From assembly GCA_016204995.1 (NCBI GenBank), contig JACQJR010000002.1:96551-160550 (forward strand): a stretch of 64,000 bases of DNA. The letters run 5' to 3'. A program made the translations under genes and the position numbers. The notes beneath the pieces were generated by a model. That model was not told the DNA's origin. It worked only from the letters and a program-made list of their open reading frames with translations, and made no database searches. This DNA is from Candidatus Microgenomates bacterium. GTDB taxonomy: Bacteria; Patescibacteriota; Microgenomatia; UBA8517; JACQJR01. Shown in pieces: positions 1 through 64,000 of the stretch (positions are counted from its first letter, which is position 1; the number at the start of each line of letters is the position of its first letter).

Positions 1-15
1 TGTATTGCACCGCTT

Positions 16-756
16 TCATAAATTCTCTTCAAACAGGTTAACAACACCCCATATTAGTATCATACCAGAAATTAAAATCAAAGTCTGTAGTGTCGCCATT
101 CTTTTCTTCTTCTCGTATTGAATCTCTGGAACTAAATCAGATAACGCGATGTACAAGAAAAATCCGGCAGTCAAAGACACCAAAATTGGGATATAGCCTT
201 CCAAGATATCACCTAAGATATAAGTAATAATGGCTCCCAGAAAGGATGCCGAAGCGCTCAATATATTAATCACTACCACCCGGAGGCGCGACAAGCCTTT
301 ATGTAACAGCAGGCCAAAATCTCCAATTTCTTGTGGCACTTCGTGAGCTAGTACTGCCAAGGCTGTCACCATTCCCAGAGTTGGTTGGGCCATAAAGGTG
401 GCGGCAATGACCACCCCATCCACAAAATTATGCATGGTGTCAGAAATGACGATTAAAGGCACAGTAGTCCTGGCTTCTCGGGTATGTTCATGATGCTTTT
501 CATGATGATGGAAACTATGAAGATAACGTTCAATTAGAAAGAAAAAAATAATGCCTCCCGCCGCCCAGGGAAAAAGAGCTGCCTCTGGCAGTAAATCAAA
601 AAAAGCTACCCCGATTAGGGTGCCGGCGGCAAAAGCAGCCAGATACGGAGAAACTTTGGAAATAAGTTTTTTGTTGGCTAAAAGAAGTAATCCACCGGTC
701 AAACCAGCTAGACTTCCTAAAAAAGTCAGTAGCAATATATTTATTAGCGTTGACAT
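16..756 (-). CDS. zupT: ZIP-family zinc/metal transporter (ZupT-like)
   Basis: Multi-TM protein with a histidine-rich loop (HSFHHHEKHHEH) and the HEVPQEIGDF motif typical of ZIP/ZupT. Confidence 0.7.
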   Translation of the reverse strand: MSTLINILLLTFLGSLAGLTGGLLLLANKKLISKVSPYLAAFAAGTLIGVAFFDLLPEAALFPWAAGGIIFFFLIERYLHSFHHHEKHHEHTREARTTVPLIVISDTMHNFVDGVVIAATFMAQPTLGMVTALAVLAHEVPQEIGDFGLLLHKGLSRLRVVVINILSASASFLGAIITYILGDILEGYIPILVSLTAGFFLYIALSDLVPEIQYEKKKRMATLQTLILISGMILIWGVVNLFEENL

Positions 757-817
757 AGAAGTTTGAGAAATTATAGCAAATTGACTTTTATGTTTTAAGT
801 ACCCTACAGTTAAATTA

Positions 818-1882
818 GTGGATAAACTAATTAAAAAAGCCCACCAAATTCATTTAAGATATGTCCTGGATTCTTCGCCCGGAATACGAAGAAGCCGGGT
901 AGGCCTGCCTGCTGGCGCAGACAAGCCTGCGCAGGCAGGTCAAAGTTTTAAGTATTTTGACCCAAATGGAGTCACTATTCATAATCAGAATACGCTAAGT
1001 AGAATTAAAGGTTTGGCTATTCCTCCAGCCTGGAAAGACGTTTGGATTTCTCCGTTGGAACAGGGCCACCTGCAAGCTACCGGTTTTGATAAAAAGGGGC
1101 GTAAGCAATATATTTATCACGCCGACTGGCGCACTCTTTGTGAGGAAGATAAATTTGATAGCTTAATTGATTTTGCCGCACTTTTACCGCAACTTCGCAG
1201 TCGGGTTAACAACCTCTTAAGGACTAGTACTTTAAGTAAAGAAAAGGTTCTGGCCGCGATCGTTTGGCTACTGGAACATACTTTTATTAGAGTTGGTAAT
1301 GATGAATATGCCCGAGAAAATCAGTCCTTTGGCTTGACCACTTTAAGAGACAGACATGTTAGTATCCGCGGCTCAAATATTAAATTTGAATTTATGGGTA
1401 AAAGCGGCGTGTTTCATTTAGTTAAAATTTCCCATCCGACAGTGGCCAGAACCATCAAAGAGTGCAGTGAATTGCCAGGCTATGAACTTTTCAAATGCGT
1501 TGACGAAGACGGCGTTAAACATATCATTGATTCCAGCGATGTAAATAATTTTTTGCAGGAAATTACCGGTTGTGAAATTAGCGCCAAAGATTTCCGCACT
1601 TGGGGCGGGACAGTGCTCGCCGCTAGTAATTTAAATTCTCTGGGGTATTTTGAAGATCGTGAAACAGAAGAAAAAAATATTAGTCTGGTGGTTAAAGAAG
1701 TGGCTAAACATTTAAGAAATACCCCCAAAGTCTGCCGTAAATATTATATTCACCCAACTGTAATAACGACTTATTCTCAAAAGATTTTAGTGCCCCATTT
1801 CCAAAATAAATCTGCTAAAAAATTAGACTTTATGTCAAAGGATGAATATAAAGTCTTGACTCTACTTCAAAAATACTCCTAA
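818..1882 (+). CDS. DNA topoisomerase IB (poxvirus/bacterial type)
   Basis: N-terminal LRYV..PGIRR motif and overall similarity to bacterial TopIB. A 15-aa in-frame palindromic insert (PAGADKPAQAGQ) lies near the N-terminus. Confidence 0.7.
   Translation: MDKLIKKAHQIHLRYVLDSSPGIRRSRVGLPAGADKPAQAGQSFKYFDPNGVTIHNQNTLSRIKGLAIPPAWKDVWISPLEQGHLQATGFDKKGRKQYIYHADWRTLCEEDKFDSLIDFAALLPQLRSRVNNLLRTSTLSKEKVLAAIVWLLEHTFIRVGNDEYARENQSFGLTTLRDRHVSIRGSNIKFEFMGKSGVFHLVKISHPTVARTIKECSELPGYELFKCVDEDGVKHIIDSSDVNNFLQEITGCEISAKDFRTWGGTVLAASNLNSLGYFEDRETEEKNISLVVKEVAKHLRNTPKVCRKYYIHPTVITTYSQKILVPHFQNKSAKKLDFMSKDEYKVLTLLQKYS
904..939. repeat. in-frame palindromic element (extended copy) inside topoisomerase IB
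   Basis: CCTGCCTGCtggcgcagacaaGCCTGCGCAGGCAGG. Encodes LPAGADKPAQAGQ. Confidence 0.6.
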
Positions 1883-3405
1883 TTTATCTTTTCAATTTGC
1901 AGTCTTTTTTCTATTTTAATTTTACCTATTTTTGTTTCTTCCAAAAGTTTAGTTTTAGCAGTGACTTTGGCAAACCACTTTTCTTGCCTTTGCACATCAT
2001 TATTATCCTCTATGATTAAAAACCTAAATTTGTCGCAGCCTAAATGCGGCTCGCTATAAAATTCGGCCCCCGGAACATAGGTATATTTAGAGGTAATTGG
2101 GTAAGGAAAATTTTGATATTCGCAAGGCACAAAACCATATTTAGATCGGCCGTACCACCAAAATAAATATTGATAAGGATAATCTTTGTCAGAATCGGCG
2201 AGAAAATTATAGTTATTAAATCCGTCGCCTTCCCGATTTTCATAGATCCAATCTAAAGCTTTTAATTGATTGACAAGCAGACTAGGATTATCACTTATCT
2301 GTAAATCCCCCTGATAACGATTTTGAAAAAATGTAAGCTGCGATAAAAAAACGATTGTTAGTATCACAACCGCCAATTTTTTAGAGAAACTAGTCACCAT
2401 CAATATTAGAGAAATAAAAAGTAGTGGCGCGAGATATATGGTGTGCCAATCCCGCCAACCTTTGTTGGTGGCGAAAAATAAATACGATATTCCTAAAAGC
2501 GTCAGCACTAACATGACAAAATTTCTTTTAAAACCATTCCTTTCCGCTAGTAAAAATTTAATGGCCACGCCGATAACTATTATTAAACTGGCAAACAAAC
2601 TTTGCGGCGTCACACTCTGTTTGAGAATATTGACAAAATTAATCAAGGTAGCAGCAAAACTGGTGCCGGAAAAAATACCCACATTGCTGCTGCCTATGCT
2701 TTTAAAGCCTACTGTCAAAAATTGCCGACCTATTTCTAAAAGAAATATGACAGGGACCAAGGTAAAAATAGCAAATTCTCTCTTAGCTAGCTTTCCCTTT
2801 ACCACCGACCATAATCCTACCGCTAAGTAAAAAATAAATAAGGCGGCGGCACCAGCTAGATCCAGATTAAAAGCCAAAATTATCGGTAAAGTCGCCCAAT
2901 AAAAATATTTCTTTTGACCTGCCAAAAAACTACATAATAATAGAATTTCCGTGAAGGCCAAGAATACTAAAGGAAAAGGGTTAAAAGCGTAGCGGGAAGT
3001 TTCATAAAATGGCCAAAATATTTGCAAAGCCGCGCCAGTTAAAAGAGCCATATTCAAAGACACTCTTTTTGATAACTGCCAAATTACTACCGCCGTCGTG
3101 GCCAGTGATAACATTATTAATATAAAGACTCCGCCAAAAGGGTGACCGTTAAATAATTTGTAGCCGATAGATATGAAATAGTACCAACCAGGGCCGGCAA
3201 AAATTCCCGGAATACTTGTTTCCGGACCTTTGGTAAGAATTTGCCCCCGCCACCAGAATTCTCTAGCGTTGACTGCATCCTCGCCTTGATCAGTGGTAAA
3301 GAAAAAGTTGTTATTTTGCGTAGGCATTAAACGAATTATGAAGGCAAAAATTAAAATTAAAGCGCAAAATATCCAGAAGAACCTTTTAGGCATATTAGAT
3401 GTCAT
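1879..3405 (-). CDS. polytopic membrane protein, GT-C glycosyltransferase-like (PMT/ArnT-like)
   Basis: About 12 predicted TM segments and an aromatic-rich periplasmic C-terminal domain. Assigned from general architecture only. Confidence 0.35.
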   Translation of the reverse strand: MTSNMPKRFFWIFCALILIFAFIIRLMPTQNNNFFFTTDQGEDAVNAREFWWRGQILTKGPETSIPGIFAGPGWYYFISIGYKLFNGHPFGGVFILIMLSLATTAVVIWQLSKRVSLNMALLTGAALQIFWPFYETSRYAFNPFPLVFLAFTEILLLCSFLAGQKKYFYWATLPIILAFNLDLAGAAALFIFYLAVGLWSVVKGKLAKREFAIFTLVPVIFLLEIGRQFLTVGFKSIGSSNVGIFSGTSFAATLINFVNILKQSVTPQSLFASLIIVIGVAIKFLLAERNGFKRNFVMLVLTLLGISYLFFATNKGWRDWHTIYLAPLLFISLILMVTSFSKKLAVVILTIVFLSQLTFFQNRYQGDLQISDNPSLLVNQLKALDWIYENREGDGFNNYNFLADSDKDYPYQYLFWWYGRSKYGFVPCEYQNFPYPITSKYTYVPGAEFYSEPHLGCDKFRFLIIEDNNDVQRQEKWFAKVTAKTKLLEETKIGKIKIEKRLQIEKIN

Positions 3406-4043
3406 CTACTGCGCCGTTTATGCTTCGCAAATTCAATGATAGCCGGCAGAATAGAAATAAGAATGATGGTCATAATTACTAAACTAAAATTATGTTTGAC
3501 TAACGGCAGGTTTCCAAAAAAGAAACCAGCCCAAACAAATAAAGTCACCCACAATAATCCACCCGCGATGTTATAAGATAAAAATTTCCGGTAATCCATT
3601 TTTCCAACTCCAGCGACAAAGGGAGCAAAAGTTCTTACCACCGGAATAAACCTGGCAATAATGATAGCTTTGCCACCATATTTATCATAAAAATCTTGTG
3701 TTTTTTTCAAATATTCTTTTTTTAAAAACCGGCCGCTTCTTGATGAATAAGCTCTCTCTCCAATAAAATTACCTATCCAATAATTGACTGTATCCCCGCC
3801 CACTGCTGCCAAAACTAAAACCAACCAGACAATTACTGGATTAATAAAATCACCAGCTGCCAAAGCACCTGCCGCAAAAAGCAAAGAATCGCCTGGCAAA
3901 AAGGGGGTCACCACAAAACCGGTTTCCGCAAAAACAATTAGAAATAATATTAAATAAGTTAGTGCTCCAAAGGCATTAAAGATAATCACTAAATAATCAT
4001 CAACATGCAAAATAATTTCTATGGGGTTAAGCGGTAAATCCAT
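3402..4043 (-). CDS. DedA/SNARE-associated family membrane protein
   Basis: VTPFLPGDSLLFAAGALAAG motif and DedA topology. 4-nt overlap with the upstream gene. Confidence 0.7.
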   Translation of the reverse strand: MDLPLNPIEIILHVDDYLVIIFNAFGALTYLILFLIVFAETGFVVTPFLPGDSLLFAAGALAAGDFINPVIVWLVLVLAAVGGDTVNYWIGNFIGERAYSSRSGRFLKKEYLKKTQDFYDKYGGKAIIIARFIPVVRTFAPFVAGVGKMDYRKFLSYNIAGGLLWVTLFVWAGFFFGNLPLVKHNFSLVIMTIILISILPAIIEFAKHKRRSR

Positions 4044-4044
4044 A

Positions 4045-4644
4045 TTAGTATGAGATAATTTTTACTTTACCAGAATCAAATGTTACTTCATAGCCGCTTT
4101 CCGTTTTTAGCTGCACCCGATAAAGATTGGCTTTACCATCGGAACGCAACTTTAACAAATCCGACTCCAGGGTGGTAAAAGTTTGACTATTGGTAGACAT
4201 TACAGAGCTTTCTACAGGTTCATTGCGGGTGACATTAAATAACCTCACCCAGGCCCGGCCGTTGCCATCCTTGAGTTTGATGGTAGCATACCAACGAGTG
4301 TCCTTCACACTGCCATATTCGCGAGTATTGAGATAAAAATCGGTAATTGATAAATCCTCCCAATCCAGTTTGATAGAAGAACCGGCGCCGGAAATTGTCA
4401 CATAATTTACTTTGGTGGATGATGTTTTGGGTAATTCAACTGTCGGCTGGGCTGACAGAGTGGCAATGGCTCGCGAGACCGCTTCGGTAATTTTGTTGGC
4501 GCAATCTTCGCCGCAAGTCTCTATCGCTTTCTCCGTGTTGTTTTGCGCCAGCGGCACACCGGGAACTATGGTCCCTATCTTGGAGAATAACCAAAAACCA
4601 CCGATAGCTAAAATAAGAGTCAGCAGGAAAATTTTAATGATCAT
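4045..4644 (-). CDS. hypothetical secreted/membrane-anchored protein
   Basis: N-terminal TM/signal anchor. No recognisable domain. Confidence 0.4.
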   Translation of the reverse strand: MIIKIFLLTLILAIGGFWLFSKIGTIVPGVPLAQNNTEKAIETCGEDCANKITEAVSRAIATLSAQPTVELPKTSSTKVNYVTISGAGSSIKLDWEDLSITDFYLNTREYGSVKDTRWYATIKLKDGNGRAWVRLFNVTRNEPVESSVMSTNSQTFTTLESDLLKLRSDGKANLYRVQLKTESGYEVTFDSGKVKIISY

Positions 4645-6149
4645 ATGGCAGTCTTCTTTTTTAATTTTACCCTAGCTTTCCTAAGCCAAGATTTCTTAAT
4701 CTTATATCCATCCTGTTTGTCTTCTACCGCATAGCCCATCTGTTCTAACGCCTGGCGGATTTTATCTGACTCTTTCCACTTTCCTTCTTTCCTTAAGACC
4801 TCTCTTTTTTCCACCAATTCCGTAATTTCTACTGGTAATTCTAATGATTTACCTAAATATTTTTCTAATCCTAACCCTAGAATTTTATCCATCTTTAAAA
4901 TATCCTCCCCATTTCCTTTTTTCACCGCTTCCCAAAAAACGGCCATAGCTTGTGGCACTCCTAAGTCATTATTAAGAGCCTCCATAAATTTATCCATCAT
5001 TCCACTACCACTACTTTTTACATCTCTTACTGTTACTCTTAAATTATTTAATGCATTTTGAGCTGCTTGCAAACTATCCCAGGTAAAATTTAATTTATCC
5101 CGGTAGTGAGCAGTTAAAAATAAATAGCGCAAAGCCAAAGGGTCAAAACCACGTTGTTTAATATCTGCTAAAGTGTAGACATTACCCAAACTTTTACTCA
5201 TCTTTTGCCCATCAACTAAAACAAATTCATTATGTAACCAAAATTTGACAAATTCTTTCCCTGTTGCCGCTTCCGATTGGGCAATTTCGTTAGTGTGGTG
5301 TATTGGAATATGATCAATCCCGCCAGTATGGATATCTATAGTTCGACTTTGCTCACCACGAAAATTACCATTTTCGAATGCATCTCCTAAATATTTCATG
5401 GCCATGGCCGAGCATTCAATATGCCAACCCGGAAAACCATAAGTTTGTCTAAACTCTGTAGGAACCCTACTCCAATTCTCTCTTTTAACAAGCTGGCCCG
5501 CGAAAGGACCCTCAAACCACCAATTCATTTGTCGCATTGGCAAATCAATCTTTGCTGGCTCAAATTTCCACAGAGCAAAGTCAGTCGGATTTTTTTTACC
5601 TTCTACCATTTCTACCCTAACCCCAGGTTGAATACCATCCTTACCGCCGGCGAGTTGTCCGTAATTGGAAAACTGTGAAGTATCAAAATAAATTCCATAA
5701 TTAGTTTTATAAGTAAAGCCTTTTTCTTCCAATGTTTTAATTAATTGAATCATTTCTTGAATGTTATCCGTAGCCCGCACTAAAGTTGGCTGCTCAATAT
5801 TTAAAGCATCCAAGTCTGCTAAAAATTCAGCCGTATATTTTTTTGCAATCTCCCAGACTGAAATTCTTTCCTTATTTGCCTCATATTCCAACTTATCTTG
5901 TCCTAATCTTGGCTCTTCTCCTTCCTCAAATAAATGACCCACATCAGTAATGTTCATCACATTCATTACTTTATAACCATTAATCTCTAATGTTTTCCTT
6001 AAAATATCTACAAAAACATAAGCTCGCAGATTACCAATGTGAGGACTGGAGTAAACCGTCGGGCCACAGGAATAAATTCCTACTTTGCTATCTTCTAGCG
6101 TAACGAATTCCTCCAACTTCCTTGTTTTGGTATTATAGAGCCTTATCAT
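4641..6149 (-). CDS. cysS: cysteinyl-tRNA synthetase
   Basis: HIGN class I motif (PHIGNLRAY), KMSKS (KMSKSLGN), CysS zinc-site cysteines. Confidence 0.9.
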   Translation of the reverse strand: MIRLYNTKTRKLEEFVTLEDSKVGIYSCGPTVYSSPHIGNLRAYVFVDILRKTLEINGYKVMNVMNITDVGHLFEEGEEPRLGQDKLEYEANKERISVWEIAKKYTAEFLADLDALNIEQPTLVRATDNIQEMIQLIKTLEEKGFTYKTNYGIYFDTSQFSNYGQLAGGKDGIQPGVRVEMVEGKKNPTDFALWKFEPAKIDLPMRQMNWWFEGPFAGQLVKRENWSRVPTEFRQTYGFPGWHIECSAMAMKYLGDAFENGNFRGEQSRTIDIHTGGIDHIPIHHTNEIAQSEAATGKEFVKFWLHNEFVLVDGQKMSKSLGNVYTLADIKQRGFDPLALRYLFLTAHYRDKLNFTWDSLQAAQNALNNLRVTVRDVKSSGSGMMDKFMEALNNDLGVPQAMAVFWEAVKKGNGEDILKMDKILGLGLEKYLGKSLELPVEITELVEKREVLRKEGKWKESDKIRQALEQMGYAVEDKQDGYKIKKSWLRKARVKLKKKTAI

Positions 6150-6182
6150 AACTTCAAATTTCTAAATTCTAATATCTAATCT

Positions 6183-6608
6183 CTAAGCCGCTTTGGGCAT
6201 TCTGGTTTCCGTCCTTCTTTTCAGCCGGCCGGTGACGCGAGATAGAGTCTTTTGAAAAATTGATTCATTTTCTGCTTTTTCTTCTTGCTTTTTAACCTGC
6301 TCTTGCTGCTCTCCCTGCATTTTTTCTTGCGCCTCCTCTTGCACCTTGGCTTTCCTCAGTCGCACCATTTCATCCTCCAGCTCCCGATGATGAGCCGCTA
6401 AAATCTGTGTCTTTTTCCGTTCCTCAATGGGCGGTTTAACCGGAGTTGGCGTTGGCGTAGAGCTGGTCTGTTGACTAGTTGTTCCCATTGTTTCTAGCGG
6501 CGCCACCTGTTTAACACCTTCTTTGACTATTTCCAACGGCTCCTGCAGCATCTGTTTTACAACTCCTTTGGCTACTCCACCAGCTTGTTGTCCTGTTTGT
6601 TTAATCAT
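6183..6608 (-). CDS. hypothetical low-complexity (E/Q/K-rich) protein
   Basis: ORF with a coiled-coil-like charged composition. No domain recognised. Confidence 0.35.
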   Translation of the reverse strand: MIKQTGQQAGGVAKGVVKQMLQEPLEIVKEGVKQVAPLETMGTTSQQTSSTPTPTPVKPPIEERKKTQILAAHHRELEDEMVRLRKAKVQEEAQEKMQGEQQEQVKKQEEKAENESIFQKTLSRVTGRLKRRTETRMPKAA

Positions 6609-6615
6609 AAAATAT

Positions 6616-7224
6616 TTAGAATTCTCTTCTACCCTCTATGGCCTGATTAATTGTCGTTTCATCAGCATATTCAATATCTGCTCCAGTTGGTATCCCTACC
6701 CCAAGTCTAGTAACTTTGAGATTTGCGTTTTGAGATTTGAGTTGCTTACTAATATACATCGCTGTGGCTTCTCCTTCCATAGTTGGATTAGTGGCCAAAA
6801 TAATTTCTAGGCTCTCCGTATCCATATTTTTAACTCTTTTTAATAGTTCATTAACAAAAATTTCTTCCGGTCCGATATTTTCCAAAGGGTTAATTGCTCC
6901 ATGCAAAACATGATAAACCCCTTTATATTTACCAGATTTTTCAATAGCCAGCGTATCAAGAGGCTGTTCCACTACCATAATCATATTTTTATCTCGTCCT
7001 GGATCTATGCAAATACTGCAAGGGTCGGTTTCAGCCACATTTTTACAGACTGAACAAAGCACAGTTTCTTTTTTAAGAGAGATTAAATTAGTAGCGAAAA
7101 CCGCCAGTTCTTCTTCTGGCACATGGAGTAAATAAAAAGTTAATCTTTGAGCAGTTTTTGGTCCAATGCCTGGTAATTTCTCAAAAGATTCAATCAGCCG
7201 CTCAATAACTTTAGGTATTTGCAT
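6616..7224 (-). CDS. recR: recombination protein RecR
   Basis: N-terminal HhH (LPGIGPKTAQRL), C4 zinc finger (CSVCKN..CSIC), Toprim region. Confidence 0.9.
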   Translation of the reverse strand: MQIPKVIERLIESFEKLPGIGPKTAQRLTFYLLHVPEEELAVFATNLISLKKETVLCSVCKNVAETDPCSICIDPGRDKNMIMVVEQPLDTLAIEKSGKYKGVYHVLHGAINPLENIGPEEIFVNELLKRVKNMDTESLEIILATNPTMEGEATAMYISKQLKSQNANLKVTRLGVGIPTGADIEYADETTINQAIEGRREF

Positions 7225-7245
7225 ACCTTTCTAGTATACCAGAAA

Positions 7246-7524
7246 TTATCCACCTAGAAGCCCTGATAATCCGCCGCCCATTTCTTGAAGTTTTTTAGCG
7301 GCCACTTTTTGTGATTCTTTTAAGGCTTTATTAACTGCTTCCACGACATTTTTTTGTTCTTCCCCGTCAATCGTTAAACCTTGAATTTGCTGGTCACCGC
7401 GCATGACTACTTTAACATTGCGCTCCTCCACTGTAATGGTTTCTTGCTGCAAAACCTTTTGCATCTGCATGGCCTGATCCCGCAACTGCTTTAGTTTTTT
7501 GAGCTGTTGAAATTTGTCAAACAT
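7246..7524 (-). CDS. ybaB: nucleoid-associated protein YbaB/EbfC
   Basis: 92-aa protein with the YbaB-family pattern. Sits in the conserved dnaX-ybaB-recR arrangement. Confidence 0.8.
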   Translation of the reverse strand: MFDKFQQLKKLKQLRDQAMQMQKVLQQETITVEERNVKVVMRGDQQIQGLTIDGEEQKNVVEAVNKALKESQKVAAKKLQEMGGGLSGLLGG

Positions 7525-7594
7525 AAATTTAGGTTATTAGGTTACTGGGCTATTAGGCTCTTGGGCCTAATACTAATTATATCATAGTTGAAAA

Positions 7595-9109
7595 CTAATT
7601 AGGCAACTCATTTTTGAAAATATCTTCTGCCATTTTAACAATATCTTCCTCGCTCGCTGGCGCTACCACATTTTCTATACTTTCTTCCTGAACAATCACA
7701 GGCTTCTCGCCTAACAAGAAAATCACTTTAGCGATGTTATCATCTATAACTTGAGCAGCCATCTCCTCAATTATTCTCCTATTTCCATTCTCTTCCAATT
7801 TATCTTTATGAAAACGATAAAAAACAGAAATAGTTAAAGTTTCACCCTCTATACCAATAGGCTTGGCCGAATGCAAAAGAGCTGCTAAAGAATTATTTTT
7901 TAATTTAACTTTCGCCAATAATTCCTTCCACTGCCCATCCGTAACCTCAACCTTCTTCGAAGAAGTTGGACTAGTTGACGCCACCTCTTTCACCTTAGAA
8001 GTTGAGTGCGCCGATGAGTGAAAGTCTGAAGTGTCCGAGGCAGCTCCGAGAGACTGTGAGGATTTCCCATTTTCCCCCCCACACCACTCCACCACCGCCA
8101 GTTCCAACGGCAGTTCAGCAATCGGAGAAATACGCATTTGATCACAGGCAAGTATTAATAAGTTAATTAATTTATTAATTTCTCCAACATTTAATTTAAC
8201 ATCATCTTTAGCTTCTTTTACTTTTAAGGTACTTAGTAATATTTGATGTAATATTTCAATTAATTGAATGGTATATTGACGGATATTTACTCCTAAATTT
8301 ACGGCTTTCTCTATTTCTTCTAAAGATTTTCTGCTATTTTGATTAATTAAAAATGTCAGCAGCATATTGGGATCGGCTTTTGTTTGCAATAAAGTTGATT
8401 CCAGCTTTTCAATCGTGATCTTACCATCTTCTGCTAGTTGCTCCAGCATCTTAATTCCATCTCTAAAACTACCTTCTGCCGCTTCGGCAATCTTTTCTAA
8501 CACTCCTTTATCTACTTTTATTTTCTCTGCCGCCAACACTCGCGACAAAGAATGAATTAATTCTTCATGAGTTGCCTTACTAAATTGAATAATAGTCGTC
8601 CGAGAGCGAATAGTCTCTAAAATCTTAACAAGTTCTGTTGTAGCCAAAATAAATACCGCATGCGGAGGCGGTTCTTCTAAAGTTTTTAGTAAAGCATTGG
8701 AGGCTTCTGTGGTTAACATGTGTGCCTCATCAATAATGTAAACTTTTGTGTGTCCTGCTGGCGGCAATAATTTCACCGCCTCCCTAATTTCCCTAATATC
8801 TTCAATACCCCGGTGACTGGCTGCATCCATTTCTACCACGCTCATTGAAGAACCATTAGTAATTTCCTTACAATTTGTGCATTCGTTACATGGCTCACCA
8901 AGCTTATTCTTACCGATATATTTTTCGCAGTTTAAAATTTTAGCAATAATCCGGGCGGCAGAAGTTTTACCCGTTCCTTTCGGCCCGGCAAAAAGTATGG
9001 CATGAGGGAAAGAGCCGCGCTTGATAAAAGATAAAATTGCCTCTCGGACATACTCTTGATCAAGTTCGGCGGCCTTTTGGGGACGATACTTGACGTACCA
9101 ACTAGCCAT
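7595..9109 (-). CDS. dnaX: DNA polymerase III subunit gamma/tau
   Basis: AAA+ Walker A (GPKGTGKTS), clamp-loader zinc module (CNECTNC), DEAH box. Conserved dnaX-ybaB-recR order. Confidence 0.85.
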   Translation of the reverse strand: MASWYVKYRPQKAAELDQEYVREAILSFIKRGSFPHAILFAGPKGTGKTSAARIIAKILNCEKYIGKNKLGEPCNECTNCKEITNGSSMSVVEMDAASHRGIEDIREIREAVKLLPPAGHTKVYIIDEAHMLTTEASNALLKTLEEPPPHAVFILATTELVKILETIRSRTTIIQFSKATHEELIHSLSRVLAAEKIKVDKGVLEKIAEAAEGSFRDGIKMLEQLAEDGKITIEKLESTLLQTKADPNMLLTFLINQNSRKSLEEIEKAVNLGVNIRQYTIQLIEILHQILLSTLKVKEAKDDVKLNVGEINKLINLLILACDQMRISPIAELPLELAVVEWCGGENGKSSQSLGAASDTSDFHSSAHSTSKVKEVASTSPTSSKKVEVTDGQWKELLAKVKLKNNSLAALLHSAKPIGIEGETLTISVFYRFHKDKLEENGNRRIIEEMAAQVIDDNIAKVIFLLGEKPVIVQEESIENVVAPASEEDIVKMAEDIFKNELPN

Positions 9110-9293
9110 TATAAGTTCTTCTACGCCCTCGCCTTAAAGCTTTCTCCCGTTCGTATCTCTCACGGGAAGGTTTAGTATAACGCTCTCTTTTCTTCCACTC
9201 CAATAGTACTCCTGAATCTAAAACTCTTTTGCGAAATTTGGCAATCAGTTTATCATCTGATTCCCCTGGTTCTTTTTTGACAATTGTTGCCAT
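9102..9293 (-). CDS. rpsU: 30S ribosomal protein S21
   Basis: 63-aa basic protein. KFRKRV..GVLLEWKKRERYTKPSRERYEREKALRR matches the S21 family pattern. Confidence 0.6.
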   Translation of the reverse strand: MATIVKKEPGESDDKLIAKFRKRVLDSGVLLEWKKRERYTKPSRERYEREKALRRGRRRTYNG

Positions 9294-9316
9294 AAATATA
9301 AGTCACCTGCCTTTCT

Positions 9317-9676
9317 CTAATAATCATAATTTATTTTTAAATCTCCCCCTAATAAATGCCAATGTAAATGCTGCACATGCTGTAAACTGCCGCCGTTAAA
9401 ACTCATTCTATATTTATTCTCCACTCCTTTTTCTCTGATTAAGCTTTGGGCCACTCTAGTCATTTCTGAAATAATTGTTTGATGCTTCTCTTCTATTTCC
9501 AGAAAACTAGGAATGTGAACTTTCGGAATAATTAAAATATGTACCTGTGCAGCTGGCTTAGCATCCTCAAAAGCCATGACTCCTTCTGACTCGTAAAAAA
9601 AGGTGGCCGAAATTTGTTTAGCCCCAGGGGCCAAGCTTTGCTTATCCCTAATTTTACAAAAAACACACTCTTCCAC
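9317..9676 (-). CDS. HIT-family (histidine triad) hydrolase
   Basis: C-terminal HLHWHLLGG histidine triad motif. Confidence 0.8.
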   Translation of the reverse strand: MEECVFCKIRDKQSLAPGAKQISATFFYESEGVMAFEDAKPAAQVHILIIPKVHIPSFLEIEEKHQTIISEMTRVAQSLIREKGVENKYRMSFNGGSLQHVQHLHWHLLGGDLKINYDY

Positions 9677-9760
9677 GACTTAATAGTATATACCTTTAAA
9701 AAAAATCCGTCTAGGGGAAATTGGAGTAATGAAGCTAAATTGTGCTACAATACCCAATCC

Positions 9761-10699
9761 ATGAAAGAAATCCAACGAAAATTTTTAGGTGCTGGCCTCG
9801 GCTTTATTCTAACCTTAGCATGCTCTCCTCAAGCTTCTTCACAGATACCAGAACCTCACATTCATCCCTCCTCTACACCACTTCCCACAGCTACACCTGA
9901 AGTAATGACTGGCGAGCAACGAGAAACTTTAAATAAGATTGAACAAGAAGTTACTCGAATTGCCAGAACATTTGCGCCAAACTCTTTGGAACGGAATTTT
10001 TATCTGGAAGATGACATTAGTAAATTTAATTCCTTATTTAAAGAACCTATCTATTTCGGTCTCTTAAACTCCAAGTATGCTTATTTGAGTATTTATTTTA
10101 TTGATCTGGAATACAATGGCCAAAAACGCTTTCGCTTTCTTCCTAATAATGGTCAGCTGGCTAAAAATTACTCCACCATGGAAAGAATGGGCATGCAGAT
10201 AGATTTTTCTACTGACTGGTTAAATATTAAAAGCGATGAAGTCAAAGCGTTAATGTTGAAAAAAATCGCCTTGCAAATGGCACTTTATGACCCGGTATCA
10301 ATTTTGGCATTTAATACTTATAAATTAGAAGGTAAATTTGAGAAATTAAACCCCCAAATTACTGATTTAGAAATAGGCCATACGATAGTTAAAGAATTAT
10401 TTGAATCCCAACCATCGATTAAAAAACAATGGACTCATGCTGCTTATCTGCCCATCCTGTCTGGAGTAGGCCAACTTCTTCAACACCATGATCCAACAAT
10501 CCAACGGGAATTATCTTATGTGGGAATTATTTATCAGTTGGCTGCGGAAAGAAATATTCCGTTTGACTCCGTTCAATTTGGCACAATAGAATTTTTACAA
10601 ATGACTTTTGATCCTAAAGGAGAATGGTATAAGATAGTCTCTTCTCTTCCTGATGAACCCAACCCTGCTTCTCCGACCACACCTAAAAATATTTTTTAG
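9761..10699 (+). CDS. hypothetical lipoprotein
   Basis: Internal ATG at 9761 gives a signal peptide with a lipobox (LTLAC). An extended -10 (TGCTACAAT) lies just upstream. No domain recognised. Confidence 0.5.
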   Translation: MKEIQRKFLGAGLGFILTLACSPQASSQIPEPHIHPSSTPLPTATPEVMTGEQRETLNKIEQEVTRIARTFAPNSLERNFYLEDDISKFNSLFKEPIYFGLLNSKYAYLSIYFIDLEYNGQKRFRFLPNNGQLAKNYSTMERMGMQIDFSTDWLNIKSDEVKALMLKKIALQMALYDPVSILAFNTYKLEGKFEKLNPQITDLEIGHTIVKELFESQPSIKKQWTHAAYLPILSGVGQLLQHHDPTIQRELSYVGIIYQLAAERNIPFDSVQFGTIEFLQMTFDPKGEWYKIVSSLPDEPNPASPTTPKNIF

Positions 10700-11952
10700 A
10701 TTAATCTTTTAATTGCTTCCTCTATGCTAATTAATTCTGTTTTTTCTTCTCCCCGATTTTTCCACTCCACTTGATCACCCGTTTTAGCTGACACTACCAG
10801 TCTGACGGGAATGCCTATTAAATCACAATCGGCAAATTTTTCGCCGGCTGACACATCTTCTCTATCATCCCATAAAACTTCAATTCCCACCTCTCGCAAT
10901 TTTTCGTAAACTAGTTCTCCGGAAAGTTTTAAGTTTTGAGATGTAGTTTTGCCATTTGCCATTTGAGATTTGAGTTCTATAAGATTAACATCATAAGGAG
11001 CAACTGATTTAGGCCAGATAATTCCCTTGTCATCATTATGAACTTCTACGATTGTTCCCAGAAGTCTGCTAATGCCAATACCGTAGCAACCCATAATCAC
11101 GGATTTTTGACTACCATCTTTATCCTTAAAAGTTAAGCCAAAGGCATCAGAAAATTTAGTTTTCAAGGGAAAAATATTACCTACTTCAATAGTCTTAACT
11201 TTTTTTAATGGCCCATGGCCTAAATCACATTCTTTGCCTGCGGCAACCTCGGCAATTTCGGTATTTTGAGAAAAATCCCCACCTGCACAATAAATAATTT
11301 CATCTTCACCTGCTTCGGTAATAACTTGGTATTCATGGGAAAATTTACTAAAAGCACCGCCACTGGCTTCGGTTAATATGGCGTCTAGTCCACATCTGGT
11401 AAACACAGCGCTATATGCTTCCTTCATCCGCTCATAATATTTTTCAAAGTCCTCTTCAGTGGTATGAAAGCTATATAAATCTTTCATTAAAAATTCCCGG
11501 CCGCGCAAAATTCCACTTTTAGCCCGTGCTTCGTCGCGAAACTTATTTTGAATTTGGTAAAGATAAAGAGGCAAATCCTTGTAAGAACTGATAAATTGGC
11601 CAACCAATGGGACAACAACTTCTTCGTGGGTGGGTCCCAAAGCATATTCTGTTTCTTGACGACTCTTGACTTTAAAAAGTGCGTCAAAATTATTCCACCG
11701 GTCGGTTTTCTCCCAACTGGCTTTATTTTGCAAGGCACTTAACAAAATTTCCTGCCCGCCGGCTTTATTCATCTCGTCCCGAACAATGTTCGTAATTTTA
11801 TTAAGGACTTTAAGACCTAATGGCAAAAAATTATAAACTCCAGCTACTTCTTTACGGATAAATCCACCGCGGGTCAAAAGTTTGGCATTAACAGAAACTT
11901 CATCCTTGGGATCTTGTCTAATCGTTTTTCCAAAAAGCTGTGAATATCGCAT
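10696..11952 (-). CDS. proS: prolyl-tRNA synthetase (short form lacking editing domain)
   Basis: Class II aaRS motifs and a ProS-specific N-terminus (MRYSQLFGKTIR). Only 418 aa, so no INS editing domain. Confidence 0.85.
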   Translation of the reverse strand: MRYSQLFGKTIRQDPKDEVSVNAKLLTRGGFIRKEVAGVYNFLPLGLKVLNKITNIVRDEMNKAGGQEILLSALQNKASWEKTDRWNNFDALFKVKSRQETEYALGPTHEEVVVPLVGQFISSYKDLPLYLYQIQNKFRDEARAKSGILRGREFLMKDLYSFHTTEEDFEKYYERMKEAYSAVFTRCGLDAILTEASGGAFSKFSHEYQVITEAGEDEIIYCAGGDFSQNTEIAEVAAGKECDLGHGPLKKVKTIEVGNIFPLKTKFSDAFGLTFKDKDGSQKSVIMGCYGIGISRLLGTIVEVHNDDKGIIWPKSVAPYDVNLIELKSQMANGKTTSQNLKLSGELVYEKLREVGIEVLWDDREDVSAGEKFADCDLIGIPVRLVVSAKTGDQVEWKNRGEEKTELISIEEAIKRLI

Positions 11953-11963
11953 ATATATTTATA

Positions 11964-12269
11964 TTATATCTTCTTTTTAAAATAATTTTCTAATAATATA
12001 CCTATAATTAAAGCTAAAATTATAAATAAACTTGGTTTTAACAAATCTATATAATCACTAATTTTATTTGGAACATGACCATCGCTAAGTGCTGCTGTTA
12101 AAAATAATCCCAACCCCAGAAATAATAAAACAACGAGAGTTATCATAATTCTTCCAATTAAAGAATTTTTCAAAAGATAGCCTGCGAGAACAAAAAATAA
12201 AAATATTACTAGTAACCACATAAAATTAGTATAGTTTAGCACCCGGAAATGCTTCTTTGTCTGGAGCAA
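11964..12269 (-). CDS. small membrane protein
   Basis: Three predicted TM helices. No homology recognised. Confidence 0.4.
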   Translation of the reverse strand: MLQTKKHFRVLNYTNFMWLLVIFLFFVLAGYLLKNSLIGRIMITLVVLLFLGLGLFLTAALSDGHVPNKISDYIDLLKPSLFIILALIIGILLENYFKKKI

Positions 12270-12561
12270 GTAAAATACATTGTCCTTCTTCGTTGGAAAC
12301 GCCTAATGTTAGGAATTCTGATTCAAAGGGGCCAATTTTTTTAGGAGGCATATTTACTAAACCAAGAATTAATTTATCTTGCAGATCTTCTTTTGAGTAA
12401 AGATGAGTTGCTCCAACTGCGGATTTTTTAGTCCCTATTTCTTCTCCAAAATCAGCCGTAATTTTATAAAGTGGTTTATGCGCTTCCGGAAAATCTTCTA
12501 CCGAAACTATTCTGCCCACACGGATATCCAATTTTTGAAAGTCCTCAAATGCGGCTGTCAT
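12226..12561 (-). CDS. tRNA-binding domain protein (Trbp111/CsaA-like)
   Basis: OB-fold tRNA-binding motif (KLDIRVGRIVSVEDFPEA...LYKITADFG). Starting at the internal ATG gives 111 aa, the canonical Trbp111 size. Confidence 0.65.
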   Translation of the reverse strand: MTAAFEDFQKLDIRVGRIVSVEDFPEAHKPLYKITADFGEEIGTKKSAVGATHLYSKEDLQDKLILGLVNMPPKKIGPFESEFLTLGVSNEEGQCILLAPDKEAFPGAKLY

Positions 12562-12623
12562 TATATGCAAGTTTAACATTAACACTTTAATAAAACAATA
12601 AAGTGAAGCTAATAAAAAAGACG

Positions 12624-13004
12624 CTAAGAAGTTGATTCAATCTTAGTTATTCGCTGGCTGAATTTATCTATGGATTTTTCTATCCTGTCATGACTTAAAA
12701 TATGGATATCAGATTCCTCACGGATAGATTTCAACTCACCCATAATCGGATCTAACATGGTAATAAATTTATCTACCAGCTTATGAAATTGTTCACTCAT
12801 TTCGTCTTTTAAAAGAAGTATGTTTTCACCTAATCTTTTACTGTCATATTCCAATAACCCGATTCTGGCTTTAGATTCTTTTGCCTCAATTTTCCACAAG
12901 GAAGCTTCTCTTCTTAATTCTTTCATTTCACTTTGCAAAGGAATTAAAACCTGTTGGACATCTTTTTTAGTTAGTGATTTGACCACCTTTGGCATAATAA
13001 CCAC
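12624..13004 (-). CDS. hypothetical coiled-coil protein
   Basis: ORF with heptad-like charged repeats. Confidence 0.35.
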   Translation of the reverse strand: MVIMPKVVKSLTKKDVQQVLIPLQSEMKELRREASLWKIEAKESKARIGLLEYDSKRLGENILLLKDEMSEQFHKLVDKFITMLDPIMGELKSIREESDIHILSHDRIEKSIDKFSQRITKIESTS

Positions 13005-13053
13005 ATTTTTACAGCATTAAAAGAAGTTGTCAATTGATGTAAAAGATATCACT

Positions 13054-14124
13054 CTACTGACTGATTATTCTGCGGATATCATGAAAAGTAATCGCAATTA
13101 ATAAAGTAATTAACAAGGCAAAGCCGACCATATTGGCAATTCTTTCTACTTTGGGAATAATAGCTCTGGCCCGGCCGCGAAAAATGGCTTCTATCCCCAC
13201 AAACAATAAACGACCGCCATCAAGCGCTGGAAAGGGAATGATATTGAGAATGGCCAGATTAATTGACAATATACCGACAAAATGTAATAAAGCCAGCATT
13301 CCTTGTTGAGCCACGCTACCGGTTAGCTGAAAAATACCTACTGGACCGGCAATACCCGCAGGGACCGCTTGACGAAATACTAGGCTGGATACCATGGTGC
13401 CCAGTCCGACCAAAGTTTGTTGTCCCCATAACCACGCCTCTTTGACACCATAATAAGTACCTAAAAGAGGTCTTTGCCAAAGAGGAGGAATATATTGTTC
13501 TTGATCACTAATAGCTACACCGACTGGTCCCTCATCTTTAGGTGGGTTTTGCCGGGGGATAAGTTGTGAAGTTTTGATTTCCCCATCAGATTTTTTAATT
13601 TCTAAATTAACCGTCTTTCCTTTTTGGTTTTCAATTAATTGAATGAATTGTTTGCTGGAGGTAATTCTCTCACCATTTACTTGCAATACTATATCATTTG
13701 ATTGAATGCCACCTTGTTCAGCTGGGCTATTAGGCAAAACCCCCAGCACCCTGACTACCTCGGATTTTCGGGGAACGCCAGTAAAACTGTAAAGAATGGA
13801 AAAGGCCACAATGGCCAATAAAAAATTCATTACCACTCCGGCCACAATAATTGCTGCCCTATTTTTCTTAGGCTTAGCCGAGAAAGACCGACCGGCGTCT
13901 TTAGCAACTTTTTCTTCCTCGCCATATAATCTGACAAAACCGCCAAAAGGTAAAAGATTAAGAGAATAAATTGTCTCACCGTGTTTTAGAGAAATAATCT
14001 TAGGCGGAAAACCAAAACCAAATTCTTCTACTTTAACTCCGGATAATTTGGCCACAATAAAATGACCTAGTTCATGAATTAAGACTAGGAGGGAAAGAAT
14101 TAATAAAAAAATAATTAACGTCAT
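13054..14124 (-). CDS. rseP: RIP zinc metalloprotease RseP/site-2 protease with PDZ domain
   Basis: HExxH (HELGHFIVAK) in TM1, central PDZ, C-terminal LDGG motif. Confidence 0.8.
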   Translation of the reverse strand: MTLIIFLLILSLLVLIHELGHFIVAKLSGVKVEEFGFGFPPKIISLKHGETIYSLNLLPFGGFVRLYGEEEKVAKDAGRSFSAKPKKNRAAIIVAGVVMNFLLAIVAFSILYSFTGVPRKSEVVRVLGVLPNSPAEQGGIQSNDIVLQVNGERITSSKQFIQLIENQKGKTVNLEIKKSDGEIKTSQLIPRQNPPKDEGPVGVAISDQEQYIPPLWQRPLLGTYYGVKEAWLWGQQTLVGLGTMVSSLVFRQAVPAGIAGPVGIFQLTGSVAQQGMLALLHFVGILSINLAILNIIPFPALDGGRLLFVGIEAIFRGRARAIIPKVERIANMVGFALLITLLIAITFHDIRRIISQ

Positions 14125-14128
14125 AAAT

Positions 14129-14683
14129 TTAGACCTGCGTTAGCTCTGCTTCTTTTAATTTTCCTATCTCTTCAATTTTATTAACCATCTCATCAGTTAT
14201 TTTTTGCACTCTTTCTTCTCTTTGGAATTTTTCATCCTCACCAAATTCCTTTTTCTCAAATAGCTTGTGAACCTCTTCCATTGCCTCTTGTCGGACGCGA
14301 CGAATCATAATTTTACCATTTTCTAATTTTTGACTTAACAGCTTAACATAATTTCGCCTGTCTTCTGCCGTCAAAGACGGCAAGTTAATTCTAATTGCCT
14401 CACCATCAGCCATTGGCGTTAAACCAATATTGGCTGTTTCAATGGCCTTTTTAATTTCATAAGTAATTGATTTATCCCAGGGAGAAATAATTAAAGTCCG
14501 AGGATCAGGAGTGGCAATACTGGCTAGTTCCACAATTTTTAGTCTCGTTGTCCCACCGTAAGCGTCAACGATAATATCGGCAACTAAGGCTGGAGTGGCT
14601 CGACCGGTACGGATAGAGGAAACATCACTGCGTACCGCCGTAACAGCTTCTTCCATTTTAGCTCGTATACCATCCTCATTCAT
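14129..14683 (-). CDS. frr: ribosome recycling factor
   Basis: RRF family pattern (RINLPSLTAEDRRNYVK..RRVRQEAMEE). Start chosen at the internal Met that matches the family N-terminus. Confidence 0.85.
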   Translation of the reverse strand: MNEDGIRAKMEEAVTAVRSDVSSIRTGRATPALVADIIVDAYGGTTRLKIVELASIATPDPRTLIISPWDKSITYEIKKAIETANIGLTPMADGEAIRINLPSLTAEDRRNYVKLLSQKLENGKIMIRRVRQEAMEEVHKLFEKKEFGEDEKFQREERVQKITDEMVNKIEEIGKLKEAELTQV

Positions 14684-15185
14684 TGCCACCAAGTTCGAAC
14701 CGGACAAAGCGGACTATTTTAATATTTTCCCCGATTTTAGCAATGACATTAGTCACTAAATCTTTCACTTTTTGCGAAGAATCACGGATATAATCTTGTT
14801 TTTCCAGTTCCGAAATATCTTGAGGATCCATGGAAGCCACTTGCATCGCCAGTTCATGTGCTAAATTTTTAAAATCATCTGTTCTGGCCACAAAGTCAGT
14901 TTCGCAAGCCAGCTCCAGCATCGCACCCACTTTACCGCCGGTATGAATATAAGTATCTACCAGACCTGCCCCGACTGGCCGCTCGGATTTTTTCTCGGCA
15001 ATTTCCACACCGCGTTCTTTTAAAATATCCAGGGCTTTTTTCTCATCCCCGCCGGCTTTTTCTAAAGCCACCCGACACTCGCCGATAGAAACACCGGTCT
15101 TTTCGCGTAAATCTTTAATTTTTTGTAAATCAATTTTCATTTTCGGATTTCGTGCTTCGTGCTTCGGATTTTTGCCCTTGGGCAA
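14676..15185 (-). CDS. tsf: elongation factor Ts (short form)
   Basis: UBA-like N-terminus (IKDLREKTGVSIGECRVALEKAGGD). A TTG start with AGGAG at -7 would overlap the rpsB 3' end across a repeat tract. An alternative ATG lies at 15140. Confidence 0.7.
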   Translation of the reverse strand: MPKGKNPKHEARNPKMKIDLQKIKDLREKTGVSIGECRVALEKAGGDEKKALDILKERGVEIAEKKSERPVGAGLVDTYIHTGGKVGAMLELACETDFVARTDDFKNLAHELAMQVASMDPQDISELEKQDYIRDSSQKVKDLVTNVIAKIGENIKIVRFVRFELGGNE

Positions 15186-15924
15186 TCGCTTCTCCTAGTT
15201 TATTTATAATATATTCTACCGCCTTTATGGAATCATCATTCGCCGGAATTGGGAAATCTACTAAATTGGGATCGGCATTAGAGTCTACGATGGCTACAAT
15301 CGGCACATTGAGTCTTTTGGCTTCTAAAACTGCTGTCATTTCCCGATTAACATCTACAATAACTAAAATATCAGGTAGTTTGGTCAGACCAGCAATGCCG
15401 CCAAAAATTCTTTCCAGCTTACTAATCTCCCGATCCAGCAGTAACTGTTCGCGCTTCGTAAATTGCTTATACTCACCTGCTTCTCTCTCTGTTTTCATCT
15501 TGGCCAGCTTTTCCACACTCTTTTTGATATGATCCCAATTAGTGAATAAACCGCCAATCCAACGTTTTTCAATGTAGGGCATTCCCACCATACCAGAAAC
15601 TTTTTTGATAACTTCTTGAGCTTGAGGTTTAGTACCGACAAATAGAATAGTTTGTCCGAGGCTGGCTCTGTTTTTTAATTCGGCAAGAGCGGTAGTAAGT
15701 AAAGTATGAGTTTTTTCCAGATCAAAAATATGAATACCGTCTTGGATGCCAAATAAATAAGAAGCAATTTTAGGATTCCACCGATCCGCCCTGTGCCCAA
15801 AATGAGCGCCAACTTCCAACAGCTCTTCTAAAATCTGTGGAACAGCTGCGCTTTCAGCCTTCTTGGTACTAGTTTTTGCTTTTGCCACAAACATTATTCT
15901 AGCAGAAATCAGTTGTGAAGGCAA
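15130..15924 (-). CDS. rpsB: 30S ribosomal protein S2
   Basis: LLEVGAHFGHRADRWNPK S2 signature. About 30-aa N-terminal extension. rpsB-tsf-frr order conserved. Confidence 0.85.
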   Translation of the reverse strand: MPSQLISARIMFVAKAKTSTKKAESAAVPQILEELLEVGAHFGHRADRWNPKIASYLFGIQDGIHIFDLEKTHTLLTTALAELKNRASLGQTILFVGTKPQAQEVIKKVSGMVGMPYIEKRWIGGLFTNWDHIKKSVEKLAKMKTEREAGEYKQFTKREQLLLDREISKLERIFGGIAGLTKLPDILVIVDVNREMTAVLEAKRLNVPIVAIVDSNADPNLVDFPIPANDDSIKAVEYIINKLGEAIAQGQKSEARSTKSENEN

Positions 15925-15947
15925 TTAAATCGTGTATAATGTGACAA

Positions 15948-16664
15948 ATGCAGAAAAGATTTAATTTAGCCTTCTTAATTGGCCGCGGCTCCCGTTTGCC
16001 AAATATATTGGATAAAATTTTAACCCCTGATTCTCCGGTAGCAGTGACCGCAGTTATCAGCCATAGAAAACCAGCCGAAGGCGAAACAGATGTGATTGGT
16101 ATTACTGAAGCCAAAAGAAGAGATATAACGGCAGTCTATTTTAATCTAGTCCAAATGAACTTAGCCGACAAAAAAGCCTTCTTAGATCATAGCGATGGAC
16201 AATACCGGCCGAATTACATGAGAAACCTAGCCGCTTTTCTTTCCCAAAGTTATTACAAACCAGATTTAGTTTTTATGACCGGTTGGGATTTGGTGGTGGA
16301 TGACAATTTTATGTCCTTCTTTATGAAACAAAATATTCCCGTTTTAAATGTCCATCCACATCCCTTACCGGAAACGCCAGAGGAAACTATGGTGGCCCCG
16401 GATGGCACTTCAAATAAAGTCTTGCGTGGTACTGAAGTCTGGACCCAAGCCGTAGAAGAAAAACTCGGCTGGTCTGGCGTGACTATTCACCAAGTTATTC
16501 CAGGAATTTATGATGTGGGAAAAGTGGTGGCTTTGGAATGGGTTAAGATTGATCCGGCTGATACCAGCCAGACTTTAAGGCAAAAACTAAATGAGGTAGA
16601 AGATAAACTTGTGCCGGAAACTATCCTCAAAATCGCCCACGGAGAAATTAAATTAGCGGCTTAA
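15948..16664 (+). CDS. formyltransferase-family protein (PurN-like N-terminal domain)
   Basis: AFLIGRGSRLPNIL and VLNVHPHPLPE resemble the PurN/Fmt catalytic-core motifs (SG.GSNL, N.HPSLLP). Confidence 0.45.
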   Translation: MQKRFNLAFLIGRGSRLPNILDKILTPDSPVAVTAVISHRKPAEGETDVIGITEAKRRDITAVYFNLVQMNLADKKAFLDHSDGQYRPNYMRNLAAFLSQSYYKPDLVFMTGWDLVVDDNFMSFFMKQNIPVLNVHPHPLPETPEETMVAPDGTSNKVLRGTEVWTQAVEEKLGWSGVTIHQVIPGIYDVGKVVALEWVKIDPADTSQTLRQKLNEVEDKLVPETILKIAHGEIKLAA

Positions 16665-16781
16665 AAATAAAATTGAACCCACTTCCTTGCCTGCCTCAAA
16701 AGTGCCAATAATCACAGAAAGAACCAGGACTGTCACCAGAAGGACAAAAAAGAAATTCCTGGCCTCCATAAAACAATTATA

Positions 16782-17753
16782 CTACTTACTGGTATTATTA
16801 ATAATCTCCGCCCAGTTGCTAAGTTTGTCTAAAAACTCTTGAATTTCCCGACCAGGGGATAACCCTTGAGTTTCGGCAATTTCCATCACCCGCTTCCTGT
16901 CAAAATTAATACCATTCTCTTCAAACAGACGCAATAAAACTCTTGATTCCGAATTAGATAAAGTAGTTGACCCTAGCTCGTAATCCCTAAAAGCCTCCCA
17001 AGCCGGCGGCACTGTATCTTCCACAGTCTTAGCCATGATATCGGCATAAATTCTAATCTCGTATTGGGCATGCTCGTCCATTCTTAGTTTCAGAAAATGC
17101 AACAGATTATGTAAATCAATTTTCCAATACCATTGCGTGTAGTAGTTAAGAGTTAAGTCCATCCGGGCTAGTTCCCGCGCCAGCATTGGTTTATCAGGAT
17201 TAGCTGGTTTACCGCTGCCATCATCATTAAGCATGGATTCATAATGGTCGTAATTACGAAAAGCATCTGCAATTAATAATTGACGAATAGACTCTGCCTG
17301 TTGTGCGTCCAGAACTTCACCTCGACCTTGTCTATTAGTAGTAGATTGGGCCGCAAGTACCTCCGGCGTAGGTACATAAAATTCTTTATCCAAAATGGAG
17401 TAGCGGCCGGAATACTCATTAACATTAGCGGTTCTGTGTCTAATCCATTGCCTGGCCACAAAAATAGGCATTTTGGCATGGAATTTAAATTCCACCATTT
17501 CAAAAGGAGTGGTGTGTTGATGCCGCAAGAGATAACGAATTAATCCTCGGGTTTCTCGCACGTTTCTGGTACCGCTGCCATAAGAAACTCTGGCTGCTTG
17601 CTCAATAGCTTGATCATTACCCATGTAGTCCACCAAATAAATAAAGCCATGATCAAGTATGGGCACTACTTCACCTAACCATTTCTCTCCCCCTGGACTG
17701 GCGGGCCGCTTAGTTTGAGACTCCCACTGCGGTATTGAGCTTTCTATTGTCAT
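16782..17753 (-). CDS. thyX: flavin-dependent thymidylate synthase ThyX
   Basis: ThyX signature RHRTANVNEYSGRYS (RHR-x7-S). Confidence 0.85.
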   Translation of the reverse strand: MTIESSIPQWESQTKRPASPGGEKWLGEVVPILDHGFIYLVDYMGNDQAIEQAARVSYGSGTRNVRETRGLIRYLLRHQHTTPFEMVEFKFHAKMPIFVARQWIRHRTANVNEYSGRYSILDKEFYVPTPEVLAAQSTTNRQGRGEVLDAQQAESIRQLLIADAFRNYDHYESMLNDDGSGKPANPDKPMLARELARMDLTLNYYTQWYWKIDLHNLLHFLKLRMDEHAQYEIRIYADIMAKTVEDTVPPAWEAFRDYELGSTTLSNSESRVLLRLFEENGINFDRKRVMEIAETQGLSPGREIQEFLDKLSNWAEIINNTSK

Positions 17754-18382
17754 GATAGAATTCCTTTCTTTTGCAAAACTTTGATGATTTTTGCAAACAC
17801 TTCTTCTTCTGTTTTATTGCCATCAACTACTTCCATTTCCAATTCTTCTGCCATTTTTAAATACATCTCTCTTCTTTTAGTCTGGACTTCTAATTTATCT
17901 TTATCAAAATAATTTAATTCTTCTTTACCTACAACTCTACGGCTCATGCCAACTTCTGGATTAACATCAATTAAAATAATAATATCCGGATCCATCCACT
18001 TGTTATTCATATTCAAAACTAAATTTTCCAGATAAAGAATATCGTTCATCTCAATTCCGTGTTCGGATTGATAAATTCTGGTACCAACAAAGGAACGATC
18101 TTGAACTACCATTTTGCCTTCTACTAAAGACTTTTCTACCTCTTGTAAATTGACTCTTCTATCAAAATTAAATCCAATTAATTGCAGGATAGGGTCTTCT
18201 GCCCCTCGTGGACCTAAAATTAAATCCCGAATTGGCATTGTTTCAGGAATTCCTCCCGGTTCTTTAGTTTTAAACAACTCAAATCCTGCCTTGGTTAAAT
18301 AGTCGCACAATAATTCCACCTGGGTGCTTTTCCCTGCCCCATCATTACCTTCAAATACAATATATTTTCCTCGTTCTACCAT
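17750..18382 (-). CDS. tmk: thymidylate kinase
   Basis: P-loop GNDGAGKST, dTMP kinase fold. Overlaps thyX by 4 nt. Confidence 0.85.
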   Translation of the reverse strand: MVERGKYIVFEGNDGAGKSTQVELLCDYLTKAGFELFKTKEPGGIPETMPIRDLILGPRGAEDPILQLIGFNFDRRVNLQEVEKSLVEGKMVVQDRSFVGTRIYQSEHGIEMNDILYLENLVLNMNNKWMDPDIIILIDVNPEVGMSRRVVGKEELNYFDKDKLEVQTKRREMYLKMAEELEMEVVDGNKTEEEVFAKIIKVLQKKGILS

Positions 18383-18711
18383 TATCTATTATCTCCACTG
18401 CCCCTGATTTTCCCCCGTTCTTTACGGGAAGCCAATTTTTTCAAATTCTCCGCAGCGACTGATTCTAATGAAGCGCCAATTTCAGTGGTAATTTGCGACA
18501 AATACCATAAAACATCTCCTAATTCTTTGACAATTTCCTCTTTTGTTTCCCGATCTATTACCCCATTTTTATCCCGCAATACCTTCTTAATTTTTTCTGC
18601 CACTTCCCCTGATTCTCCAGCCAGTCCTAAAGTGGGATAAACAAAATTATCGTTGCATCCGGGGTAAAACGCGGTTTTTCTAGATTTCTGCTGATAATCC
18701 TTAAAAGTCAT
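18382..18711 (-). CDS. MazG-like nucleoside triphosphate pyrophosphohydrolase (small all-alpha type)
   Basis: EExxE-type motif (GLAGESGEVAEK..ELGDVLWYL) typical of the MazG/HisE superfamily. Confidence 0.6.
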   Translation of the reverse strand: MTFKDYQQKSRKTAFYPGCNDNFVYPTLGLAGESGEVAEKIKKVLRDKNGVIDRETKEEIVKELGDVLWYLSQITTEIGASLESVAAENLKKLASRKERGKIRGSGDNR

Positions 18712-18713
18712 TT

Positions 18714-19391
18714 TTAAATTTGGGCTTTAGTTTGATTAGCATACTTAACACCATTACGCTGGGCATAAACTTCCAGGGTCGGAGAACTCAAATGCAAAAA
18801 CACCATAGCACAAATAGCTTGACCATAATGAACTTCCAAAGGCACGCCGCCGCCGTTATGCAATTCCAGCATTGGTTTGCCATCCCAACCAGCGTCAAAA
18901 ATAGGAGCTCCTTCTACTTTTAAACCACTTCTAGCGGGCCTACTTTTACCTACTAATAAACCAATCATACAGTTGGGTAATTTAATCCGCTCCAGAGTGG
19001 TAGCCACTATCACCATGCCTGCCGGAATAATCAAACTTGAATGTTCCTGTATATCCATCTCATGGTAATATTCCCCTGGAACTGGCCTGCTTAAATCAAT
19101 GTGAGGCACTTTAGTGGGATCAATAAATTTAGCGCTATCACCCAACCGCAGATCAATTTTGCAAGTTCCTAAAATCACTTTACTTTCTAAGTCTGGCTCT
19201 GGAGTAATTAAAATTCTTTTTGCTATGACTAACCGTTTAATATCTGCATCTGATAAAACAGCCCCCCTCGGCACCTTGCAGTCTACACACCACAATTTTT
19301 CTTCTAGCTCTTTGTATTTTCTCTCTAAATCACTAAGTCTCTCTTCTGGACTTCTAAGATTAAATTCTCCTTGACTACCTCTTTCTTGCAT
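18714..19391 (-). CDS. dcd: dCTP deaminase (dUTPase superfamily) with N-terminal extension
   Basis: Dcd-like core. An extra ~35-aa N-terminus with a coiled coil and a CVDCKVP motif. Confidence 0.7.
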   Translation of the reverse strand: MQERGSQGEFNLRSPEERLSDLERKYKELEEKLWCVDCKVPRGAVLSDADIKRLVIAKRILITPEPDLESKVILGTCKIDLRLGDSAKFIDPTKVPHIDLSRPVPGEYYHEMDIQEHSSLIIPAGMVIVATTLERIKLPNCMIGLLVGKSRPARSGLKVEGAPIFDAGWDGKPMLELHNGGGVPLEVHYGQAICAMVFLHLSSPTLEVYAQRNGVKYANQTKAQI

Positions 19392-19447
19392 AACTCTTTT
19401 AATAACTCTTTTAAATTCTTATGTCAACCCTTCAATTACATTCAGGG

Positions 19448-21532
19448 CTAGGACGGAAGTTGCGGTTTTTTCCAGGAAGCGAACTTACAATTTGGATAGC
19501 GGGAACAGCCGAAAAATTTACGGTGTTTTTTAGTTAGTCTGACAATCACCTCACCCTTCTTACATTCCGGACAAGTCATACCAGCCTTTTCCACATATTG
19601 AGCTTTCCATTTACAATCTGGAAAACGGGAACAGGACAAAAATTTACCGAACCGGCCAATTCTAATCACCTGTTTCCCTATTTTACATTCGGGGCACATC
19701 TCACCGGTTTCCTGATTTTCAATCTTCACCCTTGCCGCTTTTTCCGATAATGCCAATTTTTTCTCAAACGGCTGCCAAAATTCGCGGATGACAGGCACCC
19801 ACTTTTCCTTACCATTAGCAATTTGATCTAAATTATCTTCCATCTTGGCTGTAAATTGATAATCAAAAACCTCGGGGAAATTTTTCAACAAGAAATCATT
19901 GGTCGCTATTCCCAAAGAGGTAGGTTTAAATTTACCCTCTACCTTTTCCACATATTGCCGGGTACTGATAGTAGAGATTGTAGGGGCGTAAGTAGAAGGC
20001 CTACCAATTCCTAATTTTTCCAGAGTTTTAATTAAAGAGGCCTCATTGTAGCGAGCCGGCGGCTCGGTAAATTTCTGCTGCGGTTCTATTTTAATTAATT
20101 GAAGCTGCTCGTTTTCTGCCACGTCAGGCAATTGTGGTTCTTCTTTTTCCATTCTGCCATAAACTTTTTTCCAACCATCAAACTTTCTCACTTGGCCTTT
20201 TGCTTGCAGTAAATAGATCTTAGATTTTAGAGCTTGGATATTAGATTGAGCGTTGACATTGATTGTCGTTTCGTCATAAATGGCATTATTCATTTGACAC
20301 GCCACAAATCGTTTCCAAATTAACTCATATAATTTTTCTCCATCATTTCCCAATTTGGCATTGGACATTGGTAATTGGCCATTGGAAATTCCAACTTCAG
20401 TTGGACGTATCGCTTCATGTGCCTCTTGAGCAACTTTACTGGTAACTTTATAAAAACGGAATTTTTCCGGCACATATTCCTTACCATATTTACTGGTGAT
20501 AAAATCACGGACTTTTTGCACTGCTTCCGGAGCCAGATGCGTAGAATCTGACCGGTGATAAGTAATTAAACCCTCTTCATATAATTTTTGAGCGATAGAC
20601 ATCGTTCGTTTGGCACTCCAAGAAAATAAACGGGCAGCGGCTTGGGTCATGGTAGAAGTAGTAAAAGGCGGGTAAGGATTTTTATGCACTTCCTTTTTCT
20701 CCACCGATTTAACTTGATAACTAGCTTTCTCTAAATCAGTTACTGCGACATCCGCCTGCTCTTTATTCTTAATCTCCGCTCTCTTATCATCAATTTGTAT
20801 TAGCTTAACCAAAAAGTCCGTCGCGGGTGACACGGGGAGGGGGTCCCCCAAGAAGGGGTCCCCTTGTGGGTTTTTTTGGGGGAAAACCCGGGGCAGGACC
20901 CGCAAGGACGATACTTCCGCTAAGATCTCCCAATATTCCTCCGGTTTAAAAGCCTCTATTTCCCGCTCCCGATCCACAATTAAGCGGACTGTTACGGATT
21001 GCACCCGACCGGCTGATAGACCCACTCTCACTTTTTTCCACAAAAGTGGTGATAATTTATAACCAACAATTCTATCCAGCACCCGCCGCGCTTGTTGAGC
21101 ATCTACCAAATCCATGTCCAAAGAACGCGGATGAGCAATGGCATTTTTAACTGCGCTTTCCGTAATCTCGTGGAATACAATTCTGTTCATTGGCTTATTG
21201 GTATTATTGGTATTTATTTCGCCAGAAACAAACTTGTTTATTTGTAGTATTTCGCCTACATGGTAGGCGATAGCTTCTCCTTCCCGATCAGGATCAGTCG
21301 CTAAATAAACATTTTTAGCCTTGGTTTTTAATTTTTTAATTTCATCTACGTTGGGTTTCTTACTAGGCATGGCTACATATTCCGGCTGAAAATCATGTTC
21401 CAAATCCACTCCAAATTTACTTTTAGGCAAATCCTCTACGTGACCGGCCGTTGCCCGGATAGCAAAATCGTCACCCAAAAAACGAGTCAAGGTACGAGCT
21501 TTGGTGGGCGATTCAACAATAATTAAGTCCAT
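19448..21532 (-). CDS. topA: DNA topoisomerase I with C-terminal zinc ribbons
   Basis: Toprim N-terminus (MDLIIVESPTKA), active-site region, C-terminal C4 zinc ribbons (CPECK..C). Carries a GC-rich in-frame insert at ~20818-20911. Confidence 0.9.
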   Translation of the reverse strand: MDLIIVESPTKARTLTRFLGDDFAIRATAGHVEDLPKSKFGVDLEHDFQPEYVAMPSKKPNVDEIKKLKTKAKNVYLATDPDREGEAIAYHVGEILQINKFVSGEINTNNTNKPMNRIVFHEITESAVKNAIAHPRSLDMDLVDAQQARRVLDRIVGYKLSPLLWKKVRVGLSAGRVQSVTVRLIVDREREIEAFKPEEYWEILAEVSSLRVLPRVFPQKNPQGDPFLGDPLPVSPATDFLVKLIQIDDKRAEIKNKEQADVAVTDLEKASYQVKSVEKKEVHKNPYPPFTTSTMTQAAARLFSWSAKRTMSIAQKLYEEGLITYHRSDSTHLAPEAVQKVRDFITSKYGKEYVPEKFRFYKVTSKVAQEAHEAIRPTEVGISNGQLPMSNAKLGNDGEKLYELIWKRFVACQMNNAIYDETTINVNAQSNIQALKSKIYLLQAKGQVRKFDGWKKVYGRMEKEEPQLPDVAENEQLQLIKIEPQQKFTEPPARYNEASLIKTLEKLGIGRPSTYAPTISTISTRQYVEKVEGKFKPTSLGIATNDFLLKNFPEVFDYQFTAKMEDNLDQIANGKEKWVPVIREFWQPFEKKLALSEKAARVKIENQETGEMCPECKIGKQVIRIGRFGKFLSCSRFPDCKWKAQYVEKAGMTCPECKKGEVIVRLTKKHRKFFGCSRYPNCKFASWKKPQLPS
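20818..20911. repeat. GC-rich low-complexity multi-palindromic in-frame insert in topA
   Basis: GGGGTCCCC x2, CCCC-aagaa-GGGG, TTTTTTTGGGGGAAAACCCGGGG. Roughly 70% GC versus a ~38% background. Encodes PRVFPQKNPQGDPFLGDPLPVSPATD and keeps the frame. Confidence 0.5.
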
Positions 21533-21537
21533 GATAA

Positions 21538-22359
21538 TTAATGGGGCGAAAGCAAAACGGAAACGCGCTCGTATCCTTCACTAGCTAAAATATTTAATAG
21601 TCTCCAGACATCGGCGGCTTGATGATGCTGTAAAAGTTTTTGACAAACCGTAATGCACATCATTGCTTCTCCGTAACTCATATTAGTAAATTCACGTTGC
21701 GGCACTCCCTGCAATTTGGCTATATCATTATAAAGCGCCGCCATCGCCTCTACAAACGGCTCAAATTTAATCCCTTTGGGCAAACAGTAAGCGCTAAAGG
21801 AATCTATGGCCGGATGGTTTTTACTCCTGATCACATCAGCAATATTTTCCAGCGTCACTATATCCAAACCCTCCCAGGATGGAATTTTTTCTTTTTTCAT
21901 CAAGGGGCTGATTTTATCCTTATTAAAAGTTAATAGAGGGCGCAGTGCTTGAGATATTTCATGATTTTCTCCCAATTCCTCAATAACCATCTTTTTGGAT
22001 TTCTCCCGACCTCCATTTTCCAAGCCGCCATTAAAGGGGGTTTTGGATAGCGCTGCCAGTTGCGCCAAGACTTCCTTTGAAGAATATACTCTGATTTTTA
22101 AATTGGTCATTCTTCCTTCTATCATTGCTCCCGTATTCAACCAACTTCTGGTTCTCTTCACCAATCTCTCTACGACATCTGGTCCTTCGTCTTGAAAAAT
22201 TGTTGCCGTGATAATCATTACCTCGGCAAATTGAAACTCATTTTGACCGGGAAATTGAGAAGTAATTACTTCATTACAATAATCTATAACTTGCAGTAGA
22301 TTATAACCGTCCCAATTTTCAGCAAGATTGGTTCTAGCCAGTGTTAAAGCTTCTACCAT
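21538..22359 (-). CDS. hypothetical protein
   Basis: 273-aa ORF packed between dprA and topA on the same strand with 5-nt and 3-nt spacers. No domain recognised. Confidence 0.4.
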   Translation of the reverse strand: MVEALTLARTNLAENWDGYNLLQVIDYCNEVITSQFPGQNEFQFAEVMIITATIFQDEGPDVVERLVKRTRSWLNTGAMIEGRMTNLKIRVYSSKEVLAQLAALSKTPFNGGLENGGREKSKKMVIEELGENHEISQALRPLLTFNKDKISPLMKKEKIPSWEGLDIVTLENIADVIRSKNHPAIDSFSAYCLPKGIKFEPFVEAMAALYNDIAKLQGVPQREFTNMSYGEAMMCITVCQKLLQHHQAADVWRLLNILASEGYERVSVLLSPH

Positions 22360-22362
22360 TTT

Positions 22363-22851
22363 TTACTTCTCCCTTTTGTCTATTTTTATCTTTTCTTTCC
22401 GGTTGACTATTTGATGAACAAAATCATAGTAATCTTCTTGTAAAGCCATTCTGGTTTCAGTCAAGTTTAACTGTCTGCCTTTTTTATCACTATACTTCCC
22501 CATACACTCCATAGCCAAAGTTAGGCGGCGGCGAAATTCGCCAAAAGTACAAGCTCCATATAAATCTATGTTAAAAGGAAAAGGGTTACCTTTTTTTCTA
22601 GCCTCAAAGTTACCCGTCCACTCATGGATTAGCATAACTTCTTCCACCAAACCATTAGGTGTGTTAATACCATAATTATCTAATTGTTGAGTATTAAATT
22701 CCGTCATCATGGTGAAAATCTTATTAAAGCGAATCATACTGTCCAGCGAACTAGCATAGCTGGCTAAATCGCCATGGATAATATTGGAAGCAACCCCCAC
22801 CCCTTCTTTCTCTTTATATTTTCTCGGCCTTTCAGTTATAGTAACCGGCAT
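22363..22851 (-). CDS. hypothetical protein
   Basis: About 160-aa ORF (start probably the Met at 22851, which avoids overlap with dprA). No domain recognised. Confidence 0.4.
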   Translation of the reverse strand: MPVTITERPRKYKEKEGVGVASNIIHGDLASYASSLDSMIRFNKIFTMMTEFNTQQLDNYGINTPNGLVEEVMLIHEWTGNFEARKKGNPFPFNIDLYGACTFGEFRRRLTLAMECMGKYSDKKGRQLNLTETRMALQEDYYDFVHQIVNRKEKIKIDKREK

Positions 22852-22864
22852 ATAGTAAATATTA

Positions 22865-23953
22865 CTATAGCATTTCAATTAATTGATAGATGTTGCCGCC
22901 GATATTTTTAACTATCCCTTTTAATTCCATCGTCGTTAAAGTGGATAACACTAAACCGTTTGCCATCTCTACATTACGCAAAATTTCATCAATATGCAAT
23001 GGCTCATTTTCCAAGAGATTAATTAATAGTTTTTCTTCTTCTGTTTCCAGGAGAATCTTTCTATTGGCAATATTGCGCGTCCTTTGTCCAACTTTTAATT
23101 CTTCCAAAATATCTTGAGCTTTGCTGACTAATTTTGCTCCATTTTTCAATAAAATATGGGGGGCGGCAGAATTAATAGAGGTAATCGGCCCGGGTACGGC
23201 AAATACATCTCTACCCTGGGCAGCGGCATGAGCGGCTGTGAGCAATGTCCCTGATTTCTCTGTTCCTTCAATTACTAATACTCCTAACGACATACCAGAA
23301 ATAATTCGGTTGCGATAAGGAAAATTAGCTGGTAACGCCGGATATCCTAATGGATATTCGGAGATAATCGCTCCTGATTTAATAATATTATCTGCTAATT
23401 TTTTATGAATAGGCGGATAAACTTGATCCAATCCTGTCCCCACCACGGCTAAAGTTCTCCCTCTTACATCTAAAGCCGCTTGATGAGCTACTCCGTCCAC
23501 TCCCAAAGCGAGTCCTGAAATAATGGTGACGCCACTTGCCGCCAGTTCTGAAGATAATTTATAGGCTGCTTCTCTGCCGTAATTAGTAATTTTTCTGGAA
23601 CCCACTACGGCGATACAAACTTCATCTTCTTGTTTGAATTCTCCTTTAATATAGAGAGCCATTGGCGCATCATCAATTTGGCTAAGTCTGGCAGGATATA
23701 ATTTATCGTTAATTGTTAAGACCTCAATTTTCTGCTGTTTCAATTGATTGAAATATTGCTCATTATTAAATTTATTTCTAAATTCGTCAAAAGAGGCGAC
23801 ATATTTTTCTTTTAAACCAAGCTCTAAAAGTTTTACCCGCGGAGCCTGCCAAACTTTACTGGCTTTACCAAAGTATTCCAACAGTAATTTAATTCTCGCC
23901 GGACCGAAGGTAATAAAAGCAGCCAGAGCAACTAAATATTGTTTTTCCGTCAT
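22865..23953 (-). CDS. dprA: DNA processing protein DprA/Smf
   Basis: Rossmann-like DprA core (AVVGSRKITNYGRE..GLALGVDGVAHQAAL) plus a C-terminal winged helix. Confidence 0.85.
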   Translation of the reverse strand: MTEKQYLVALAAFITFGPARIKLLLEYFGKASKVWQAPRVKLLELGLKEKYVASFDEFRNKFNNEQYFNQLKQQKIEVLTINDKLYPARLSQIDDAPMALYIKGEFKQEDEVCIAVVGSRKITNYGREAAYKLSSELAASGVTIISGLALGVDGVAHQAALDVRGRTLAVVGTGLDQVYPPIHKKLADNIIKSGAIISEYPLGYPALPANFPYRNRIISGMSLGVLVIEGTEKSGTLLTAAHAAAQGRDVFAVPGPITSINSAAPHILLKNGAKLVSKAQDILEELKVGQRTRNIANRKILLETEEEKLLINLLENEPLHIDEILRNVEMANGLVLSTLTTMELKGIVKNIGGNIYQLIEML

Positions 23954-23977
23954 TAATTTAATATACTCTAGCCCATA

Positions 23978-24382
23978 ATGGAAAGGAAAGGTGAATTCAA
24001 AGCTTGCCCTTATTGGCCCTGGTTCACTGAAAGACTAGACGGACTAGTTATGGCTTATTGTTCTAGCGAAGAATTAAGAAGACAAGAACGATATGACCAA
24101 TGCTGGGAAGGCCCGCCAAGAAGTAAAAGATGTCTATTTAAATATAATAAATTTCAGGCAGAAGAAATACCAGGCATTATTATTTGCAACATCGCCACCA
24201 GACAACATACAGATGAATTATTCCCCATCTATCCTGCATATATAAGTAGAGAGGTGTGGGGAAAATTAATTGATGAATTTCACGAATCTCCGCTAACAGA
24301 TCTGAATGAAATTGCTCTTAAAATAAAAGGTCGCTATTTAGAACTTCTCTATCCTAAAAAGACTCTTGACCTGGATAAATAA
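23978..24382 (+). CDS. hypothetical Cys-containing protein
   Basis: 134-aa ORF with 5 Cys and W-rich motifs. Divergent from dprA. No domain recognised. Confidence 0.35.
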   Translation: MERKGEFKACPYWPWFTERLDGLVMAYCSSEELRRQERYDQCWEGPPRSKRCLFKYNKFQAEEIPGIIICNIATRQHTDELFPIYPAYISREVWGKLIDEFHESPLTDLNEIALKIKGRYLELLYPKKTLDLDK

Positions 24383-24439
24383 GAAAATCTTGGCTTAAGA
24401 AAGTTCGGGGTTGACACCTCTATATAACTTCCTATAAAG

Positions 24440-24883
24440 TTGATTATGGAGCACCTCAACGGCCACCAAGAACACCCCCATTTTATTAATACTTTTAGAG
24501 AAATAAAAAGCATATTAACCGAGCTTTTGCCTAATGATAAAAAATCTTTTGGTAAAGTAGTTTTAAAAAGACAAATAGGTTTAACTATTTACGAAAAGGA
24601 GCTGCCGGAAGAAGTAGGTGTCGCAGCTACCAAGCTAAACCAAGACTTATTTCTTCTTCGCCTGACCGAGGCGCATCAAGGCGTTGCTACACCTATAAAT
24701 TTAATTTTATTTTATGTCACCCCAGATAATTTATTAACCGCTACCTATCTGGATCGGGAAGATAAATATCCACCAAAAAATATATTTAATGATTTTCCCA
24801 ACGCAATTTTTACTTTACAAATCCTTAGGGTTATCCAGCAAAAACAGATCAATTCGCAAAGTACGATTCTAATACCTGTTTAG
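24440..24883 (+). CDS. hypothetical protein
   Basis: 147-aa ORF. No domain recognised. Confidence 0.35.
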   Translation: MIMEHLNGHQEHPHFINTFREIKSILTELLPNDKKSFGKVVLKRQIGLTIYEKELPEEVGVAATKLNQDLFLLRLTEAHQGVATPINLILFYVTPDNLLTATYLDREDKYPPKNIFNDFPNAIFTLQILRVIQQKQINSQSTILIPV

Positions 24884-26474
24884 TTATCGGCGCGGCCACC
24901 GACGATCCCTCACCGCCTCCTTCCACAATAGAGGTGACTACAATTTCTGGATTTTCTGCTGGCGCGAATGATGTAAACCAAGCGTGAGCTTTCTTTTTAT
25001 CATCCCCGAATTCAGCCGTTCCGGTTTTGCAAGCCACCGGCACTTTGAAATTAAAAAATACTCCTGCAGTTCCCCCGGGACTGCAAGCCCCGATCATCCC
25101 CTGTCTAATAACCTCAATCGTCTTCTGTTTTAATCCAATATCCTCACATTGGAAATTGGAAAGAAGCGAAGCTTGGCCTTTCAGGCTTGGAAATTGGAAA
25201 TTCTGCAAATCATCTTGCTTCATTATATGAGGAATGCACTTTTTACCACCTGATGCTATTATCCCAGTCATTACTGCTATCTGTAAGGGAGTCGCGGCAA
25301 CATCTCCTTGCCCAATTGCCATATGATAAGTATTACCCAAAAACCAACGTTCGCCCCGATTTCTTTCTTTCCAATCCGGGGTGGGAATTATACCGGCGGT
25401 TTCTCCAGTAAGTTCAACATTAGTTTTGGCTCCTAGCCCAAATTTTTTGGCCCACTCGGCTAACTTTTCCACCCCCACCCATTCACCCACCTTATAAAAG
25501 AAAGTATCTGTGGAACGGGTAATGGCGCTGACTATGCCAATTTCTCCTTCGGTCCGGCCGTATTTAGTAAAATACCAGTTATTATATTTAAAAGTCCCCA
25601 CCTGAATAAAACCGTTATCGGTAAATTTAGTAGTTTCATCTACTTTACCTTCTTCCAATCCTGCTGCCGACACTACTATTTTAAAAGTAGAACCAGGCGG
25701 GTAACTTCCACCAATGGCCCGATTAAATAACGGCTGATCGGGGTTAGCAATTAAACTGGCATAATTTGTGGCAAAATTATTGGGGTCAAACGATGGATAA
25801 GAGACTAAAGCTAATATTTCACCAGTGCCAGGATTTAATGCCACTACCGCTCCCTTTCGTTCTCCTAGAGCCGCTGCCGCTGCCTGTTGTAAGAACAAAT
25901 CAATTGATAATTTAACATCTTGTCCTTTTTGGGCCTCGCGCCGGCCCAACACCCGTACTTTGTTGCCTCGGCTATCTACTTCAACCAGCTCTTCTCCATT
26001 TTTACCCCGCAATAAACAATCAAAGGCGCTTTCTGCTCCTATTCTGCCAATTTCATCACCGATTTGATAAACGCTATTCGGGCATTCCGATTGGCCTAAT
26101 TCTTCACGAGTTGCTTCCCCGACATAACCAACTAAATGTGCTGCAACTGTTGCGACCGGATAAGTCCTATCCCAAACCAAAATAGCTACATCATTCTCCG
26201 AATCTTTAATTTCTTGGCCATCTATTAATGAAGCTGCTTTACCCGCTTCAAAATGTAAAATTTTTTTTGTCTGGCTATTTTGAGCCAATGGCATTCCATT
26301 ACGATCCAAAATTAAACCCCTTGGAGCGTGAATAGGAATAGCCCTAATTCTATTATTACGAGCTAAAGTTTGATAATAACCACCCCTGATTAAAGAAACA
26401 TCAATTAAACGAGCCGCCAGCACTAAAAAAATAATTAACGTGGCAATGGTCAACAAGCTTTTTCTCCACTCCAT
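24849..26474 (-). CDS. penicillin-binding protein 2/FtsI-type transpeptidase
   Basis: N-terminal TM anchor, SxxK (STFK), SxN, KTGTA motifs. Confidence 0.85.
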   Translation of the reverse strand: MEWRKSLLTIATLIIFLVLAARLIDVSLIRGGYYQTLARNNRIRAIPIHAPRGLILDRNGMPLAQNSQTKKILHFEAGKAASLIDGQEIKDSENDVAILVWDRTYPVATVAAHLVGYVGEATREELGQSECPNSVYQIGDEIGRIGAESAFDCLLRGKNGEELVEVDSRGNKVRVLGRREAQKGQDVKLSIDLFLQQAAAAALGERKGAVVALNPGTGEILALVSYPSFDPNNFATNYASLIANPDQPLFNRAIGGSYPPGSTFKIVVSAAGLEEGKVDETTKFTDNGFIQVGTFKYNNWYFTKYGRTEGEIGIVSAITRSTDTFFYKVGEWVGVEKLAEWAKKFGLGAKTNVELTGETAGIIPTPDWKERNRGERWFLGNTYHMAIGQGDVAATPLQIAVMTGIIASGGKKCIPHIMKQDDLQNFQFPSLKGQASLLSNFQCEDIGLKQKTIEVIRQGMIGACSPGGTAGVFFNFKVPVACKTGTAEFGDDKKKAHAWFTSFAPAENPEIVVTSIVEGGGEGSSVAAPITKQVLESYFAN

Positions 26475-26509
26475 GGCTTAATTGTACATGACTCTACAAC
26501 TACTACTTC

Positions 26510-26632
26510 CGCCGATACTTACTTTTCGCCTTAGTAAATTCTTACTGCGGCTCAAGGAGCGTTATCATGGCGGGTGCGGGGCAACTATGAAACTAGTTGC
26601 CCCTTGACGACATTTTGGCTTTAGTCTATAAC
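26510..26632 (+). promoter_or_regulatory. Element X copy 1: structured leader repeat ending in a sigma70-like promoter (TTGACG-N17-TATAAC) upstream of pyrG
   Basis: Hairpin AGTAA-attc-TTACT, conserved GCGGCTCAAGGAG..ATGGCGGGT, hairpin GGGGCAACT..AGTTGCCCC, then -35 at 26604 and -10 at 26627. Near-identical inverted copy at 55595-55722. Confidence 0.5.
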
Positions 26633-26647
26633 AGATGAGGGCTTCAC

Positions 26648-28279
26648 ATGAAGTTCATTTTTGTAACTGGAGGAGTAATTTCTGGTATCGGCAAGGGCAT
26701 CGCCACTGCCACTCTTTCCCTTCTCTTAAAATCGCGGGGCTTAAAAGTTTCTCCTATTAAATTTGATCCATACTTAAATGTGGATGCCGGCACCATGAAC
26801 CCTACCGTCCATGGCGAAGTTTTCGTATTGGACGATGGCACGGAATGCGATCAAGATTTAGGACACTATGAAAGATTTTTAAATGAGTCATTAAGCAAAC
26901 AAAATTACGCCACCAACGGCCAGATTTATTTATCAGTCATTGAAAAAGAACGCGCTTTTGAATTTGAAGGAAAGTGCGTGGAAATTGTCCCTCATGTGCC
27001 GGAAGAAATTATTAGGAGAATCTTTGCGGCAGGTCGTTCCCGTAATGCCGATGTGGTGCTATGCGAAATTGGCGGCACAGTTGGTGAATATCAAAATGCC
27101 CTCTTTTTAGAAGCTAATCGGATGCTGAAACTAAAATATCCCAATGATGTCATCCACACCCATGTAACTTATTTACCAATTCCCGCCTCTATCGGCGAGA
27201 TGAAATCCAAACCGGCCCAACTGTCAGTCCGCTTGTTAAACAGTGTCGGCATCCAGCCGGATTTTATTTTGGCCAGGAGCGAGAAACCAATTGATCAAGT
27301 CCGTAAAGAAAAGTTGGCCATCGCCACCGGGGTAGTGCCGGAAAATATTATTTCAGCCCCCGATGTAGATTCAATTTATAAAGTACCGCTTAATTTTGAC
27401 AAAGAGGGACTCACCGACAAAATTTTAAAAAATCTTAAAATCCGGGCTCCTAAAAAGGATTTAGTAGAATGGCGGTCGTGGGTAGAAAAATCAACACAGG
27501 CCGTCCAAAAGGTTAAAATTGGCATTGTCGGCAAATATTTTGCAACCGGCGATTTCGTTTTAGCTGATTCTTACGTTTCAGTCATTGAAGCTATTAAACA
27601 CGCTGCAGGATTTTTAGGCGTCTCACCGCAGATTACCTGGATTGATTCGGCCGATATCACTAAAAATGGCACTGAAACTTTATCGGGCTTTGACGGTATT
27701 ATTGTCCCTGGAGGTTTTGGGGCGCGCGATATTGAAGGTAAAATTGGCACCATCAAATTTTGCCGGGAAAAGAAGGTGCCGTATTTAGGCTTATGTTTTG
27801 GCATGCAGCTGGCTTGCATAGAATATGCCCGGCATGTTTTGAAATTGACTGGCGCGAGTTCTACCGAGATTAATCCCAAAACAGTTTATCCTATTATTCA
27901 CATCATGCCGGATCAAAAGAAAAAATTACTGGCTCGGGAATATGGTGGAACAATGAGGCTGGGCAGTTGGCCTTGCAAAGTTAAAGCCGGAACGGCGACT
28001 TGGAATGCCTATAAAGATGCTAAATATAAACTGCCACTGATTAACGAACGCCACCGTCACCGCTATGAATTTAATAATGAATTTTTAGAAAAATTTCTCA
28101 CTAATGGTTTGACTGTTTCTGGAACCACGCCAGATGGAAAACTGGTAGAAATTATTGAACTAAAAAATCATCCCTTTTTCGTCGGCACTCAATTCCATCC
28201 CGAGCTGCGCTCCCGCCCCTTGGCTCCCCATCCCTTATTTACTTCCTTTATCCAAACCGCCAACAATTTACAAAAATAA
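26648..28279 (+). CDS. pyrG: CTP synthase
   Basis: N-terminal synthetase domain (GGVISGIGKGI) and C-terminal class I glutamine amidotransferase domain (GLCFGMQ, HPE). Confidence 0.9.
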   Translation: MKFIFVTGGVISGIGKGIATATLSLLLKSRGLKVSPIKFDPYLNVDAGTMNPTVHGEVFVLDDGTECDQDLGHYERFLNESLSKQNYATNGQIYLSVIEKERAFEFEGKCVEIVPHVPEEIIRRIFAAGRSRNADVVLCEIGGTVGEYQNALFLEANRMLKLKYPNDVIHTHVTYLPIPASIGEMKSKPAQLSVRLLNSVGIQPDFILARSEKPIDQVRKEKLAIATGVVPENIISAPDVDSIYKVPLNFDKEGLTDKILKNLKIRAPKKDLVEWRSWVEKSTQAVQKVKIGIVGKYFATGDFVLADSYVSVIEAIKHAAGFLGVSPQITWIDSADITKNGTETLSGFDGIIVPGGFGARDIEGKIGTIKFCREKKVPYLGLCFGMQLACIEYARHVLKLTGASSTEINPKTVYPIIHIMPDQKKKLLAREYGGTMRLGSWPCKVKAGTATWNAYKDAKYKLPLINERHRHRYEFNNEFLEKFLTNGLTVSGTTPDGKLVEIIELKNHPFFVGTQFHPELRSRPLAPHPLFTSFIQTANNLQK

Positions 28280-28340
28280 CCCTGTTTAATTGCTTAATAA
28301 ACTCAATTTTGCTATAATTACTCCGTTCATTTAAAAAATC

Positions 28341-29126
28341 ATGAGCGCAGAAGAAGAGACTGATCGTCAACAAGCCCAGGAACGACAGCTAACAGAAGTT
28401 TCTGCTTTACTGGAAGAAGCTGCCCGCCGCGGCGACTGGCTACCAATCTTTAAACCCTCCCCAGAAGAAGAAATTGATTACTCTGGCAAAGAAACGATTC
28501 TCACTGGTGCAACAAACATTCTGGAACCCCTCACTATCACCATAATCCATCAATATTCCGAAATGTCCAGGAATCATAGTGATCAAGTTTTACTTAAAAA
28601 TGGGGGCACTATCCAATTTGTACTACCTGCCGCAGAACCTCACTTTATAACTCTAGCACGCATGGATGGTAAAATAACAAAGCATAGTGCTATTTTACTT
28701 GGCGCCAGATTCATTACAGTACCTAATAATGTTCATTCTCTAAATTATGCTAAAGATGGGTTTATACCAAGCAGGTACCGAAGAACAGAAAGTTTTTCTC
28801 TTTGGAGGTCTTATACTATTAATTATGGCGAACCGACTGGTGCAGTAAATAGCATAGAGCTACAATTTGATCACTCCAACCGAATTATTAGAATTTTAGA
28901 TTATAAAACTAGCGTAAACATACAATTTGATTGGCAAAATAGAAATTTATCTTTAGATGATTCTAGTTTATTTTTAAGTAATGATGGCCTATTTAGAAAT
29001 AGGCTTGGAGAAATCCATTCTGTAGATTTGGGGCAAACACTTTTAACAATAATTAAAAAACTTCCCCTTGAACATTTTGTCAAAACTCCAGATGGAAAAT
29101 TTGAGCAATTAAATCCTAAACAGTAA
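28341..29126 (+). CDS. hypothetical protein
   Basis: 261-aa ORF downstream of pyrG. No domain recognised. Confidence 0.4.
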   Translation: MSAEEETDRQQAQERQLTEVSALLEEAARRGDWLPIFKPSPEEEIDYSGKETILTGATNILEPLTITIIHQYSEMSRNHSDQVLLKNGGTIQFVLPAAEPHFITLARMDGKITKHSAILLGARFITVPNNVHSLNYAKDGFIPSRYRRTESFSLWRSYTINYGEPTGAVNSIELQFDHSNRIIRILDYKTSVNIQFDWQNRNLSLDDSSLFLSNDGLFRNRLGEIHSVDLGQTLLTIIKKLPLEHFVKTPDGKFEQLNPKQ

Positions 29127-29792
29127 AACAATTTCACCCTTGATGGAAGGACGATTATTAAGATTAGCTAAAACTTCGCTAGCACTACCACGAATGTATT
29201 CTTCATGAATTTTAGTTAATTCACGGACTACAACACAGGCTACATCACCGAAAGTTTCTAAAATGAACTCTAAAGACTTAATTATTCTGTAAGGAGATTC
29301 ATAGACTATCACTGTAGTATCTTTAAGACCTTTTAATTGATTGAAATAGCGCGCCTTCCCTTTTTTAGGTACAAATCCCAAGAAAATAAATTTATCGGTT
29401 GGTAAACCTGAACCGACCAGAGCTGTTACAAAAGCCGCCGACCCCGGCAAAACTTCTACAGCAATATCATGCTCTATACATATTTTAATTAATTGAAAAC
29501 CTGGATCAGAAATTCCCGGCATGCCGGCATCGGTCACGAGTGCTACATCTTCATTTTGCAAATTAGCTAAAATCTGGGGGATTTTTTCTTGCTCGCGGGG
29601 GGCAAAATAGGAAATCAGCTGTTTCTCTTTAATCTGGAAATGGTCTAATAAAATTCTAGTGTGCCTGGTATCCTCGCAGGCAATTACATTAACAGATTTC
29701 AATATCTCAAGGCCACGCAAAGTAATATCGGACAAATTCCCGATTGGTGTTGGCACTACTAATAATTTACCCATACTATAAAGCGGTTTCAA
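29109..29792 (-). CDS. rsmI: 16S rRNA (cytidine1402-2'-O)-methyltransferase RsmI
   Basis: Tetrapyrrole-methylase fold with the RsmI N-terminus (VVPTPIGNLSDITLRGLEIL..IACEDTRHT). Confidence 0.8.
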   Translation of the reverse strand: MKPLYSMGKLLVVPTPIGNLSDITLRGLEILKSVNVIACEDTRHTRILLDHFQIKEKQLISYFAPREQEKIPQILANLQNEDVALVTDAGMPGISDPGFQLIKICIEHDIAVEVLPGSAAFVTALVGSGLPTDKFIFLGFVPKKGKARYFNQLKGLKDTTVIVYESPYRIIKSLEFILETFGDVACVVVRELTKIHEEYIRGSASEVLANLNNRPSIKGEIVLLFRI

Positions 29793-29858
29793 AACCCTTT
29801 ATATAAGCTGCCGTTAAGCCTCAAAACGAGGCCGTAGGCTAAAGTTTTGAAATAGCTT

Positions 29859-30923
29859 CTATCTACTTTTAGTTAAACGTACTTTAGAAAAAAGTTCTGC
29901 ATCTTCTAATAATCTACCACATCCTCTTACTACTGTGGTAAGAGGATCTTTGGCAATATTAACAGGCATTTTGATTGTTTCAGCAAACATTTTATCAATT
30001 CCGGTGGTTAGCGCGCCACCACCAGCTAAATAAATCCCCGACTCGGCTATATCGCTAATTAACTCCGGCGGCGTTTCTTCTAAAATTTCCACAACGTGCG
30101 CCATAATTTGCTGCAGAATCGGCAAAACCGCTTCTCTAACTTCTCCGCCGGAAATTCTAATGCTCCGGGGCAAACCGGTTTCTAAATCCCGCCCCCGCAC
30201 TACTGTTAATTTGTCGCGGCTTTCAGTAATAGCGCTTAAAGTTTCAATTTTTACTGTTTCGCAAGTTACCTCTCCCAATAGCAAAGAATATTTCAAACGA
30301 AAATAACTTTGGATTGCCTGATCCATCCTATCTCCAGCTATTCTCACTGATTTACCCAATACCAACCCACCAAGAGAAATTACCCCAATTTCGGTGGTAC
30401 CGGCGCCAATATCCACAATAAATGATCCGACTGAAGAAGTAATGGGCAATCCTGCTCCGATCGCCGCCGAGAGCGGCTCTTCTACTAAATATGCCTCGCG
30501 GGCGCCGGCTGCTAAAGCCGCTTCTGCCACTGCCCGCCTTTCTACTTCGGTTACCCCGCTGGGAATCCCTACCACTACTTTCGGTTTAGGAATTTTGGGG
30601 ATAACTGTCCCTGATTCATGTACTTTTTTAATAAAGTAAGTCAACATAGATACCGTGGCATCAAAATCGGCAATCACTCCTTCCCGCAACGGCCGAATTG
30701 CTTCAATATTAGGCGGAGTTTTACCCAGCATTCGCCGGGCCGCTACCCCGATTTCTAAGATATCTTTAGTTTTTTTATGGCGCGCTACGACCGATGGTTC
30801 CCGAATTACAATCCCCTTGCCACGCACCAACACCAAGGTGTTAGCCGTCCCTAAATCAATCCCTACATCATGGGAAATCATACCGAAAAGCCTATTTAAC
30901 ATGAGAATGAAATAGCATAACAC
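29859..30923 (-). CDS. mreB: rod shape-determining protein MreB
   Basis: Actin-fold motifs (DLGTANTLV, phosphate-binding loops). Confidence 0.9.
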   Translation of the reverse strand: MLCYFILMLNRLFGMISHDVGIDLGTANTLVLVRGKGIVIREPSVVARHKKTKDILEIGVAARRMLGKTPPNIEAIRPLREGVIADFDATVSMLTYFIKKVHESGTVIPKIPKPKVVVGIPSGVTEVERRAVAEAALAAGAREAYLVEEPLSAAIGAGLPITSSVGSFIVDIGAGTTEIGVISLGGLVLGKSVRIAGDRMDQAIQSYFRLKYSLLLGEVTCETVKIETLSAITESRDKLTVVRGRDLETGLPRSIRISGGEVREAVLPILQQIMAHVVEILEETPPELISDIAESGIYLAGGGALTTGIDKMFAETIKMPVNIAKDPLTTVVRGCGRLLEDAELFSKVRLTKSR

Positions 30924-30987
30924 AGACGAAAAAGAAATTGGAGAGTAAAAGTTGATTTATGGCTAAAATACGTATATAGTATTAACT

Positions 30988-31554
30988 ATGACCACAGAAA
31001 GGGCGCCGGAAAAAGAAACAAGAAGACACCCCCTTTTAATTCCTCATACCTCTACAACTGGCTTTATCAGGGCAGTTAAATTAATCCGTTCCCGCAATCT
31101 TACCCCTTCTTTATTAATTACCGAACAGCTTGATCCCTTTTATATTGAAGATACTTTGGCCGGACTGAATGTTTTGGGCCTGGTAGACGCCAGAGGTTAT
31201 CTGACTGCTGCCGGCAAAGCCATGCGTCAAAAAGATAATTTTAGACCGGTCTTAAAGCAAACGTTAACCAAACGTTTTGGCAGATTAATTACCATCATGG
31301 AAGAGCACGACGACCATCCTGTCCGGGCAGTCAGAACTTATTTAGTTATCAAAGGCGCTGACCATAAAGAAGCGGCCAAAACAGCTAATTTAATAAAAGC
31401 GTTATGGGATCTTGCTTCTCCTAAAAAAATAGACCTCTATTCCCTACCCCTACGATTAGATGTGTCTACTCAAGTATTAACCATGCCGGAAGGTAAACAA
31501 AGAAATCTTTTTCGCAAAATAAAACGAGCCATGGCCCGAGCCCAAAGAGAGTAA
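30988..31554 (+). CDS. hypothetical protein
   Basis: 188-aa ORF, somewhat GC-richer than its neighbours. No domain recognised. Confidence 0.35.
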   Translation: MTTERAPEKETRRHPLLIPHTSTTGFIRAVKLIRSRNLTPSLLITEQLDPFYIEDTLAGLNVLGLVDARGYLTAAGKAMRQKDNFRPVLKQTLTKRFGRLITIMEEHDDHPVRAVRTYLVIKGADHKEAAKTANLIKALWDLASPKKIDLYSLPLRLDVSTQVLTMPEGKQRNLFRKIKRAMARAQRE

Positions 31555-31573
31555 ATCGTGGTATGATAAGTTC

Positions 31574-33637
31574 ATGCCACAAAAACTAATTGCCTTTTTC
31601 TACTACGCTTTGTTTTTCTTTACTCCGCTTTTATTTAATAAAGCCAACTCCGAACTTTTTGAACTGCCAAAAATGTACTTTGTCTGGGTAATTACTATTA
31701 TCATTGTCAGCTTGTGGCTAGTTAGAATAATCGCCGAAAAGCGAGTTATTTTTCAGCGAACATTTTTAGATATTCCTCTAATTTTATATCTAATATTTCA
31801 ATTAATTAGCACCTACTTTTCAATTGATCAATACACTTCTATTTGGGGATATTATTCCAGACTTAACGGCGGATTGATATCAACTATTAGCTATTTACTA
31901 CTTTATTGGGCCTATATTTCAAATTTAACCACCCAAAATACCCTATCTGCTCTTAAATTCCTGTTAATTTCTGGTTTACTAGTAGCTTTATGGGGGATTC
32001 CTAGTCATTTTGGCTATGACCCGAATTGTGTTCTTTTTGGCTACAACCTAACCACCAATTGCTGGAGCACCCAATTTGTACCAACTGAACGCATCTTTTC
32101 CACTTTGGGTCAACCAAATTGGCTGGCCAACTGGCTCGTAGCGCTCATGCCATTAACTTGGGCCATGTTTTTCACCTCTAAGATCAAAAATCTAAAATCT
32201 AAAATCTTTTATCTATATTTAAGTCTTATCCTAATAATAGCTATCATCTTCACCAGAAGTTCCTCCGGTTTTCTGGGATTAGTGGTAGCATTAGTAGTTT
32301 TTACCACCCCGCAAATTCTACACTTATTCAAGAAGGGGAAATTTCTTGTTTGGTTAACAATCTTACCCATTTTAACTATGTCTATATTTTTTGTGCAAAA
32401 ATTACCCAAAGTTGTCAATGGACTAAAATCTTGTACAGAAATTTTGACTTCTGAAGGCGAGTCGCACATTAATAGTAATATTACTCCTTCTAGTGACATC
32501 CGCTGTATTGTCTGGAAGGGTGCTTTTGATATATGGCGGCATTATCCATTAATTGGTAGTGGGCCGGAAACTTTTGCTTATTCCTATTACCAATTCCGTC
32601 CGGCTATCCATAACTTAACCAGCGAATGGGACTTACTTTATAATAAAGCCCATAATGAGTATCTTAATTTCTTGGCTAATAGTGGCCTAGCTGGTTTAAC
32701 AACATATTTAATTTTAATTATTATGGCTTTTTGGCTATTAGGCTCCTCGGCTCTTAGGAAAAACCCAACAGCCCTGCCTGCGCAGGCAGGCCAACGGCCT
32801 AATGCCCTAATAGCCTGGGGTTTACTCGCTGGTTTTGCCAGCCTTCTCGTCACCAACTTTTTCGGCTTTTCCGTCGTTGCCACTCAACTGCAATTTTTCT
32901 TATATCCGGCAATGGTGATAGGGCCACTGGGCTCTTGGGACGCTAGGCAATCGGACAATCAAAGGCCTAACGCCCTTCAAGTCATTTTAATTTTTCTAGT
33001 ATTATTTATTACCATCTTTCTGTTAGTTAAAATCTATCATTATTACCAGGCCGATCTTCATTACAGCCGGGCCCAAACTTTAGAAGATAATCAACAATAT
33101 GTGGATTCATTATCCGAAATTAGAAAAAGTCTCAACCTGCGACCAAATGAGCCATTATATAAAAACGAATTATCAGTTATTCTTTCATCGCTATCATTCT
33201 TAACTGCCAAAACCGATAGTGATCTTAGCGCCCAAATGACCAATATTGCTATCACATCTTCCGATCAAGCGCTAGCAACTTCGCCCTACAATCTTAATTT
33301 TCTCAAAAGTCGGGCCAGTATGTTTATTAAACTCTCCCAGCCGCAAGAGGCGATCAAAACCTTAGAATATGCCCAAAAACTCGTCCCTACCGAGCCCAAG
33401 ATTGCTTATAATCTAGGTCTAACCTATATACAACTGGATCAAAATGATCAAGCCATTCAGGAGTTTAAAAAAGCTACTCAACTTCGCCCCTTATACCGCG
33501 ACGCCTGGTTAGCACTCGGACTGGCCCAGTGGCAAAAAGGTGATAAAACTACCGCCCGCCATACTTTAAATTACATTTTGCAAAATATTGACTCCCAAGA
33601 TAAAGAGGTTCTAGAACAGCTCAAAAAGTGGAAATAA
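31574..33637 (+). CDS. O-antigen ligase (Wzy_C)-like polytopic membrane protein with C-terminal TPR repeats
   Basis: Many TM helices, a large periplasmic loop, C-terminal TPR-like repeats. Contains the in-frame palindrome CCTGCCTGCGCAGGCAGG (LPAQAGQ) and 9-mer repeat inserts. Confidence 0.5.
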   Translation: MPQKLIAFFYYALFFFTPLLFNKANSELFELPKMYFVWVITIIIVSLWLVRIIAEKRVIFQRTFLDIPLILYLIFQLISTYFSIDQYTSIWGYYSRLNGGLISTISYLLLYWAYISNLTTQNTLSALKFLLISGLLVALWGIPSHFGYDPNCVLFGYNLTTNCWSTQFVPTERIFSTLGQPNWLANWLVALMPLTWAMFFTSKIKNLKSKIFYLYLSLILIIAIIFTRSSSGFLGLVVALVVFTTPQILHLFKKGKFLVWLTILPILTMSIFFVQKLPKVVNGLKSCTEILTSEGESHINSNITPSSDIRCIVWKGAFDIWRHYPLIGSGPETFAYSYYQFRPAIHNLTSEWDLLYNKAHNEYLNFLANSGLAGLTTYLILIIMAFWLLGSSALRKNPTALPAQAGQRPNALIAWGLLAGFASLLVTNFFGFSVVATQLQFFLYPAMVIGPLGSWDARQSDNQRPNALQVILIFLVLFITIFLLVKIYHYYQADLHYSRAQTLEDNQQYVDSLSEIRKSLNLRPNEPLYKNELSVILSSLSFLTAKTDSDLSAQMTNIAITSSDQALATSPYNLNFLKSRASMFIKLSQPQEAIKTLEYAQKLVPTEPKIAYNLGLTYIQLDQNDQAIQEFKKATQLRPLYRDAWLALGLAQWQKGDKTTARHTLNYILQNIDSQDKEVLEQLKKWK
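32772..32789. repeat. 18-nt perfect palindrome CCTGCCTGCGCAGGCAGG in-frame in the Wzy-like membrane protein
   Basis: Encodes ALPAQAGQ. Flanked by GGCCTAATGCCCTAATAGCC 9-mer repeats. Confidence 0.6.
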
Positions 33638-33843
33638 TGACAAAAACTTTCCGACCTGCGCTTCGCCGAAGACTCAGGCAAGGCGAGTCGCAAATAAAAT
33701 GTCAAGTCTAAATTAGCTTTTAGACTTAGTTGAATTGTCTTGGTCAAATTATACTACTAGAGGCTTAAGAAGCAAATTTTGCCAAGCCCGCCAAAAGCTA
33801 CGCATTTTTGCGGGTCCGCCATAATACGAAGTTTTAGGCGGAG

Positions 33844-33936
33844 AAAAGGCACCTTGGGGAGATATAAAAAATTTAAATCGCGTTTTGCGACAAATTTATA
33901 TATCACCTTACGGTGCCTTTAAGTATTCAGTTGTGG
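33844..33936 (+). repeat. Element Y copy A (structured repeat AAAAAGGCACC...AAATATCACC..GGTGCCTTT + TATTCAGTTGTGG)
   Basis: Outer stem GGCACC/GGTGCC encloses an internal AT-rich stem and a TCGC-gtttt-GCGA hairpin. About 85% identical to copy E at 58149. Confidence 0.6.
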
Positions 33937-33957
33937 AAAGGTTAGGAAATGGTAACC

Positions 33958-34341
33958 CTAGTTAATGTACGGCCCGAACAGGTCTTTGATTTCCGGAGGA
34001 AGCTCGCAATCGCGCCAGCTGATGATCTGAGGACCGTAAGCCCTATCATGTCCGCAAACAATCCTCTTAGCTCTGCATACTCCAGATTTTACTTCATCCG
34101 GATGACTCCGCCACGTGCGAATTTCCACGAAAACCTGGTCCTGCCACCTGACTCCTAGGTTATGACAAATGGCTCGGATGACACTTTCGGCGGCGTTGGT
34201 GGTATTGGGCGCCTTTCTGGGAGGTGTTAAACCAGTCAGGTAAATTTTATTACCCTCCCGGTAATATGCTGCCGTGCCTTTGCTGCCATGAGGACAGAGG
34301 TAATCTACCTCGGAAAGTTGCCGCAGCATTTGGCCGACCAT
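33958..34341 (-). CDS. N-acetylmuramoyl-L-alanine amidase-like (phage T7-lysozyme-like) fragment, GC-rich
   Basis: About 50% GC versus a ~38% background. Strong RBS GAGGAGG. C-terminal H..(8-9)..C spacing and SWRDCELP resemble the Amidase_2 zinc site, but the N-terminal His region is missing, so it is possibly truncated. Confidence 0.3.
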   Translation of the reverse strand: MVGQMLRQLSEVDYLCPHGSKGTAAYYREGNKIYLTGLTPPRKAPNTTNAAESVIRAICHNLGVRWQDQVFVEIRTWRSHPDEVKSGVCRAKRIVCGHDRAYGPQIISWRDCELPPEIKDLFGPYIN

Positions 34342-34583
34342 GGTTCCTCCTCGTTAGCCCACCAAAAGGGGCTAAAAAAATTTTGACCAGTTAATGTCGC
34401 CCCAGAGAAAGAGAACCGCAATCCCCACTACCGCCAGAAAAAACTCCTTCACCTGCCTTTTCCACAATCTGTTAAAGTGCGCTACTCTAAACAAAAAACA
34501 GGCTTGCCTCGCGCCTGCGTCTATTTATAGTGCTACTACAAGGTAATTGTATCAAAAGCAAAATCAAAAAACAATTTGGCAAA

Positions 34584-34638
34584 GAAAAAGGCACCCCCAA
34601 AATGATTTGCTAAAAGCAAAATCACCTCAAGGGTGCCT
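34584..34638 (+). repeat. Element Y copy B
   Basis: AAAAAGGCACC..TTTGCTaaaAGCAAA hairpin..AAAATCACC..GGTGCC. Lies 3' of minus-strand ORF 34693..35034. Confidence 0.5.
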
Positions 34639-34692
34639 AAATAAGTCCACCTGACGGGAAAAACGAGTCATGCGCGGCTCCTCCTTAGTTTT

Positions 34693-35034
34693 TCAACTCA
34701 ACTTCCGAAGCACCTCCAGTGGAACAGCCTCCTTGCTGCAAGGATACCAGTCAGCCACCCACGGGTATAGATCAAGCGGGGAGTATAACTCCAGGCTTAA
34801 CCTGTTTGCTGCCACTCGCTGTGGTGGTACCTGACCATAGCCAGGAGGAAAATCAACCTCAATAAAGGTTACTTCTCTCCAGTTGAGCTGGGCTACAGAG
34901 CAGATACCTAGGACAATACCCTCTTGGCTCTGGCCGTCACGATGACGAAAGAAAACCAGCTGGTCTGGCCAAATGGTGTACTTGACACCTGCCAGTGGAT
35001 CCCGCTCCGGTAGCGCACGACGACTCCTGGTCAT
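34693..35034 (-). CDS. hypothetical protein (GC-rich, likely foreign)
   Basis: 113-aa ORF with RBS GGAGGG. Higher GC than the host genes. Confidence 0.4.
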   Translation of the reverse strand: MTRSRRALPERDPLAGVKYTIWPDQLVFFRHRDGQSQEGIVLGICSVAQLNWREVTFIEVDFPPGYGQVPPQRVAANRLSLELYSPLDLYPWVADWYPCSKEAVPLEVLRKLS

Positions 35035-35181
35035 TTTTCCCTCCTTCAGGAAAAACTAAAATACTTTTCCGCCAAGTTAAAGAGCAAACAGACCCAAAAA
35101 GGCTTGCTTTGTTGCCTTCGGCTGTTCTTAATTCCTAACCCATAGTTTATCAAACTATAAGCCAAAAAGCAAATTGGCCAA

Positions 35182-35240
35182 GAAAAAGCGCCGGTTGGAT
35201 CAATCTTGCAGATTATGCAAAATATCACCTTCCGGCGCTG
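35182..35240 (+). repeat. Element Y copy G (compensatory variant GCGCCGG/CCGGCGC)
   Basis: Same architecture, but the outer stem changes from GGCACC/GGTGCC to GCGCCGG/CCGGCGC. Inner TTGCA-gatta-TGCAA hairpin and the AAAATATCACC motif are conserved. Confidence 0.5.
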
Positions 35241-35424
35241 TATCCTTGAGACTTAATTGTACGGTGGTAAAACGAGATGCTTCTCCCCCTCCAGTTTCCA
35301 TAGTATTTTGTGGTTCCTCTGGAGATTTGCTAATAGCAAAACCACCAACCAGTTAAGTCTAACTGCCATAACTCCTCCTTTTAATGTTTTCTGATTACCA
35401 CTTGAACTGCGGCCCAGAGAGGTG

Positions 35425-35610
35425 TTACCACCACGACAAAATACTGCCTAGCATAAACAAACCAGTTACCATGAGTAACCCGGACACGATCGCCCCAAGG
35501 GGCCCCCAATTTCGAAGAGCATCGACCAAAAGAAGACCTCCCAGTACCACTAAAACAATAGCCATAGCGGTTACTCCAAAGGGATTCATTTTCTGTTCCT
35601 TCCTGTACAA
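35425..35610 (-). CDS. small membrane protein (GC-rich)
   Basis: 61 aa with 2 TM helices. RBS AGGAAGG. Confidence 0.4.
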   Translation of the reverse strand: MYRKEQKMNPFGVTAMAIVLVVLGGLLLVDALRNWGPLGAIVSGLLMVTGLFMLGSILSWW

Positions 35611-35639
35611 CTAATGTTAAGGTACCGCCCTCCGTAACT

Positions 35640-35700
35640 TAGCTTTCACCTTACCTACTATTCGTAGCGCGACTCAAGCTGCGTTTGCTGACGGGCTATG
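35640..35700 (+). repeat. Element X copy 4 (degenerate) upstream of the DUF3800 gene
   Basis: CTAC-tattc-GTAG hairpin followed by GCGCGACTCAAGCTGCG. Aligns with the X consensus, but the hairpin arms are swapped. Confidence 0.35.
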
Positions 35701-35841
35701 CTTGTTTTAGACCCAAAGATAGATCGGCTTTTGACCTCCTTTAAACCTAAATTATGCTTAATTAGTATTGTACCACTTAACTATGAGATAAGCAAATTTG
35801 AAGTTATTGCAATAAGAGAATAAACGACAGTAAAATTAAAC

Positions 35842-36456
35842 ATGAAATTTGTTATTATTGATGAAAGTGGACGTTTATTTGACCCCAATGATAGATTTCT
35901 AATATTTGCAGCAGTTGTCACTGATACACTTGTTAACCTTGATAAAATCATACCTTCTGTTAAGAAAACACTACCCAGAAAGATAAAAATTGCAGAAATT
36001 AAATTCTCTAAAACTGGAGATAGAACCAGATTGAAAATACTTAAAGAAATTCACAGCAGGAAACTAAAACTATTTATTCTGGTAATTGATAAGGAAGGAC
36101 GAAAAATTAAAGATACTCCTGAAAATTATTCACTGTTAATAGCTACTCTGCTGAAGAAAATTATGAAGCGATACTCTACCACTTCACACATTTTAATAGA
36201 TAAACATTTCACTTGGGTGACTCAAAGAGAGAAATTCAATAAAAATATCCAGAAAATTTTGGCCCGTTCCTTATTTATTGAACATCTTGATAGCCAACAA
36301 AATACCATTGTTTCTTTGCCTGATTTCGTAGCAGGCGCAATCCGTGTTAGTTATACTAAAAACCAAAAATATTTCGCAGAAATAATAAATGATTTAATTG
36401 AAGAACAAATAGTTACAACCTGGAGGAAAATTAAACAAAAAATGGTAAAAGCTTAA
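35842..36456 (+). CDS. DUF3800-family protein
   Basis: N-terminal IIDESG motif and C-terminal SLPDFVAGAIR (DUF3800 'QLADFVAG' signature). AT-rich. Confidence 0.55.
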   Translation: MKFVIIDESGRLFDPNDRFLIFAAVVTDTLVNLDKIIPSVKKTLPRKIKIAEIKFSKTGDRTRLKILKEIHSRKLKLFILVIDKEGRKIKDTPENYSLLIATLLKKIMKRYSTTSHILIDKHFTWVTQREKFNKNIQKILARSLFIEHLDSQQNTIVSLPDFVAGAIRVSYTKNQKYFAEIINDLIEEQIVTTWRKIKQKMVKA

Positions 36457-36550
36457 AGGAGTCCTGAAAAACAGGCGTCCTGCTTTTACCTTAAATATAA
36501 TATACCATTTGTCAATAAGATTTGCAAGTAGGAAAAGCAAATTGGCCAAG

Positions 36551-36620
36551 AAAAAAGGCACCTTGGGGTAGATAAATTAGAGAATAAGTTATCTGTTCTC
36601 GGTTTTCAGTGTTCAGAATT
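36551..36620 (+). repeat. Element Y copy C (partial/degenerate)
   Basis: AAGCAAATTGGCCAAGAAAAAAGGCACCTTGGGGTAGAT 5' part matches copies A and E. The 3' half is degenerate (TTCAGTGTTCAG). Confidence 0.4.
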
Positions 36621-36655
36621 AGGTTTATCAGTAATCAGTTTACCAGTCAGTTATA

Positions 36656-37030
36656 CTAACTAAACTTTTTCCAAGTAGAGTGAAGCTTATTTAGCCTCCG
36701 GGAAAGTACCTTATATCTATCAATTAAGTCATCACAATCCTCTACTTTAATCCGAGTGAATGTTTTAGCTACGATTTTAATCTCCCGCAGATGGGTAATA
36801 ACTTCATCGGAAGAGCCAATGGCCATGGAAAGGAAGCGACAAAATTCGCGTGGAGAAGTTTTCTTACCGAATCCTTCGGCAATTTGAGGTGCAATCTTTT
36901 CCGCGGCTTCATTTAACTGATATCTCAATCTTTTGTAGATCGGTGGTAAGAGATTTGTTAAACTATAAACTGGATCAAGTAATTCTAAAGATAAATTGTA
37001 AACTTCCAAGTCTGTTACATCCTTAATCAT
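36656..37030 (-). CDS. four-helix-bundle protein (TIGR02436 / 23S rRNA intervening-sequence protein family)
   Basis: LEVYNLSLEL..LRYQLNEAAEKIAPQIAEGFGKKTSPREFCRFLSMAIGSSDEV matches the family pattern (QL.RAA.SI..NIAEG..R.S..EF..FL.IA.GS..E). 65 nt downstream of the ATPase, same strand. Confidence 0.65.
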   Translation of the reverse strand: MIKDVTDLEVYNLSLELLDPVYSLTNLLPPIYKRLRYQLNEAAEKIAPQIAEGFGKKTSPREFCRFLSMAIGSSDEVITHLREIKIVAKTFTRIKVEDCDDLIDRYKVLSRRLNKLHSTWKKFS

Positions 37031-37095
37031 ACTGATAAACAGAAAAACTGGTAAACTATTATCTGATAACTGACACCCGAAAACCGATCACTGAC

Positions 37096-39261
37096 TCATT
37101 CCTTTACCTTCCGGCCATAGCGTTCTCGAGATAAACGTTTGATCTTATCTTTATTCTCATTTTTCAGGCTCGGCAAGGGCAAAGTGTTGGCTGGGAAAGG
37201 CGAAGAGGTCATATTATCAATTGACAGCCGGGCAATAATTTCATATTTACCCAAAGCCACTAAATCATTTTCCGTATATAATTCGCCAAATTCTTTAGTC
37301 AAAATCCGGGCATCCGTCGCCCCTACCACGAATGATAAAAGCGTGCCGGCATTGCCAAAAATAGCCTTCTGAATCCCCTCTTCCAGTTGGCCAATATACT
37401 GATTGGCTAGGGTGAGCGACAGCCGATATTTGCGCGCTTCGGATAAGATTTTAATAAAGGAGCTTGTGGCAAAATTTTGAAATTCATCCACATAGAGGAA
37501 AAAATCCCGCCGTTCTTCTTCTTGAGTAAATGAACGGTTCATAGCGGCCAGCTGTAGTTGAGTAATAATCATCGCCCCCAGCAAAGAAGCATTATCCTCG
37601 CCCAATTTGCCCTGCGATAAGTTCAAAATTAAAATTTTACCTTCGTTCATAATCTGCTCAAGGTCAATCGTAGACTTGGGATTACCGACAATATTTCTGA
37701 TCATCTTGGAAGAAACGAACTGGCCAACCTTATTTTGAATTGGCGAAATGGCTTCAGTACGAAGGTTATCAGACATTCTTTCAAATTCCTTTTGCCAGAA
37801 GTTTTTCAAAACCGGGTCCTGCAAACGATCCACCACCCGCTCCCGGAAATTCCGGTCATTAAGCAAATTTAAAATATCCACTAAAGTACTACCTTCTACT
37901 TCCAAAAGGGTCAGAATGACATTGCGCAAAATATATTCCAGCCGTGGCCCCCAGCTCTCCCGATACAATTTGTAAAAAATGGAGATAATGCCCGAGGCCA
38001 CCAAATCTTTATGCTGGCGATTTTTAATTTCTAAAACGTTTAGAGAAAAAGGCCTTTCACTGTCAAAAGGTTCCAGATAAACTACGTCTGACACCCGCCG
38101 GGCCGGAATATAATCTAGAATGACCTCGGAGAGATCACCGTGCGGGTCAATAATGCCCACCCCTCGGCCCTTTCTAATATCATCAATCGCCATATTGGCA
38201 ATTAAAGTAGATTTGCCGGTGCCGGTTTTGCCGACAATATAGACGTGGCGGCGGCGATCAATTGTTTTGATACCAAAAATAGTTTCCTGATTTCTAAAGT
38301 TAGTCTTGGCAAAAAAGTTAACATCCTGCTTTTGCTCATCAGTCATAGCACTGGCTGCCGGCAAATTCTGCGGTGGCTCACCCAGTAAAGTCTTGCCCCA
38401 GGCAATATTTTTGATATTAGCCAGAAGTATGGCTGGCGGATGCCACAGACTGGCCAGTTCTTGGGCATTGAGAATTTGCTGCTGTCTTTCCAAGAAAGCC
38501 ACTTTTCGCTCGCGGATGCGAGCCAACAACCTGCCTTTGCGCAGTATTGGTCGCTTAAAAACTAACTGGTTGCCGCCGCCCAAAGAGAAACTGCCAAAAG
38601 TGCCGGCCAGATTTTGTAAAATTGGCTTGGTCGGCTGGCTATCAGAACCCGCCGCAATCCGAATCACCGCCCGCCCCCCTTGAAAAGAAGTTTTGCGTTC
38701 AATTAATATCCGCTGCGGATTTTGGCTGTAGCGATCAGAAGTCGGATCGTAAGTTTGGGTTTTAAGACTGGCCGTAGCTTTAGCTTGCCAGGGAAAAGTA
38801 GCCGGCGTCACAATAATTTGTACCATGATTTTAGTATCATTATCTTGCTTGGATAAAAAACCCAACAGTGAAGCCAAGGGGTCAACGTCGCGAAAATCCA
38901 AGTAGGTTTTAATCGGCAGATAGAAATAGGAGTTTAAGGCCAGCTCGCCTATTTCCAGATTTTTGGATTTCAAAACTTCAAAAAGGGGATCGGAGGTAGC
39001 GGCAATTTGAGCTTTGGGATAGGAAGAAGTGACTAAACTTTCCATGAAATTTTTGTGAGCATTAGTTGTAGTGACATAAAAATAAATAGTGGAATTAACG
39101 AGATAAATTTCAAAGCTAAAAGTTCCCTGCTTGGTAAACAGCCATTTCCAACCCGGCAAATACGGCCGCGATAAGACAGAGGCGAAGATTTGCGCGGCAC
39201 TTTCAGTAGGCGTCTCATCGTCTTTGGAAAGCTTAAGTTGAATATGGCTAAGCTGCGGCAT
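37096..39261 (-). CDS. FtsK/HerA/VirD4(T4CP)-superfamily P-loop ATPase, cytoplasmic (DUF87/type-IV-DNA-transfer-like)
   Basis: Walker A (GKTGTGKST), IIDPHGD motif, Walker B (FFLYVDEFQNF), arginine-finger/sensor region (ARKYRLSLTLANQ). About 330-aa N-terminal domain of unknown function. No TM segments. Confidence 0.55.
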   Translation of the reverse strand: MPQLSHIQLKLSKDDETPTESAAQIFASVLSRPYLPGWKWLFTKQGTFSFEIYLVNSTIYFYVTTTNAHKNFMESLVTSSYPKAQIAATSDPLFEVLKSKNLEIGELALNSYFYLPIKTYLDFRDVDPLASLLGFLSKQDNDTKIMVQIIVTPATFPWQAKATASLKTQTYDPTSDRYSQNPQRILIERKTSFQGGRAVIRIAAGSDSQPTKPILQNLAGTFGSFSLGGGNQLVFKRPILRKGRLLARIRERKVAFLERQQQILNAQELASLWHPPAILLANIKNIAWGKTLLGEPPQNLPAASAMTDEQKQDVNFFAKTNFRNQETIFGIKTIDRRRHVYIVGKTGTGKSTLIANMAIDDIRKGRGVGIIDPHGDLSEVILDYIPARRVSDVVYLEPFDSERPFSLNVLEIKNRQHKDLVASGIISIFYKLYRESWGPRLEYILRNVILTLLEVEGSTLVDILNLLNDRNFRERVVDRLQDPVLKNFWQKEFERMSDNLRTEAISPIQNKVGQFVSSKMIRNIVGNPKSTIDLEQIMNEGKILILNLSQGKLGEDNASLLGAMIITQLQLAAMNRSFTQEEERRDFFLYVDEFQNFATSSFIKILSEARKYRLSLTLANQYIGQLEEGIQKAIFGNAGTLLSFVVGATDARILTKEFGELYTENDLVALGKYEIIARLSIDNMTSSPFPANTLPLPSLKNENKDKIKRLSRERYGRKVKE

Positions 39262-39329
39262 TAACTACATTATATTACATTTTTAACAAGCTTGTCTCGC
39301 CGAAGTCCGGCGTAGACGGACGAAGGCGG

Positions 39330-39441
39330 AAAAAAAGGCACCCCGCGGGAAATATCTTGCGGTTAAGCAAAAATATCACCTTTGAGGTGCCTTGATACTA
39401 TTTTGAGCTTGCGAAAAACAAGCTTCGCTTATTCAGTTGTG
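39330..39441 (+). repeat. Element Y copy D
   Basis: AAAAAAAGGCACC...CTTGC-ggtta-GCAA...AAAATATCACC-tttga-GGTGCCTT, then an extra AGCTTG/CAAGCT hairpin, then TATTCAGTTGTG. Lies 3' of minus ORF 39429..39647. Confidence 0.5.
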
Positions 39442-39647
39442 ATGGAAGATTGTATCTCCCTTATCTTTTTGTCCAGCCGACTAAGACAGTCATTGGGCTT
39501 CTCGAGAGGGCATTCGCCGTAAAGGTGGTTCACCCACTCCATGTCATCCCGATCCTTCAACGAGATTACACTTACCTCCTTGACTGCGTAACCAGCAATC
39601 TCATCGACCTCCTTTTCTGTCAGACAAGCCTCAACTACCGAAGCCAT
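39429..39647 (-). CDS. hypothetical small acidic protein (GC-rich)
   Basis: 72 aa, RBS GGGAGGG. Confidence 0.35.
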   Translation of the reverse strand: MASVVEACLTEKEVDEIAGYAVKEVSVISLKDRDDMEWVNHLYGECPLEKPNDCLSRLDKKIREIQSSITTE

Positions 39648-39685
39648 AATTCCCTCCCTTACGAATACACCGAAACCTTTTCCTA

Positions 39686-39898
39686 CTAGGAACTACTCAC
39701 CAGCAACTTCTCTGCCGCAACTTTCTCCTTATTAGATTTCTGTAGGGCGGCAAATAGGAAGCTGAACGGAGTATGCCGCAGATACACGTAGTATTGGGCC
39801 GTATCCATGTCTTCAGTGAGGCCCCATTCGGTCCTCAACAGATGCTGCATGGCTGCCTGACAGCGGGGTTGATGCGAACAATACCAGTACACGTTCAA
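39686..39898 (-). CDS. hypothetical small protein (GC-rich)
   Basis: 70-aa ORF, TTG start with an adjacent AAAGGAGG. The start is uncertain. Confidence 0.25.
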   Translation of the reverse strand: MNVYWYCSHQPRCQAAMQHLLRTEWGLTEDMDTAQYYVYLRHTPFSFLFAALQKSNKEKVAAEKLLVSSS

Positions 39899-40149
39899 CC
39901 TCCTTTTCGACCAGATAAAGCCTTAGGGCATATTTACCCCGAACTCCTCCTAATCAGGCTTGCGGCTCGCTTGGTGAGCTGGAAAAACGTGATGGCCAGT
40001 ACCGCAATGACAAATATCACCGTCAGTATCGCTATGGACAGGATCACCAGGACCACGAAGAGGAAACCCATCTCCATGTTCAATATCAAATCCTCCAGCA
40101 TTTTTCTCCTTACAACTGAAATGTCAACGTGCCTTTGACCTACCTAATC

Positions 40150-40230
40150 TTACCTTTCGTCTTAGTAGATTTCTACTGCGACTCAAGGAGTGATTTATGG
40201 CGGGTCTGCATCACAAATTGCGATGCAATT
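40150..40230 (+). repeat. Element X copy 3 upstream of def
   Basis: AGTAG-attt-CTACT hairpin (compensatory relative to copy 1), GCGACTCAAGGAG..ATGGCGGGT, then a hairpin GCATC..GATGC with different sequence but the same structure. Confidence 0.45.
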
Positions 40231-40365
40231 TATTCTTTGAAAAAGCGCTTTTAAGACTTGCTTATTGCCCTAAGCCTCTTTTCCCAAGTTATGCTATTAT
40301 ATTACAAACTATGGGATTATTCAAAAAATTAGCAATTAGCAAGCAAAATTGGTAAAATACATGCT

Positions 40366-40959
40366 ATGAGTGTCCAGAAAATTTTGACAGTGCAGAATCC
40401 GGTTTTGCGGACATCGGCTAAAAAAGTCACCCAATTTGATAAACGAATTGAACGGTTAATCACTGATTTAATTGATACTTTAAAAGTGCAAAAAGACCCC
40501 ATCGGAGTCGGTCTTGCTGCTCCTCAAATTGGCAAGTCCATAAGACTTTTTGTCGCTAAATTGGGTAAGGATATTATTCCCTTTATAAATCCGGAAATTA
40601 CTTGGAAATCTGAAAACACTAACGACCCAAAACCAACTAAACGTTTTCCTAAGAGCCTAGAAGCCCAAGAGCCCATAAGCCCCGAATACATCATGGAAGG
40701 ATGTCTGTCTCTTCCCCATTTTTACGGCCCAGTCCAGCGGGCCCACCAAGTCACAGTTCGTTATCAGACTCCAAAATTGGAAATTGGAAATTGGAAATTG
40801 GAAATTACGACGAAGTCGTTTAGTGGGCTGGCCGCGCAAATTATTCAACACGAAACAGACCATTTAAACGGCACATTATTTATTGATAATTTACTTCATC
40901 AAAAGCGTAAACTTTATAAATGGGAAGGCAAAGAATGGGAAGAAGTGGAATTACCGTAG
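40366..40959 (+). CDS. def: peptide deformylase
   Basis: Motifs GVGLAAPQIG, EGCLS, HETDHLNG. Contains in-frame repeat-derived inserts (KSLEAQEPISP, and a (GGAAATT)n tract encoding KLEIGNWKLEI). Confidence 0.85.
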   Translation: MSVQKILTVQNPVLRTSAKKVTQFDKRIERLITDLIDTLKVQKDPIGVGLAAPQIGKSIRLFVAKLGKDIIPFINPEITWKSENTNDPKPTKRFPKSLEAQEPISPEYIMEGCLSLPHFYGPVQRAHQVTVRYQTPKLEIGNWKLEITTKSFSGLAAQIIQHETDHLNGTLFIDNLLHQKRKLYKWEGKEWEEVELP

Positions 40960-41004
40960 GCAATTCAGGGCGTTAGGACATTAGGTATTTAGGCTCTTAG
41001 GCAT

Positions 41005-41367
41005 ATGAGCGATTTTACCAAATTAAAAATATGGCAGAAATCTCACGAATTATCATTGGAGGTTTATCATCTTACTGCAAAACTACCTAAAGAAGAAACT
41101 TTCGGCTTAATGTCACAGTTACGCCGAGCAGCAGTATCAGTAGAATCTAATATTGCCGAGGGCGAATCAAGATTTAGTAGTAAGGATAAACTAAATTTCT
41201 TTATCCAAAGTCGCGCATCTATCGGCGAGGTCCAGACACAATTACTTTTAGTAGCTGATTTATATCAGCAATTAAAGAGTAAAGCTTTACAATTAAAAGA
41301 AGAATATACTAATCTTTATAAACAAATAAATAGTCTTGTTTCTTATAGAAGAAAAAACGATTTATGA
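41005..41367 (+). CDS. four-helix-bundle protein (23S rRNA IVS protein family)
   Basis: KLKIWQKSHELSLEVYHLT..QLRRAAVSVESNIAEGESRFS family pattern. Inserted between def and fmt. Confidence 0.65.
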   Translation: MSDFTKLKIWQKSHELSLEVYHLTAKLPKEETFGLMSQLRRAAVSVESNIAEGESRFSSKDKLNFFIQSRASIGEVQTQLLLVADLYQQLKSKALQLKEEYTNLYKQINSLVSYRRKNDL

Positions 41368-42431
41368 ACCCTAACAGCCCAAGAGCCCTGCCTGCGCAGG
41401 CAGGCCAACAGCCCAAGAGCCCTCCTCTCGTTTTTTTCAGCACACCAGACTATGTGCTGCCAGTATTGGAACAGCTAAAAAATGCCGGTTATGAAATTGC
41501 AGCTATTGTTTCCCAGCCACCCAAACCAGTTGGCAGGAAACAAATTTTAACACCAACTCCTACTGCTGTTTGGGCTAGCCAAAATAACATCCCCAATCTT
41601 GATGCTTCACCTAAAACTTTAATTGAACCTTTACAAAAAATTGGCGCGACCATTGCCATTCTGGCTTCCTACGGCCGGATTATTCCGCAGGCAATTATTG
41701 ATGTTTTTCCACAAGGCATCTTAAATATTCACCCCTCACTTTTACCAAAATTTCGCGGTGCTTTACCGGTAGAAGGAGCATTGGTAGCAGGCGAAAGCGA
41801 AACCGGCGTGACTATTATCAAATTGGATGCCGAAATGGATCATGGTCCCATTGTTTCTCAAATTACCGAAAAAATTAATAAGGATGACACTAAAATTACT
41901 TTAAGAAAAAGATTATTTGAAAAAGGGGCCGCTGAATTAATTAAAGTCTTACCAGACTACTTAGCTGGCAAAATCGCACTGCAAGAACAAGATCACACTC
42001 AAGCTACTTATACCACTTTGATGAAAAAAGAATACGGCTTTATCCCGCCGCAATATTTGGAAGCTGCATTTAAAGGTGAGACTTTAGAGGAAAAATGGCC
42101 CATCCCATTCATAAAAGACTTTTCCCTAGTACCTAGTGCCTATTCCCTTCACAATTTTATCCGTGCTATTAACCCCTGGCCCGGAGCATACACTGAAGTA
42201 ATACTACCAATAAATACCAATACTACCAATAAGCAAAGCTTGGCCCTTCGGGCTAATTACCAATCAACTAAAAAAAGATTAAAAATTCTGAAATCTCACT
42301 TAGAAAACCTAGTAGCCCAAGAGCCTAATGCCCCAACAGTCCACTTAGTGCCTGACTTGGTCCAATTAGAAGGCAAAAATCCCGTTTCTTGGCAACAATT
42401 TAAACAAGGCTACCCCAACTTCACTTTCTAA
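41364..42431 (+). CDS. fmt: methionyl-tRNA formyltransferase
   Basis: Formyltransferase core (NIHPSLLPKFRGALPV) and a C-terminal Fmt domain. The N-terminal extension contains the CCTGCCTGCGCAGGCAGG palindrome (ALPAQAGQ). ATGA overlap with the upstream gene. Confidence 0.85.
   Translation: MNPNSPRALPAQAGQQPKSPPLVFFSTPDYVLPVLEQLKNAGYEIAAIVSQPPKPVGRKQILTPTPTAVWASQNNIPNLDASPKTLIEPLQKIGATIAILASYGRIIPQAIIDVFPQGILNIHPSLLPKFRGALPVEGALVAGESETGVTIIKLDAEMDHGPIVSQITEKINKDDTKITLRKRLFEKGAAELIKVLPDYLAGKIALQEQDHTQATYTTLMKKEYGFIPPQYLEAAFKGETLEEKWPIPFIKDFSLVPSAYSLHNFIRAINPWPGAYTEVILPINTNTTNKQSLALRANYQSTKKRLKILKSHLENLVAQEPNAPTVHLVPDLVQLEGKNPVSWQQFKQGYPNFTF
41387..41404. repeat. 18-nt perfect palindrome CCTGCCTGCGCAGGCAGG in-frame at the fmt N-terminus
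   Basis: Encodes ALPAQAGQ. Flanked by CAGCCCAAGAGCCC repeats. Confidence 0.6.
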
Positions 42432-42451
42432 TTTCTGATATTATTATCTTT

Positions 42452-43378
42452 ATGACTCTAAGACAAAAAGGAATTTTAGCTTTATTAATTGCGGTCATAT
42501 TATGGGGACCGGCGCCGGTGGTGACCAAACTGGCCTTACAAGAAATTCCTCAATTTTCCCTGACCTTTTTACGCTTTGCTATCGCCACTCCAATTATCTT
42601 TTTGTTATTTTTCAGGCAAAAAAATCGTCAAATTAAAAAAAGCGACTTCTTATTATTTTTTATCGCTGGCATTGTCGGCTCGGTAATTAATTCTCTCTTT
42701 TTCTTTTACGGCATCCAGATTACTTCAGCTACCGCCAGCCAAGCTATTTTTACTGCAACACCCGTTATTACTGCCCTCTTGGCTCACTTTTTCCTAAATG
42801 AAAAAATTAAATCTCTGCAGTGGATCGGAGTTTTGGTGGGCTTAACCGGCGCTACTTTGGTGGCTGTTAAAGGATATTTTGAAAATGGCAAAGTAACCGA
42901 TAACAGTATGCTGGGAAATTTTTTAATATTTTTGGCAGCTATCAGCTGGGTGATTTATATTTTAATTTCTAAAAAATTATCCGCCCGCTATTCGCCGACC
43001 ACCATTACCGCCGTCTCTTTTTTAATCGGCCTGGCGGCTTTTATCCCTTTTGCCATATGGGAAAATATGGTCAGTAGCGCCTGGATCGGCCAGCTGGGTT
43101 TCAAGGGTATCTTTGGAGCAGTTTATCAGGGAATTTTTGCCTCCGTTTTGGCAGTTCTGGCCTATCAGACAGGCTTGAAATTAACCAGCGCTTTTGCCGC
43201 CGGCGTCATTCTTTATCTTAATCCAATTATTACCACCCTAGTGGCCGTACCAGTTTTGGGAGAAAAAATTACTGTGTTGTTTTTAATAGGCAGTATTCTC
43301 ATCCTTCTTGGCTCCTTCATTTCCACCCAACTGGAAATGGTCAAAAACCACGTCAGAAAAAGAATTTTTAGGCAGTAA
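42452..43378 (+). CDS. EamA/DMT-family transporter
   Basis: 10 TM helices, two EamA repeats. Confidence 0.7.
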   Translation: MTLRQKGILALLIAVILWGPAPVVTKLALQEIPQFSLTFLRFAIATPIIFLLFFRQKNRQIKKSDFLLFFIAGIVGSVINSLFFFYGIQITSATASQAIFTATPVITALLAHFFLNEKIKSLQWIGVLVGLTGATLVAVKGYFENGKVTDNSMLGNFLIFLAAISWVIYILISKKLSARYSPTTITAVSFLIGLAAFIPFAIWENMVSSAWIGQLGFKGIFGAVYQGIFASVLAVLAYQTGLKLTSAFAAGVILYLNPIITTLVAVPVLGEKITVLFLIGSILILLGSFISTQLEMVKNHVRKRIFRQ

Positions 43379-43592
43379 CTGGAACTTGGGGAGTTTGTTT
43401 GGAACCAGCATTTTTCTTCATTCTTTTCAAACACTTGGTACAAATTTTGATTTGTACCTTTTTACCATCTAAGACAATTTTTTTCCAATGCAGATTAGGT
43501 AGAAAAACCCGTCTAGTGTGTACGCCGGAATGCGAAACATTCCGCCCCACCACTTTACCTTTACCGCAAATAGCACAACGCATTCCAGACAT
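43368..43592 (-). CDS. rpmB: 50S ribosomal protein L28
   Basis: CAICGKGKVVGRNVSHSGVHTRRVFLPNL matches the L28 signature (RRF.PNL). Confidence 0.75.
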   Translation of the reverse strand: MSGMRCAICGKGKVVGRNVSHSGVHTRRVFLPNLHWKKIVLDGKKVQIKICTKCLKRMKKNAGSKQTPQVPVTA

Positions 43593-43767
43593 ATACTGGA
43601 AATTATACTGAAAAATAAGTTAAAATACAAGAAGAATTAACCTAATTGCTCTAACGCGAAGCGCCAAGTTTTGCTTAATTAACCTAATTCCTAAATAAAT
43701 CCTAATGACTAAATTGGGAAATTTCCTAATCTTGGGATTTAATTAGGTTAATTAGAAATTTAAAACT

Positions 43768-44385
43768 ATGTTCGGCGCACTAGAACCAACCCAGTTGATT
43801 ATTTTTATCTTGGCGTTACTTTCCGCCATCACTATTCATGAATTTTCTCACGCATTAATGGCTGACAAATTAGGCGATCCCACACCGCGTCTACAGGGCC
43901 GCTTAACCTTAAATCCCCTGGCCCATCTTGACCCCCTGGGTACCATCCTATTATTTTTAGTTCATTTTGGCTGGGGCAAACCGGTGCAGTTTGATCCTTA
44001 TAATTTGGCAAATCCGAGGCGCGACGCCGCCATTATTTCATTTGCCGGCCCGGCCAGTAATTTAATTTTGGCCGCCATTTTGGCACTTATTGCCCGCACC
44101 AATCCTCAAGCTTTACTGATACTGGTACCTTTTATCCAGCTTAATGTGGTGCTGGCAATTTTTAATTTAATTCCCATTCATCCTCTGGACGGCGGAAAAG
44201 TTTTAGTGGGATTGCTTGATCCGAAAACAGCCAGCGAAGTTGACAGATTTATGAGCCACTACGGCCTGATCATTTTGTTAATTCTAATCTTTCCTCTTTT
44301 TGGTGCACCTTTAATCTCTAGTATTTTATCGCCCATTCTTAACCTCATTCTTAATATTCTTCTACCCACCACACCTTTGATTTAA
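43768..44385 (+). CDS. M50-family (site-2 protease-like) membrane metalloprotease, small form
   Basis: HEFSHAL (HExxH) in TM1, polytopic, C-terminal LDGG-like motif (HPLDGGKV). Confidence 0.65.
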   Translation: MFGALEPTQLIIFILALLSAITIHEFSHALMADKLGDPTPRLQGRLTLNPLAHLDPLGTILLFLVHFGWGKPVQFDPYNLANPRRDAAIISFAGPASNLILAAILALIARTNPQALLILVPFIQLNVVLAIFNLIPIHPLDGGKVLVGLLDPKTASEVDRFMSHYGLIILLILIFPLFGAPLISSILSPILNLILNILLPTTPLI

Positions 44386-44417
44386 TCACCTGTGATGCCC
44401 TTTGATATCTTGACTCG

Positions 44418-44446
44418 CGCACTAAATTTTTATAAAATAACTTATC
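44418..44446 (+). promoter_or_regulatory. sigma70-like promoter (TTGACT-N17-TAAAAT) for the leader/ncRNA + tRNA operon
   Basis: Canonical hexamers with 17-nt spacing directly upstream of the structured leader and the tRNA-Thr/Tyr/Thr genes. Confidence 0.45.
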
Positions 44447-44655
44447 CCTGCCAAAGGGAGAAGCAAGGACCTTTTCCTTACCAAACACTTTTTCGGGAGA
44501 ACGAAGTTCGGCTTAGCCTCGGCTAAGAAGACAGTTCACCCACCTTTCTCTAACAAGGGAAAGAGCCTCATGCGCTACCCCAGGCAGGGATTTTATTACC
44601 CCACTAGTTTCCCAATCTACCACTTTTCTGATATAATTTCCCTTGAAGCTGGAAA

Positions 44656-44727
44656 GCCCTTCTAGCTCAATGGCAGAGCGACGGTTTTGTAAACCGCTGA
44701 CCGCAGTTCGATTCTGCGGAAGGGCTC
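44656..44727 (+). tRNA. tRNA-Thr (anticodon UGU)
   Basis: Cloverleaf folded by hand. 7-bp acceptor GCCCTTC/GAAGGGC, D-arm GCTC..GAGC, anticodon loop TTTGTAA, T-arm CGCAG-TTCGATT-CTGCG. One A-C mismatch at the top of the anticodon stem. Confidence 0.6.
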
Positions 44728-44730
44728 CGG

Positions 44731-44813
44731 GCCGTGGTGGCGGAGTGGGCAATCGCACCAGACTGTAAATCTGGCGCCGCAAGGCTGCGTAGGTTCGAAT
44801 CCTACCCACGGCA
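44731..44813 (+). tRNA. tRNA-Tyr (anticodon GUA), long variable arm
   Basis: Acceptor GCCGTGG/CCACGGC, anticodon stem CCAGA/TCTGG with loop CTGTAAA, long variable arm, T-arm GTAGG-TTCGAAT-CCTAC. Confidence 0.7.
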
Positions 44814-44897
44814 CTTAAATAGTGATGGGTTATGGGTTGTGAGTTATGGTTATGGACAAATATTCCGAACTCATCACTTTGAACCCATAACTATCTG

Positions 44898-44969
44898 GCC
44901 TAGGTGGCTCAGTGGTAGAGCACGTTCTTGGTAAGAACGGGGTCGCGGGTTCGATTCCCGCTCTAGGCT
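44898..44969 (+). tRNA. tRNA-Thr (anticodon GGU)
   Basis: Acceptor GCCTAGG/TCTAGGC (one G-U), D-arm GCTC-AGTGGTA-GAGC, anticodon stem CGTTC/GAACG with loop TTGGTAA, T-arm GCGGG-TTCGATT-CCCGC. Confidence 0.7.
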
Positions 44970-44993
44970 CATAATATAATGATGAGTTGAAGG

Positions 44994-45365
44994 TTGGGGG
45001 TTATGAGCGAGAATAATGGATTTAGATTTGAAGAATTACAAGTTTACCAAAGAGCTTTAAATTTTGCGAATGAAGTTTATGAAATCAGCAACCAATGGCC
45101 CAGAGAACATGTTTTTTCTTTAACAGATCAATTAAGAAGAGCATCACTCTCTGTAGCCTTAAATATTGCTGAAGGAGCAAGTAGAACTAAATTAGAATTT
45201 AAAAGATTTATAACTATTAGTAGGGGTTCCTGTCATGAATGCATCCCTATTATAGAAATAGCTTTTAGGCAAAAATTAATTGATATAAAAAGAAAGGAGG
45301 TATGGTTAAACGAGGTTACAACATTATCTAAAATGTTAAGTAAACTTAAGAGTTCAATAGTTTAA
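44994..45365 (+). CDS. four-helix-bundle protein (23S rRNA IVS protein family)
   Basis: ELQVYQRALNFANEVYEIS..QLRRASLSVALNIAEGASR family pattern. Inserted between tRNA-Thr and rpmG, flanked by 9-mer tandem repeats. Confidence 0.65.
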   Translation: MGVMSENNGFRFEELQVYQRALNFANEVYEISNQWPREHVFSLTDQLRRASLSVALNIAEGASRTKLEFKRFITISRGSCHECIPIIEIAFRQKLIDIKRKEVWLNEVTTLSKMLSKLKSSIV

Positions 45366-45399
45366 ATCATAACTATGAACTCTAAACTCATAACTAACT

Positions 45400-45573
45400 A
45401 TGGCTAAAAAGGGAGCAAGACAATTAATCGCCTGGGTGTGTTCCGTTTGTAAATCGCAAAATTATATTAGCGAAAAAAATAAAACCAATACACCAGATAA
45501 AATGAAAATAAATAAATTTTGTAAAAAATGCCGCAAACACACCGAGCATCGCGAAAGCGATAAATTAGACTAA
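45400..45573 (+). CDS. rpmG: 50S ribosomal protein L33 (zinc-ribbon type)
   Basis: 57-aa ORF not in the provided track: MAKKGARQLIAWVCSVCKSQNYISEKNKTNTPDKMKINKFCKKCRKHTEHRE. Matches L33 C4-type (C..C..NYI..KNK...P....KFC..C.KHT.H.E). Conserved position just before tRNA-Trp-secE-nusG. Confidence 0.7.
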   Translation: MAKKGARQLIAWVCSVCKSQNYISEKNKTNTPDKMKINKFCKKCRKHTEHRESDKLD

Positions 45574-45580
45574 GAAGTTT

Positions 45581-45652
45581 TAGGGGTGTGGTGAAATGGT
45601 ATCACAGCAGTCTCCAAAACTGCTTTTTCAGGTTCGAATCCTGACACCCCTG
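45581..45652 (+). tRNA. tRNA-Trp (anticodon CCA)
   Basis: Acceptor AGGGGTG/CACCCCT, D-arm GTGA-AATGGTA-TCAC, anticodon stem GCAGT/ACTGC with loop CTCCAAA, T-arm TCAGG-TTCGAAT-CCTGA. Confidence 0.7.
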
Positions 45653-45780
45653 CTACGTTCAGCTCGCTATTAACATGGCTCTTGAACGTAGTAAACCACA
45701 ATTTTATCTGTTATTTGAGGATCTATTTGAAATATTGCGAGCATGAACCGTAGCCTGCTACAAATCAGCTCATTTCATTC

Positions 45781-46059
45781 GTGATTGTAGCGAGCTATAC
45801 TTATTTCGTATACTACTTTTACATTCTCCGCAGCCTTAAAAATGGAAAGTTATACCTCGGTCAAACTTCCGACCTAAAAGCAAGAGTTAAATCCCACAAT
45901 AATGGAGAAAATAAAGCAACAAAACCAAATATCCCTTATGAACTTATCTTTTATTCTGCTTTCAAAGATGAAAAGGATGCAATTAATTGCGAAAAATATT
46001 TTAAGACAACAGCAGGCTGGAAAAGAATTCATAAAATGCTTGAGAACATAATAAAATAA
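45781..46059 (+). CDS. GIY-YIG nuclease-domain protein (small, stand-alone)
   Basis: YFYILRS..GKLYLGQTSDLKARVKSHNNG..E.Y.K matches the GIY-YIG (YxY..G.YIG.T.DL..R...H) pattern. The N-terminal ~10 codons of the ORF may not be translated. Confidence 0.55.
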   Translation: MIVASYTYFVYYFYILRSLKNGKLYLGQTSDLKARVKSHNNGENKATKPNIPYELIFYSAFKDEKDAINCEKYFKTTAGWKRIHKMLENIIK

Positions 46060-46127
46060 TACCTTCCAATGCGCTCTCTATTTGCTATAATCAGCTTTAT
46101 GGAAGAACAAAATCAACTAATCAACCA

Positions 46128-46610
46128 ATGAATGATAATCTTCACGAGGTAGCTATTACTGCGATCATCATTAAGGAGAATAAATATTTAATCATTAGAA
46201 GATCGCCTACTAAAAAGCGTTTTCCGGGCATGTGGACAGTGCCGGGCGGCAAACTGGAAACTACAGATTATCTTAATCTTCCAAAAGACACTAAAGATTA
46301 CTGGTACAATGTTTTAGAAAAAACCTTGGCCAGAGAAGTTAAGGAAGAAGTCGGCATAGAAATTAAAAATGTGGAATATTTAACCAGCCTTGCGACAGTT
46401 CATCCGGACGGCGCGCCATCACTCGTCATCTCCTGCACTGCCGAATATCAAGCCGGGGAAATTCAGCTACAAGCTGAAGAAGTAGATGAATTTGCCTGGG
46501 TCACACTTACCGAAGCCCAAAGTTACAACTTAATTGACGGTATTTTGGATGAGTTGGTTATGGCCGAGCAAAAACTCCACGGTCTTAAATCTGAATGGAA
46601 ACGCCATTGA
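46128..46610 (+). CDS. NUDIX hydrolase
   Basis: Nudix box GGKLETTDY..TLAREVKEEVGIE. Confidence 0.75.
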   Translation: MNDNLHEVAITAIIIKENKYLIIRRSPTKKRFPGMWTVPGGKLETTDYLNLPKDTKDYWYNVLEKTLAREVKEEVGIEIKNVEYLTSLATVHPDGAPSLVISCTAEYQAGEIQLQAEEVDEFAWVTLTEAQSYNLIDGILDELVMAEQKLHGLKSEWKRH

Positions 46611-46641
46611 CATCTTTTTAAACTTCGCCTATATTTTTACA

Positions 46642-47256
46642 ATGACCGAAAGAGTCAGTCGCGAGCGACGATATAATCCTCGTCAGGCGTCCGAAAAATT
46701 AATCCAGTGCATGCGCAGAATTCCCATCAATACCTTTGATGAAGATTATGAAGATGAATATGGTAATGAATCACCAGTCGGCGCTTTACAAAAAATAGAT
46801 GCAGAATCAAGAATAACCACCGACATCGAAATAGAAGAAAGAACTGTATCTCGCAGAACTAAATCTGAACATAAAGATAAATTACTGATAAAAGTGGCAG
46901 AAGTTATTGATGTGGCGCCGATAACTTCCAGTTGTAAAAAGGCTATTAAAAGAGGTTTTGCCGATTTATATATCGCTGGAATTGATGAAGATAGAGAAAC
47001 TGTAGATGAAATTCCGGACGAATTCTATTATTTCACCCTCTTAACAGGTCTTAAAGAAAACGGTTCTTTTGAAATATTTTTTGATCATACTGGTCAGCAA
47101 GAAGTCAAGGCTTATCGGATGTATCTGGGAGATTATTTACATAAAACAGTGATGGAGCCCAATGCAGATTACCGCAAAGAAATAAAATTCTTACAAAAAT
47201 GGCGTCGGCAATATATTGACCGTTACCACCGGCCACCTCTTCCCTTTGCAATGTAA
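46642..47256 (+). CDS. hypothetical protein
   Basis: Start moved to the internal ATG after the NUDIX stop. About 204 aa. No domain recognised. Confidence 0.4.
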   Translation: MTERVSRERRYNPRQASEKLIQCMRRIPINTFDEDYEDEYGNESPVGALQKIDAESRITTDIEIEERTVSRRTKSEHKDKLLIKVAEVIDVAPITSSCKKAIKRGFADLYIAGIDEDRETVDEIPDEFYYFTLLTGLKENGSFEIFFDHTGQQEVKAYRMYLGDYLHKTVMEPNADYRKEIKFLQKWRRQYIDRYHRPPLPFAM

Positions 47257-47373
47257 TCTTCCTTTAACTGTATGTTCCCGTAAATATCCGCTATCGACTT
47301 CTTTCTAAATGAGTATTTAGAAACATTCAACTCAACCCCGATTGAATCGGTCCCGATTAGATCGGGATCAGGG

Positions 47374-47403
47374 TTGACATGAACAATATCGATTTGGTAT
47401 GTT
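47374..47403 (+). promoter_or_regulatory. sigma70-like promoter (TTGACA-N18-TATGTT) preceded by two tandem palindromes
   Basis: CCGATTGAATCGG and CCCGATTAGATCGGG lie immediately upstream of the -35. Drives gene 47412..47843. Confidence 0.4.
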
Positions 47404-47411
47404 AATTAACG

Positions 47412-47843
47412 ATGCCCTCAAACGCCTTACCATTTTTGCTTCAAGTTAAGCACTATCCCAAGAAAACTAAAATCCTGCTACGTCTTTTTGGCCAAAAATT
47501 TTATACCAGCGAAGTGCCGATTTTGCCGGAAATTCTGAAAAACACCTTACCTACTATTTTTAAGGCTCAATGTTTCAACGAACAAAAACTACCCTTCCAT
47601 AAGGAAGTGCAAAATACCGAGCTGGGTCATCTCTTTGAGCATATCCTACTGGAGTATCTTTGTGATTTAAAATTCAGTAAAGGCAAAGATTATGTTTCTT
47701 TTTCCGGCCATACTGACTGGAATTGGCAACGCGATCCCCGCGGCACCTTTCATATCACGGTCAGTAGCAGGGCGCACGAAGCCGATTTATTTCAAACCGC
47801 TCTTTCTAAAAGCACCCTGCTATTTAACCGACTGCTCGCTTAA
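47412..47843 (+). CDS. hypothetical protein (HxxEH motif)
   Basis: 143-aa ORF with a HLFEHILLEY motif. No domain confidently recognised. Confidence 0.4.
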   Translation: MPSNALPFLLQVKHYPKKTKILLRLFGQKFYTSEVPILPEILKNTLPTIFKAQCFNEQKLPFHKEVQNTELGHLFEHILLEYLCDLKFSKGKDYVSFSGHTDWNWQRDPRGTFHITVSSRAHEADLFQTALSKSTLLFNRLLA

Positions 47844-47998
47844 TACTCTTCCTCCTCGCCCCAACGATTCATTAAATCGCGAAAGCTAGACTTTGATCGT
47901 TGGCCACGGGAAGCTTTGCCACCTTTTCTAGCAATCGCCCGCCTCTTCTCTTTGGACATCGCCGCAAAACCGCGTCTGCTTTTAACTATGGTCGCCAT
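47840..47998 (-). CDS. KGG-repeat small stress-protein-like (YciG/con-10 type)
   Basis: 52-aa ORF not in the track: MATIVKSRRGFAAMSKEKRRAIARKGGKASRGQRSKSSFRDLMNRWGEEEEY. Has the GFAAM...RKGGKAS motif of KGG stress-induced proteins. Its stop overlaps the stop of the converging gene. Confidence 0.45.
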   Translation of the reverse strand: MATIVKSRRGFAAMSKEKRRAIARKGGKASRGQRSKSSFRDLMNRWGEEEEY

Positions 47999-48159
47999 AT
48001 TTATTCTCACCTCCTCTCATAGTTTCCACAGTACCAACCATAGTTAAGAATTAAACTAATGGTTAGTAATGTTTAAGTAAGAGTTTCTGTGGTGTAAGTC
48101 CTTTGTCGTTTAAAAGAACAACTTGCCCGCTAAAAACTAATCTGTGTTATACTTTCTAG

Positions 48160-48720
48160 ATGAAGATTAAAGATTTTCGTGAGCGACCGCTCCTATTCAT
48201 TGATTTAGAAATGTCCGGCCTTAATCCTTTGATCCATGAAATTTTAGAAGTTGGGGTATTAGTAGTAGATGGCAAGACTTTGGGAATAAAAGCCGAGTAT
48301 GAAGCCAAAGTCAAACCAGAACATATTGAAACTGCCGATCCGCTGGCCCTGCGTATCAATGGCTATAAAACAGAAAACTGGAAAGACGCTAAACCATTAA
48401 AAAAAATTTTAGAAGATTTAAATAAACTGGCCCCCGAGGGCATGATTGTTGGTTTTAACGTCGTCTTTGACTCCATGTTTTTAGATTTGGGATTTCGTAA
48501 ATTTAATATCAAGCCCAACTTTGATTACCATATTTTAGATGTCTTAAGTTTGGCCTGGGCTTATGTTTTACCTGACAGTAACGTCCACGAAGTAAAACTA
48601 TCAACTCTTTGTAAACATTTTGGCATTGAGCGAAAAGAAAAACACCGGGCGTTGGCAGATATTAAGGCGACATACGAGCTTTTTACAAAGCTCATGGGCA
48701 TTAGGCAATTGGGTAATTAG
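48160..48720 (+). CDS. DEDDh 3'-5' exonuclease (DnaQ/epsilon-like)
   Basis: Exo I (LFIDLEMSGLNP..EILEVG), Exo II, Exo III (HRALADIKATYELF). Confidence 0.75.
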   Translation: MKIKDFRERPLLFIDLEMSGLNPLIHEILEVGVLVVDGKTLGIKAEYEAKVKPEHIETADPLALRINGYKTENWKDAKPLKKILEDLNKLAPEGMIVGFNVVFDSMFLDLGFRKFNIKPNFDYHILDVLSLAWAYVLPDSNVHEVKLSTLCKHFGIERKEKHRALADIKATYELFTKLMGIRQLGN

Positions 48721-48982
48721 GCTATTAGGTTTTCTGACCTAGGAGCCAAAGAGCCTAACGCCCTAAAAGCCTATTACTCCAGCTTTCTACAAATTCTTTC
48801 CGATCGCAAATAAAACAAATAAAATGTCAAGTTTCAGGTGTCCTACCTAAACCACCTCTAAGGTGATTAATCCTTGACACCTATTTAACCAAAGAAAAAA
48901 GCGCTCTTGGTATAAAACCCATCATTAAAAAATGATGTCCGATTACTCGGCAAGAGCGCTTACTAATTTAGTTGCGAGATTG

Positions 48983-49171
48983 TTACCTCCTTACAGAATG
49001 GCGATGACGCCGGATTTTTACAATTTGATCCGCTGCCAATATCAGGAAAAGCAGGAAAACCACAAACCAGCCGGTCACTATTGGGTTTGTTAGAAAGAAA
49101 ACTGTCCCCACCATTGCAGTTCCCACTACCCAAGTAGCAACCCAAATCAGGATGACTGATCTAAGTGACAT
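48983..49171 (-). CDS. small membrane protein
   Basis: 62 aa, 2 TM helices. Paired with the next small membrane ORF. Confidence 0.3.
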   Translation of the reverse strand: MSLRSVILIWVATWVVGTAMVGTVFFLTNPIVTGWFVVFLLFLILAADQIVKIRRHRHSVRR

Positions 49172-49181
49172 TTCTTCCTCC

Positions 49182-49436
49182 TTATTTCTTTCCTTTGGGT
49201 GGTCTAAGCAACCATTCTCTTTGCCTAATTGCTACGCCGGTGGCAAGTAGCACAATCGCTAGCATCAATAACCAAGGAACTGAATCGCTTGTCAATACGC
49301 GCGGTAGCACTATAACGGAGACGAGAATCGCGATGGCAAAAATTGCCCGCCACATTTTATTTCTCCCTTCAATTTTCTTCGCAACTAATTTTTTAAAGAG
49401 CCAACATCTCAAATTAAGTCCAGCTTTTAGACTCAC
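49182..49436 (-). CDS. small membrane protein
   Basis: 84 aa, 2 TM helices. Confidence 0.3.
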   Translation of the reverse strand: MSLKAGLNLRCWLFKKLVAKKIEGRNKMWRAIFAIAILVSVIVLPRVLTSDSVPWLLMLAIVLLATGVAIRQREWLLRPPKGKK

Positions 49437-49482
49437 ATGAGTTGTCAGGACAATTATAGCACCGCCGCTTTTGAAAACAAAT

Positions 49483-50352
49483 TTACTTGGAGATAGTTTC
49501 TATTAAAAACTTTTTGAAGGGAGCGCCTAAATCTTCTCTATCTAAAGCAAATTCTACCGTAGCTTTTAAGTAATTCAAGGGGTCGCCTGTCGTCAGCCAT
49601 TGCCCTTCTACCTTAGCCGCCAAGACGCGCCCTCTTTTGGCAAAAGCAGAAATGGCATCAGCTACCCACAGCTCATTATTTTTACCCAGTTTTTTGGGAT
49701 TTAAATACTTAAAAATTTTCTTGTTTAATATGTAGCGGCCAAATACAGCTAGATTGGAGGGCGCCTTCCCTATCTCAGGTTTTTCCACCACCGATTCTAC
49801 CACCATTTCGCTACCTTCCTTCAATTTAAGAATGCCATATCTATCAACTTCACTAGGAGTTACCTCTTGGCACCCAACCACCCAAGCCGGCGTTTTCTTC
49901 CAAATATTAATTAATTGCTTCGTAGCAGGAATTTCGCTTTTAACCAAATCGTCACCAAACATATAGACAAACGGCTCACCATTATTGATTAAATCGCGAG
50001 CCACGAGTAATGGACTAGCATTGCCATAGGGATAATTTTTGGTCTGGCGTAAGTAAACAAAATTGGCCAGCTTGGTAATTCTTCTCACTTCTTCCAGCAT
50101 TTTTTTCTTGCCGGCTACTTCCAGCATTAACTCAAGTTCCACGTTAGAATCAAAATGATCGGCTACGGCATGTGATCCGGCCCTCGTCACAATAATAATA
50201 TCGCGGATGCCGGAGTCAACCGCCTCCTCTACTAAATATTGAATGATAGGCTTATCAATTAAGGGAAGCATTTCTTTGGGTTGAACTTTAGTGGCTGGGA
50301 GAAATCTGGTTCCGTAGCCGGCGGCCGCAATAATCGCCTTCTTAATGCGCAT
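49483..50352 (-). CDS. galU: UTP--glucose-1-phosphate uridylyltransferase
   Basis: N-terminus KAIIAAAGYGTRFLPATK..KEMLP typical of GalU. Confidence 0.85.
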   Translation of the reverse strand: MRIKKAIIAAAGYGTRFLPATKVQPKEMLPLIDKPIIQYLVEEAVDSGIRDIIIVTRAGSHAVADHFDSNVELELMLEVAGKKKMLEEVRRITKLANFVYLRQTKNYPYGNASPLLVARDLINNGEPFVYMFGDDLVKSEIPATKQLINIWKKTPAWVVGCQEVTPSEVDRYGILKLKEGSEMVVESVVEKPEIGKAPSNLAVFGRYILNKKIFKYLNPKKLGKNNELWVADAISAFAKRGRVLAAKVEGQWLTTGDPLNYLKATVEFALDREDLGAPFKKFLIETISK

Positions 50353-50417
50353 ACCTTAAATAGGGTATCACTCTTTTCTCTTGCGGGCAAGCATGATTTT
50401 GTGCTACAATTACTCTC

Positions 50418-50603
50418 GTGCAACAAGTTGTATTGTTTGCCCGCGGAGTTCGGGAGGAATTTAATAAAATCACCTGGCCCACCAGAGCTGAAGCAATCAG
50501 ATTATCGGTAATTGTGATTGTCATTTCTCTGGCAGTCGGCGCTTTAGTCGGTGGTCTTGATTTCGTCTTTACGAACTTCGTCAACGCCCTAATAAAAAAA
50601 TGA
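50418..50603 (+). CDS. secE: preprotein translocase subunit SecE
   Basis: EEFNKITWPTRAEAIRLS followed by a single TM helix. GTG start very close to an extended -10 (TTGTGCTACAAT), so possibly leaderless. Confidence 0.75.
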   Translation: MQQVVLFARGVREEFNKITWPTRAEAIRLSVIVIVISLAVGALVGGLDFVFTNFVNALIKK

Positions 50604-51220
50604 TCATGAACGACGAACAAACTACTCAAATTCAAGAACGAGGTATGGGGGGTAAAAATTTGCCCGGCCGTGTTGTCATTAATGAAAATGCGCCAGCCAA
50701 TGCCGCCTGGTTTGTAGTGCACACTACCTCGGGACATGAGGCTCGCGTCAGCGAAACCCTACGCCAAAGGCTGGAAACCATGGATTTGACTGACCGCATT
50801 TTTGAAATTCTGATTCCCACCCAAGATCGAGTGGTGATTAAAACCGGCAAAAAGCAAACCATTAAGGAAAAGATTTTCCCCGGTTATTTATTGATTAAAA
50901 TGGTGATGGATGATAATGTCTGGTTGGCCATCCGCACCACTCCCGGCATCACTGGTTTTGTCGGCGCCGACACTAAACCTTTGCCGATCTCGGAAAAAGA
51001 GGTGGAAAACATTGAAAAATTCGTTTCGTCTCCGGCCCCGCGCTATAAAACCCGCTTTTCTACCGGCGAAGCAGTTAGAATTACTGACGGTCCATTCGCT
51101 GATTTTTTAGGATCTATTTCCGAAATTGATGAGGAAAAAGGCAAGGTCAAAGTGTTGGTTTCCATCTTCGGCCGCGAAACGCCAGTGGAGCTGGACTTTT
51201 TACAAATCGCTAAAGTTTAA
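50600..51220 (+). CDS. nusG: transcription termination/antitermination factor NusG
   Basis: NGN domain (AWFVVHTTSGHE) and KOW domain (GEAVRITDGPFADFLG). Confidence 0.9.
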   Translation: MIMNDEQTTQIQERGMGGKNLPGRVVINENAPANAAWFVVHTTSGHEARVSETLRQRLETMDLTDRIFEILIPTQDRVVIKTGKKQTIKEKIFPGYLLIKMVMDDNVWLAIRTTPGITGFVGADTKPLPISEKEVENIEKFVSSPAPRYKTRFSTGEAVRITDGPFADFLGSISEIDEEKGKVKVLVSIFGRETPVELDFLQIAKV

Positions 51221-51224
51221 AATT

Positions 51225-51458
51225 ATGGTAAAAGAAATCTTAATAAATCAGGGCGAAAGTTATTTCAGCAGAAGATCCAGTCAGATTACACTGTTTGAGA
51301 GTCATAACTTATTTGGCACACTCAAATTGGTGGTGGAACATCACAAAATTGTTAAAGGTCATAGTTCGGATGATCCCGCCGTTAAACGCTGGAGAGAGTT
51401 TCACTGGGATTACATTTCACCAGAAGTACCAGAACCAAAACACCGTAAAAGAGGATAA
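51225..51458 (+). CDS. possible small ORF in the nusG-rplK spacer
   Basis: 78 codons from ATG at 51225. No SD. Could be untranslated L11-leader sequence. Confidence 0.2.
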
Positions 51459-51463
51459 TAAAT

Positions 51464-51886
51464 ATGGCTAAAAAAGTTAAAGCAATTGTTAAAGTCAATT
51501 TACCGGCAGGAGCAGCCACACCGGCGCCGCCACTGGGTCCGGCTTTGGGTCAACACGGTGTGGCTATCATGGATTTTGTCCGGGAATATAATGACAAAAC
51601 AGCGGGTAATAAGGGTCAAATCATCCCGGCGGTGATTACTATCTATGAAGACAGAAGTTTCTCATTTGTGACTAAACTTCCCCCAGTATCTGAACTTATT
51701 AAAAAGGAATTAAATTTAGAAAAAGGGGCTGGCAATGTTGGCCGGGAAACCGTTGGCACTTTATCTTCCGCCCAGCTTACTCAAATTGCCGAAAGTAAAA
51801 TGGCCGATTTAAACAGCCGCGATTTGGAAGCGGCCAAGAAAATCGTGGCAGGTACTGCCAGAAGTATGGGAGTCAAAATTCAATAA
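51464..51886 (+). CDS. rplK: 50S ribosomal protein L11
   Basis: Canonical L11 N-terminus ([30 protein letters not shown]). Confidence 0.9.
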
Positions 51887-51887
51887 T

Positions 51888-52685
51888 ATGGGAAAAACTA
51901 AAACGGCTTTTATTGGCGAAACTTCCGCGGAAGAACAACAAAAGGAAGCTAAAATCCGCGCCAAAAAAATCGCCGCTAAAAAAGAAAAAGGCATTCGTGT
52001 TCCTGGTCTTAAAGGCGGAGAACGAGTGGTAGCAGTCGGTGGCGAAGTTATCTCGGCCAGTGAAACTACAGAAAATAAAACAGAAGATAAGGCTGTTAAA
52101 ATCCACAAACGCGGCAAAAAATATTTACAAAGCCGAATGTTAGTTGATCCCACTAAAACTTATCCGGTGAGAGACGCAGTAGAGCTGGCCCAAAAATCTT
52201 CCTACTCCAGATTTCCTGGCCAGTTAGAATTACACATGAACGTAGTCAAAAAGGGTCGTTATGAAATTAATTTACCACATTCAACAGGAACTACTAAAAA
52301 AGTGGAAATAGCAAATGATGAAACGATTGCTAAATTAGAAAAAGGTGTGGTTGATTTTGATGTCTTAATTTCTTCACCCACCTTTTTGCCAAAATTAGTA
52401 CCATTTGCCCGATTGCTTGGACCTAAAGGTCTAATGCCCAACCCTAAAAACGGCACTTTGACTGATAACACCCAAGCGGCGGCTGAAAAATTTTCCGGCA
52501 ATACCCTCATCCTTCAAACTGAAAAAGACGTGCCGGTTATTCATACGGTGGTTGGCAAAATTTCCGATGCCCCGAATGATTTATCCGATAACGTCAAAGC
52601 GGTCCTGGCTGGCCTTGGCGAACGCGCTATTCAGAAAGCAATTTTGAAAGCCACCATGGGTCCGGCTGTCAAAATAGCAATATGA
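51888..52685 (+). CDS. rplA: 50S ribosomal protein L1 (with ~35-aa basic N-terminal extension)
   Basis: L1 core from KRGKKYLQSRMLVD onward. Lys/Ala-rich extension at the N-terminus. Confidence 0.85.
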   Translation: MGKTKTAFIGETSAEEQQKEAKIRAKKIAAKKEKGIRVPGLKGGERVVAVGGEVISASETTENKTEDKAVKIHKRGKKYLQSRMLVDPTKTYPVRDAVELAQKSSYSRFPGQLELHMNVVKKGRYEINLPHSTGTTKKVEIANDETIAKLEKGVVDFDVLISSPTFLPKLVPFARLLGPKGLMPNPKNGTLTDNTQAAAEKFSGNTLILQTEKDVPVIHTVVGKISDAPNDLSDNVKAVLAGLGERAIQKAILKATMGPAVKIAI

Positions 52686-53887
52686 CTATCCGCGAACTAG
52701 AAAAAGTAGAAAATATTTTTGATAAAACCTCCCCCCTTGACCGCGTGGAAGTTGATGATATTCAGGGAATCTACATGCAGGAAATCAATGGACCGCTATT
52801 AACCGCCTCAGAAGAAAAAACCTTCGCTCAGGCCATGGAGAAGGGCAAAATTCTCGACCGCCTGGCGCTGACTCTAGAGAAAATCGCCGAAATGGATTCT
52901 ACTATGAAAATAGAAGCAGCGGACTTTGTAGTTAATAACGTCATAGACAGATTGCAAATTGGGCCTTTTGTAGAATTAATATATAAAGAAGAAACTGGCG
53001 AAGAAATTGAACAACAAGGTTATCAGCAGGTAGAGTCTTTAGAGATTATAGACCCGGCCGGACTTTGCTCTCAACTGGAACTGGCGAAAACTCAACAAGA
53101 ACTGGCCAGGAAGAAAATGATTGAATCCAACTTACGCCTGGTAGTTTCTGTGGCCGCCAGATATATGAACCGCGGCCTACCACTATCTGATCTGGAACAA
53201 GAAGGCAATATCGGCTTAATGACGGCTGTCGCAAGATTTGACTGGAAAAGAGGTTTTAAACTTTCCACTTATGCCACTTGGTGGATCAGGCAGGCGGTAA
53301 CCCGGGCTATTGCCGATTTTGGTCGAACTATCCGTCTACCAGTTCACATTATAGACGATATTTATAGATTGCAGAAAACCAAAAGTCTTTACGCCGAAGA
53401 AATGGGTAATGAACCAACCGATGAAGAGCTGGCCAATCTTTATATGACTGAATATAATAACAAGGAAATTAGTCTTCAAAAAATCCATGAACTAAAGGTC
53501 GCCCACGCCACTACCCAAATGGTCAGATTAGACTATCAAATTAATGATGAAGGTGAAACCAGGCTAGAGTTAATACCCGATAATCAAACGATATCAGTAG
53601 AAGATCAGGCCGAACAGAGCATCACCCGGACAGAGTTGGAAAATTTATTAAATTCTGTTCCCCATTTAACGGAAAGGGAGAAAAGGGTCGTAAAATTAAG
53701 GGTCGGTTGGGATGATGGAAAAGACTTAACATTAGAATCAATTGCCGACGAATATGGTGTCACCAGAGAAAGAATTAGGCAAATTGAGGCTAAAGCCCTC
53801 AGAAAAATCAGGTATTATATAAAATTGCATCATGATAGCGTCGCTCGCAATCAGTATTCATTCCATCATCTTATTAAATATGGTTGA
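52682..53887 (+). CDS. rpoD: RNA polymerase sigma factor, primary-like (RpoD/SigA family, short N-terminus)
   Basis: Regions 2.x (YATWWIRQAVTRAIAD), 3 and 4.2 (ESIADEYGVTRERIRQIEAKALRKIR). Confidence 0.8.
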   Translation: MTIRELEKVENIFDKTSPLDRVEVDDIQGIYMQEINGPLLTASEEKTFAQAMEKGKILDRLALTLEKIAEMDSTMKIEAADFVVNNVIDRLQIGPFVELIYKEETGEEIEQQGYQQVESLEIIDPAGLCSQLELAKTQQELARKKMIESNLRLVVSVAARYMNRGLPLSDLEQEGNIGLMTAVARFDWKRGFKLSTYATWWIRQAVTRAIADFGRTIRLPVHIIDDIYRLQKTKSLYAEEMGNEPTDEELANLYMTEYNNKEISLQKIHELKVAHATTQMVRLDYQINDEGETRLELIPDNQTISVEDQAEQSITRTELENLLNSVPHLTEREKRVVKLRVGWDDGKDLTLESIADEYGVTRERIRQIEAKALRKIRYYIKLHHDSVARNQYSFHHLIKYG

Positions 53888-54194
53888 ACAATCATCAAAT
53901 TTACCGGAAGTGGAAATCCATGGCGACCATCCGCATGGGTTGGAAGATAATACTTTGACCGGCGAGGTTCTAATTGACAACATACCTTACCCCAAAGATC
54001 TGGAAAAGGTAGCCCTCCAACATCTGGAAAATAACCCCGGGATAGTAGAACATATTGAAAAAACGGGCAAAGATGTTATTGCCCTCTCTGCTCCCCACGG
54101 CCGGATTTTGAGAATCGGTATCGGTATTGCCGCCACTGTTGTAACCGGCGCTATTGGCGCTATTGTCATTTACAAACACCGCCACCACGAATAG
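53880..54194 (+). CDS. hypothetical C-terminally anchored small protein
   Basis: Internal ATG after the rpoD stop. 104 aa with a C-terminal TM helix (GIGIAATVVTGAIGAIVIY). Confidence 0.3.
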   Translation: MVEQSSNLPEVEIHGDHPHGLEDNTLTGEVLIDNIPYPKDLEKVALQHLENNPGIVEHIEKTGKDVIALSAPHGRILRIGIGIAATVVTGAIGAIVIYKHRHHE

Positions 54195-54197
54195 ATT

Positions 54198-54587
54198 TTA
54201 CTTTAGCTCTACTTTCCCGCCGGCGGCTTCTAATTTTTCTTTTGCGCTATTTGCCTCTTCCATTTTAACGTTAGTTAAAATTTCTTTAGGGGTAGTATCA
54301 GTAATATCTTTAGCTTCTTTCAAACCTAGATCGGGTTTAATTTCCCGTAAAGCTTTAATAACAGCGATTTTATTAACCCCGCTATCAGTTAAAATTACCG
54401 TAGCTTGAGTCTTAGCTTCCTCTTTTTCACCTTCGGCCGACCCAGATTGAATCGGGGCGGGAGCTGCCGCCATTGGCATCGCACTAACGCCTAATTTTTC
54501 CTGCAATTTAGTCACCAGTTCTGACAATTCTAAAACTGATAACTCGCCTACTTGATTAACTAATTCATCAACTTTAACTTTAGCCAT
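54198..54587 (-). CDS. rplL: 50S ribosomal protein L7/L12
   Basis: N-terminal dimerisation domain, Ala-rich hinge, C-terminal domain (VKAIKALREI..GLKEAKD). Confidence 0.9.
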   Translation of the reverse strand: MAKVKVDELVNQVGELSVLELSELVTKLQEKLGVSAMPMAAAPAPIQSGSAEGEKEEAKTQATVILTDSGVNKIAVIKALREIKPDLGLKEAKDITDTTPKEILTNVKMEEANSAKEKLEAAGGKVELK

Positions 54588-54679
54588 TTAATTCTTCACC
54601 ACCTTTCATAATAAATTCGAAATCACAAATCCGAAATACTAAATAAATTCAAAAGTTTTGAATTTTGAAAATTCAAATT

Positions 54680-55219
54680 TTAGGATTGTTTCGAATTTAG
54701 TGCTTCGGATTTCGTGCTTAAGATATAAACTAATTTAGACATATTTGCCTGTAATGTACCAGTTAACTGGTACATTGGCGCGTTTAATACCCCCAGCAGT
54801 TGTCCAAATAAAACTTCGCGGCCCGGCAAACGCGATAATTTCAGAAGTGCTGCCGCGTCCTGAACCGTGCCGGAAATAATTCCTGCCTTGAGAGCTAGTA
54901 ATTCAAATTCTTTGATAAATTTACCCAAAACTTGAATTGGTGCCAGCTCATCTTGCTGGGCAATTACTATCGCAGTCTGACCAGTTAAAGACGAAACAAT
55001 ATTATCTGATAATTCTTTTAAATTAGAAGCTACCAGCGATCTTTTCAGAAGAGTATTTTTAGCCACCAGCATTTTACTGCCAGCCTCGCGCAACCGGCGG
55101 CGTAAAGTCTCCTGCTCACTAACTTTCAAGCCAGTTAAATTTACCAAAACGAGCGATTTAGCGTCATTAATTTTGGCTGTTAAGTCGTTTACAAAAATGA
55201 TTTTTTCTGGTTTTTTCAT
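54680..55219 (-). CDS. rplJ: 50S ribosomal protein L10
   Basis: L10 family pattern. Immediately upstream of rplL on the same strand. Confidence 0.85.
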   Translation of the reverse strand: MKKPEKIIFVNDLTAKINDAKSLVLVNLTGLKVSEQETLRRRLREAGSKMLVAKNTLLKRSLVASNLKELSDNIVSSLTGQTAIVIAQQDELAPIQVLGKFIKEFELLALKAGIISGTVQDAAALLKLSRLPGREVLFGQLLGVLNAPMYQLTGTLQANMSKLVYILSTKSEALNSKQS

Positions 55220-55246
55220 GGTTCGGCAAGCTCACCACAGTACATT

Positions 55247-55270
55247 AAAAAAGCGCTCCACCGAGCGCTC
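55247..55270 (-). terminator. rho-independent terminator/attenuator in the rplJ leader
   Basis: Minus-strand AGCGCTC-GGTG-GAGCGCT hairpin followed by TTTTTT, about 28 nt upstream of the rplJ ATG. Confidence 0.45.
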
Positions 55271-55445
55271 AAAGATCTAAATTCTAATATCTAAAATCTA
55301 GATGAGGTGCCTCGGTGAGATTTATTACGTTCATGTAACTGAACGTAACTCACTGTCTTAAGCTTTCATTTATTTTAACACACAAAGGCCCCTGTTGCAA
55401 GTTGCACACAAGGGCCGCCGAGAAGTCAAGTCCGGCGAAGCCGGG

Positions 55446-55553
55446 CTATTCCTCCTCCTCTTCCTCATCCTTTTTCTCTTCTTCCTCCTCCTCTTCCTCT
55501 TCATCCTCATCTTCATCATCAGCTAATTTCATTACGACATCATCTTGCATCAT
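55446..55553 (-). CDS. possible acidic leader micro-ORF (35 aa: MMQDDVVMKLADDEDEDEEEEEEEEEKKDEEEEEE)
   Basis: Not in the track. Strong SD AGGAGGTG 7 nt upstream. Directly downstream of the Element X copy 2 promoter, upstream of the structured rplJ leader. Confidence 0.3.
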   Translation of the reverse strand: MMQDDVVMKLADDEDEDEEEEEEEEEKKDEEEEEE

Positions 55554-55594
55554 TTTCTTCTCACCTCCTTTATAAACTTGACCACAGCCAAGTG

Positions 55595-55722
55595 GGACAC
55601 AGTATAAAAATGAGCCTCTCGTCTGTCAAGGGGCAACTGTGCAAGCAGTTGTCCCGCACCCGCCATGATAACGCTCCTTGAGCCGCAGTAAGAATTTACT
55701 AAGGCGAAAAGTAAGTATCGGC
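55595..55722 (-). promoter_or_regulatory. Element X copy 2 (inverted) with sigma70-like promoter (TTGACA-N17-TATACT) reading toward rplJ
   Basis: The reverse complement is near-identical to copy 1 over ~100 nt, including the GGGGCAACT..AGTTGCCCC hairpin and the CTCAAGGAGCGTTATCATGGCGGGTGCGGG segment. Confidence 0.5.
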
Positions 55723-55849
55723 AGGAAGAGAGCAAAAATTTCCCACTTGACAGAGTTACGACTTATTTGATACCTTCTTGTACAGTCTTTCCGCCTTTTC
55801 CGGCGAAGCCGGATTCGGCGAGACAAGTCCCGCCCACTAGAAAGTCATA

Positions 55850-56062
55850 ATGTCGCCCGCCAGAAAAATTAAACTTGACGATTTGCCAGATTTATTAACA
55901 GTTCGCGAAGTCTCCGAAGTTTTGCGCGTTTCTCCACTCACGATTAAACGCTGGGGCAAGCGTGGTAAACTTCCACCCATTAGAATTAACAGCCGCGGCG
56001 ATCGCCGCTATAAAAAAGAACAAGTATTGTGGTTATTGGGAATCACGGCAAAGACAGAATAG
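55850..56062 (+). CDS. excisionase/AlpA-family helix-turn-helix DNA-binding protein
   Basis: LLTVREVSEVLRVSPLTIKRWGKRGKLPPIRINSRGDRRYKKEQV matches the HTH_17/Xis pattern. Confidence 0.55.
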   Translation: MSPARKIKLDDLPDLLTVREVSEVLRVSPLTIKRWGKRGKLPPIRINSRGDRRYKKEQVLWLLGITAKTE

Positions 56063-56064
56063 CA

Positions 56065-56145
56065 AAAGGCTCCTTGGCTCTTAGGCTACTAGGCTCTTTG
56101 GTAAAATTCTTCCTAATGACCTAATAGCCCAATGCCCCAAAAGCC
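56065..56145. repeat. tandem degenerate 9-11-mer repeats (GGCTCTTAGGC / GCCTAATAGCC family)
   Basis: GGCTCCTTGGCTCTTAGGCTACTAGGCTCTTTGG...CCTAATGACCTAATAGCCCAATGCCCCAAAAGCC. The same family occurs at 7528-7575, 32735-32765, 40963-41002, 44822-44892, 48698-48775 and in-frame in def, fmt and the Wzy-like gene. Confidence 0.5.
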
Positions 56146-56148
56146 TCA

Positions 56149-57429
56149 TTATGCCACTCTTTCCTTCAAAGCTTCATATGACTTCACTAAATAGTCTTCT
56201 GCCTTTTTAGCTAATACTTCTTTTCTCTTACCGGTGGCTAAATCCGCTTGTTTTTGCTGCTCTTGGGCAAGCACTCGCAAATAAGCAATTTTGTTGGCTT
56301 GAAAAATGGGAATACGGAACAGTTCGGCATAAAGCTCGCGGGTGACATTTTGCAATTCCACATTCTCTGATCTCTTACTATCACTTCTTTTCAAATATTC
56401 AATTTCCAGACTGGCTACCAAACGCGGCTCAAAAGCCAGTTTGACATTTTTGCGCATTAAACTATAAAAGCTAGTTAAAATTCTTTTTGTCCCTTGCCAA
56501 TTTCCTTCGGTCTCACCGGTCGTAATGGCTTTAACAAACATCTCTGCCGCTTCCTTAGCAATTAATAAAGAGGTACCAAATTGAGCTTTAAGGTAACTCA
56601 CAAAAGCCTTCTTAAAAGCGCCTTCCTCTTTAAACTTCCTGGCTCGCCACCAATCCAGTTCCAGTTTAGCAATTAGTTTCGGCTCAAAATCAAATTTGCG
56701 CACACTATCGCCTGCCCCAAAACGGCGGCGGCGGCGGGAATAATCAAGCAAAGCTTCGCGAAACTTGGCCCGGTCAAAATCCGGCAGTAAACATTCATCC
56801 CACCAAATTTCGGCATAATTTGTTTGCCAGGGCATAAAACCGGATAATCTTTCTTCACCGGAAGTTCTGATTAATAAATCAATGTAGGGATAGGGTTGGT
56901 CATTAGTGTCCAAATATGAGGCAAATAATTTTTCGTCTATGGCCTCGACTGGAATTTTATCATCCACGATTTTGCGAGTGACCCGGACAATTTCATCATG
57001 CCCTCCATAATCAATGGCTAAATTAAAAACGTAAGATTTATTATTTCTGGTATCATTTTCTGCTTGCCGAAGTTTTCTAGCCAAACTTTCCGGCAACCTA
57101 TCTTTACGGCCCAAATGAATAATGCGCACATCATCTTTTTTAGCTTCACTGATATGTTGATCAAGAGCTTTTTCAATAATTTTTAAAATGCCGCCGGCTT
57201 CTTTTTCACCCCTTGACCAATTCTCGGTAGAAAAAACCCAGACGGTAAAAGTATGGATGCCAAAATCTCGGCAGGCGCGGGCTATTTCGCCAATCGCTTC
57301 TCCGCCTTGTTCATGGCCTTTATGGATTGGTAAACCGCGAGCCCGCGCCCAACGACGGTTGCCGTCGCAAATTAAAGCGACGTGGTGAGGTACTACAATA
57401 TCTGAAGGCAAGGACAAGTCTGGCGGCAT
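56149..57429 (-). CDS. uppS: undecaprenyl-diphosphate synthase fused to a ~185-aa C-terminal repeat domain
   Basis: N-terminal cis-prenyltransferase core (HVALICDGNRRWA, FSTENWSR). C-terminal extension with two FEP(K/R)L(I/V)A.LE(L/I) repeats and no TM. Confidence 0.8.
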   Translation of the reverse strand: MPPDLSLPSDIVVPHHVALICDGNRRWARARGLPIHKGHEQGGEAIGEIARACRDFGIHTFTVWVFSTENWSRGEKEAGGILKIIEKALDQHISEAKKDDVRIIHLGRKDRLPESLARKLRQAENDTRNNKSYVFNLAIDYGGHDEIVRVTRKIVDDKIPVEAIDEKLFASYLDTNDQPYPYIDLLIRTSGEERLSGFMPWQTNYAEIWWDECLLPDFDRAKFREALLDYSRRRRRFGAGDSVRKFDFEPKLIAKLELDWWRARKFKEEGAFKKAFVSYLKAQFGTSLLIAKEAAEMFVKAITTGETEGNWQGTKRILTSFYSLMRKNVKLAFEPRLVASLEIEYLKRSDSKRSENVELQNVTRELYAELFRIPIFQANKIAYLRVLAQEQQKQADLATGKRKEVLAKKAEDYLVKSYEALKERVA

Positions 57430-57561
57430 TTTCCTATTGTAGACTATCGGTCAACCTCTGTCAAAAATTGAATCAATCTTTTAGATCCATTTGGATTGTT
57501 CTGTGAAGATTATATCACCAGAAGTTTAAAAAGCAAATCAAATTTTTAATTTTCCATTTAT

Positions 57562-57595
57562 TGACACTTTGTTTCCGATCGGAAAGAAAGTGTCA
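57562..57595 (+). promoter_or_regulatory. 34-nt near-perfect palindromic operator TGACACTTTGTTTCCGATCGGAAAGAAAGTGTCA
   Basis: One mismatch between the arms. Lies between the PaaX-like stop and the uppS promoter region (extended -10 TGATATAAT on the minus strand). A half-site CGATCGGAAAGAAAATGTCA recurs at 58127-58146. Confidence 0.5.
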
Positions 57596-58111
57596 TCACT
57601 CCCTCTCTGCTACTAAGACTTGCACCCACTCCTCAACTTCCAATTCCTTCACAAATTCTCTTAATGGCTTTTCAATATTTCTTTTAGTCGCCCAAACACT
57701 CTTTTGCCAGCAGACAAAACCCCAAGTTTTTAGTCGCCATCTTAATATATTTCGCACTCTCTTTTTATCCTCTGGTATATCAAAAATAACTACTCGCCAT
57801 CTACCATCCCAGTTAGATTTCTCATCCTTTAGAAAACGAGTTAATTTTCTACCATCTTTTGTTAGTTTTAAAATGATTTTTTCTGCTCTCTTACTTTCTT
57901 GCGCTATTAAACCCCTTTGCCGCAATCTCCGAATGGCATGACTTAAGGCTGTATCGCTAATTGGTCGGGGGTAATTGCCATAAACATCATAAATCCATCT
58001 TCTTAAATCAACAGAAGAATTTACTACTAGTTCTCCACCCTCTACTGCTTTTTCTAAAACAAGTAATAGAAGATTGGGAATTGAAACTGTTTCCTTTTTA
58101 TTACTAGCCAC
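57596..58111 (-). CDS. PaaX-like winged-helix transcriptional regulator
   Basis: N-terminal wHTH and C-terminal WDGRWRVVIFDIPE...FVCWQKSVW PaaX-family motif. Start moved to GTG 58111, because a TTGACA-N17-CATAAT promoter lies inside the longer ORF, so the transcript is probably leaderless. Confidence 0.5.
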   Translation of the reverse strand: MASNKKETVSIPNLLLLVLEKAVEGGELVVNSSVDLRRWIYDVYGNYPRPISDTALSHAIRRLRQRGLIAQESKRAEKIILKLTKDGRKLTRFLKDEKSNWDGRWRVVIFDIPEDKKRVRNILRWRLKTWGFVCWQKSVWATKRNIEKPLREFVKELEVEEWVQVLVAERE

Positions 58112-58118
58112 TTGACAA

Positions 58119-58147
58119 ATTATGTGCGATCGGAAAGAAAATGTCAA
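58119..58147 (-). promoter_or_regulatory. sigma70-like promoter (TTGACA-N17-CATAAT) of the PaaX-like gene, overlapped by an operator half-site
   Basis: The -35 is embedded in the CGATCGGAAAGAAAATGTCA half-site, which suggests autoregulation. Confidence 0.4.
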
Positions 58148-58148
58148 G

Positions 58149-58250
58149 AAAAAAGGCACCTTGGGGTAGATATAAAAAATTTAAATCGCGGTTATGTGAC
58201 CAATTTATATATCACCTTTAGGTGCCTTTAAGAACATATTCAGTTGTGGG
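58149..58250 (+). repeat. Element Y copy E
   Basis: Near-identical to copy A. Lies 3' of minus-strand gene 58269..58667. Confidence 0.6.
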
Positions 58251-58268
58251 AAATTTGGGTATTGGTTA

Positions 58269-58667
58269 TTACCGCCAGCGGTTATATCTCCATCGAGGAT
58301 CATACACCCTCAAAAGGGAGGCTACGTAAAAGGTCAATATCCAACCACCGAGACCAGTTGCTACTTGTAGCCAGCTGTTTTTGACTTGCAGAGCCGCAAA
58401 GGTAGATAGTAAAAACATCGCCATGACTATTATAAGCTTTCCTACATTCATCCACTCCCCTTTGCTTCCAACTGGAACCTGCAAATCCTGTTTCTTAAAG
58501 CTAATCCTCTTCTGGCAATCTTCGCAGATGGCGATGTGAACAGTTTGATCTGCTAGATCAAAACGCCGGGCCAGGTCAATGGCAACAGCCGAAGATTCCA
58601 GCAATGCTCGGGCACGCTCCTCCACTGCCTCATCTGCCAGATGATAAACAACAGTCCTATCCGTCAT
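58269..58667 (-). CDS. membrane protein with HxxxCxxC (ZAS-like) motif, GC-rich
   Basis: HIAICEDC fits the zinc anti-sigma H-x3-C-x2-C pattern. Two C-terminal TM helices. RBS AAAGGAG. GC-rich relative to its neighbours. Confidence 0.35.
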   Translation of the reverse strand: MTDRTVVYHLADEAVEERARALLESSAVAIDLARRFDLADQTVHIAICEDCQKRISFKKQDLQVPVGSKGEWMNVGKLIIVMAMFLLSTFAALQVKNSWLQVATGLGGWILTFYVASLLRVYDPRWRYNRWR

Positions 58668-58869
58668 GACTTTCTCCTTTGCCCTGACTTTGCTCTGACA
58701 TCCATTGAGCTACAGACCGGCGATCGCCGCACTGCAAACAGACAATGTCCACGCCCAAACCGTCATCCTCTTCAAAAAGATCGCCGCCGCATTTCTTACA
58801 TTCCCTTAACGACCGTAATCGTTGATCACTATTTTCATTATCTAGATTTCGCCCAAGCACTTCAGACAT
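58657..58869 (-). CDS. zinc-ribbon small protein, GC-rich
   Basis: CKKCGG...CLQCGD two CxxC pairs. Start set at the internal Met with a strong AGGAGG. Confidence 0.4.
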   Translation of the reverse strand: MSEVLGRNLDNENSDQRLRSLRECKKCGGDLFEEDDGLGVDIVCLQCGDRRSVAQWMSEQSQGKGESHDG

Positions 58870-59050
58870 GTCGCCCTCCTTAATTTCCACTAACTGAATG
58901 TTAACGTGCGTTTTGAGTCACAAAGACTAGATACGCGCAAAATGTATCTACCTATGACACAACAAGGCAATTATATACCCATCCAACCTTATTTCCAATA
59001 AATGGGTATATACGAGTACTTTTAGTTAAAAACTAAAATAAGACGATATA

Positions 59051-60091
59051 CTACTTCTCGCGCTCCACAATATAATCAGCCAAACTTTCTAAAATTTCCT
59101 GATAATTTTTATCGCTTGTTAAATGAGGAATTTGTTGTTTACTTTGCGCAACCAATTCTTGGGCCATCTTGACCGCGTAATCCAGAGCAGCTGTTTCCCT
59201 GATGATATCCCGCACTTCTTCCACTTCTTCTAATGTAATGTTCTCATTCCCCCACATTTTTTGTAAAAAATTTTTTTGTTTGGCATTACCCTTCTTTAAT
59301 GCCTCAAGATACAATAAAGTATTTTTGCCTTCTTTAATATCCGAATCAACTGATTTACCTAAAGTTTTTTCGTTGCCAAAAATTCCTAAAATGTCATCCT
59401 GAATTTGATAAGCAATTCCTAACGGCAGAGCAAATTTATCAATTATTTTTAAACTATTTGCGTGAGCCCCGGCGGCCAACGCCCCGTATGTCAGCGGTCC
59501 GATAAAAGTATAATAAGCAGTTTTTAATTTATTAACAGTTAAAATTTGTTGTTCGCTAATCTGTGTTTGGTAAGCCATTTCTACATCTAATGCTTCTCCA
59601 TAAACTGTATTAAGAACTATTTGTAAAATTTCCTGCACTACTTTCTGTAAAATTAGTGGCGGCAAATCTGCGGACAGACAAAGTTTAATCGCCTCATAAA
59701 GTCCAAAGTCACCAGCCAAAATGGCCATACTTTCGCCATAATGAGCAGTTTTATTTTGGGCATATTTAACATGAATGGTAGGTTTGCCATGTCTCATATC
59801 TCCTTTATCAATAATATCGTCATGAATTAATAATGATCCATGAATCATTTCTACCGCCGCGGCAATGGGTAAAATTTTTACTCTATCTTTGCCGCCCCAT
59901 ATTTCATAACCCAATTTGACAAGCCCCGCCCTTAATCTCTTGCCGCCGCCTAAAAAGGCAGTAAAATCTGAGATTAAATCGGCTGCAATTGGAGCTTCTT
60001 TCTTTGCCTGTCCCTGGCATTTTCCCAAATATGAAGCCAGGTATTCATTAACTTGACCCGCCCAATCTGAAAAATATGGCTTGAAGTGCAT
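59051..60091 (-). CDS. polyprenyl diphosphate synthase (trans-IPPS, IspA/IspB family)
   Basis: FARM LIHDDIID and SARM IQDDILG motifs. Confidence 0.85.
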   Translation of the reverse strand: MHFKPYFSDWAGQVNEYLASYLGKCQGQAKKEAPIAADLISDFTAFLGGGKRLRAGLVKLGYEIWGGKDRVKILPIAAAVEMIHGSLLIHDDIIDKGDMRHGKPTIHVKYAQNKTAHYGESMAILAGDFGLYEAIKLCLSADLPPLILQKVVQEILQIVLNTVYGEALDVEMAYQTQISEQQILTVNKLKTAYYTFIGPLTYGALAAGAHANSLKIIDKFALPLGIAYQIQDDILGIFGNEKTLGKSVDSDIKEGKNTLLYLEALKKGNAKQKNFLQKMWGNENITLEEVEEVRDIIRETAALDYAVKMAQELVAQSKQQIPHLTSDKNYQEILESLADYIVEREK

Positions 60092-60106
60092 TTTGCCAAT
60101 TATACA

Positions 60107-60886
60107 CTAGCTGACTAATTTTTCTACAAAATCTCCCACAACATAGGCAATTAACGCAGCTCCTGATCCGACTAAGAGCATTTCCATGCCGCCCCGAAAC
60201 CAACCCACGGCCGTAATCAGCGACCGCAACGACCCCACTATAAATAGTGTCGCCGCCCCGACAATCATGGAAAACATAAATTTATCAGTAATAGCTGGAG
60301 TTAGATATGAAAAAAGCGGAATAAAACCGGCCACAAAAAAGGCCGCGAAAGTGGCCAGAGCATGCTTTTTGGGATCGTCATTGGCATCCTCAATAATACC
60401 CAGCTCGTCCCGCATCATTGTCTCTACCCAAATTTGGCGATCCCCGGTAATAATTTTAACCGCCCTCTCCAAATCCTTTCCCACAAATCCCTTTTTACGA
60501 TAAATTTCCCGTATCTCATCAATTTCCAACTCTGGTAAATGATCAATTTCCCAATTTTCTTTTTGGCGCTGGGCTTTGGCATAAGCTTTTTCCGATCTGG
60601 CCCCCAAAAAATTTCCCGCCCCCATGGAAACGCCATCGGCAAAAATATTAGCCAAACCTAAAATTACCACTATGGAAGGAACCAGGCTGGCGCCGGTCGC
60701 CCCGGCCACTACGGCAAAAGTGGTCACAATACCGTCGCTGGCTCCATAAACAAAATCACCGATATAGCGGCCGGCGGCATGACGATGGAACATTTGCTCT
60801 TCGCGTTGATATTCGGGATTGGTGACCAAATATTCTTTTTTCCGTCTTAGAGCCAGTTGCAAAATATTTTCAATCTTTTGATTCAT
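60107..60886 (-). CDS. VIT1/CCC1-family iron/manganese transporter
   Basis: GASDGIVTTFAVVAG motif and VIT topology. Confidence 0.7.
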   Translation of the reverse strand: MNQKIENILQLALRRKKEYLVTNPEYQREEQMFHRHAAGRYIGDFVYGASDGIVTTFAVVAGATGASLVPSIVVILGLANIFADGVSMGAGNFLGARSEKAYAKAQRQKENWEIDHLPELEIDEIREIYRKKGFVGKDLERAVKIITGDRQIWVETMMRDELGIIEDANDDPKKHALATFAAFFVAGFIPLFSYLTPAITDKFMFSMIVGAATLFIVGSLRSLITAVGWFRGGMEMLLVGSGAALIAYVVGDFVEKLVS

Positions 60887-60971
60887 GACGAAGTCAATCC
60901 TCCCACTTAATAAGCAAAAACAGTCTGGGCCGGATAAATTCTATCTACCACCTGGAGTAATTTAGCAAGCA

Positions 60972-61253
60972 TTATTTGGTTCCTTCTTCCACTCCTTCCA
61001 TCTGCCTAACCAATTGATCGGCTTGTTGCTTATTTTTTAAAGCTTCTCCGGTGAGTTTGGCTGGGCTGATAGCAGTTTCGGCTTCTTCGCCTGCCCGCCG
61101 CTCTCGGGCCAGTTGTTTAGCTTGGGTGGCGTAAGAGACAGCTTTGAGTCGCCGATCCTTAATAATCTTGATAATTTCTGCTGGAGTTATTGGCTGATCC
61201 GGATTTTGATCCATATTATAAAATAGTTTAAACTTTGCTTTGGTTAATTTCAA
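60972..61253 (-). CDS. hypothetical protein
   Basis: 93-aa ORF downstream of tgt. No TM, not YajC-like. Confidence 0.3.
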   Translation of the reverse strand: MKLTKAKFKLFYNMDQNPDQPITPAEIIKIIKDRRLKAVSYATQAKQLARERRAGEEAETAISPAKLTGEALKNKQQADQLVRQMEGVEEGTK

Positions 61254-61284
61254 GCCCAGTTCATGTAAACTAAACGGGGCAAGT

Positions 61285-62529
61285 CTATTTTAGCCATCTT
61301 CCTTTAAGTTTTGCGTATTGGCCGTCGTTAATGGCTGTTCTTACTTTTTCCATCAGCTTAGTAAAAAAATAAACGTTATGATACGTGGCTAGTCGGTAAG
61401 CTAATAGTTCGCGGGTGCGAAAAAGATGATTGATATAGGCTCGAGTATAATTCTCACAGACCATACAAGCGCAATTTTTGTCTAAAGCCAGACTAGAACT
61501 TGCCCATTGGCCTTTGGTGATATTAAAGCGAAAACGGTTTTTCAGATTACCTATTGGCGGCGAAACAAAAATCTCACCCATCCTTGCCAGTCGCGTTGGT
61601 ATTACACAATCAAAGGTATCAATACCTAAACTTATGATATTTAAGATATCATCAATTTCACCTACTCCCAACATATGACGTGGCTTTTGCGGATCACTAT
61701 TAGTAGTAGTTAGCTCTACTATCTCATACATATTTTGCTTGTCTTGATGTGCTCCGCCTAGAGCCACGACAGAAAAATTTTGATCTACAAATTTGATGGA
61801 TTCCAGCCTTAAATCGGTAAACCGGCCGCCGTGCGTTACTCCATATAACAACTGGTCTTTTTTATGATGGGCTTTTTTAGACCTGGCCAGCCAGCGATTA
61901 GTCCTTTCAAGCGATTTTTTAGTTTCTTCATAATTGGCCCTTGGCGACTCTAAATCGTCAAAGCCCACTATTAGGTCCGCCCCTAAATCTTCTTGAATTT
62001 TAATAGAACTTTCAGGCGTAAGCGAAGTTAACTTGCCGTCAAATGGAGAACGGAAAACTACGCCGCGATCATTTATTTTAATTACCATTGGCGCTATATC
62101 CCCGCCTCGACTTGCCGTCTTCGGCGAGGCGGGTCGCTCTCGTGGACCATCTTTTCGTCCAGAGGACGATCGGCCTTTGGCCGACAAAAGCTTAACATCG
62201 CCGCCGATGCCTAAAGAAAAAACCTGAAATCCGCCGCTATCTGTCATAGTCGGCCTGCCTGCGCAGGCAGGTCCATTCCAAGCCATAAATTTAGCCAAGC
62301 CGCCTTGTTTTTTAATGATCTCCTCGCCCGGGCGAAGGTGCAGATGATAGGTGTTAGCCAGGACTGCTTCTACTCCGATCTCATTTAAATCTTGACTGTC
62401 CAAAGCCTTGACTGTGGCCATGGTGCCAACCGGCAAAAAGGCCGGAGTATGAATTATGCCATGGCTAGTTTTAATTTCACCAGTACGAGCTGTACCTTTA
62501 CTGCGTTTTAAAATTTTGAAAGTTGCCAT
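61285..62529 (-). CDS. tgt: queuine tRNA-ribosyltransferase with in-frame GC-rich inserts
   Basis: LPVGTMATVK, DSGGFQ, zinc site (C.C..C). The palindrome CCTGCCTGCGCAGGCAGG sits just before DSGGFQ, and a ~100-nt GC-rich multi-palindromic insert encodes GRSSSGRKDGPRERPASPKTASRGGD. Confidence 0.85.
   Translation of the reverse strand: MATFKILKRSKGTARTGEIKTSHGIIHTPAFLPVGTMATVKALDSQDLNEIGVEAVLANTYHLHLRPGEEIIKKQGGLAKFMAWNGPACAGRPTMTDSGGFQVFSLGIGGDVKLLSAKGRSSSGRKDGPRERPASPKTASRGGDIAPMVIKINDRGVVFRSPFDGKLTSLTPESSIKIQEDLGADLIVGFDDLESPRANYEETKKSLERTNRWLARSKKAHHKKDQLLYGVTHGGRFTDLRLESIKFVDQNFSVVALGGAHQDKQNMYEIVELTTTNSDPQKPRHMLGVGEIDDILNIISLGIDTFDCVIPTRLARMGEIFVSPPIGNLKNRFRFNITKGQWASSSLALDKNCACMVCENYTRAYINHLFRTRELLAYRLATYHNVYFFTKLMEKVRTAINDGQYAKLKGRWLK
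62254..62271. repeat. 18-nt perfect palindrome CCTGCCTGCGCAGGCAGG in-frame in tgt
   Basis: Read on the minus strand it encodes GPACAGR, immediately N-terminal to the catalytic DSGGFQ. Confidence 0.6.
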
Positions 62530-63280
62530 TGTTTTTGGCTAAATTATTAGCCTCCAAGAGGTCCTCTTGCGTGTTCACCCCTACCCATTCGTGGCGTTTG
62601 TCTAACATAAAAGTGGAAATTTTGGCTTCATTTTTAACACCAATTCCAACTAAATCAGTCAAATAATACTCTCCTGTCGAACTTTTCTTTATACTATTAA
62701 TATACCTTTTGAGATAGTAGTATCTAAAAATATAACAGCCGTCATTAACCTCATTAATTAATTTTTGCTCGCTTGTCGCCGCTTTATCTTCTATAATTGC
62801 CATCACTTCGCCTCCCTCATTACGGAGAATTCTACCCAAACCAATTGGATTATCTACTTTAAGAGTCACAAAAGTTAAATCACTATTAATTGAGGTATGT
62901 AAATTTAAAACTGCCTTAATCGTCTCTGGACTGTAAAAAGCCGAGTCATCACCATTTAAAACTAAAACATCAGTCGTATCATCGGCCACCTTTTTTAGTC
63001 CACATCTCACTGCATGACCTGTTCCTAAAGGTTCAGGCTGACTAGCAAAATGAATTTTGGAGGCAATTTGCAACTGTCTAGCAATATCTTTGACTGCCTT
63101 TTTGACTATATCTTTCTGGTATCCAACAATAACTTGTATATCATCTATCGGTAACTGTGATAACAATTTAAGGGAGTAATAAATCATTGGCTTATCTTTA
63201 ATTTCATGGAGCACTTTTGGTAAATCCGATTGCATTCTTTTACCCATGCCGCCCGCCAAAATCATCCCTACCAGTTTCAT
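62498..63280 (-). CDS. sugar-phosphate nucleotidyltransferase (GlmU N-terminal-domain-like)
   Basis: LAGGMGKRMQSDLPKVLH motif. Start set at MKLVGMILAGG. Only the uridyltransferase domain is present. Confidence 0.65.
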   Translation of the reverse strand: MKLVGMILAGGMGKRMQSDLPKVLHEIKDKPMIYYSLKLLSQLPIDDIQVIVGYQKDIVKKAVKDIARQLQIASKIHFASQPEPLGTGHAVRCGLKKVADDTTDVLVLNGDDSAFYSPETIKAVLNLHTSINSDLTFVTLKVDNPIGLGRILRNEGGEVMAIIEDKAATSEQKLINEVNDGCYIFRYYYLKRYINSIKKSSTGEYYLTDLVGIGVKNEAKISTFMLDKRHEWVGVNTQEDLLEANNLAKNNGNFQNFKTQ

Positions 63281-63300
63281 AAGCCTTATTGTAGCTAAGA

Positions 63301-63395
63301 AAAAAGGCACCGTCCAGAGATAAAATTGCTTATAAAGCAAAATATCACCTTTTGGTGCCTTTGCGACCCATATTCGGTTGTGTATTCAGTTGTAA
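63301..63395 (+). repeat. Element Y copy F
   Basis: AAAAAAGGCACC..TTGCTT-ata-AAGCAA..AAAATATCACC-tttt-GGTGCCTTT, then ATATTCGGTTGTG and TATTCAGTTGT tails. A GC-rich minus-strand micro-ORF follows. Confidence 0.5.
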
Positions 63396-64000
63396 AGAAA
63401 CTAGTCTCGCTGTTTAGCAGGCCATTCACCTTGCAAGGCCACTTCAAACCTCCTTGAATTACCACCAGATGCCAGTGATGTAATTGACCACCCACAGCTC
63501 GCCGCCAAGAAGTAGCAATGCGGCCCCAAAAATAAGAGCACTCCTCATATTCCTTCCTCTAAATCTGAATTTTTTCCAAAAAGTACGCAACAGCTAATGT
63601 TGCTCTCTTTGCGGAAACTACAACCGAATTTTCAAGGTGCTCCATTCAGTTTTACTGGATTGTCGCGAGACTTGCTTTTTGTCTTTAACCTCCACTAAAA
63701 CTACTCTCTTTGAATTACTAAAGGATATGCAAAAATCATTTTTGTGAGATACATTTTACTATATTTACCATTAATTTACAACTATAAGATAAGGTTTTGA
63801 CTATGGAAGATAGATTATCCATCTACAATCAATCTCTAGTCACAACTGCCCAGATAAATTTCAGAAGAGATAGTTGGCGCCCAATTCTCCATGGTTCTAA
63901 AATTAACCTAAATAGCCATTCTAAACCTAAATTACGCAGCCACAGCGGGGCACGGGGTACGCGGCCGGCTAGATAATCAAAGCTACCGCCAACCACCATT

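Follow-up and report, generated by a model that had tools for sequence, protein, structure and literature searches.

A soluble VirD4-type ATPase in a Patescibacterial chromosome and the independent four-helix-bundle cassette behind it

Two neighboring genes on the minus strand of a 64-kb stretch of Patescibacterial DNA (the window) are the subject of this analysis. The first encodes a soluble, T4CP-like (VirD4-type) ATPase of 721 residues (37096..39261), an assignment based on the ORF list, Pfam, homologs and synteny with the related locus L001. The second encodes a four-helix-bundle (4HB) protein of 124 residues (36656..37030), placed by its profile scores in TIGR02436 / PF05635 (23S_rRNA_IVP). 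It follows the ATPase gene after a gap of 65 nt with no terminator between, and the ORF list agrees with the original prediction on both reading frames, their coordinates, their common strand and the gap. That prediction took the pair for a two-gene module around a soluble motor of the VirD4/HerA/FtsK superfamily with an unannotated N-domain of about 330 residues. Motifs and Pfam matches show that the motor protein was correctly described; the module, as discussed below, did not survive.

Motifs, Pfam, the AF2 model and Foldseek describe a RecA-like motor domain (37096..38271, minus strand) whose Walker A (residues 344-352) and Walker B (591-597) are set apart by a helical insertion. All of the motor motifs that had been claimed are there: GKTGTGKST at residue 344, DPHGD at 372, VDEFQNF at 591, and a stretch at 609-621 which begins with ARKYR at 609 and has LANQ at 618, the sensor that had been given as 'LATQ-like'. 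Both Walker motifs are intact and invariant across an alignment of 39 sequences. The HMM search that had been proposed as a check gave matches above cut-off to TrwB_AAD_bind (2.2e-12, 47 bits with a cut-off of 20.5, residues 336-628), DUF87 (1.8e-9) and TraG-D_C (1.1e-5, 25.8 bits with a cut-off of 22), while T4SS-DNA_transf scored 20.1 bits, exactly its cut-off. The Pfam models of VirB4 motors (AAA_10, CagE_TrbE_VirB and P-loop_TraG) did not match, the NCBIfam VirB4 models touch the protein solely around the P-loop (E 4e-4 to 3e-3), and the NCBIfam equivalogs were far under their cut-offs (SXT_TraD 38.9 bits vs 366, conju_CD1115 37.8 vs 250). At the level of structure the motor matches DotL in Foldseek (6sz9_A, E 1.2e-4); the family profile found no match at E<=0.01 among PDB sequences. 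The AF2 model has helices at 415-525 with a pLDDT of 70-90, and the full model is of low confidence over the C-terminal 120 residues. The ATPase also matches phrog_5156 strongly (4e-79), and tblastn finds distant homologs of 20-27% identity in Bacillus phages. We do not take the phrog_5156 match as evidence of a prophage or phage gene, as the gene is chromosomal and syntenic.

The ATPase has no predicted TM helix: its Kyte-Doolittle mean over 19 residues peaks at 1.46, within the ATPase domain and not at the N-terminus. This is in line with the earlier view that the protein is not a classical membrane coupling protein. An in-frame stop stands two codons 5' of the ATG, and relatives at 38-42% identity do carry an N-terminal TM anchor. 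Where this anchor would usually be, structure prediction places a soluble domain of about 300 residues with the fold of the VirB4 N-terminal domain (residues 1-330 with a folded core at about 1-275, 38272..39261, minus strand). The domain is recognized from its DUF8128 counterpart in relatives and from this predicted VirB4-NTD-like alpha/beta fold. The earlier statement that the N-terminal half matches nothing holds for the Pfam set that was searched, but precomputed tables assign PF26449 (DUF8128) to relatives of 66-77% identity. The searched set apparently did not contain that model, as even P0004, which has PF26449 in the tables, gave no match to it. A literature search for 'DUF8128' found no paper. 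We also looked for a link to VirB4 at the sequence level and rejected it: hhalign of the ATPase against Patescibacterial VirB4-like proteins aligned the motor domains weakly and the N-domains not at all, so that the likeness is one of predicted structure only. The N-domain has many invariant residues in the alignment of 39 Microgenomates sequences. In distant relatives, some of which have tandem ATPase paralogs, the same domain either follows a TM helix or forms an ORF of its own immediately 5' of an ATPase-only ORF.

Upstream of the ATPase gene there is a promoter-like site, GAGACA-18-TATAAT (39269..39298, minus strand), which is a consensus match only (10/12 positions in a consensus scan). 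Its -10 box ends 7 nt 5' of the ATG. As a Shine-Dalgarno sequence is absent too, the mRNA looks leaderless or nearly so. Further upstream, sequence and repeat scan identify a hairpin followed by a T-run (39330..39391, minus strand), a copy of a hairpin element that occurs about seven times in the window; it looks like a terminator that sets the ATPase gene apart from the small ORFs upstream of it. A truncated half-copy of the same repeat lies at the other end of the locus (36551..36574, minus strand); over its first 24 nt it matches the full copy at 58149-58226 without a difference, and it is probably what the original prediction called Element Y. We considered whether this half-copy could be the remnant of a terminator split by insertion of the 4HB cassette, but the missing half is absent from the other side of the cassette and the idea is unproven. 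The DNA flanking the ATPase is GC-rich and strain-specific, with a DUF3800 gene and small orphan ORFs. For the small hydrophobic ones there is no Pfam match even at E<=1, and none of the retrieved loci has a homolog of them, which leaves the idea that they are VirB2-like pilins unsupported. As to base composition, the ATPase gene is indeed slightly GC-richer (0.441; the mean of the window is 0.404, with an sd of 0.022 among windows of the same size, 4.5% of which are as high), but this does not extend to the 4HB gene, which at 0.371 is below the mean.

The 4HB protein scores above the curated cut-offs of both TIGR02436 (55.6 bits, cut-off 24) and PF05635 (57 bits, cut-off 33.8), which upholds its placement as TIGR02436-type. 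The gene sits in a self-contained cassette (36591..37095, minus strand) bounded by an imperfect inverted repeat of about 50 nt, with arms at approximately 36591-36647 and 37045-37095. The base directly after the ATPase stop codon forms the outer end of this repeat. The repeat has a core of 23 nt, the MFE fold pairs both flanks, and the duplex of the two arms has a dG of -49.1 kcal/mol compared to -18.2 +/- 3.7 (minimum -32) for shuffled arms. Two further 4HB genes are present in the window, one between def and fmt and one inside a tRNA cluster. As to a possible DGR accessory protein (Avd/bAvd), the protein encoded in the cassette has no match to the bAvd profile at E<=0.01, the 4HB copy at 44994 alone has a sub-threshold one (17.8 bits vs 40), and a repeat scan of 33-41 kb found no long TR/VR-like direct repeat. 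The 23S_rRNA_IVP family has been reported within rRNA insertions of CPR bacteria, where it was termed functionally uncharacterised.

The ATPase belongs to a large family, with more than 7,800 homologs scored, and the best 120 of these are 66-77% identical to it over the full length. Relatives are named 'type IV secretion system DNA-binding domain-containing protein' at NCBI and have TrwB_AAD_bind annotated beside DUF8128. Because identity of 66-77% is kept across many Microgenomates, we regard the ATPase as a vertically inherited core gene; the mean column identity in the alignment of 39 Microgenomates sequences is 74%. The closest syntenic relative, L001, has an ATPase of 73% identity at the same chromosomal position (MreB-Wzy ... 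def-fmt), and between def and Wzy it is the ATPase alone which keeps its place, the flanking small genes all being different. The neighborhood statistics given below use 80 loci found by a metagenome scan with the ATPase alignment; downstream sequence is present for 79 related loci. A scan of genome contigs with the single ATPase protein gave only 5 loci.

We think it probable that the 721-aa gene is a chromosomal 'orphan' VirD4-type ATPase, widespread in Patescibacteria, that feeds a type IV secretion system (T4SS), and that the 4HB gene is an independent cassette. The T4SS role is drawn from relatives, because tblastn and HMM searches of the 64-kb window found no VirB4, PrgI, TcpE, Replic_Relax relaxase or ATPase paralog. 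In four related loci (L020, L021, L025 and L048), whose ATPases are 52-54% identical and have no TM helix, the ATPase gene divergently adjoins two genes, one PrgI-like (PF12666, E 1.8e-5, its 25.6 bits falling just short of the cut-off of 27) and one VirB4-like (P-loop_TraG 1.2e-24, AAA_10 1e-15). In such a role the ATPase would hexamerise and use ATP to recruit or feed a substrate, which could be DNA or protein, into a monoderm-type T4SS whose genes lie elsewhere in the genome. Docking may occur on a membrane platform of VirB3(PrgI)/VirB4/VirB8-like proteins through the VirB4-like N-domain, in which case no membrane anchor would be needed. The cassette, a member of the promiscuous 23S_rRNA_IVP/TIGR02436 family, would have landed directly behind the stop codon of the ATPase and is probably co-transcribed with it, and the bracketing stem could then be excised from the transcript as it is in rRNA intervening sequences.

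The strongest competitor, which we nevertheless consider unlikely, is that the ATPase has been exapted and now works independently of any T4SS, for instance as a soluble FtsK/HerA-like DNA translocase in the handling of chromosomes, in the uptake of DNA or in some other housekeeping task, with only its ancestry being that of a coupling protein. Linkage to T4SS genes was seen in just 4 of 92 related loci, and in the remaining 88, as in the window, the gene is far from any of them. The very strong conservation, the vertical inheritance and the lack of a membrane anchor would also fit such a function. Exaptation of T4CPs is raised explicitly in a recent survey (PMC12102498, Microb Genom 2025), which counts 5,713 VirD4-like T4CPs across 2,918 Patescibacteria genomes, with just 148 of the T4CPs near virB4 and relaxases in only 103 genomes. 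The reason given there is that Ca. Southlakia epibionticum can do without its t4cp homologue, whereas the other T4SS genes are essential for its epibiotic growth. However, the same survey points out that even genuine conjugative systems frequently have their T4CP genes at a distance from virB4, which takes weight from the argument based on distance. A subset of close relatives is, moreover, physically linked to PrgI and VirB4 genes, and the N-domain has the predicted fold that VirB4 uses to contact VirB3 and VirB8.

It seems to us very improbable that the ATPase serves as coupling protein to an integrated conjugative element, or to the remnant of a plasmid, which still transfers DNA. The idea draws on an end-to-end collinear homology to Bacillaceae plasmid proteins (residues 20-709, 26% identity, E 4e-51). 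In two different plasmids these homologs occupy the T4CP slot, immediately 5' of genes for Replic_Relax, TcpE and a VirB4-like protein (AAA_10, 3e-116), and the GC-rich, strain-specific flanks with their DUF3800 gene and small orphan ORFs could be read in the same way. Yet the window has no detectable relaxase, VirB4 or TcpE gene of this kind, and the ATPase keeps its chromosomal position in L001 though its small neighbors there have all changed. Its conservation across the Microgenomates is that of a core gene, and relaxases are rare in Patescibacteria by the counts of PMC12102498.

The pairing with the 4HB gene fares worse. A 4HB gene follows the ATPase on the same strand in 2 of the 79 loci, these being the window itself and the distant relative L033, where it lies 88 nt downstream but is of a different 4HB subfamily, with inverted repeats of its own that are unrelated to those here. 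In L001 the true ortholog of the window gene (76% identical) is found 2.9 kb upstream of the ATPase on the opposite strand. A check of neighborhood conservation had been suggested along with the module, and by this check the two genes are not co-conserved. Full-length homology to conjugative proteins had been named as the other ground for refutation, and here the end-to-end homology to the Bacillaceae proteins that occupy the T4CP slot right ahead of a Replic_Relax gene likewise tells against the module. The 4HB gene is an unrelated inserted cassette and not a conserved partner of the ATPase, therefore there is no new two-gene system here. The suggestion of an anti-phage system was also not supported by PADLOC, in which mad8 matches the ATPase (5.5e-18) over the motor alone (325-673), HerA models match the P-loop alone, and nothing matches the 4HB protein, the DUF3800 protein or either of two small ORFs in the flanks; with no conserved partner, MADS, HerA-SIR2/DUF4297 and the other systems were rejected. 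That the two proteins form an anti-phage or DNA-translocation module, as their shared strand, their close spacing with no terminator, the arrangement in L033 and the mad8 match might have suggested, is thus already largely refuted and extremely unlikely, given also the cassette's own flanking stem, the difference in GC (0.371 vs 0.441) and the position of the other two 4HB genes of the window beside unrelated housekeeping genes.

Returning to the orphan T4SS-feeding ATPase, its family may have a wider meaning. We put forward tentatively, as a possibility rather than an expectation, that the DUF8128-type coupling ATPases are a distinct and previously undescribed class of T4CP. Members of this class would have a VirB4-like N-domain (soluble, TM-tethered or separate) in place of the anchor, would be structural intermediates between VirB4 and VirD4 that dock on VirB3/VirB8, and would form a core, relaxase-independent part of the T4SS in Patescibacteria. 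If this is true, the class would belong to the T4SS on which S. epibionticum reportedly depends for its epibiotic growth. Three observations on the family give testable handles on the role of the abundant orphan T4CPs: the predicted VirB4-NTD fold of DUF8128, the coupling-protein slot in the Bacillaceae modules, and the occurrence of soluble, anchored and split forms. On the other side, a false lead toward a new ATPase + 4HB defence or translocation system has been removed. The 4HB (23S_rRNA_IVP) genes of these genomes behave as stand-alone insertions flanked by inverted repeats, and as such are able to mimic operon partners.

Comparison with known systems places both genes. In rRNA intervening sequences a 4HB ORF lies within a long inverted-repeat stem. 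The ORF of the window is bracketed by a stem in the same manner, but unlike those elements the cassette is intergenic and stands behind a protein-coding gene instead of in an rRNA gene.

The ATPase shares with VirD4-type T4CPs (TrwB of R388, DotL, PcfC) the RecA-like motor, the Walker A and B motifs and a helical insertion resembling the all-alpha domain, as well as the Pfam matches, the Foldseek match to DotL and the location of some relatives beside VirB4 and PrgI genes. It differs from them in having no N-terminal TM anchor and, by prediction, a soluble VirB4-NTD-like domain of about 300 aa instead, and in being chromosomal, with no relaxase found nearby and apparently inherited as a core gene. 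Unlike VirB4 (TrwK of R388), it has a motor that fits T4CP models, and genuine VirB4 genes are separate from it in relatives. The closest likeness in architecture is to the Bacillaceae plasmid 'DUF87 domain-containing proteins' (for example WP_121549396.1 on NZ_CP032854.1 and WP_338473401.1 on NZ_CP137637.1), which also consist of N-domain and motor with no TM helix. These have in addition an acidic C-terminal tail of about 150 aa that the window protein does not have, and they are encoded within a transfer operon (Replic_Relax, TcpE, VirB4-like and conjugal transfer proteins), whereas the window gene stands alone. The T4CPs of PMC12102498 agree by description, as they are VirD4-like, occur at about two per genome, and in most cases have neither virB4 close by nor a relaxase. 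Excerpts of that survey make no reference to the N-domain or to soluble forms, but the description they give fits both the locus of the window and the tandem paralogs of its distant relatives.

The 721-aa ATPase (37096..39261, minus strand) is a further member of a known, catalogued family and has a motor of the type IV coupling protein (T4CP) type with intact catalytic motifs. The RecA-like motifs were located where a motor had been proposed, at residues 344 (GKTGTGKST), 372 (DPHGD), 591 (VDEFQNF) and 609-621 (ARKYR...LANQ), and Pfam assigns the C-terminal half to the coupling-protein families TrwB_AAD_bind (2.2e-12), DUF87 (1.8e-9) and TraG-D_C (1.1e-5); the NCBIfam TraD, CD1115 and CedD models match weakly, far under their cut-offs. 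The proposed lack of TM helices also holds. Its top Kyte-Doolittle 19-residue mean is just 1.46 and falls within the motor domain, which predicts a soluble protein, and a stop codon in frame, two codons ahead of the ATG, excludes a longer, anchored form. A TATAAT box ending 7 nt ahead of the ATG (39262-39298, minus strand) and the missing Shine-Dalgarno (SD) sequence suggest a leaderless or near-leaderless transcript; the adjacent small ORFs have strong SD sites.

The homologs returned by a database search number more than 7,800. The top 120 are full-length (about 720 aa), 66-77% identical and all from Microgenomates, and those with a name carry 'type IV secretion system DNA-binding domain-containing protein'. 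The N-terminal half had been said to match nothing recognised. However, PF26449 (DUF8128) opens the precomputed Pfam strings of these best 120 homologs, so the N-domain (residues 1-330) is already catalogued, though only as a DUF, and no mention of DUF8128 was found in the literature searched. Copies of this Microgenomates-type protein, 64-69% identical, occur on three MAG contigs titled 'uncultured Gammaproteobacteria bacterium' (L007, L009, L011), and L010 is titled Limisphaerales; mislabelling or contamination of the bins is probable.

AlphaFold2 models residues 1-330 with confidence (pLDDT 83.5, pTM 0.81), and TrwK chains make up all 12 of the best Foldseek matches to this model (E 2.8e-5 to 6.6e-4; TMq 0.40-0.47); with the full-length model TrwK comes first and DotL fourth. 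The soluble N-domain has a predicted VirB4-NTD-like fold, a likeness that is structural only and depends on that prediction, since profile-profile comparison with Patescibacterial VirB4-like proteins aligns the motors and not the N-domain. [quoted passage not shown] Among relatives the N-domain is modular. At 38-42% identity it follows a TM helix, and the proteins, of 820-1160 aa, are often tandem paralogs (two TM-anchored full-length copies side by side in L058, L061, L062, L064, L065 and L067), and in about eight loci an N-domain ORF of 416-494 aa lies directly upstream of an ATPase-only ORF of 528-595 aa (L074, L075, L081, L083, L084, L085, L088, L090). What may be new is limited to the VirB4-NTD-like fold predicted for DUF8128 and to this T4CP class having soluble, anchored and split variants; both points depend on predictions and are of moderate specialist interest. 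Distant ATPase homologs (20-27% identity) are found in the large Bacillus phages CP-51 (KF554508), G (JN638751) and 0305phi8-36 (EF583821). Some of these alignments, such as that of CP-51, reach into the N-domain, with a start at query residue ~195-202, and that of phage G begins at residue 342 only; residues 189-721 are matched at 4e-79 by phrog_5156 (function unknown).

Relatives of the ATPase are occasionally linked physically to PrgI/VirB4 genes. In L020, L021, L025 and L048 the ATPase (52-54% identical, likewise without TM helix) is divergently adjoined by three genes, one PrgI-like (PF12666, E 1.8e-5, 25.6 bits, just below the 27-bit cut-off), one of ~220 aa and one for a VirB4-like ATPase (P-loop_TraG 1.2e-24; AAA_10 1e-15). 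By tblastn, Bacillaceae plasmids carry homologs that are collinear end to end (26% identity, query residues 20-709, E 4e-51) and also without TM helix, which the N-domain alone finds as well (E 1e-7 to 4e-6). In two different plasmids the homolog opens an operon (DUF87 protein - Replic_Relax - ... - conjugal transfer protein - TcpE - VirB4-like, AAA_10 3e-116 - conjugal transfer protein), which is the coupling-protein slot. These alignments show homology between the ATPase and coupling-slot proteins of monoderm transfer modules. In the 64-kb window itself no VirB4, PrgI, TcpE, Replic_Relax or ATPase paralog was found. We propose that the ATPase would hexamerise, dock via its N-domain and use ATP hydrolysis to deliver substrate into a T4SS whose genes lie elsewhere. 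The main rival, exaptation of the ATPase to a T4SS-independent role, we regard as possible but unlikely.

The chromosomal position of the ATPase is common to the window and its closest syntenic relative L001 (73% identical), as are the flanking MreB (77%), Wzy-like (45%), def (59%) and fmt (57%) genes. Between these anchors every small gene differs, and the small genes around the ATPase have no homolog in any fetched locus. In a 39-sequence alignment the mean column identity of the ATPase is 74%, with many N-domain positions invariant. The pattern is that of a vertically inherited core gene within a variable patch and not that of a mobile element, and that the gene belongs to an active ICE, as its plasmid homologs might bring to mind, is highly improbable. 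The slightly higher GC that had been claimed is seen in the ATPase gene (0.441 vs 0.404 for the window, sd 0.022 in equal-sized windows) and not in the four-helix-bundle (4HB) gene behind it (0.371).

The ATPase is flanked by GC-rich (0.45) stretches (33640-35840 and 39262-40365) dense in small minus-strand ORFs with strong SD sequences. These ORFs, which include predicted membrane peptides at 35425-35610, 39934-40101 and 34372-34494 (all minus), have no Pfam match and no homolog in 93 fetched loci, the syntenic relative included. Hairpin elements separate them. In the window this element is found, in one orientation throughout, at 33844-33917, 34585-34637, 39330-39391, 58149-58226 and 63300-63359, with a variant stem at 35186-35245 and truncated at 36551-36574. 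On the plus strand the element has an A-run, GGCACC, a 30-60-nt loop ending ...ATATCACCTT and then GGTGCC, often with GCAAATTGGCCAAG ahead of it; it looks like a terminator, since the minus strand reads stem, then T-run. The copies at 33844 and 58149 are closely similar by eye over most of ~75-78 nt, and the element has no Rfam match at gathering threshold. The patch also holds a low-GC gene, convergent with the 4HB/ATPase transcription unit, for a DUF3800 protein (35842-36456, plus; PF12686, E 1.8e-5) with no PADLOC match.

The original prediction joined the ATPase and the 124-aa 4HB protein (36656..37030, minus) in a two-gene system, which is not real. Both ORFs were reproduced, with their coordinates, same strand and 65-nt gap, and the small protein is of TIGR02436 type as proposed, passing the curated cut-offs of TIGR02436 and PF05635. 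However, among the 79 loci whose sequence extends 600 nt or more past the ATPase (out of 92, the window and 91 fetched), a same-strand 4HB gene follows in only two, the window and L033 (gap 88 nt), and the L033 protein is of another 4HB subfamily and gives no significant BLAST match to that of the window. In the syntenic relative L001 the true ortholog (76% identical) precedes the ATPase by 2.9 kb and is encoded on the other strand. The two genes are therefore not co-conserved, the very outcome that had been named as refuting the module. A defence module, to which PADLOC lends one ATPase match (mad8) restricted to the motor domain, has very little chance of being correct.

The window 4HB gene has the structure of a cassette. 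Its ORF lies inside an imperfect ~50-nt inverted repeat (36591-36647 / 37045-37095), whose outer end (37095) is the first base past the ATPase stop codon, and the minimum-free-energy fold pairs both flanks (duplex -49.1 kcal/mol vs -18.2 +/- 3.7 for shuffled arms). PF05635 genes elsewhere have arms of their own and of unrelated sequence, in L033 (3685-3722 / 4128-4165, 38 nt), L055 (271-288 / 674-691, 18 nt) and L001 (4530-4556 / 5016-5042, 27 nt); arms often consist of short tandem units, e.g. (AAGAGTACC)n or (GTAATTG)n. Such flanks suggest that a cassette or IVS-like architecture is shared outside rRNA genes by a functionally uncharacterised family known from rRNA-gene intervening sequences (IVS), CPR included. 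A second window copy (41005-41367, plus) separates def from fmt, two genes that are neighbours in L001, and overlaps the start of fmt by 4 nt with its stop; a third (44994-45365, plus) lies within a tRNA cluster, between tRNA-Thr (44898-44970) and tRNA-Trp (45582-45653). All this is read most simply as insertion of a self-contained cassette at intergenic sites beside unrelated genes. As the 65-nt gap behind the ATPase holds no terminator, this cassette would be co-transcribed with the ATPase gene, and its stem may serve for its excision from the transcript.

In Ca. S. epibionticum the T4CP was not essential, and PMC12102498 leaves T4CP exaptation undecided for that reason. Compared by description, an ATPase locus without T4SS genes nearby fits the T4CP picture given there.

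Follow-up and report, generated by a model that had tools for sequence, protein, structure and literature searches.

The window, a stretch of 64,000 nt from a Candidatus Microgenomates bacterium, raises the question of what three small genes of one family are doing among otherwise adjoining housekeeping genes, and whether they behave as mobile or selfish cassettes, as a sequence-only reading of this DNA had proposed. We consider it probable that they are the ORFs of palindromic cassettes of the intervening-sequence (IVS) type, each consisting of a 120- to 124-aa PF05635 four-helix-bundle (4HB) gene within inverted arms of 7–8-nt units and inserted whole. The discrete insertion cassette was thus upheld, but recent or ongoing mobility and dispensability of the gene were not.

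All three TIGR02436-type genes were present and exceeded both curated cut-offs. Copies A, B and C scored 57, 108 and 106.6 bits with PF05635 (cut-off 33.8) and 55.6, 107.9 and 100 bits with TIGR02436 (cut-off 24). No 4HB copy beyond these three was present in the 64-kb window. Their pairwise identity was 28–37%, with no near-identical (recent) copies in the window, and A, B and C appear to be old paralogues. A domain search of the cassette ORF returned PF05635 only, with no HUH or other transposase domain, and none of the three proteins matched a PADLOC defence-system model. The structure of copy B, the one copy modelled, was predicted as four helices (pLDDT 94.7) and was closest to XCC0516 (2GSC; TM 0.90–0.92, rmsd 1.3–1.5 Å; also a sequence-profile match, E = 7e-31) and to BT_0352 (2RLD; TM 0.78–0.88). 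The immediate neighbours of the three copies were def, fmt, tRNAs, rpmG, an ATPase gene and a DUF3800 gene.

Each of the three ORFs lay between inverted arms of tandem units, G/T-rich on the upstream side and C/A-rich on the downstream side. These repeats had been described as 9-mers flanking two of the copies; their period proved to be 7–8 nt, and all three copies had them. The earlier positions 36656 and 41005 for copies A and B stand, but 44994 for copy C most likely does not (see below).

Cassette A (36588..37093, minus strand, approximately 506 nt from arm to arm) starts 2 nt past the stop codon of a gene for a DUF87/TrwB-type ATPase (37096..39261, minus strand). Its 5′ arm (37031..37093, minus strand) is a G/T-rich 7-nt array of the CAGTTATC/GGTTTTC type, its ORF (36656..37030, minus strand) encodes 124 aa with the PF05635/TIGR02436 domain, and its 3′ arm (36588..36655, minus strand) is a C/A-rich array reverse-complementary to the 5′ arm. 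The arm duplex was predicted at -50.3 kcal/mol (z -6.7) with 48 arm-to-arm pairs, and the arms were paired in both the MFE and the centroid structures of the whole RNA (-132.9 kcal/mol, z -3.68). The ATPase had been taken as part of an island. Copy A does adjoin it, but an ATPase homologue (34.5% identical) exists in the relative L032, with tRNA genes and no 4HB gene after it, so that the site downstream of the ATPase is unoccupied there.

Cassette B lies between def (peptide deformylase; 40366..40959, plus strand) and fmt (methionyl-tRNA formyltransferase; 41364..42431, plus strand), and the ATGA overlap of its ORF with fmt is in the sequence, as had been noted. The 5′ arm (40960..41004, plus strand), an 8-nt NNNNTAGG array, fills the space from the def stop to the 4HB start. 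The ORF (41005..41367, plus strand; 120 aa, PF05635/TIGR02436) ends in a stop that overlaps the fmt start, and the 3′ arm (41368..41423, plus strand), a CCYAANNN array broken by a GC palindrome, is translated as fmt residues 2–20. Arm pairing was moderate in the window (z -1.4 to -1.6, 21 pairs). The 5′ arm also pairs with an array at 40648–40668 inside def, a gene with two in-frame array insertions (40648–40686 and 40765–40812) and a TIGR00079 match in two stretches.

For its start codon fmt relies on cassette B, because the only canonical start codon of fmt is the ATG at the cassette junction, overlapping the 4HB stop, and translation from it turns the right arm into an N-terminal extension. 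Alignments of distant fmt proteins to the window protein begin only at about residue 22, and at an empty def-fmt site the N-terminus of fmt is MKLVFFGS. The description of def and fmt as conserved neighbours was borne out, the two genes abutting in 16 of 18 distant loci. A relative with the pair adjacent and no insert was also found: in the syntenic L049, def and fmt overlap directly.

Cassette C lies where it had been placed, between a block of tRNA-Thr(tgt), tRNA-Tyr(gta) and tRNA-Thr(ggt) genes (44656..44970, plus strand) and rpmG (ribosomal protein L33; 45400..45573, plus strand), which is followed by tRNA-Trp (45582..45653). Its 5′ arm (44971..45002, plus strand) consists of degenerate GAGTTRNGG-type units, and its 3′ arm (45366..45399, plus strand) of CTCATAAC-type 7-nt units that run up to the rpmG start codon. 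The ORF (45003..45365, plus strand; PF05635/TIGR02436) most likely begins at ATG 45003, not at the TTG 44994 of the mechanical ORF, because the 100%-identical NCBI protein has the corresponding 120 aa. In the window the arms paired weakly (7 pairs, z -1.6 to -2.6), but the orthologues had stronger pairing (z -3.6 to -6.2) and clearer arrays, such as GAGTTAG x4 in L045. In L042, L045 and L049, too, the orthologous cassette comes after this tRNA-Thr/Tyr/Thr block. Between tRNA-Tyr and tRNA-Thr of the window block, an ORF-less hairpin of GGGTTATGG/CCATAAC arrays (44815..44893, plus strand) shares its unit type with the cassette C arms.

Comparison of contexts indicates that the unit inserted is the entire arm-ORF-arm segment of about 430–510 nt. 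A-type cassettes were found in four contexts with unrelated flanks (inside a 23S rRNA gene, at a ychF-rpsF junction, after a hydrolase gene and after the window ATPase gene), their proteins being 69–76% identical. In the alignment of the four, homology begins at CAGTGATCGGTTTTC and stops at GAAAACCGAGAACAGATAAC, so that the boundaries are sharp from arm to arm. The rRNA case is from Gottesmanbacteria (L135), in which the LSU rRNA gene is interrupted by a homologue of copy A (69% identical) that has arms of the same type: rRNA homology breaks off at 4931 and picks up at 5445. B-type cassettes occurred at def-fmt, at atpG-atpD and ahead of a PrgI/TraC (type IV secretion) operon, and atpD, like fmt, has an N-terminal extension there. 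Across 80 diverse loci the neighbours were unrelated housekeeping genes belonging to 174 Pfam families (the rml operon, metH/metF and tmk among them), with 81% and 74% of neighbours co-oriented and median gaps of 42–55 nt.

Signs of recent mobility were sought and did not appear. Target duplications had been suggested as a check, and none was visible as a shared direct repeat at the four A-type junctions, where sequence divergence limits the power of the test. The 25 most common neighbour families of the 80 loci included no mobility or defence family and no transposase, integrase or recombinase. The PF05635 family did not occur in the phage collection and was seldom found on plasmids. Synonymous-site identity of the 4HB genes equalled that of their flanks and was equally saturated, and thus gave no sign of recent transfer. 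At the protein level, conservation of the 4HB products exceeded that of def, fmt, L33 and L28. Together, saturation and conservation show B and C to be ancient in the lineage, inherited vertically with their flanks, not recently mobile, and under stronger purifying selection than the adjoining essential genes, which speaks against a dispensable passenger.

These results also fit, in part, an alternative that we regard as possible although rather unlikely: that the 4HB genes are fixed host genes for a nucleic-acid-binding factor of translation or RNA metabolism, that the stems serve autoregulation or transcript stability, and that the varied contexts reflect ordinary rearrangement over long times. 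Such a role would suit proteins that outdo def, fmt, L33 and L28 in conservation at equal synonymous saturation, and a copy A subfamily with more than 120 homologues at 69–80% identity, nearly all of 124 aa, in several candidate phyla. It would also suit the several translation-linked contexts (def/fmt, tRNA/rpmG, ychF/rpsF and 23S rRNA). Likewise, orthologues occupying the same loci with conserved flanks, the outcome that the sequence-only reading held to count against it, were largely what we observed: copy B was at def-fmt in four other lineages and copy C at the tRNA-rpmG site in three relative lineages, with tRNA-rpmG adjacency without the insert not seen among the loci examined. However, def-fmt was empty in the syntenic L049, and none of 20 distant fmt-centred loci, most from other CPR lineages, had a 4HB gene at a distance of up to about 20 kb. 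Rearrangement of a host gene also accounts poorly for homology that stops exactly at the arm termini between contexts, for a location inside a 23S rRNA gene and for so many unrelated neighbour families.

The inverted-arm anatomy was a family-wide property in unrelated bacteria. In a test set of de-replicated cassettes from unbiased metagenome loci of unrelated genomes, arm pairing had a median z of -2.85, with 47% of cassettes below -3 (n = 74), compared with a median of -0.34 and 1.9% for control genes of the same loci (n = 160; Mann-Whitney test, P = 6e-13; Fisher test, odds ratio 47, P = 1e-17). A 7–8-nt periodicity was found in 41–47% of arms vs. about 5% of control flanks. An extreme example of an arm pair was GGGACTA x7 facing TAGTCCC x6, and the same arm-ORF-arm anatomy was present at NPUN_RS33770 of Nostoc punctiforme. 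Arm unit type tracked protein clade, and arm sequences differed between cassettes of one genome. Among arm mismatches, G.U (34) was not in excess of A.C (30; P = 0.71), and therefore RNA-level constraint on the arms was not demonstrated.

Within the window, 17 strict arrays were counted, 7 of them intergenic vs. 1.9 expected by chance. Arrays also occurred at sites without a 4HB gene and within coding sequences, so the cassette is not their only setting; the ORF-less hairpins were of the TTAGG and GGTTATG unit types. As a separate observation, the weak arms of B (z about -1.5) and C (-1.6 to -2.6) in the window run counter to the IVS-type model. It seems very improbable that the arrays beside the 4HB genes are just intergenic hairpins of the kind common in this genome, serving as terminators or processing sites, with no specific tie to the genes between them. 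Array hairpins at other gene boundaries, arrays inside coding sequences, and the heptamer arrays known from Xanthomonas and Nostoc (PMC4692102) and from Beggiatoaceae (PMC4679880), which have no stated 4HB link, speak for this explanation. Against it stand a 47-fold excess of arm complementarity across the ORF relative to control genes of the same loci in unrelated genomes, and arms that move together with the ORF between contexts and whose unit type goes with the protein clade. A role for the 4HB proteins as the Avd accessory factors of diversity-generating retroelements is hardly credible, in spite of weak similarity to NF033474 (21.7 bits for B, 30 bits for C) and phrog_3206 and a TM of 0.75–0.83 to 4DWL, since the NF033474 scores are far below the equivalog cut-off of 80 bits, copy A had no match, no reverse transcriptase is among the immediate neighbours of A, B and C, and XCC0516 and BT_0352 are structurally nearer than Avd.

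Under the favoured reading as IVS-type cassettes, the cassette would be transcribed as part of the host operon, whose genes it mostly shares an orientation with and adjoins closely, and pairing of its arms would then enclose the ORF in a long double-stranded stem, as in rRNA IVSs. On the precedent of rRNA IVSs, such stems would be RNase III substrates. A cut in the stem of cassette B would part fmt from its start codon, so cleavage would not be the whole story there. Given its homology with XCC0516, the 4HB protein would form pentamers, and it may bind nucleic acid like its structural homologue Avd, possibly at its own arm arrays. Insertion may have required host recombination or a trans-acting factor, because no recombinase travels with the cassette.

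Among known systems, the closest are the 23S rRNA IVSs of Coxiella burnetii (with S23p) and Leptospira, whose ORF family, PF05635, is that of the window cassettes. In Coxiella a 28-bp inverted-repeat stem that is cleaved by RNase III borders the ORF (PMC4990558), and a sporadic distribution, with horizontal acquisition followed by vertical maintenance, was proposed earlier (PMC4990558). The likeness extends to a length of about 430–510 nt and to complementary termini whose pairing encloses the ORF in a long stem (48 pairs in cassette A, partial in B, and weak in C but clear in its orthologues); an A-type homologue is itself inside a 23S rRNA gene. In contrast, the window cassettes lie in mRNA and tRNA operons, none of them in an rRNA gene, and B gives an essential gene its start codon and an N-terminal extension. 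Their arms are 7–8-nt tandem arrays, and RNase III processing is in their case proposed by analogy. The Coxiella ORF was reported to be decaying and untranslated (PMC4990558), whereas purifying selection on the window ORFs is strong.

According to the retrieved passage of a CPR survey, 23S_rRNA_IVP ORFs occur in 16S and 23S rRNA insertions (10.1101/2024.02.27.582315). Host group (CPR/Patescibacteria) and protein family are those of the window copies, but the survey was limited to rRNA genes, and the passage mentions neither arms nor copies in protein operons. XCC0516 (2GSC), described as a pentamer (PMC4990558, PMC10053308), and BT_0352 (2RLD) share the four-helix-bundle fold, and each entry contains five chains. 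Avd (4DWL; ribonucleoprotein 8UB7/8UBE) has a homologous fold (TM 0.64–0.84 to the copy B model) and contacts RNA and reverse transcriptase, which makes it the sole functional precedent for the 4HB fold family. It differs in that no reverse transcriptase and no template or variable repeats were found beside the window copies, which score under its equivalog cut-off.

The STRR repeats of heterocystous cyanobacteria are heptameric tandem repeat arrays. Comparable heptamers are GGGAATC in Xanthomonas and GGGGATT in Nostoc (PMC4692102), and TAACTGA in Beggiatoaceae and cyanobacteria (PMC4679880). The arrays of Xanthomonas, Nostoc and Beggiatoaceae are built of 7-nt tandem units and lie for the most part between genes, often immediately ahead of start codons, and those of Xanthomonas frequently form convergent inverted pairs. 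The window arrays differ as matched inverted arms around an ORF, with a unit that varies by locus. A term search of the two papers turned up nothing on four-helix proteins, S23 or intervening sequences, and we found no literature describing heptamer-array arms around PF05635 genes. With REPIN/RAYT systems and MITEs the cassettes share a single gene between inverted short repeats, here terminal inverted repeats, and ORF-less hairpins of similar units, which may derive from the cassettes as in REPIN/RAYT systems, are dispersed in the window. Unlike both, the cassettes lack an HUH or other transposase domain, show no target-site duplication, do not form a multicopy family of near-identical members and vary in arm sequence within one genome.

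A broader proposal, which we advance tentatively as the less likely outcome, is that PF05635 4HB genes and their inverted 7–8-nt array arms together make up palindromic insertion cassettes of a widespread but so far overlooked class, able to colonise any transcribed locus (rRNA genes, tRNA clusters, operon junctions), with the protein as the factor that binds its own arrays, and with the dispersed heptamer arrays (STRR-type, GGGAATC, TAACTGA) as ORF-less relatives or landing sites. If this were true, such arrays would relate to 4HB cassettes much as REPINs relate to RAYTs, and rRNA IVSs would be merely one location where such cassettes got named.

All three four-helix-bundle (4HB) genes claimed for the window, which comes from a Microgenomates genome (Patescibacteria, CPR), were recovered: copy A (36656-37030, minus strand, after an ATPase gene), copy B (41005-41367, plus strand, between def and fmt) and copy C (44994/45003-45365, plus strand, between the tRNA-Thr/Tyr/Thr block and rpmG) each exceeded the curated cut-offs of PF05635 and TIGR02436. 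A search of all window ORFs with a profile from the three gave no fourth copy. Their mutual identity was 28-37%, so they are old paralogues. The identities of def, fmt, rpmG, the tRNA-Thr/Tyr/Thr block and tRNA-Trp were verified, as was the ATGA overlap of the copy B stop codon (TGA) with the fmt ATG. Copy B, the only copy modelled, was predicted as a confident four-helix bundle (pLDDT 94.7). Its best structural matches were XCC0516 (2GSC, TM 0.90-0.92) and BT_0352 (2RLD), followed by the DGR protein Avd, and a sequence profile match likewise supported the relation to XCC0516. Identity with DGR Avd was rejected (score below the cut-off, no reverse transcriptase among the neighbours).

Around the three copies and in homologous loci, the flanks followed a constant plan, with a G/T-rich array of 7-8-nt units 5′ of the ORF and, 3′ of it, a C/A-rich array that is the reverse complement of the first. 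Unit sequence varied between loci, and the two arms within one locus matched each other. Among inverted pairs of the window lying within 700 nt, the arms of copy A ranked fifth in length; the whole of cassette A folded at -132.9 kcal/mol (z -3.68), with the arms paired in both the MFE and the centroid structure. The arms of copy B paired partially (21 pairs), those of copy C barely (7 pairs), and both were clearer in orthologues than in the window. Arm mismatches, compared as a possible sign of constraint on the RNA, showed no excess of G.U over A.C (34 G.U vs 30 A.C, P = 0.71). In the window sequence, the right arm of cassette B was broken by a GC-rich palindrome (GCCTGCGCAGGC core, 41389-41405), which was missing from the orthologues in the alignment and is translated within the fmt N-terminal extension.

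Comparison of homologues showed that the insertion unit is the arm-ORF-arm cassette. The copy A subfamily comprised >120 homologues (69-80% identity, nearly all 124 aa) in Levy-, Gottesman- and Daviesbacteria, and placement differed in every lineage examined (a handful of contexts per subfamily). The window has the cassette behind the ATPase gene, Levybacteria carry it between ychF and rpsF-ssb-rpsR, and in locus L137 it follows a hydrolase gene; in a Gottesmanbacteria genome (locus L135) it lies within the 23S rRNA gene, where rRNA homology breaks off at 4931 and picks up again at 5445. When these four loci were aligned, the homologous stretch began at CAGTTATCGGTTTTC, spanned the ORF and ended at GAAAACCGAGAACNGATAAC; the sequences outside were unrelated. 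Gene calls for the fetched loci were mechanical (longest ORFs). Homologues of copy B at 68-76% identity also occupied the def-fmt junction and showed the same overlap of stop and start codons, and an identical protein occurred on two short contigs, apparently in the same arrangement. More distant homologues lay between atpG and atpD (63% identity) and, in a Saccharimonadales genome, ahead of a PrgI/TraC-like operon (62%). Between these contexts, homology was again confined to arm, ORF and arm, with the arms complementary. The Gottesmanbacteria 23S rRNA gene also contained two LAGLIDADG ORFs upstream of the cassette (2920-4219) and thus holds several different insertions; two 5S rRNA matches lay downstream of it.

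The same anatomy was found across the family. A metagenome scan by 4HB alignment yielded 80 diverse loci (37-55% identity), chosen by a conserved peptide pattern independently of their flanks; GC content was 0.51-0.68 in the ten inspected, so the set is not all CPR-like. Pairing energy between the 60 nt upstream and the 60 nt downstream was compared with shuffles that kept mononucleotide content only, which is conservative where a G-rich arm faces a C-rich one. Distinct 4HB cassettes (n = 74) had a median z of -2.85, with 65% below -2 and 47% below -3, whereas ordinary genes of the same loci (n = 160) had a median of -0.34, with 6% and 1.9% below these thresholds (Mann-Whitney test, P = 6e-13; Fisher odds ratio 47, P = 1e-17). 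A periodicity cut-off of 0.85 admitted only ~10% of arms, and graded thresholds were therefore applied; at a lag-match of 0.7, periodicity, nearly always of 7 or 8 nt, was present in 47% of the arms upstream and 41% of those downstream, compared with ~5% of control flanks. Nostoc punctiforme PCC 73102 shares the arm-ORF-arm anatomy: its NPUN_RS33770 is preceded by CAGGAGT x8 and followed by ACTCCTG-type units. The XCC0516 locus of Xanthomonas, likewise a tractable organism, is possibly a further case. Hidden rRNA intervening sequences (IVSs) were ruled out as an explanation of the cassettes with the strongest arms, because none of the 20 strongest loci had an Rfam match or lay within an rRNA gene.

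Cassette occupancy is polymorphic between lineages. A def-fmt site without the insert was present in locus L049, which has the gene order of the window (Wzy_C, def, fmt, rpmB, M50 peptidase, tRNAs, 4HB, rpmG); there, the end of def runs straight into the start of fmt (ATGA overlap), and Fmt begins with MKLVFFGS. The relatives found by a search with fmt were all distant, none exceeding 46% identity; in 16 of 18 such loci def and fmt abutted, and no 4HB gene lay within about 20 kb. In locus L032, tRNA genes come after the homologue of the window ATPase. Among the relatives' contexts examined, none had an empty tRNA-rpmG site; the order tRNA-Thr/Tyr/Thr, 4HB, rpmG, tRNA-Trp was kept in L042, L045 and L049, with the 4HB proteins 68-69% identical. 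The sequence-only reading had suggested that the gene behaves as a small mobile or selfish cassette. Copies B and C largely speak against this, since relatives carry orthologous copies with conserved flanks at their sites, but copy A, whose placement differs by lineage, does not. The target duplications suggested for the insertion flanks did not appear in the A-type junction alignment.

The 4HB proteins of copies B and C are under tighter constraint than the adjacent essential genes. Copy B was 69% identical between the window and L024 (def 40%, fmt 34%), 68% between the window and L040 (def 38%, fmt 37%) and 76% between the window and L023 (fmt 56%); copy C was 68% identical to its counterpart in L049 (rpmG 49%, rpmB 52%, def 44%). 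Recent horizontal transfer, which could also give high 4HB identity, was ruled out by codon usage: at residues identical between genomes, the fraction of identical codons was 0.37-0.59 in 4HB genes and 0.33-0.68 in their neighbours. Since these fractions are equal, cassettes and flanks are of the same age, and purifying selection explains the high protein identity. Phage carriage was likewise rejected, the phage collection containing no member of the family, and 27 of 72,556 plasmid records carried one, mostly cyanobacterial megaplasmids. Membership of a defence system was ruled out because the 4HB proteins matched none of the PADLOC models. Among the 25 most frequent neighbour families of the 80 loci there were no defence families and no transposase or integrase.

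Neighbours in the 80 loci spanned 174 Pfam families, mostly housekeeping. The upstream neighbour was co-oriented with the cassette in 55 of 68 cases and the downstream neighbour in 51 of 69; of 63 cases, 38 had both neighbours in the orientation of the cassette and 5 had both opposite. Median gaps between cassette and neighbour were 42-55 nt, about one arm length. At the occupied def-fmt and atpG-atpD sites, the ATG of the downstream gene overlaps the end of the 4HB ORF, and translation through the C/A-rich arm adds 15-25 residues at the N terminus. No alternative canonical start codon precedes the conserved core at these sites, so initiation of fmt depends on the cassette.

The ATPase (37096-39261; 721 aa, DUF87/TrwB-type) matched the PADLOC mad8 (E 5.5e-18) and HerA models, and a DUF3800 gene (35842-36456) is convergent to cassette A. 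Because a relative carries a 34.5%-identical ATPase in another neighbourhood, the window ATPase may belong to the conserved genes of CPR and not to an island. Directly past tRNA-Trp lies a 92-aa stand-alone GIY-YIG nuclease-domain ORF (45781-46059); its site looks like a variable spot, since relatives hold other, variable genes between rpmG/tRNA-Trp and secE-nusG. In Roizmanbacteria (L024-L031), several AbiEii/DUF6922 (toxin-antitoxin-like) gene pairs follow fmt, their number differing among near-identical contigs.

Arrays with a 7-9-nt period also occurred in frame within def (40648-40686 and 40765-40812), fmt (42200-42231) and, on the minus strand, ORFs 19448-21532 (20214-20390) and 24849-26474 (25148-25202). 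They seem to produce lineage-specific protein insertions, because one def array falls where the TIGR00079 match is interrupted (about residues 87-107), and in def AAATTGG x4.7 codes for KLEIGNWKLEI. For CPR annotation, the lesson is that arrays encode the fmt and atpD N-terminal extensions and some internal insertions, such as those in def. Between genes, ORF-less hairpins (48695-48760, 56067-56145, 54608-54720, 43660-43760 and 7529-7575) each consisted of a G/T-rich array followed by a complementary C/A-rich array, several with the TTAGG unit type of the cassette B arms. These hairpins may be empty relatives of the cassette or its landing sites, and recombination between cassette arms and same-unit hairpins present in the window is a possible route of movement. 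A distinct repeated motif, AAAGGCACCTTGGGG..GATA (33845-33920, 39335-39393 and 36553-36580), forms a hairpin with GGTGCCTT in two instances and is unlike the 7-8-nt arrays.

Avd, to our knowledge the only characterised member of the 4HB fold family, functions inside a ribonucleoprotein. The cassette may be transcribed together with its host operon, whereupon the arms would pair into a long stem, RNase III might process it, and a pentameric 4HB protein could bind nucleic acid. A cut in the cassette B stem would part fmt from its own start codon. In the Coxiella IVS, an ORF of the 4HB family lies within a 28-bp inverted-repeat stem that is cleaved by RNase III (PMC4990558), and a study of CPR rRNA insertions describes IVS-protein ORFs in them (10.1101/2024.02.27.582315).

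We know of no function assigned to the rRNA IVS ORF since the early 1990s, nor of an explanation for the heptamer tandem arrays of cyanobacteria, xanthomonads and sulfur bacteria. Earlier work had established the 4HB family, its relation to Avd and its occurrence in rRNA IVSs, also in CPR (PMC4990558, PMC10053308, 10.1101/2024.02.27.582315), and had described heptamer arrays without a known function (PMC4692102, PMC4679880). In the searchable literature, which is incomplete, nothing was found linking the arrays to the 4HB family, and we did not find stated the family-wide bracketing of the ORF by inverted 7-8-nt arrays, the presence of one cassette in the rRNA of one lineage and in operons of others, or the use of an arm as coding sequence by host genes. 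The present data join these two old puzzles: as a rule, the IVS ORF travels within a discrete arm-ORF-arm cassette, with heptamer-type arrays of this kind as its arms, and the habitat of the cassette is mostly outside rRNA, within ordinary operons. A former "hypothetical protein" thereby becomes a defined genetic element, present in the tractable Nostoc punctiforme.

Follow-up and report, generated by a model that had tools for sequence, protein, structure and literature searches.

The window (the whole stretch of DNA analysed, 64,000 nucleotides of a Candidatus Microgenomates contig) carries a gene for an M50 peptidase, assigned by Pfam, and a cluster of tRNA genes downstream of it. The closest relatives of the peptidase, at 55-69% amino-acid identity, come from Woesebacteria, Blackburnbacteria, Gottesmanbacteria and other Microgenomates of the Candidate Phyla Radiation (CPR). 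The tRNA genes start at 44656 (Thr-UGU), 44731 (Tyr), 44898 (Thr-GGU) and 45582 (Trp), which bears out the Thr/Tyr/Thr cluster of the preliminary description. Between the peptidase gene and the first tRNA lies the element that is the subject of this report (Table 1). The surroundings of the tRNA genes show several further features. The spacer between tRNA-Tyr and tRNA-Thr(GGU) (44815-44897) contains a 20-nt inverted repeat, 44829-44848 with 44872-44891, 80% complementary, which could be a processing hairpin or what is left of an inserted element. A gene for a 23S rRNA intervening-sequence protein (PF05635, 44994-45365) separates tRNA-Thr(GGU) from rpmG (L33, 45400-45573). It is flanked by CATAACTA-like direct repeats at 44879-44894, 45361-45376 and 45382-45397 (region 44879-45397), and these suggest an insertion of the gene into the tRNA/ribosomal-protein cluster. 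Directly downstream of tRNA-Trp, a small open reading frame (ORF) encodes a GIY-YIG nuclease domain (45781-46059; 92 aa, PF01541), followed by a NUDIX hydrolase gene (46128-46610).

Table 1. Features of the element and its immediate surroundings, in window coordinates
Feature	Position	Strand	Properties
Promoter of the RNA gene, sigma-70-type	44410-44438	+	-35 TTGACT 44410-44415, 17-nt spacer, -10 TAAAAT 44433-44438; score 10/12
Body of the probable 6S RNA (SsrS) homologue, first to last base of P1	44444-44591	+	148 nt; RF00013 match; R1 112.4 bits; fold z = -4.5
P1, 5' strand AUCCCUGCC	44444-44452	+	Pairs with 44583-44591, GGCAGGGAU; 9 bp
P2 region, 5' side	44456-44468	+	GGG 44456-58, AGC 44462-64, AGG 44466-68
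P3, 5' strand CUUUUCCUU	44471-44479	+	Pairs with 44555-44563, AAGGGAAAG; bubble-proximal "downstream" helix; predicted product RNA template
Central bubble, 5' strand ACCAAACACUUUUUC	44480-44494	+	15 nt; aligns with the unpaired 5' bubble of the Rfam 6S consensus
Apical ("upstream") arm	44495-44541	+	About 47 nt; three helices
Apical helix GGG/CCC	44495-97 / 44539-41	+	86% paired; 2/3 pairs compensatory
Apical helix GAAC/GUUC	44499-502 / 44534-37	+	78% paired; 3/4 pairs compensatory
Apical hairpin CUUAGC/GCUAAG	44512-17 / 44522-27	+	Loop CUCG; 82% paired; 6/6 pairs compensatory
Central bubble, 3' strand	44542-44554	+	13 nt; holds the 5' part of hairpin P6 (feature 44542-44558)
P6, CCUU/AAGG	44543-46 / 44555-58	+	AAGG coincides with the first 4 nt of the 3' strand of P3
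P2, 3' side	44566-44581	+	CCU 44566-68, GCU 44574-76, CCC 44579-81; irregular mid-stalk
U-rich tail UUUUAUU, probable 3' end/termination tract	44592-44598	+	Directly 3' of P1
Separate promoter-like site for the tRNA cluster, outside the RNA	44609-44637	+	TTCCCA-17-(TG)TATAAT, extended -10; score 10/12
tRNA-Thr(UGU), tRNA-Tyr(GUA), tRNA-Thr(GGU), outside the RNA	44656-44970	+	Syntenic neighbours

The element is widespread among related bacteria. A sample of 161 Microgenomates loci was formed from the window and 160 syntenic loci fetched for comparison. The nhmmer search placed the element in the window and 58 of these loci, and a covariance model (R1) built from 22 copies added ten more, several of them on the strand opposite the M50 gene. 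The resulting set of about 69 homologues never includes more than one copy per locus, and extends across Woese-, Blackburn-, Gottesman-, Ames- and Shapirobacteria. In Gottesmanbacteria and several other lineages the apical arm branches into an additional hairpin. Sense-strand R1 scores lie between 80 and 112 bits as opposed to 24-31 bits antisense, and an RNA read from the reverse strand was rejected on this basis. A protein-coding reading was likewise rejected, because no ORF is conserved in the 49 homologues compared: the longest sense-strand ORF reaches a median length of 27 codons, and the lengths of the element (median 158 nt) are spread over all three classes modulo 3. The absence of a plausible ORF noted in the preliminary description thus extends to the family. 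The 44-aa ORF at 44392 begins upstream of the -35 box.

About 150 nt long (44444 to about 44598), the element forms a gene of its own, with a separate promoter and a U-rich tail. The TTGACT-N17-TAAAAT promoter had been recognized in the preliminary description, and its position places the likely start of the RNA at about 44444-44445. Both signals are enriched in the family. Among the 49 homologues, 32 have a promoter scoring at least 9/12 whose end is 6-9 nt upstream of P1, as against 3.3% of random positions, and 65% have at least five T within 10 nt after P1, as against 18%. The near-consensus promoter, the tail and the median length are indirect hints that the RNA may be an abundant, discrete transcript of about 150-200 nt. 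In most loci tRNA-Thr(UGU) follows downstream on the same strand, and the intervening spacer usually has its own extended -10 box. The one in the window belongs to a second promoter-like site, overlooked earlier, that lies 19 nt upstream of tRNA-Thr; extended -10 boxes also occur between the RNA and tRNA-Thr in homologous loci, for example L081, L016 and L021.

These signals bear on the earlier proposal of one promoter driving a single leader of about 210 nt that is co-transcribed with the tRNAs. In its simplest form, this reading has the 44410 promoter drive a tRNA-Thr/Tyr/Thr precursor whose long, structured 5' leader is cut away by RNase P and has no independent function. In the window the element shares a strand with the tRNAs and lies 65 nt before tRNA-Thr, which agrees with this, and the U-tail is non-canonical as a terminator, so read-through is likely. 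However, with a second promoter in place, and similar boxes in homologues, the tRNAs need not rely on the promoter at 44410. The tRNA block is inverted to the opposite strand in eight loci (L003, L007, L011, L085, L086, L091, L104 and L106), and all eight keep the element, its promoter and its fold, which argues that the element is not a pre-tRNA leader. Covariation and a match to the 6S model, both described below, would also be unexpected for a discarded leader. Together, the separate promoter and U-tail, the inverted loci and the lack of a conserved ORF make a leader fail as a general explanation, and we consider it very improbable. Co-transcription appears genuine only in L119/L123, where the 8-nt spacer is too short for a promoter; the RNA there is judged, from this promoterless spacer, to be fused into one transcript with the tRNA-Thr(UGU) operon. 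In these loci (3157-3385), which belong to one Microgenomates lineage, tRNA-Thr(UGU) begins 8 nt past the last base of the RNA, and RNase P cleavage of the tRNA would thus make the 3' end of the 6S-like RNA.

The fold of the element is a rod. Its closing stalk measures about 30 bp, its bubble is open, with 15 nt on the 5' side and 13 nt plus a small hairpin on the 3' side, and an arm forms the apex. Dinucleotide shuffles of the + strand from 44444 to 44604 average -38.6 +/- 4.0 kcal/mol, and the actual sequence folds at -56.5 kcal/mol (z = -4.5); for the reverse strand, z is -2.6. In an alignment of 49 distinct sequences to R1, 88.3% of the cells are paired as opposed to 73.1% in column shuffles, and none of 500 shuffles reaches as high a value. 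Sliding the partners by 1-3 columns lowers pairing to 43-60%, and 26 of the 30 pairs show compensatory changes on both sides. The pair counts of this alignment (A4) are biased towards the model structure, to which it was fitted, but the trend is the same in a separate MAFFT alignment of 22 sequences, with 76.6% paired against 65.8% in shuffles and P1 at 94.5%. Covariation is seen in P1, in P3, in the apical helices T1 and Pb, and in the apical hairpin Pc. With the first MAFFT alignment, RNAalifold recovered P3 only.

The individual parts of the rod are supported to different degrees. In the 49 sequences, P1 is paired in 96.7% of cells and has compensatory changes in all eight of the pairs counted, with variants such as UCUCGC/GCGAGA, CCCUACC/GGUGGGG and GCCUAAG/CUUAGGC. 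Its core is the CCCTGCC/GGCAGGG helix of the preliminary description, which lies at 44446-44452 and 44583-44589, slightly off the positions first given, and extends to 9 bp. P3 is 88.5% paired in the same sequences, with compensatory changes in seven of nine pairs; its pairs in homologues include UAUUUUCC/GGAAAAUA, AAAUUUCC/GGAAAUUU and UAUUUUUC/GAAAAAUA. The sequence of P3, U-rich on one strand and A-rich on the other (UUUUUCCUC/GGGGAAAA), is unusually conserved, with an almost invariant U5CCUC/G4A4. The P2 helices (P2a, P2b and P2c) were misaligned by MAFFT (41-65% paired) and were therefore tested in each sequence by duplex energies. The linkers that join P1 to P3 are too variable for alignment, yet in any one sequence the two can pair with each other (mean z = -2.63, 66% at p <= 0.05 against shuffles; z = -1.31 for the window itself), which makes P1, P2 and P3 one irregular stalk. 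The bubble strands, which range from 11 to 21 nt and from 11 to 17 nt in the family, are non-complementary (mean z = -0.38, 8.5% at p <= 0.05) and vary in sequence.

Four local hairpins had been proposed from the sequence of the window, and they fared differently. The apical CUUAGC-cucg-GCUAAG hairpin covaries in all six pairs. The GAAC-gaa-GUUC hairpin gives way to another pairing, since the family pairs the same GAAC (44499-44502) with a distal GUUC (44534-44537). AAGGA/UCCUU and CUUUC/GAAAG can form in the window, but their nucleotides are used by P3 in the family, so that they are best regarded as alternative pairings; as a local hairpin, AAGGA/UCCUU yields to P2c and P3, long-range helices that covary.

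The 3' strand of the bubble holds the small hairpin P6. Hairpins of this type are commoner in the family than expected by chance (mean z = -2.9, 62% at p <= 0.05), and in 15 of 45 sequences, the window included, 4 nt are able to pair in both P6 and P3. A helix between the distal 5' bubble strand and the 3' strand past P6 (in L007, GCUUUUAAA/UUUAAAAGC) was rejected as part of the rod because it is incompatible with P3. The potential for such a bubble-collapse helix is weakly enriched family-wide (mean z = -0.89 against shuffles), and the distal-bubble helix is kept as a possible "collapse helix".

The rod described above has the known architecture of 6S RNA, in which about 200 nt form a closing stem and an apical stem on either side of a central bubble (PMC8876501). 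RF00013 (6S/SsrS) is the top match, at 44442-44594 on the + strand, covering the full length of the model (1-187) with 34.0 bits and E = 8.3e-6. RF00013 is also the top match of homologue L119 (29.2 bits, E = 1.2e-4) and of L007 (14.1 bits, E = 0.53). CCCUGC, GGGAG and CACCCACCU of the window align to ccCUgc, GGGag and caCCCACCUgg of the Rfam consensus, and CGGGAG (44494-44499) and CACCCACCU (44537-44545) fall on upper-case consensus positions and are conserved across the clade. The nucleotides most conserved in the clade are those conserved in the Rfam 6S consensus, and both bubble strands fall on the unpaired bubble of the model. We therefore consider it very probable that 44444 to about 44598 on the + strand is the ssrS gene of this bacterium, encoding the 6S RNA homologue of a CPR lineage. 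A 6S-like small RNA was one of the options raised in the preliminary description, and the full-length RF00013 match and the covarying rod with its central bubble favor it. Comparison with related spacers, which had been recommended as a check, gave conserved and covarying helices in the 49 sequences.

The branch is a divergent one. The Rfam gathering score of 46.4 bits, an operational annotation cut-off rather than a biological feature, is reached by none of the 21 copies scanned (the window and 20 homologous loci), and the best score of the window falls 12 bits short of it. The Gottesmanbacteria copy L016, which has the extra apical-arm hairpin, gives no 6S match at E <= 10. In the reciprocal test, the clade model R1 fails to detect E. 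coli ssrS. These three results describe the clade as a sub-threshold branch of 6S, and scores under the gathering cut-off explain why routine scans miss it. Scans with Rfam at the gathering threshold on 64 kb, and at E <= 10 on 461 nt (44300-44760), returned tRNAs and noise and no 6S. The 34-bit match is reported for the 161 nt from 44440 to 44600 and is lost to the speed filters of Infernal at 461 nt and 64 kb. Since these filters are laxer on short stretches, tight windows were rescanned. Negative Rfam scans of long stretches thus carry no weight as evidence that a divergent RNA is absent. The Rfam scan proposed earlier as a check was silent at 64 kb and 461 nt and positive for 6S on the tight window, and taking "no Rfam hit" as grounds for dismissal would wrongly have discarded the finding.

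The preliminary description had noted a resemblance to the CR-V/P4 region of RNase P RNA. In the window, GAAGUUCGGCUUAG...ACAGUUCACC recalls CR-V, and in some Microgenomatia the RNase P RNA is without P12 and low thresholds are needed to find it (PMC8172020), so a drastically reduced RNase P RNA was considered. No RNase P model matches at E <= 10 on either the 161-nt or the 461-nt window, in contrast to E = 8.3e-6 for 6S. The resemblance itself does not extend to the family: CGGCUUAG, with its CGGCUUA, belongs to the apical hairpin, a variable part of the fold, and homologues do not conserve it. The topology is also incompatible. In RNase P RNA, the long-range helix P4 pairs CR-I (GAGGAAAGUCC) with CR-V (ACAGAAnCCGGCUUA), and its 3' strand lies between P2' and P1'. 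The element has only 1-5 nt between P2' and P1', which leaves no room for the P4 3' strand and makes the pseudoknot impossible, and GAGGAAAGUCC is absent from the position required for CR-I. For want of a model match, a conserved motif and a topology compatible with P4, RNase P RNA was rejected, and we give it almost no credence. The two RNAs share closure by a terminal helix, proximity to tRNA genes and the local CR-V-like string. Unlike RNase P RNA (RF00010/RF00011, including the CPR forms of PMC8172020), the element lacks the P4 pseudoknot, CR-I and a specificity domain, and it is less than half the size. The divergent RNase P RNAs of CPR bacteria present a documented parallel to the detection problem met here (PMC8172020).

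On the features tested, the element would be a divergent member of the known 6S family, with a 6S function presumed from that membership. It shares with 6S of E. coli (ssrS, NC_000913.3 3055983-3056165) and with B. subtilis 6S-1 a rod of about 150-200 nt with closing stem, bubble and apical stem, conserved blocks flanking the bubble (GGGAG ... CACCCACCU, as in the Rfam consensus), a small 3' bubble hairpin that would compete with the downstream helix, a free-standing gene under a strong promoter, and a significant full-length match to the covariance model. It differs from E. coli 6S in its core of 148 nt as opposed to 183 nt and in a short apical arm (47 nt), which in some lineages bears an extra branch hairpin unusual for 6S. 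The downstream helix is strongly conserved and U-rich/A-rich. In contrast to known 6S RNAs, the RNA appears to be a primary transcript that runs from the start of P1 to the end of the U-tract and is not cut from a longer precursor, and its gene adjoins a tRNA-Thr/Tyr cluster in place of a 5-formyl-THF cyclo-ligase gene.

Some of these differences invite other readings of the same rod. One is that the RNA is specific to the clade, with the ancestry or shape of 6S and another job, for example as a scaffold for a different protein or in a role connected with the tRNA-Thr/Tyr operon. Scores under the Rfam threshold, the unusually strong conservation of P3, the extra branch hairpin of Gottesmanbacteria and others, and the near-constant linkage to tRNA-Thr(UGU), including the 8-nt spacer of L119/L123, are compatible with such a role. 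However, all architectural features of 6S are present, and the most conserved nucleotides coincide with its Rfam consensus. The bubble strands are variable, as in 6S and unlike a ligand-binding or catalytic pocket. The tRNA linkage outlasts inversion of the tRNA block, which points to inherited gene order rather than a functional unit. We regard this reading as quite unlikely. A related proposal keeps the RNA 6S-like but has it diverged in function, coupling transcription or processing of the tRNA operon to the availability of RNA polymerase, or binding a partner other than the sigma-70 holoenzyme, in bacteria whose regulatory repertoire is minimal. It draws on the near-invariant P3, the short and sometimes branched apical arm, the start exactly at P1 and the near-obligate linkage to the tRNA-Thr(UGU) operon, with the fusion in L119/L123, and we consider it unlikely as well. 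Ms1 RNA of Actinobacteria is described as a 6S-like RNA that binds the RNA polymerase core (PMC9130861); like the present element, it is a structured, 6S-shaped small RNA in a lineage without annotated canonical 6S. The Rfam scans gave no match to Ms1, and the element matches the 6S model itself.

As a 6S RNA, the element would act by the established mechanism, which in outline comprises open-promoter mimicry, synthesis of a product RNA and release (PMC8876501). The rod would mimic an open promoter and sit in the active-site cleft of the RNA polymerase holoenzyme carrying the primary sigma factor, and this occupation would damp transcription under nutrient scarcity. Upon the return of NTPs, the polymerase would copy the 5' strand of the bubble and the 5' strand of P3 into a short product RNA. 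Carrying U44 of E. coli through the Rfam alignment would place the start near C44481, with a product predicted to begin 5'-GUAAGGAAAAGG. The product RNA would unzip P3, and the freed 3' strand AAGGGAAAG could then re-pair with the 3' strand of the bubble and lengthen P6. The minimum-free-energy fold already contains CUUUCUCU/AGGGAAAG. Extension of P6 would result in release of the RNA. In E. coli, the 3' bubble hairpin drives release, and the sharing of nucleotides between this hairpin and the downstream helix is part of the release mechanisms of both E. coli and B. subtilis (PMC8876501). A "collapse helix" of the B. subtilis type is weakly indicated in this RNA.

The finding is an advance at the level of annotation and introduces no new principle. 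Standard annotation leaves 6S unannotated in this CPR class, and a search of the accessible literature on 6S RNA in CPR/Patescibacteria found no relevant paper. 6S RNA, which regulates transcription globally, is generally described as occurring in almost every bacterium. The gene closes a gap in the catalogue of non-coding RNAs of Microgenomates genomes, and such a catalogue is of use as a completeness marker, as RNase P RNA was in PMC8172020. Its presence suggests, by analogy with the 6S family, that these reduced and probably symbiotic bacteria would keep a growth-phase brake on RNA polymerase. Recognition of the gene also prevents its misreading as a tRNA leader or a fragment of RNase P RNA, and the 49 sequences, with their covariation, provide the seed for a clade-specific model.

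The spacer between the RNA and tRNA-Thr holds a further conserved sequence in Gottesmanbacteria-type loci. There, a conserved CTTCTTGACA follows the RNA (L016 3870-3940 and L021 3858-3928, and likewise L039, L010, L122, L116 and L160). It lies about 35 nt upstream of the extended -10 box TGATACAAT that precedes tRNA-Thr, a spacing too long for a single sigma-70 promoter.

Follow-up and report, generated by a model that had tools for sequence, protein, structure and literature searches.

The gene of a small DNA-binding regulator in the window (the whole stretch of DNA that was analysed, 64,000 nucleotides from a Candidatus Microgenomates bacterium) is bracketed by two copies of one palindrome, the first lying within the gene's own promoter next to its start codon and the second directly against its stop codon. 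This bracketing of a gene by what is predicted to be its own operator is found across the family, is statistically robust and is the notable result of our analysis. The two sites, the embedded promoter with no room for a leader and the conservation of the layout with locus-specific arms are evident at the level of sequence; from them we infer that the protein binds both sites, that binding represses the gene and that the site at the stop codon also acts. We consider it reasonably probable that the product is a small, dimeric, sensor-less DNA-binding protein whose leaderless gene represses itself at the promoter operator (O_P), with the terminal operator (O_T) most likely serving as an auxiliary operator.

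On the minus strand the locus reads, in order, a polyprenyl synthase gene (59051..60091; profile match 5e-55), two GC-rich small ORFs with Shine-Dalgarno sequences (58269..58890; one membrane-like of 132 aa, one zinc-ribbon-like of 70-77 aa), a terminator-like structured element (58145..58232; -28.1 kcal/mol, z -4.69), the regulator gene (57596..58111; 171 aa) and a UppS fusion gene (56149..57429; 426 aa). The preliminary description placed the regulator between the UppS fusion and the polyprenyl synthase, and these flanks are as it stated, but the two small ORFs and the terminator-like element intervene. The UppS fusion protein, for which over 6000 homologues ~425 aa long were counted, consists of a prenyltransferase domain (Prenyltransf, 4e-70, residues 20-238) and a C-terminal extension of ~190 aa; its gene is a neighbour of the regulator and no demonstrated target. 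The regulator starts at a GTG codon (58111..58109), as does its NCBI model (HY404_04265, Candidatus Microgenomates), and ends at a TGA (57598..57596). A longer ORF from 58159 would start within the terminator-like element, whose T-run end abuts the -35 box of the regulator promoter. This element, a member of a repeat family of this genome, isolates the regulator promoter from upstream transcription.

The terminal palindrome, O_T (TGACACTTTGTTTCCGATCGGAAAGAAAGTGTCA; 57562..57595, unstranded), begins on the base directly after the stop codon (57596-57598). It is the 34-mer already reported behind the regulator, and 16 of its 17 arm positions are complementary; no match to it arose in 100 shuffles. 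The regulator promoter that had been proposed was also recovered by a consensus scan, with 11 of 12 matches (58119..58147, minus strand; TTGACA at 58147..58142, a 17-nt spacer and CATAAT at 58124..58119). What had been described as a half-site over the -35 box does overlap it, but is part of a complete second palindrome, O_P (TGACAAATTATGTGCGATCGGAAAGAAAATGTCA; 58113..58146, unstranded), which spans positions -35 to -1 and ends 1 nt before the GTG, its outer arm holding TTGACA and its inner arm CATAAT. The pattern TGACA-N9-CGATCG-N9-TGTCA shared by the two sites occurs at these two places only in the 64 kb, and not at all in shuffles.

The CATAAT hexamer is 7 nt from the GTG and no Shine-Dalgarno sequence precedes this codon, supporting a regulator mRNA that is predicted to be leaderless or to have a 1-nt leader, as the preliminary description had suggested. 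Promoters abutting the start codon are found at 13 of the 65 genes of the window, uppS included, and a Shine-Dalgarno-like motif at 14 of the 65. As a leaderless start codon GTG is weak in E. coli and effective in mycobacteria (PMC4633059); relatives of the regulator mostly start at ATG (57/65), as opposed to the GTG used here.

Homologues of the regulator were limited to Microgenomates-type MAGs, where species-representative genomes yielded more than 578 coding stretches of the family. A single genome smaller than 1 Mb can hold 3-5 paralogues (35-50% identical), and the complete genome of Daviesbacteria CP066688.1 has at least 3; a wider group of such short forms comprises ~4000 clusters at 50% identity (E<=1e-10). 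In the first four relative loci, whose neighbouring genes are all different, one palindrome ends at the start codon and a second lies on the stop codon. Both palindromes, with the centre CG[AG][TC]CG, are present in 65 of 87 gene copies, and several of the remaining copies have variant centres; the corresponding background is 5.6% of random 180-nt stretches. Among 102 strong palindromes in 675 kb, 97 sit at the ends of regulator genes (shuffles gave 0-2), and the same bracketing is seen in members that have other centre motifs (GCGGCCGC, GCTATAGC) and an identity of only 30-31%. Sites agree at 28 of 38 bases when they flank the same gene and at 18 of 38 when they come from different loci, and the arms thus evolve in concert within each locus and diverge between paralogues.

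The positions of the two palindromes relative to the gene are equally regular. In 47 of the 65 loci the start codon is 17-21 nt from the centre of the upstream palindrome, which holds TTGACA in its outer arm and a -10-like hexamer in its inner arm, a geometry that, if these hexamers are the promoter they resemble, leaves no space for a leader in the relatives either. In a subgroup the predicted promoter is displaced by about one helical turn and still abuts the start codon. The stop-codon palindrome has its modal centre at +15 nt from the last base of the stop codon, so that the stop codon itself (TGA, TAG or TAA, then ACA) forms the outer arm, and at some loci the final codons of the regulator are encoded within the palindrome arm. 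The claim that the gene is autoregulated is supported by this predicted operator over its own promoter. The palindrome had also been described as placed against uppS, which is not how the family arranges it: in the relatives it is anchored on the regulator stop codon whatever lies downstream.

The protein belongs to PF20803 (PaaX_M; E 4.8e-19, 68.7 bits against a cut-off of 24, residues 98-168), a domain carried by all 29 of 29 homologues; its other Pfam matches, to a winged-helix family (HxlR) and to Cas2, are weak. The Pfam model of the PaaX N-terminal domain gave no match at E<0.01 and PaaX_C gave none, the regulator ending at residue 171, right after the central domain. The PaaX equivalog model TIGR02277 scored 33.7 bits against a cut-off of 264.55, with only positions 32-148 of 279 matched. 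In an AlphaFold model built with 23 homologues (pLDDT 84) a winged helix leads into a beta-alpha-beta-beta-alpha-beta domain, and the best full-length Foldseek matches of this model in the PDB, over 170-178 columns, were E. coli PaaX (8A39, E 1.6e-5), Rv0674 (3KFW) and a PaaX-like protein of Jannaschia (3L09); a profile match covers residues 57-172 of 8A39. From the Pfam, NCBIfam, model and fold matches taken together, the regulator corresponds to PaaX reduced to its first two domains, the C-terminal effector-binding domain being absent. The label "PaaX-like regulator" given earlier was therefore right in pointing to a related DNA-binding protein, but the equivalog score and the missing effector domain show that it is not a true PaaX.

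The central domain also resembles Cas2, at scores below the cut-offs (TIGR01573, 24.0 against 24.5; PF09827, 18.8 against 23.8), and has an invariant Asp after its first strand (D111, in VVIFDIPE). Some databases name proteins of this family Cas2. PADLOC returned only weak Cas2 matches for the regulator, and its identity as part of a defence system was rejected on this ground. A phage origin was likewise rejected: a search of 2.9 million viral contigs found no relatives, and the sole PHROG match was to a generic winged-helix regulator.

In the mechanism that we favour, the protein would be a dimer, formed through the Cas2-like domain, with an N-terminal winged helix and no ligand-binding domain, recognising in the 34-bp palindrome its conserved CGATCG centre together with the ACA/TGT blocks that lie 13-15 bp away on either side. 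O_P would lie inside the strong promoter of the gene itself, with the -35 box as the outer left arm of the palindrome, the -10 box in the right arm and the start codon next; because O_P overlaps the promoter, bound protein would exclude RNA polymerase and the leaderless gene would repress itself. Autorepression at O_P is the best-supported step. O_T, abutting the stop codon, would bind the same protein, most likely as an auxiliary operator, either by looping to O_P across the ~540-bp gene or by blocking the elongating polymerase at the gene end, alone or together with looping. In either mode the strong promoter of the cassette would be kept from driving its neighbours, here uppS, which has its own promoter. 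Looping, a roadblock with insulation and a role in recombination are all compatible with the data on O_T. The distances between O_P and O_T in the relatives (516-572 bp) gave no helical-phasing signal at 10-11 bp, a result that lends looping no support and does not argue against it. Across loci, site similarity had a partial rank correlation of 0.35 with similarity of the Cas2-like domain and 0.03 with that of the winged helix, values confounded by phylogeny, and no sub-region of the protein stood out in this comparison. A sensor-less repressor that usually has itself as its sole target serves no obvious physiological purpose.

The alternative that survives best, although we regard it as improbable, is that the 3' palindrome is an RNA hairpin which terminates or stabilises the mRNA at its 3' end, its likeness to the promoter copy being secondary. 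It is consistent with the position at the end of the gene, which is followed by a convergent gene in 21 loci, and with the folding of O_T on the transcribed strand (-16.7 kcal/mol, z -2.9). The stop-codon palindromes are not followed by a U-tract, however, the T fraction being 0.30, equal to background, with only 2 of 65 loci T-rich, and none of them is called as a terminator; between 57300 and 58400, the regulator-uppS gap included, no intrinsic terminator was predicted, and O_T was rejected as an intrinsic terminator on both counts. Rfam has no family that matches the region. Palindrome symmetry is high at the centre and at positions 13-15 (0.72-0.98) and falls to 0.5-0.7 between them, such that pairing at arm positions 4-12 is poor, and this patchiness suits protein contacts rather than a continuous stem; it would fit a symmetric protein touching three patches of one DNA site. 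The transcribed copy shows no excess of mismatches compatible with G.U pairing over the promoter copy, which is not transcribed, and the match of the arms to that untranscribed copy within each locus would be left unexplained by an RNA function.

Two further palindromes in the window bear on whether the regulator has other targets. Variants of the half-site had been noted at 33690 and 48795, and they exist, but they are not at promoters and prove to be broken solo copies between convergent genes. The first (33638..33704, unstranded) consists of TGACAAAAACTTTCCGA and TCGCAAATAAAATGTCA separated by a 33-nt insert exactly at the palindrome centre, and its first base directly follows the stop codon of a 687-aa gene. 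The second (48787..48829, unstranded) has the same right arm as the first and a 9-nt duplication (AAATAAAAC) in one arm. The terminator-like element found ahead of the regulator recurs upstream of both, and at 33.6 kb the copy aligns with the regulator upstream region over ~130 nt; the palindrome at 33638-33704 is a segmental paralogue of the module, terminator-like element plus palindrome, that lies in front of the regulator. A six-frame HMM search of the window found no second regulator gene or pseudogene near them. These solo palindromes are paralogous remnants and do not constitute a regulon.

A bolder interpretation, to which we give little credence, is that the family represents a new kind of self-contained module, in which a sensor-less repressor has the ends of its own gene as its sole conserved targets and which would be self-silencing, self-insulating and possibly recombination-competent, the stop-codon operator being a protein-dependent terminator and the solo palindromes excision scars. 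On this interpretation the 3-5 diverged copies per Microgenomates genome persist and multiply. The operator at the stop codon could then also truncate the regulator's own transcript short of that codon.

The suggestion that the regulator controls the synthesis of isoprenoid carrier lipids is not supported. It would make the 3' palindrome an operator for control of uppS, and hence of undecaprenyl phosphate, which we judge very unlikely. It is true that the regulator and uppS share a strand, with O_T between them, and since no terminator is predicted between the two genes, occupancy of O_T could modulate read-through into uppS, making a local effect on that gene possible. In addition, locus L047 has a third copy of its locus-specific palindrome in front of another gene, so extra targets do occur in the family. 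Against this stand the diversity of the neighbours, the regulator-free relatives, an insertion at this locus and a separate uppS promoter. The position of O_T is tied to the regulator stop codon in relatives with any downstream gene, and the 63 downstream neighbours (M1 peptidase 7, sortase 4, Fic 3, DprA, M50 protease, ZIP and others) include no prenyltransferase (0/63), the next gene being convergent in 21 of 64 relative loci. In L085, L086 and L090, which have the closest UppS fusion proteins with upstream sequence available (66%, 62% and 58% identity), the polyprenyl synthase gene directly adjoins uppS, across a gap of 42-60 nt that holds no regulator; L087 also lacks one, and has a NUDIX gene in that interval. 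The short gaps of these relatives contain uppS promoters analogous to the one found here (TTGACA-17-TACAAT; 57436..57464, minus strand; consensus scan, 11/12 matches), which abuts the uppS ATG (57429) at 6 nt, while the proximal edge of O_T is 97 nt upstream of this promoter and its centre ~149 nt upstream of the ATG. Downstream of uppS the gene order (MerR-like gene, L7/L12, L10) is conserved in the relatives, and this order together with the adjacent pair identifies the 1.6 kb at 57430-59050 as an insertion in this lineage. We conclude that the regulator most likely controls itself and not the adjacent uppS, and that its place there should not be taken as control of cell-envelope lipid synthesis.

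The insertion carries the two small ORFs, which have a GC content of 0.48-0.52 compared with 0.36-0.40, are absent from the polyprenyl synthase-uppS interval of the relatives and, like the terminator-like element, are beside no other family member in 84 loci. Both were rejected as parts of the cassette, being repeats of this genome unlinked to other members. As unlikely as control of uppS is the reading that the palindrome-gene-palindrome unit is, or once was, a cassette that moves or recombines, crossing over at the CGATCG core and leaving the solo copies as excision scars: such a cassette would suit its place on an insertion that splits a conserved gene pair, the 3-5 paralogues in varied contexts of sub-megabase genomes, the two solo palindromes broken at or near their centre without a gene remnant and the tRNA genes that adjoin the cassette in L001 and L004, but orthologue groups keep their neighbours (M1 peptidase at seven loci; L002 and L004 are syntenic), the low identity of the paralogues argues against recent spread, no recombinase is linked to the cassette, no relatives occur in viral contigs, the other contents of the insertion do not travel with the family, and promoter and stop codon are fitted so closely into the arms as to indicate operators with a long history of co-adaptation.

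Autorepression from O_P with O_T as an auxiliary operator remains our preferred reading, and it has several implications. CPR bacteria have very small genomes with few recognisable regulators, and to our knowledge none of these regulators has been studied biochemically. For each member of the present family the sequence alone suffices to predict a protein-operator pair, and the family as a whole could supply ready-made orthogonal repressor/operator pairs as well as a route to testing promoter structure and leaderless expression in the CPR. An operator on a stop codon is unusual and, if it acts as a roadblock or loop anchor, would be a compact means of insulating genes in a setting with few intrinsic terminators. 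Neither Cas2 nor PaaX is a suitable name for proteins of the family in annotation.

Among the closest known systems is PaaX, the repressor of E. coli and Pseudomonas that responds to phenylacetyl-CoA; the E. coli protein binds TGATTC-N27-GAATCA and, by sterically keeping the polymerase off, represses its own promoter (PMC9493321). In both PaaX and the regulator a Cas2-like central domain comes after the N-terminal winged helix, and both sets of inverted repeats are spaced by about three helical turns (TGATTC-N27-GAATCA in PaaX, TGACA-N24-TGTCA in the regulator); the operator design here, with arms at a spacing similar to the ~26-27 bp of the PaaX type and overlapping -35 to -1, is a prediction from DNA sequence. 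The regulator differs in its length (171 aa as against 305-316 aa) and in having no C-terminal helical domain for binding phenylacetyl-CoA. Nor is it accompanied by paa genes, its neighbours being uppS, the small ORFs and polyprenyl synthase, and the 25 Pfam families seen most often in the 63 downstream neighbours of the relatives include no paa enzyme family. The E. coli paaX gene has a PaaX-box-like site (10/12) upstream and none at its 3' end, where paaY overlaps; it is not bracketed, and the stop-codon operator is therefore not a PaaX trait. Our searches of the PaaX literature did not find the short family or the bracketing layout, and a literature search found no paper containing both 'PaaX' and 'Cas2'. 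With Cas2 the regulator shares the ferredoxin-like beta-alpha-beta-beta-alpha-beta domain, which is here fused to a winged helix whereas Cas2 is a stand-alone protein of about 90-100 aa. A repeat search found no CRISPR array, the palindrome amounting to two intact and two broken solo copies, and no Cas families were seen among the called neighbours of L001-L004, L091 and L092 or among the 25 most frequent families of the 63 neighbours.

In the layout of its promoter the regulator is reminiscent of the lambda cI gene, a leaderless repressor gene whose promoter, pRM, is overlapped by its own palindromic operators (PMC10491246), and of the controller proteins of restriction-modification systems such as C.PvuII, likewise leaderless and with their own palindromic operators over the promoter (C.PvuII operators, PMC2647307). 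The likeness is one of design (a leaderless gene, a promoter overlapped by operators) and not of descent, as these proteins have an unrelated fold with an Xre/cI-type helix-turn-helix, control defined downstream targets (lysis-lysogeny genes and the endonuclease, respectively) and have second operators that do not lie on the repressor stop codon. As for the terminal site, second operators hundreds of bp downstream are familiar from lac O2 inside lacZ, from gal OE/OI and from the roadblocks of CodY or CcpA, and lambda has a distant second operator set that acts through looping. Auxiliary operators of this kind strengthen repression through looping or stopped elongation, and O_T would do the same; theirs are in or near the target gene of a regulator that bears a sensor, whereas O_T, in a placement kept by hundreds of paralogues, is at the end of the regulator's own gene.

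The pair of genes for the polyprenyl synthase (59051-60091, minus strand) and the UppS fusion protein is interrupted by 1.6 kb of sequence (57430-59050 of the window) that holds two small ORFs (GC 0.48-0.52), a terminator element and the regulator cassette, that is, the PaaX-like gene with a palindrome at each end. The same two genes are spaced by 42-60 nt in the relatives L085, L086 and L090. UppS itself (56149-57429) is extended at its C terminus by about 190 aa, in which no Pfam domain was found, and its total length of about 425 aa is common to thousands of Microgenomates/Patescibacteria homologues (6059 matches at E<=1e-40). Leaderless expression seems to be common in this organism, since a sigma-70-type promoter ends 4-8 nt 5' of the start codon in 13 of the 65 genes in the window and a Shine-Dalgarno-like motif precedes just 14 of the 65. 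Examples of such start-abutting promoters lie at 57436-57464 and at 59092-59126, the latter upstream of the polyprenyl synthase ATG (60091-60089).

In two relatives, a palindrome also stands at another gene. At locus L047, one locus-specific palindrome occurs in three copies (3061-3099, centred on 3080; 3916-3954; and approximately 4484-4522), and the regulator is preceded by a 221-aa ORF; the extra copy stands about 100 nt ahead of that ORF, so that the putative operator there marks a second gene besides the regulator. At locus L038, a dprA-like gene lies downstream of a family member, and a palindrome (4855-4893) that contains a TTGACA...TATAAT promoter directly adjoins the start codon (ATG) of this gene (confirmation of DprA extends only to 2 of the 63 downstream neighbours). 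Because the arms of this palindrome are unlike those of that member's own sites, it is possibly the target of another paralogue, or a chance occurrence.

The terminator-like element within the interrupted pair belongs to a family whose copies, read on the minus strand, lie at 33838-33925, 34575-34640, 35170-35240, 36535-36580, 39327-39390, 48885-48965, 58145-58232 and approximately 63323-63351. Their outer stem covaries among copies (GGCACC.. or GCGCCGG..), and after it come an inner AAGGTGATAT motif, a T-run and then a -35-like box; the copy at 58140-58245 has a folding energy of -28.1 kcal/mol (z -4.69). An Rfam search gave no match for the family. GC-rich small ORFs with Shine-Dalgarno sequences precede most copies.

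An island-like stretch (33700-39400) starts at the solo palindrome at 33638, which has no regulator gene. Judged from translated sequence alone, it encodes a VirD4/TraD-like P-loop ATPase (37096-39261, minus strand), a DUF3800-like protein (35842-36456) and a four-helix-bundle '23S rRNA IVP'-like protein (36656-37030), alongside several small GC-rich ORFs that have strong Shine-Dalgarno sequences.

At gene 3' ends, often between convergent genes, lie long, imperfectly paired hairpins in which an 8-nt unit, TTAGGCNA, and its complement recur periodically (7529-7569, 32714-32813, 40644-41013, 42302-42339, 48693-48769 and 56065-56143); they are possibly bidirectional terminators. A 76-nt inverted repeat has 99% complementary copies 29 kb apart (26511-26586 and 55647-55722) in two separate intergenic regions; the repeat does not correspond to a tRNA, and no Rfam family matches it at the gathering score. 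Upstream of the L10-L7/L12 genes lies a candidate ribosomal protein L10 leader (55238-55380, minus strand), which at 39.6 bits scores just below the Rfam gathering score of 44.
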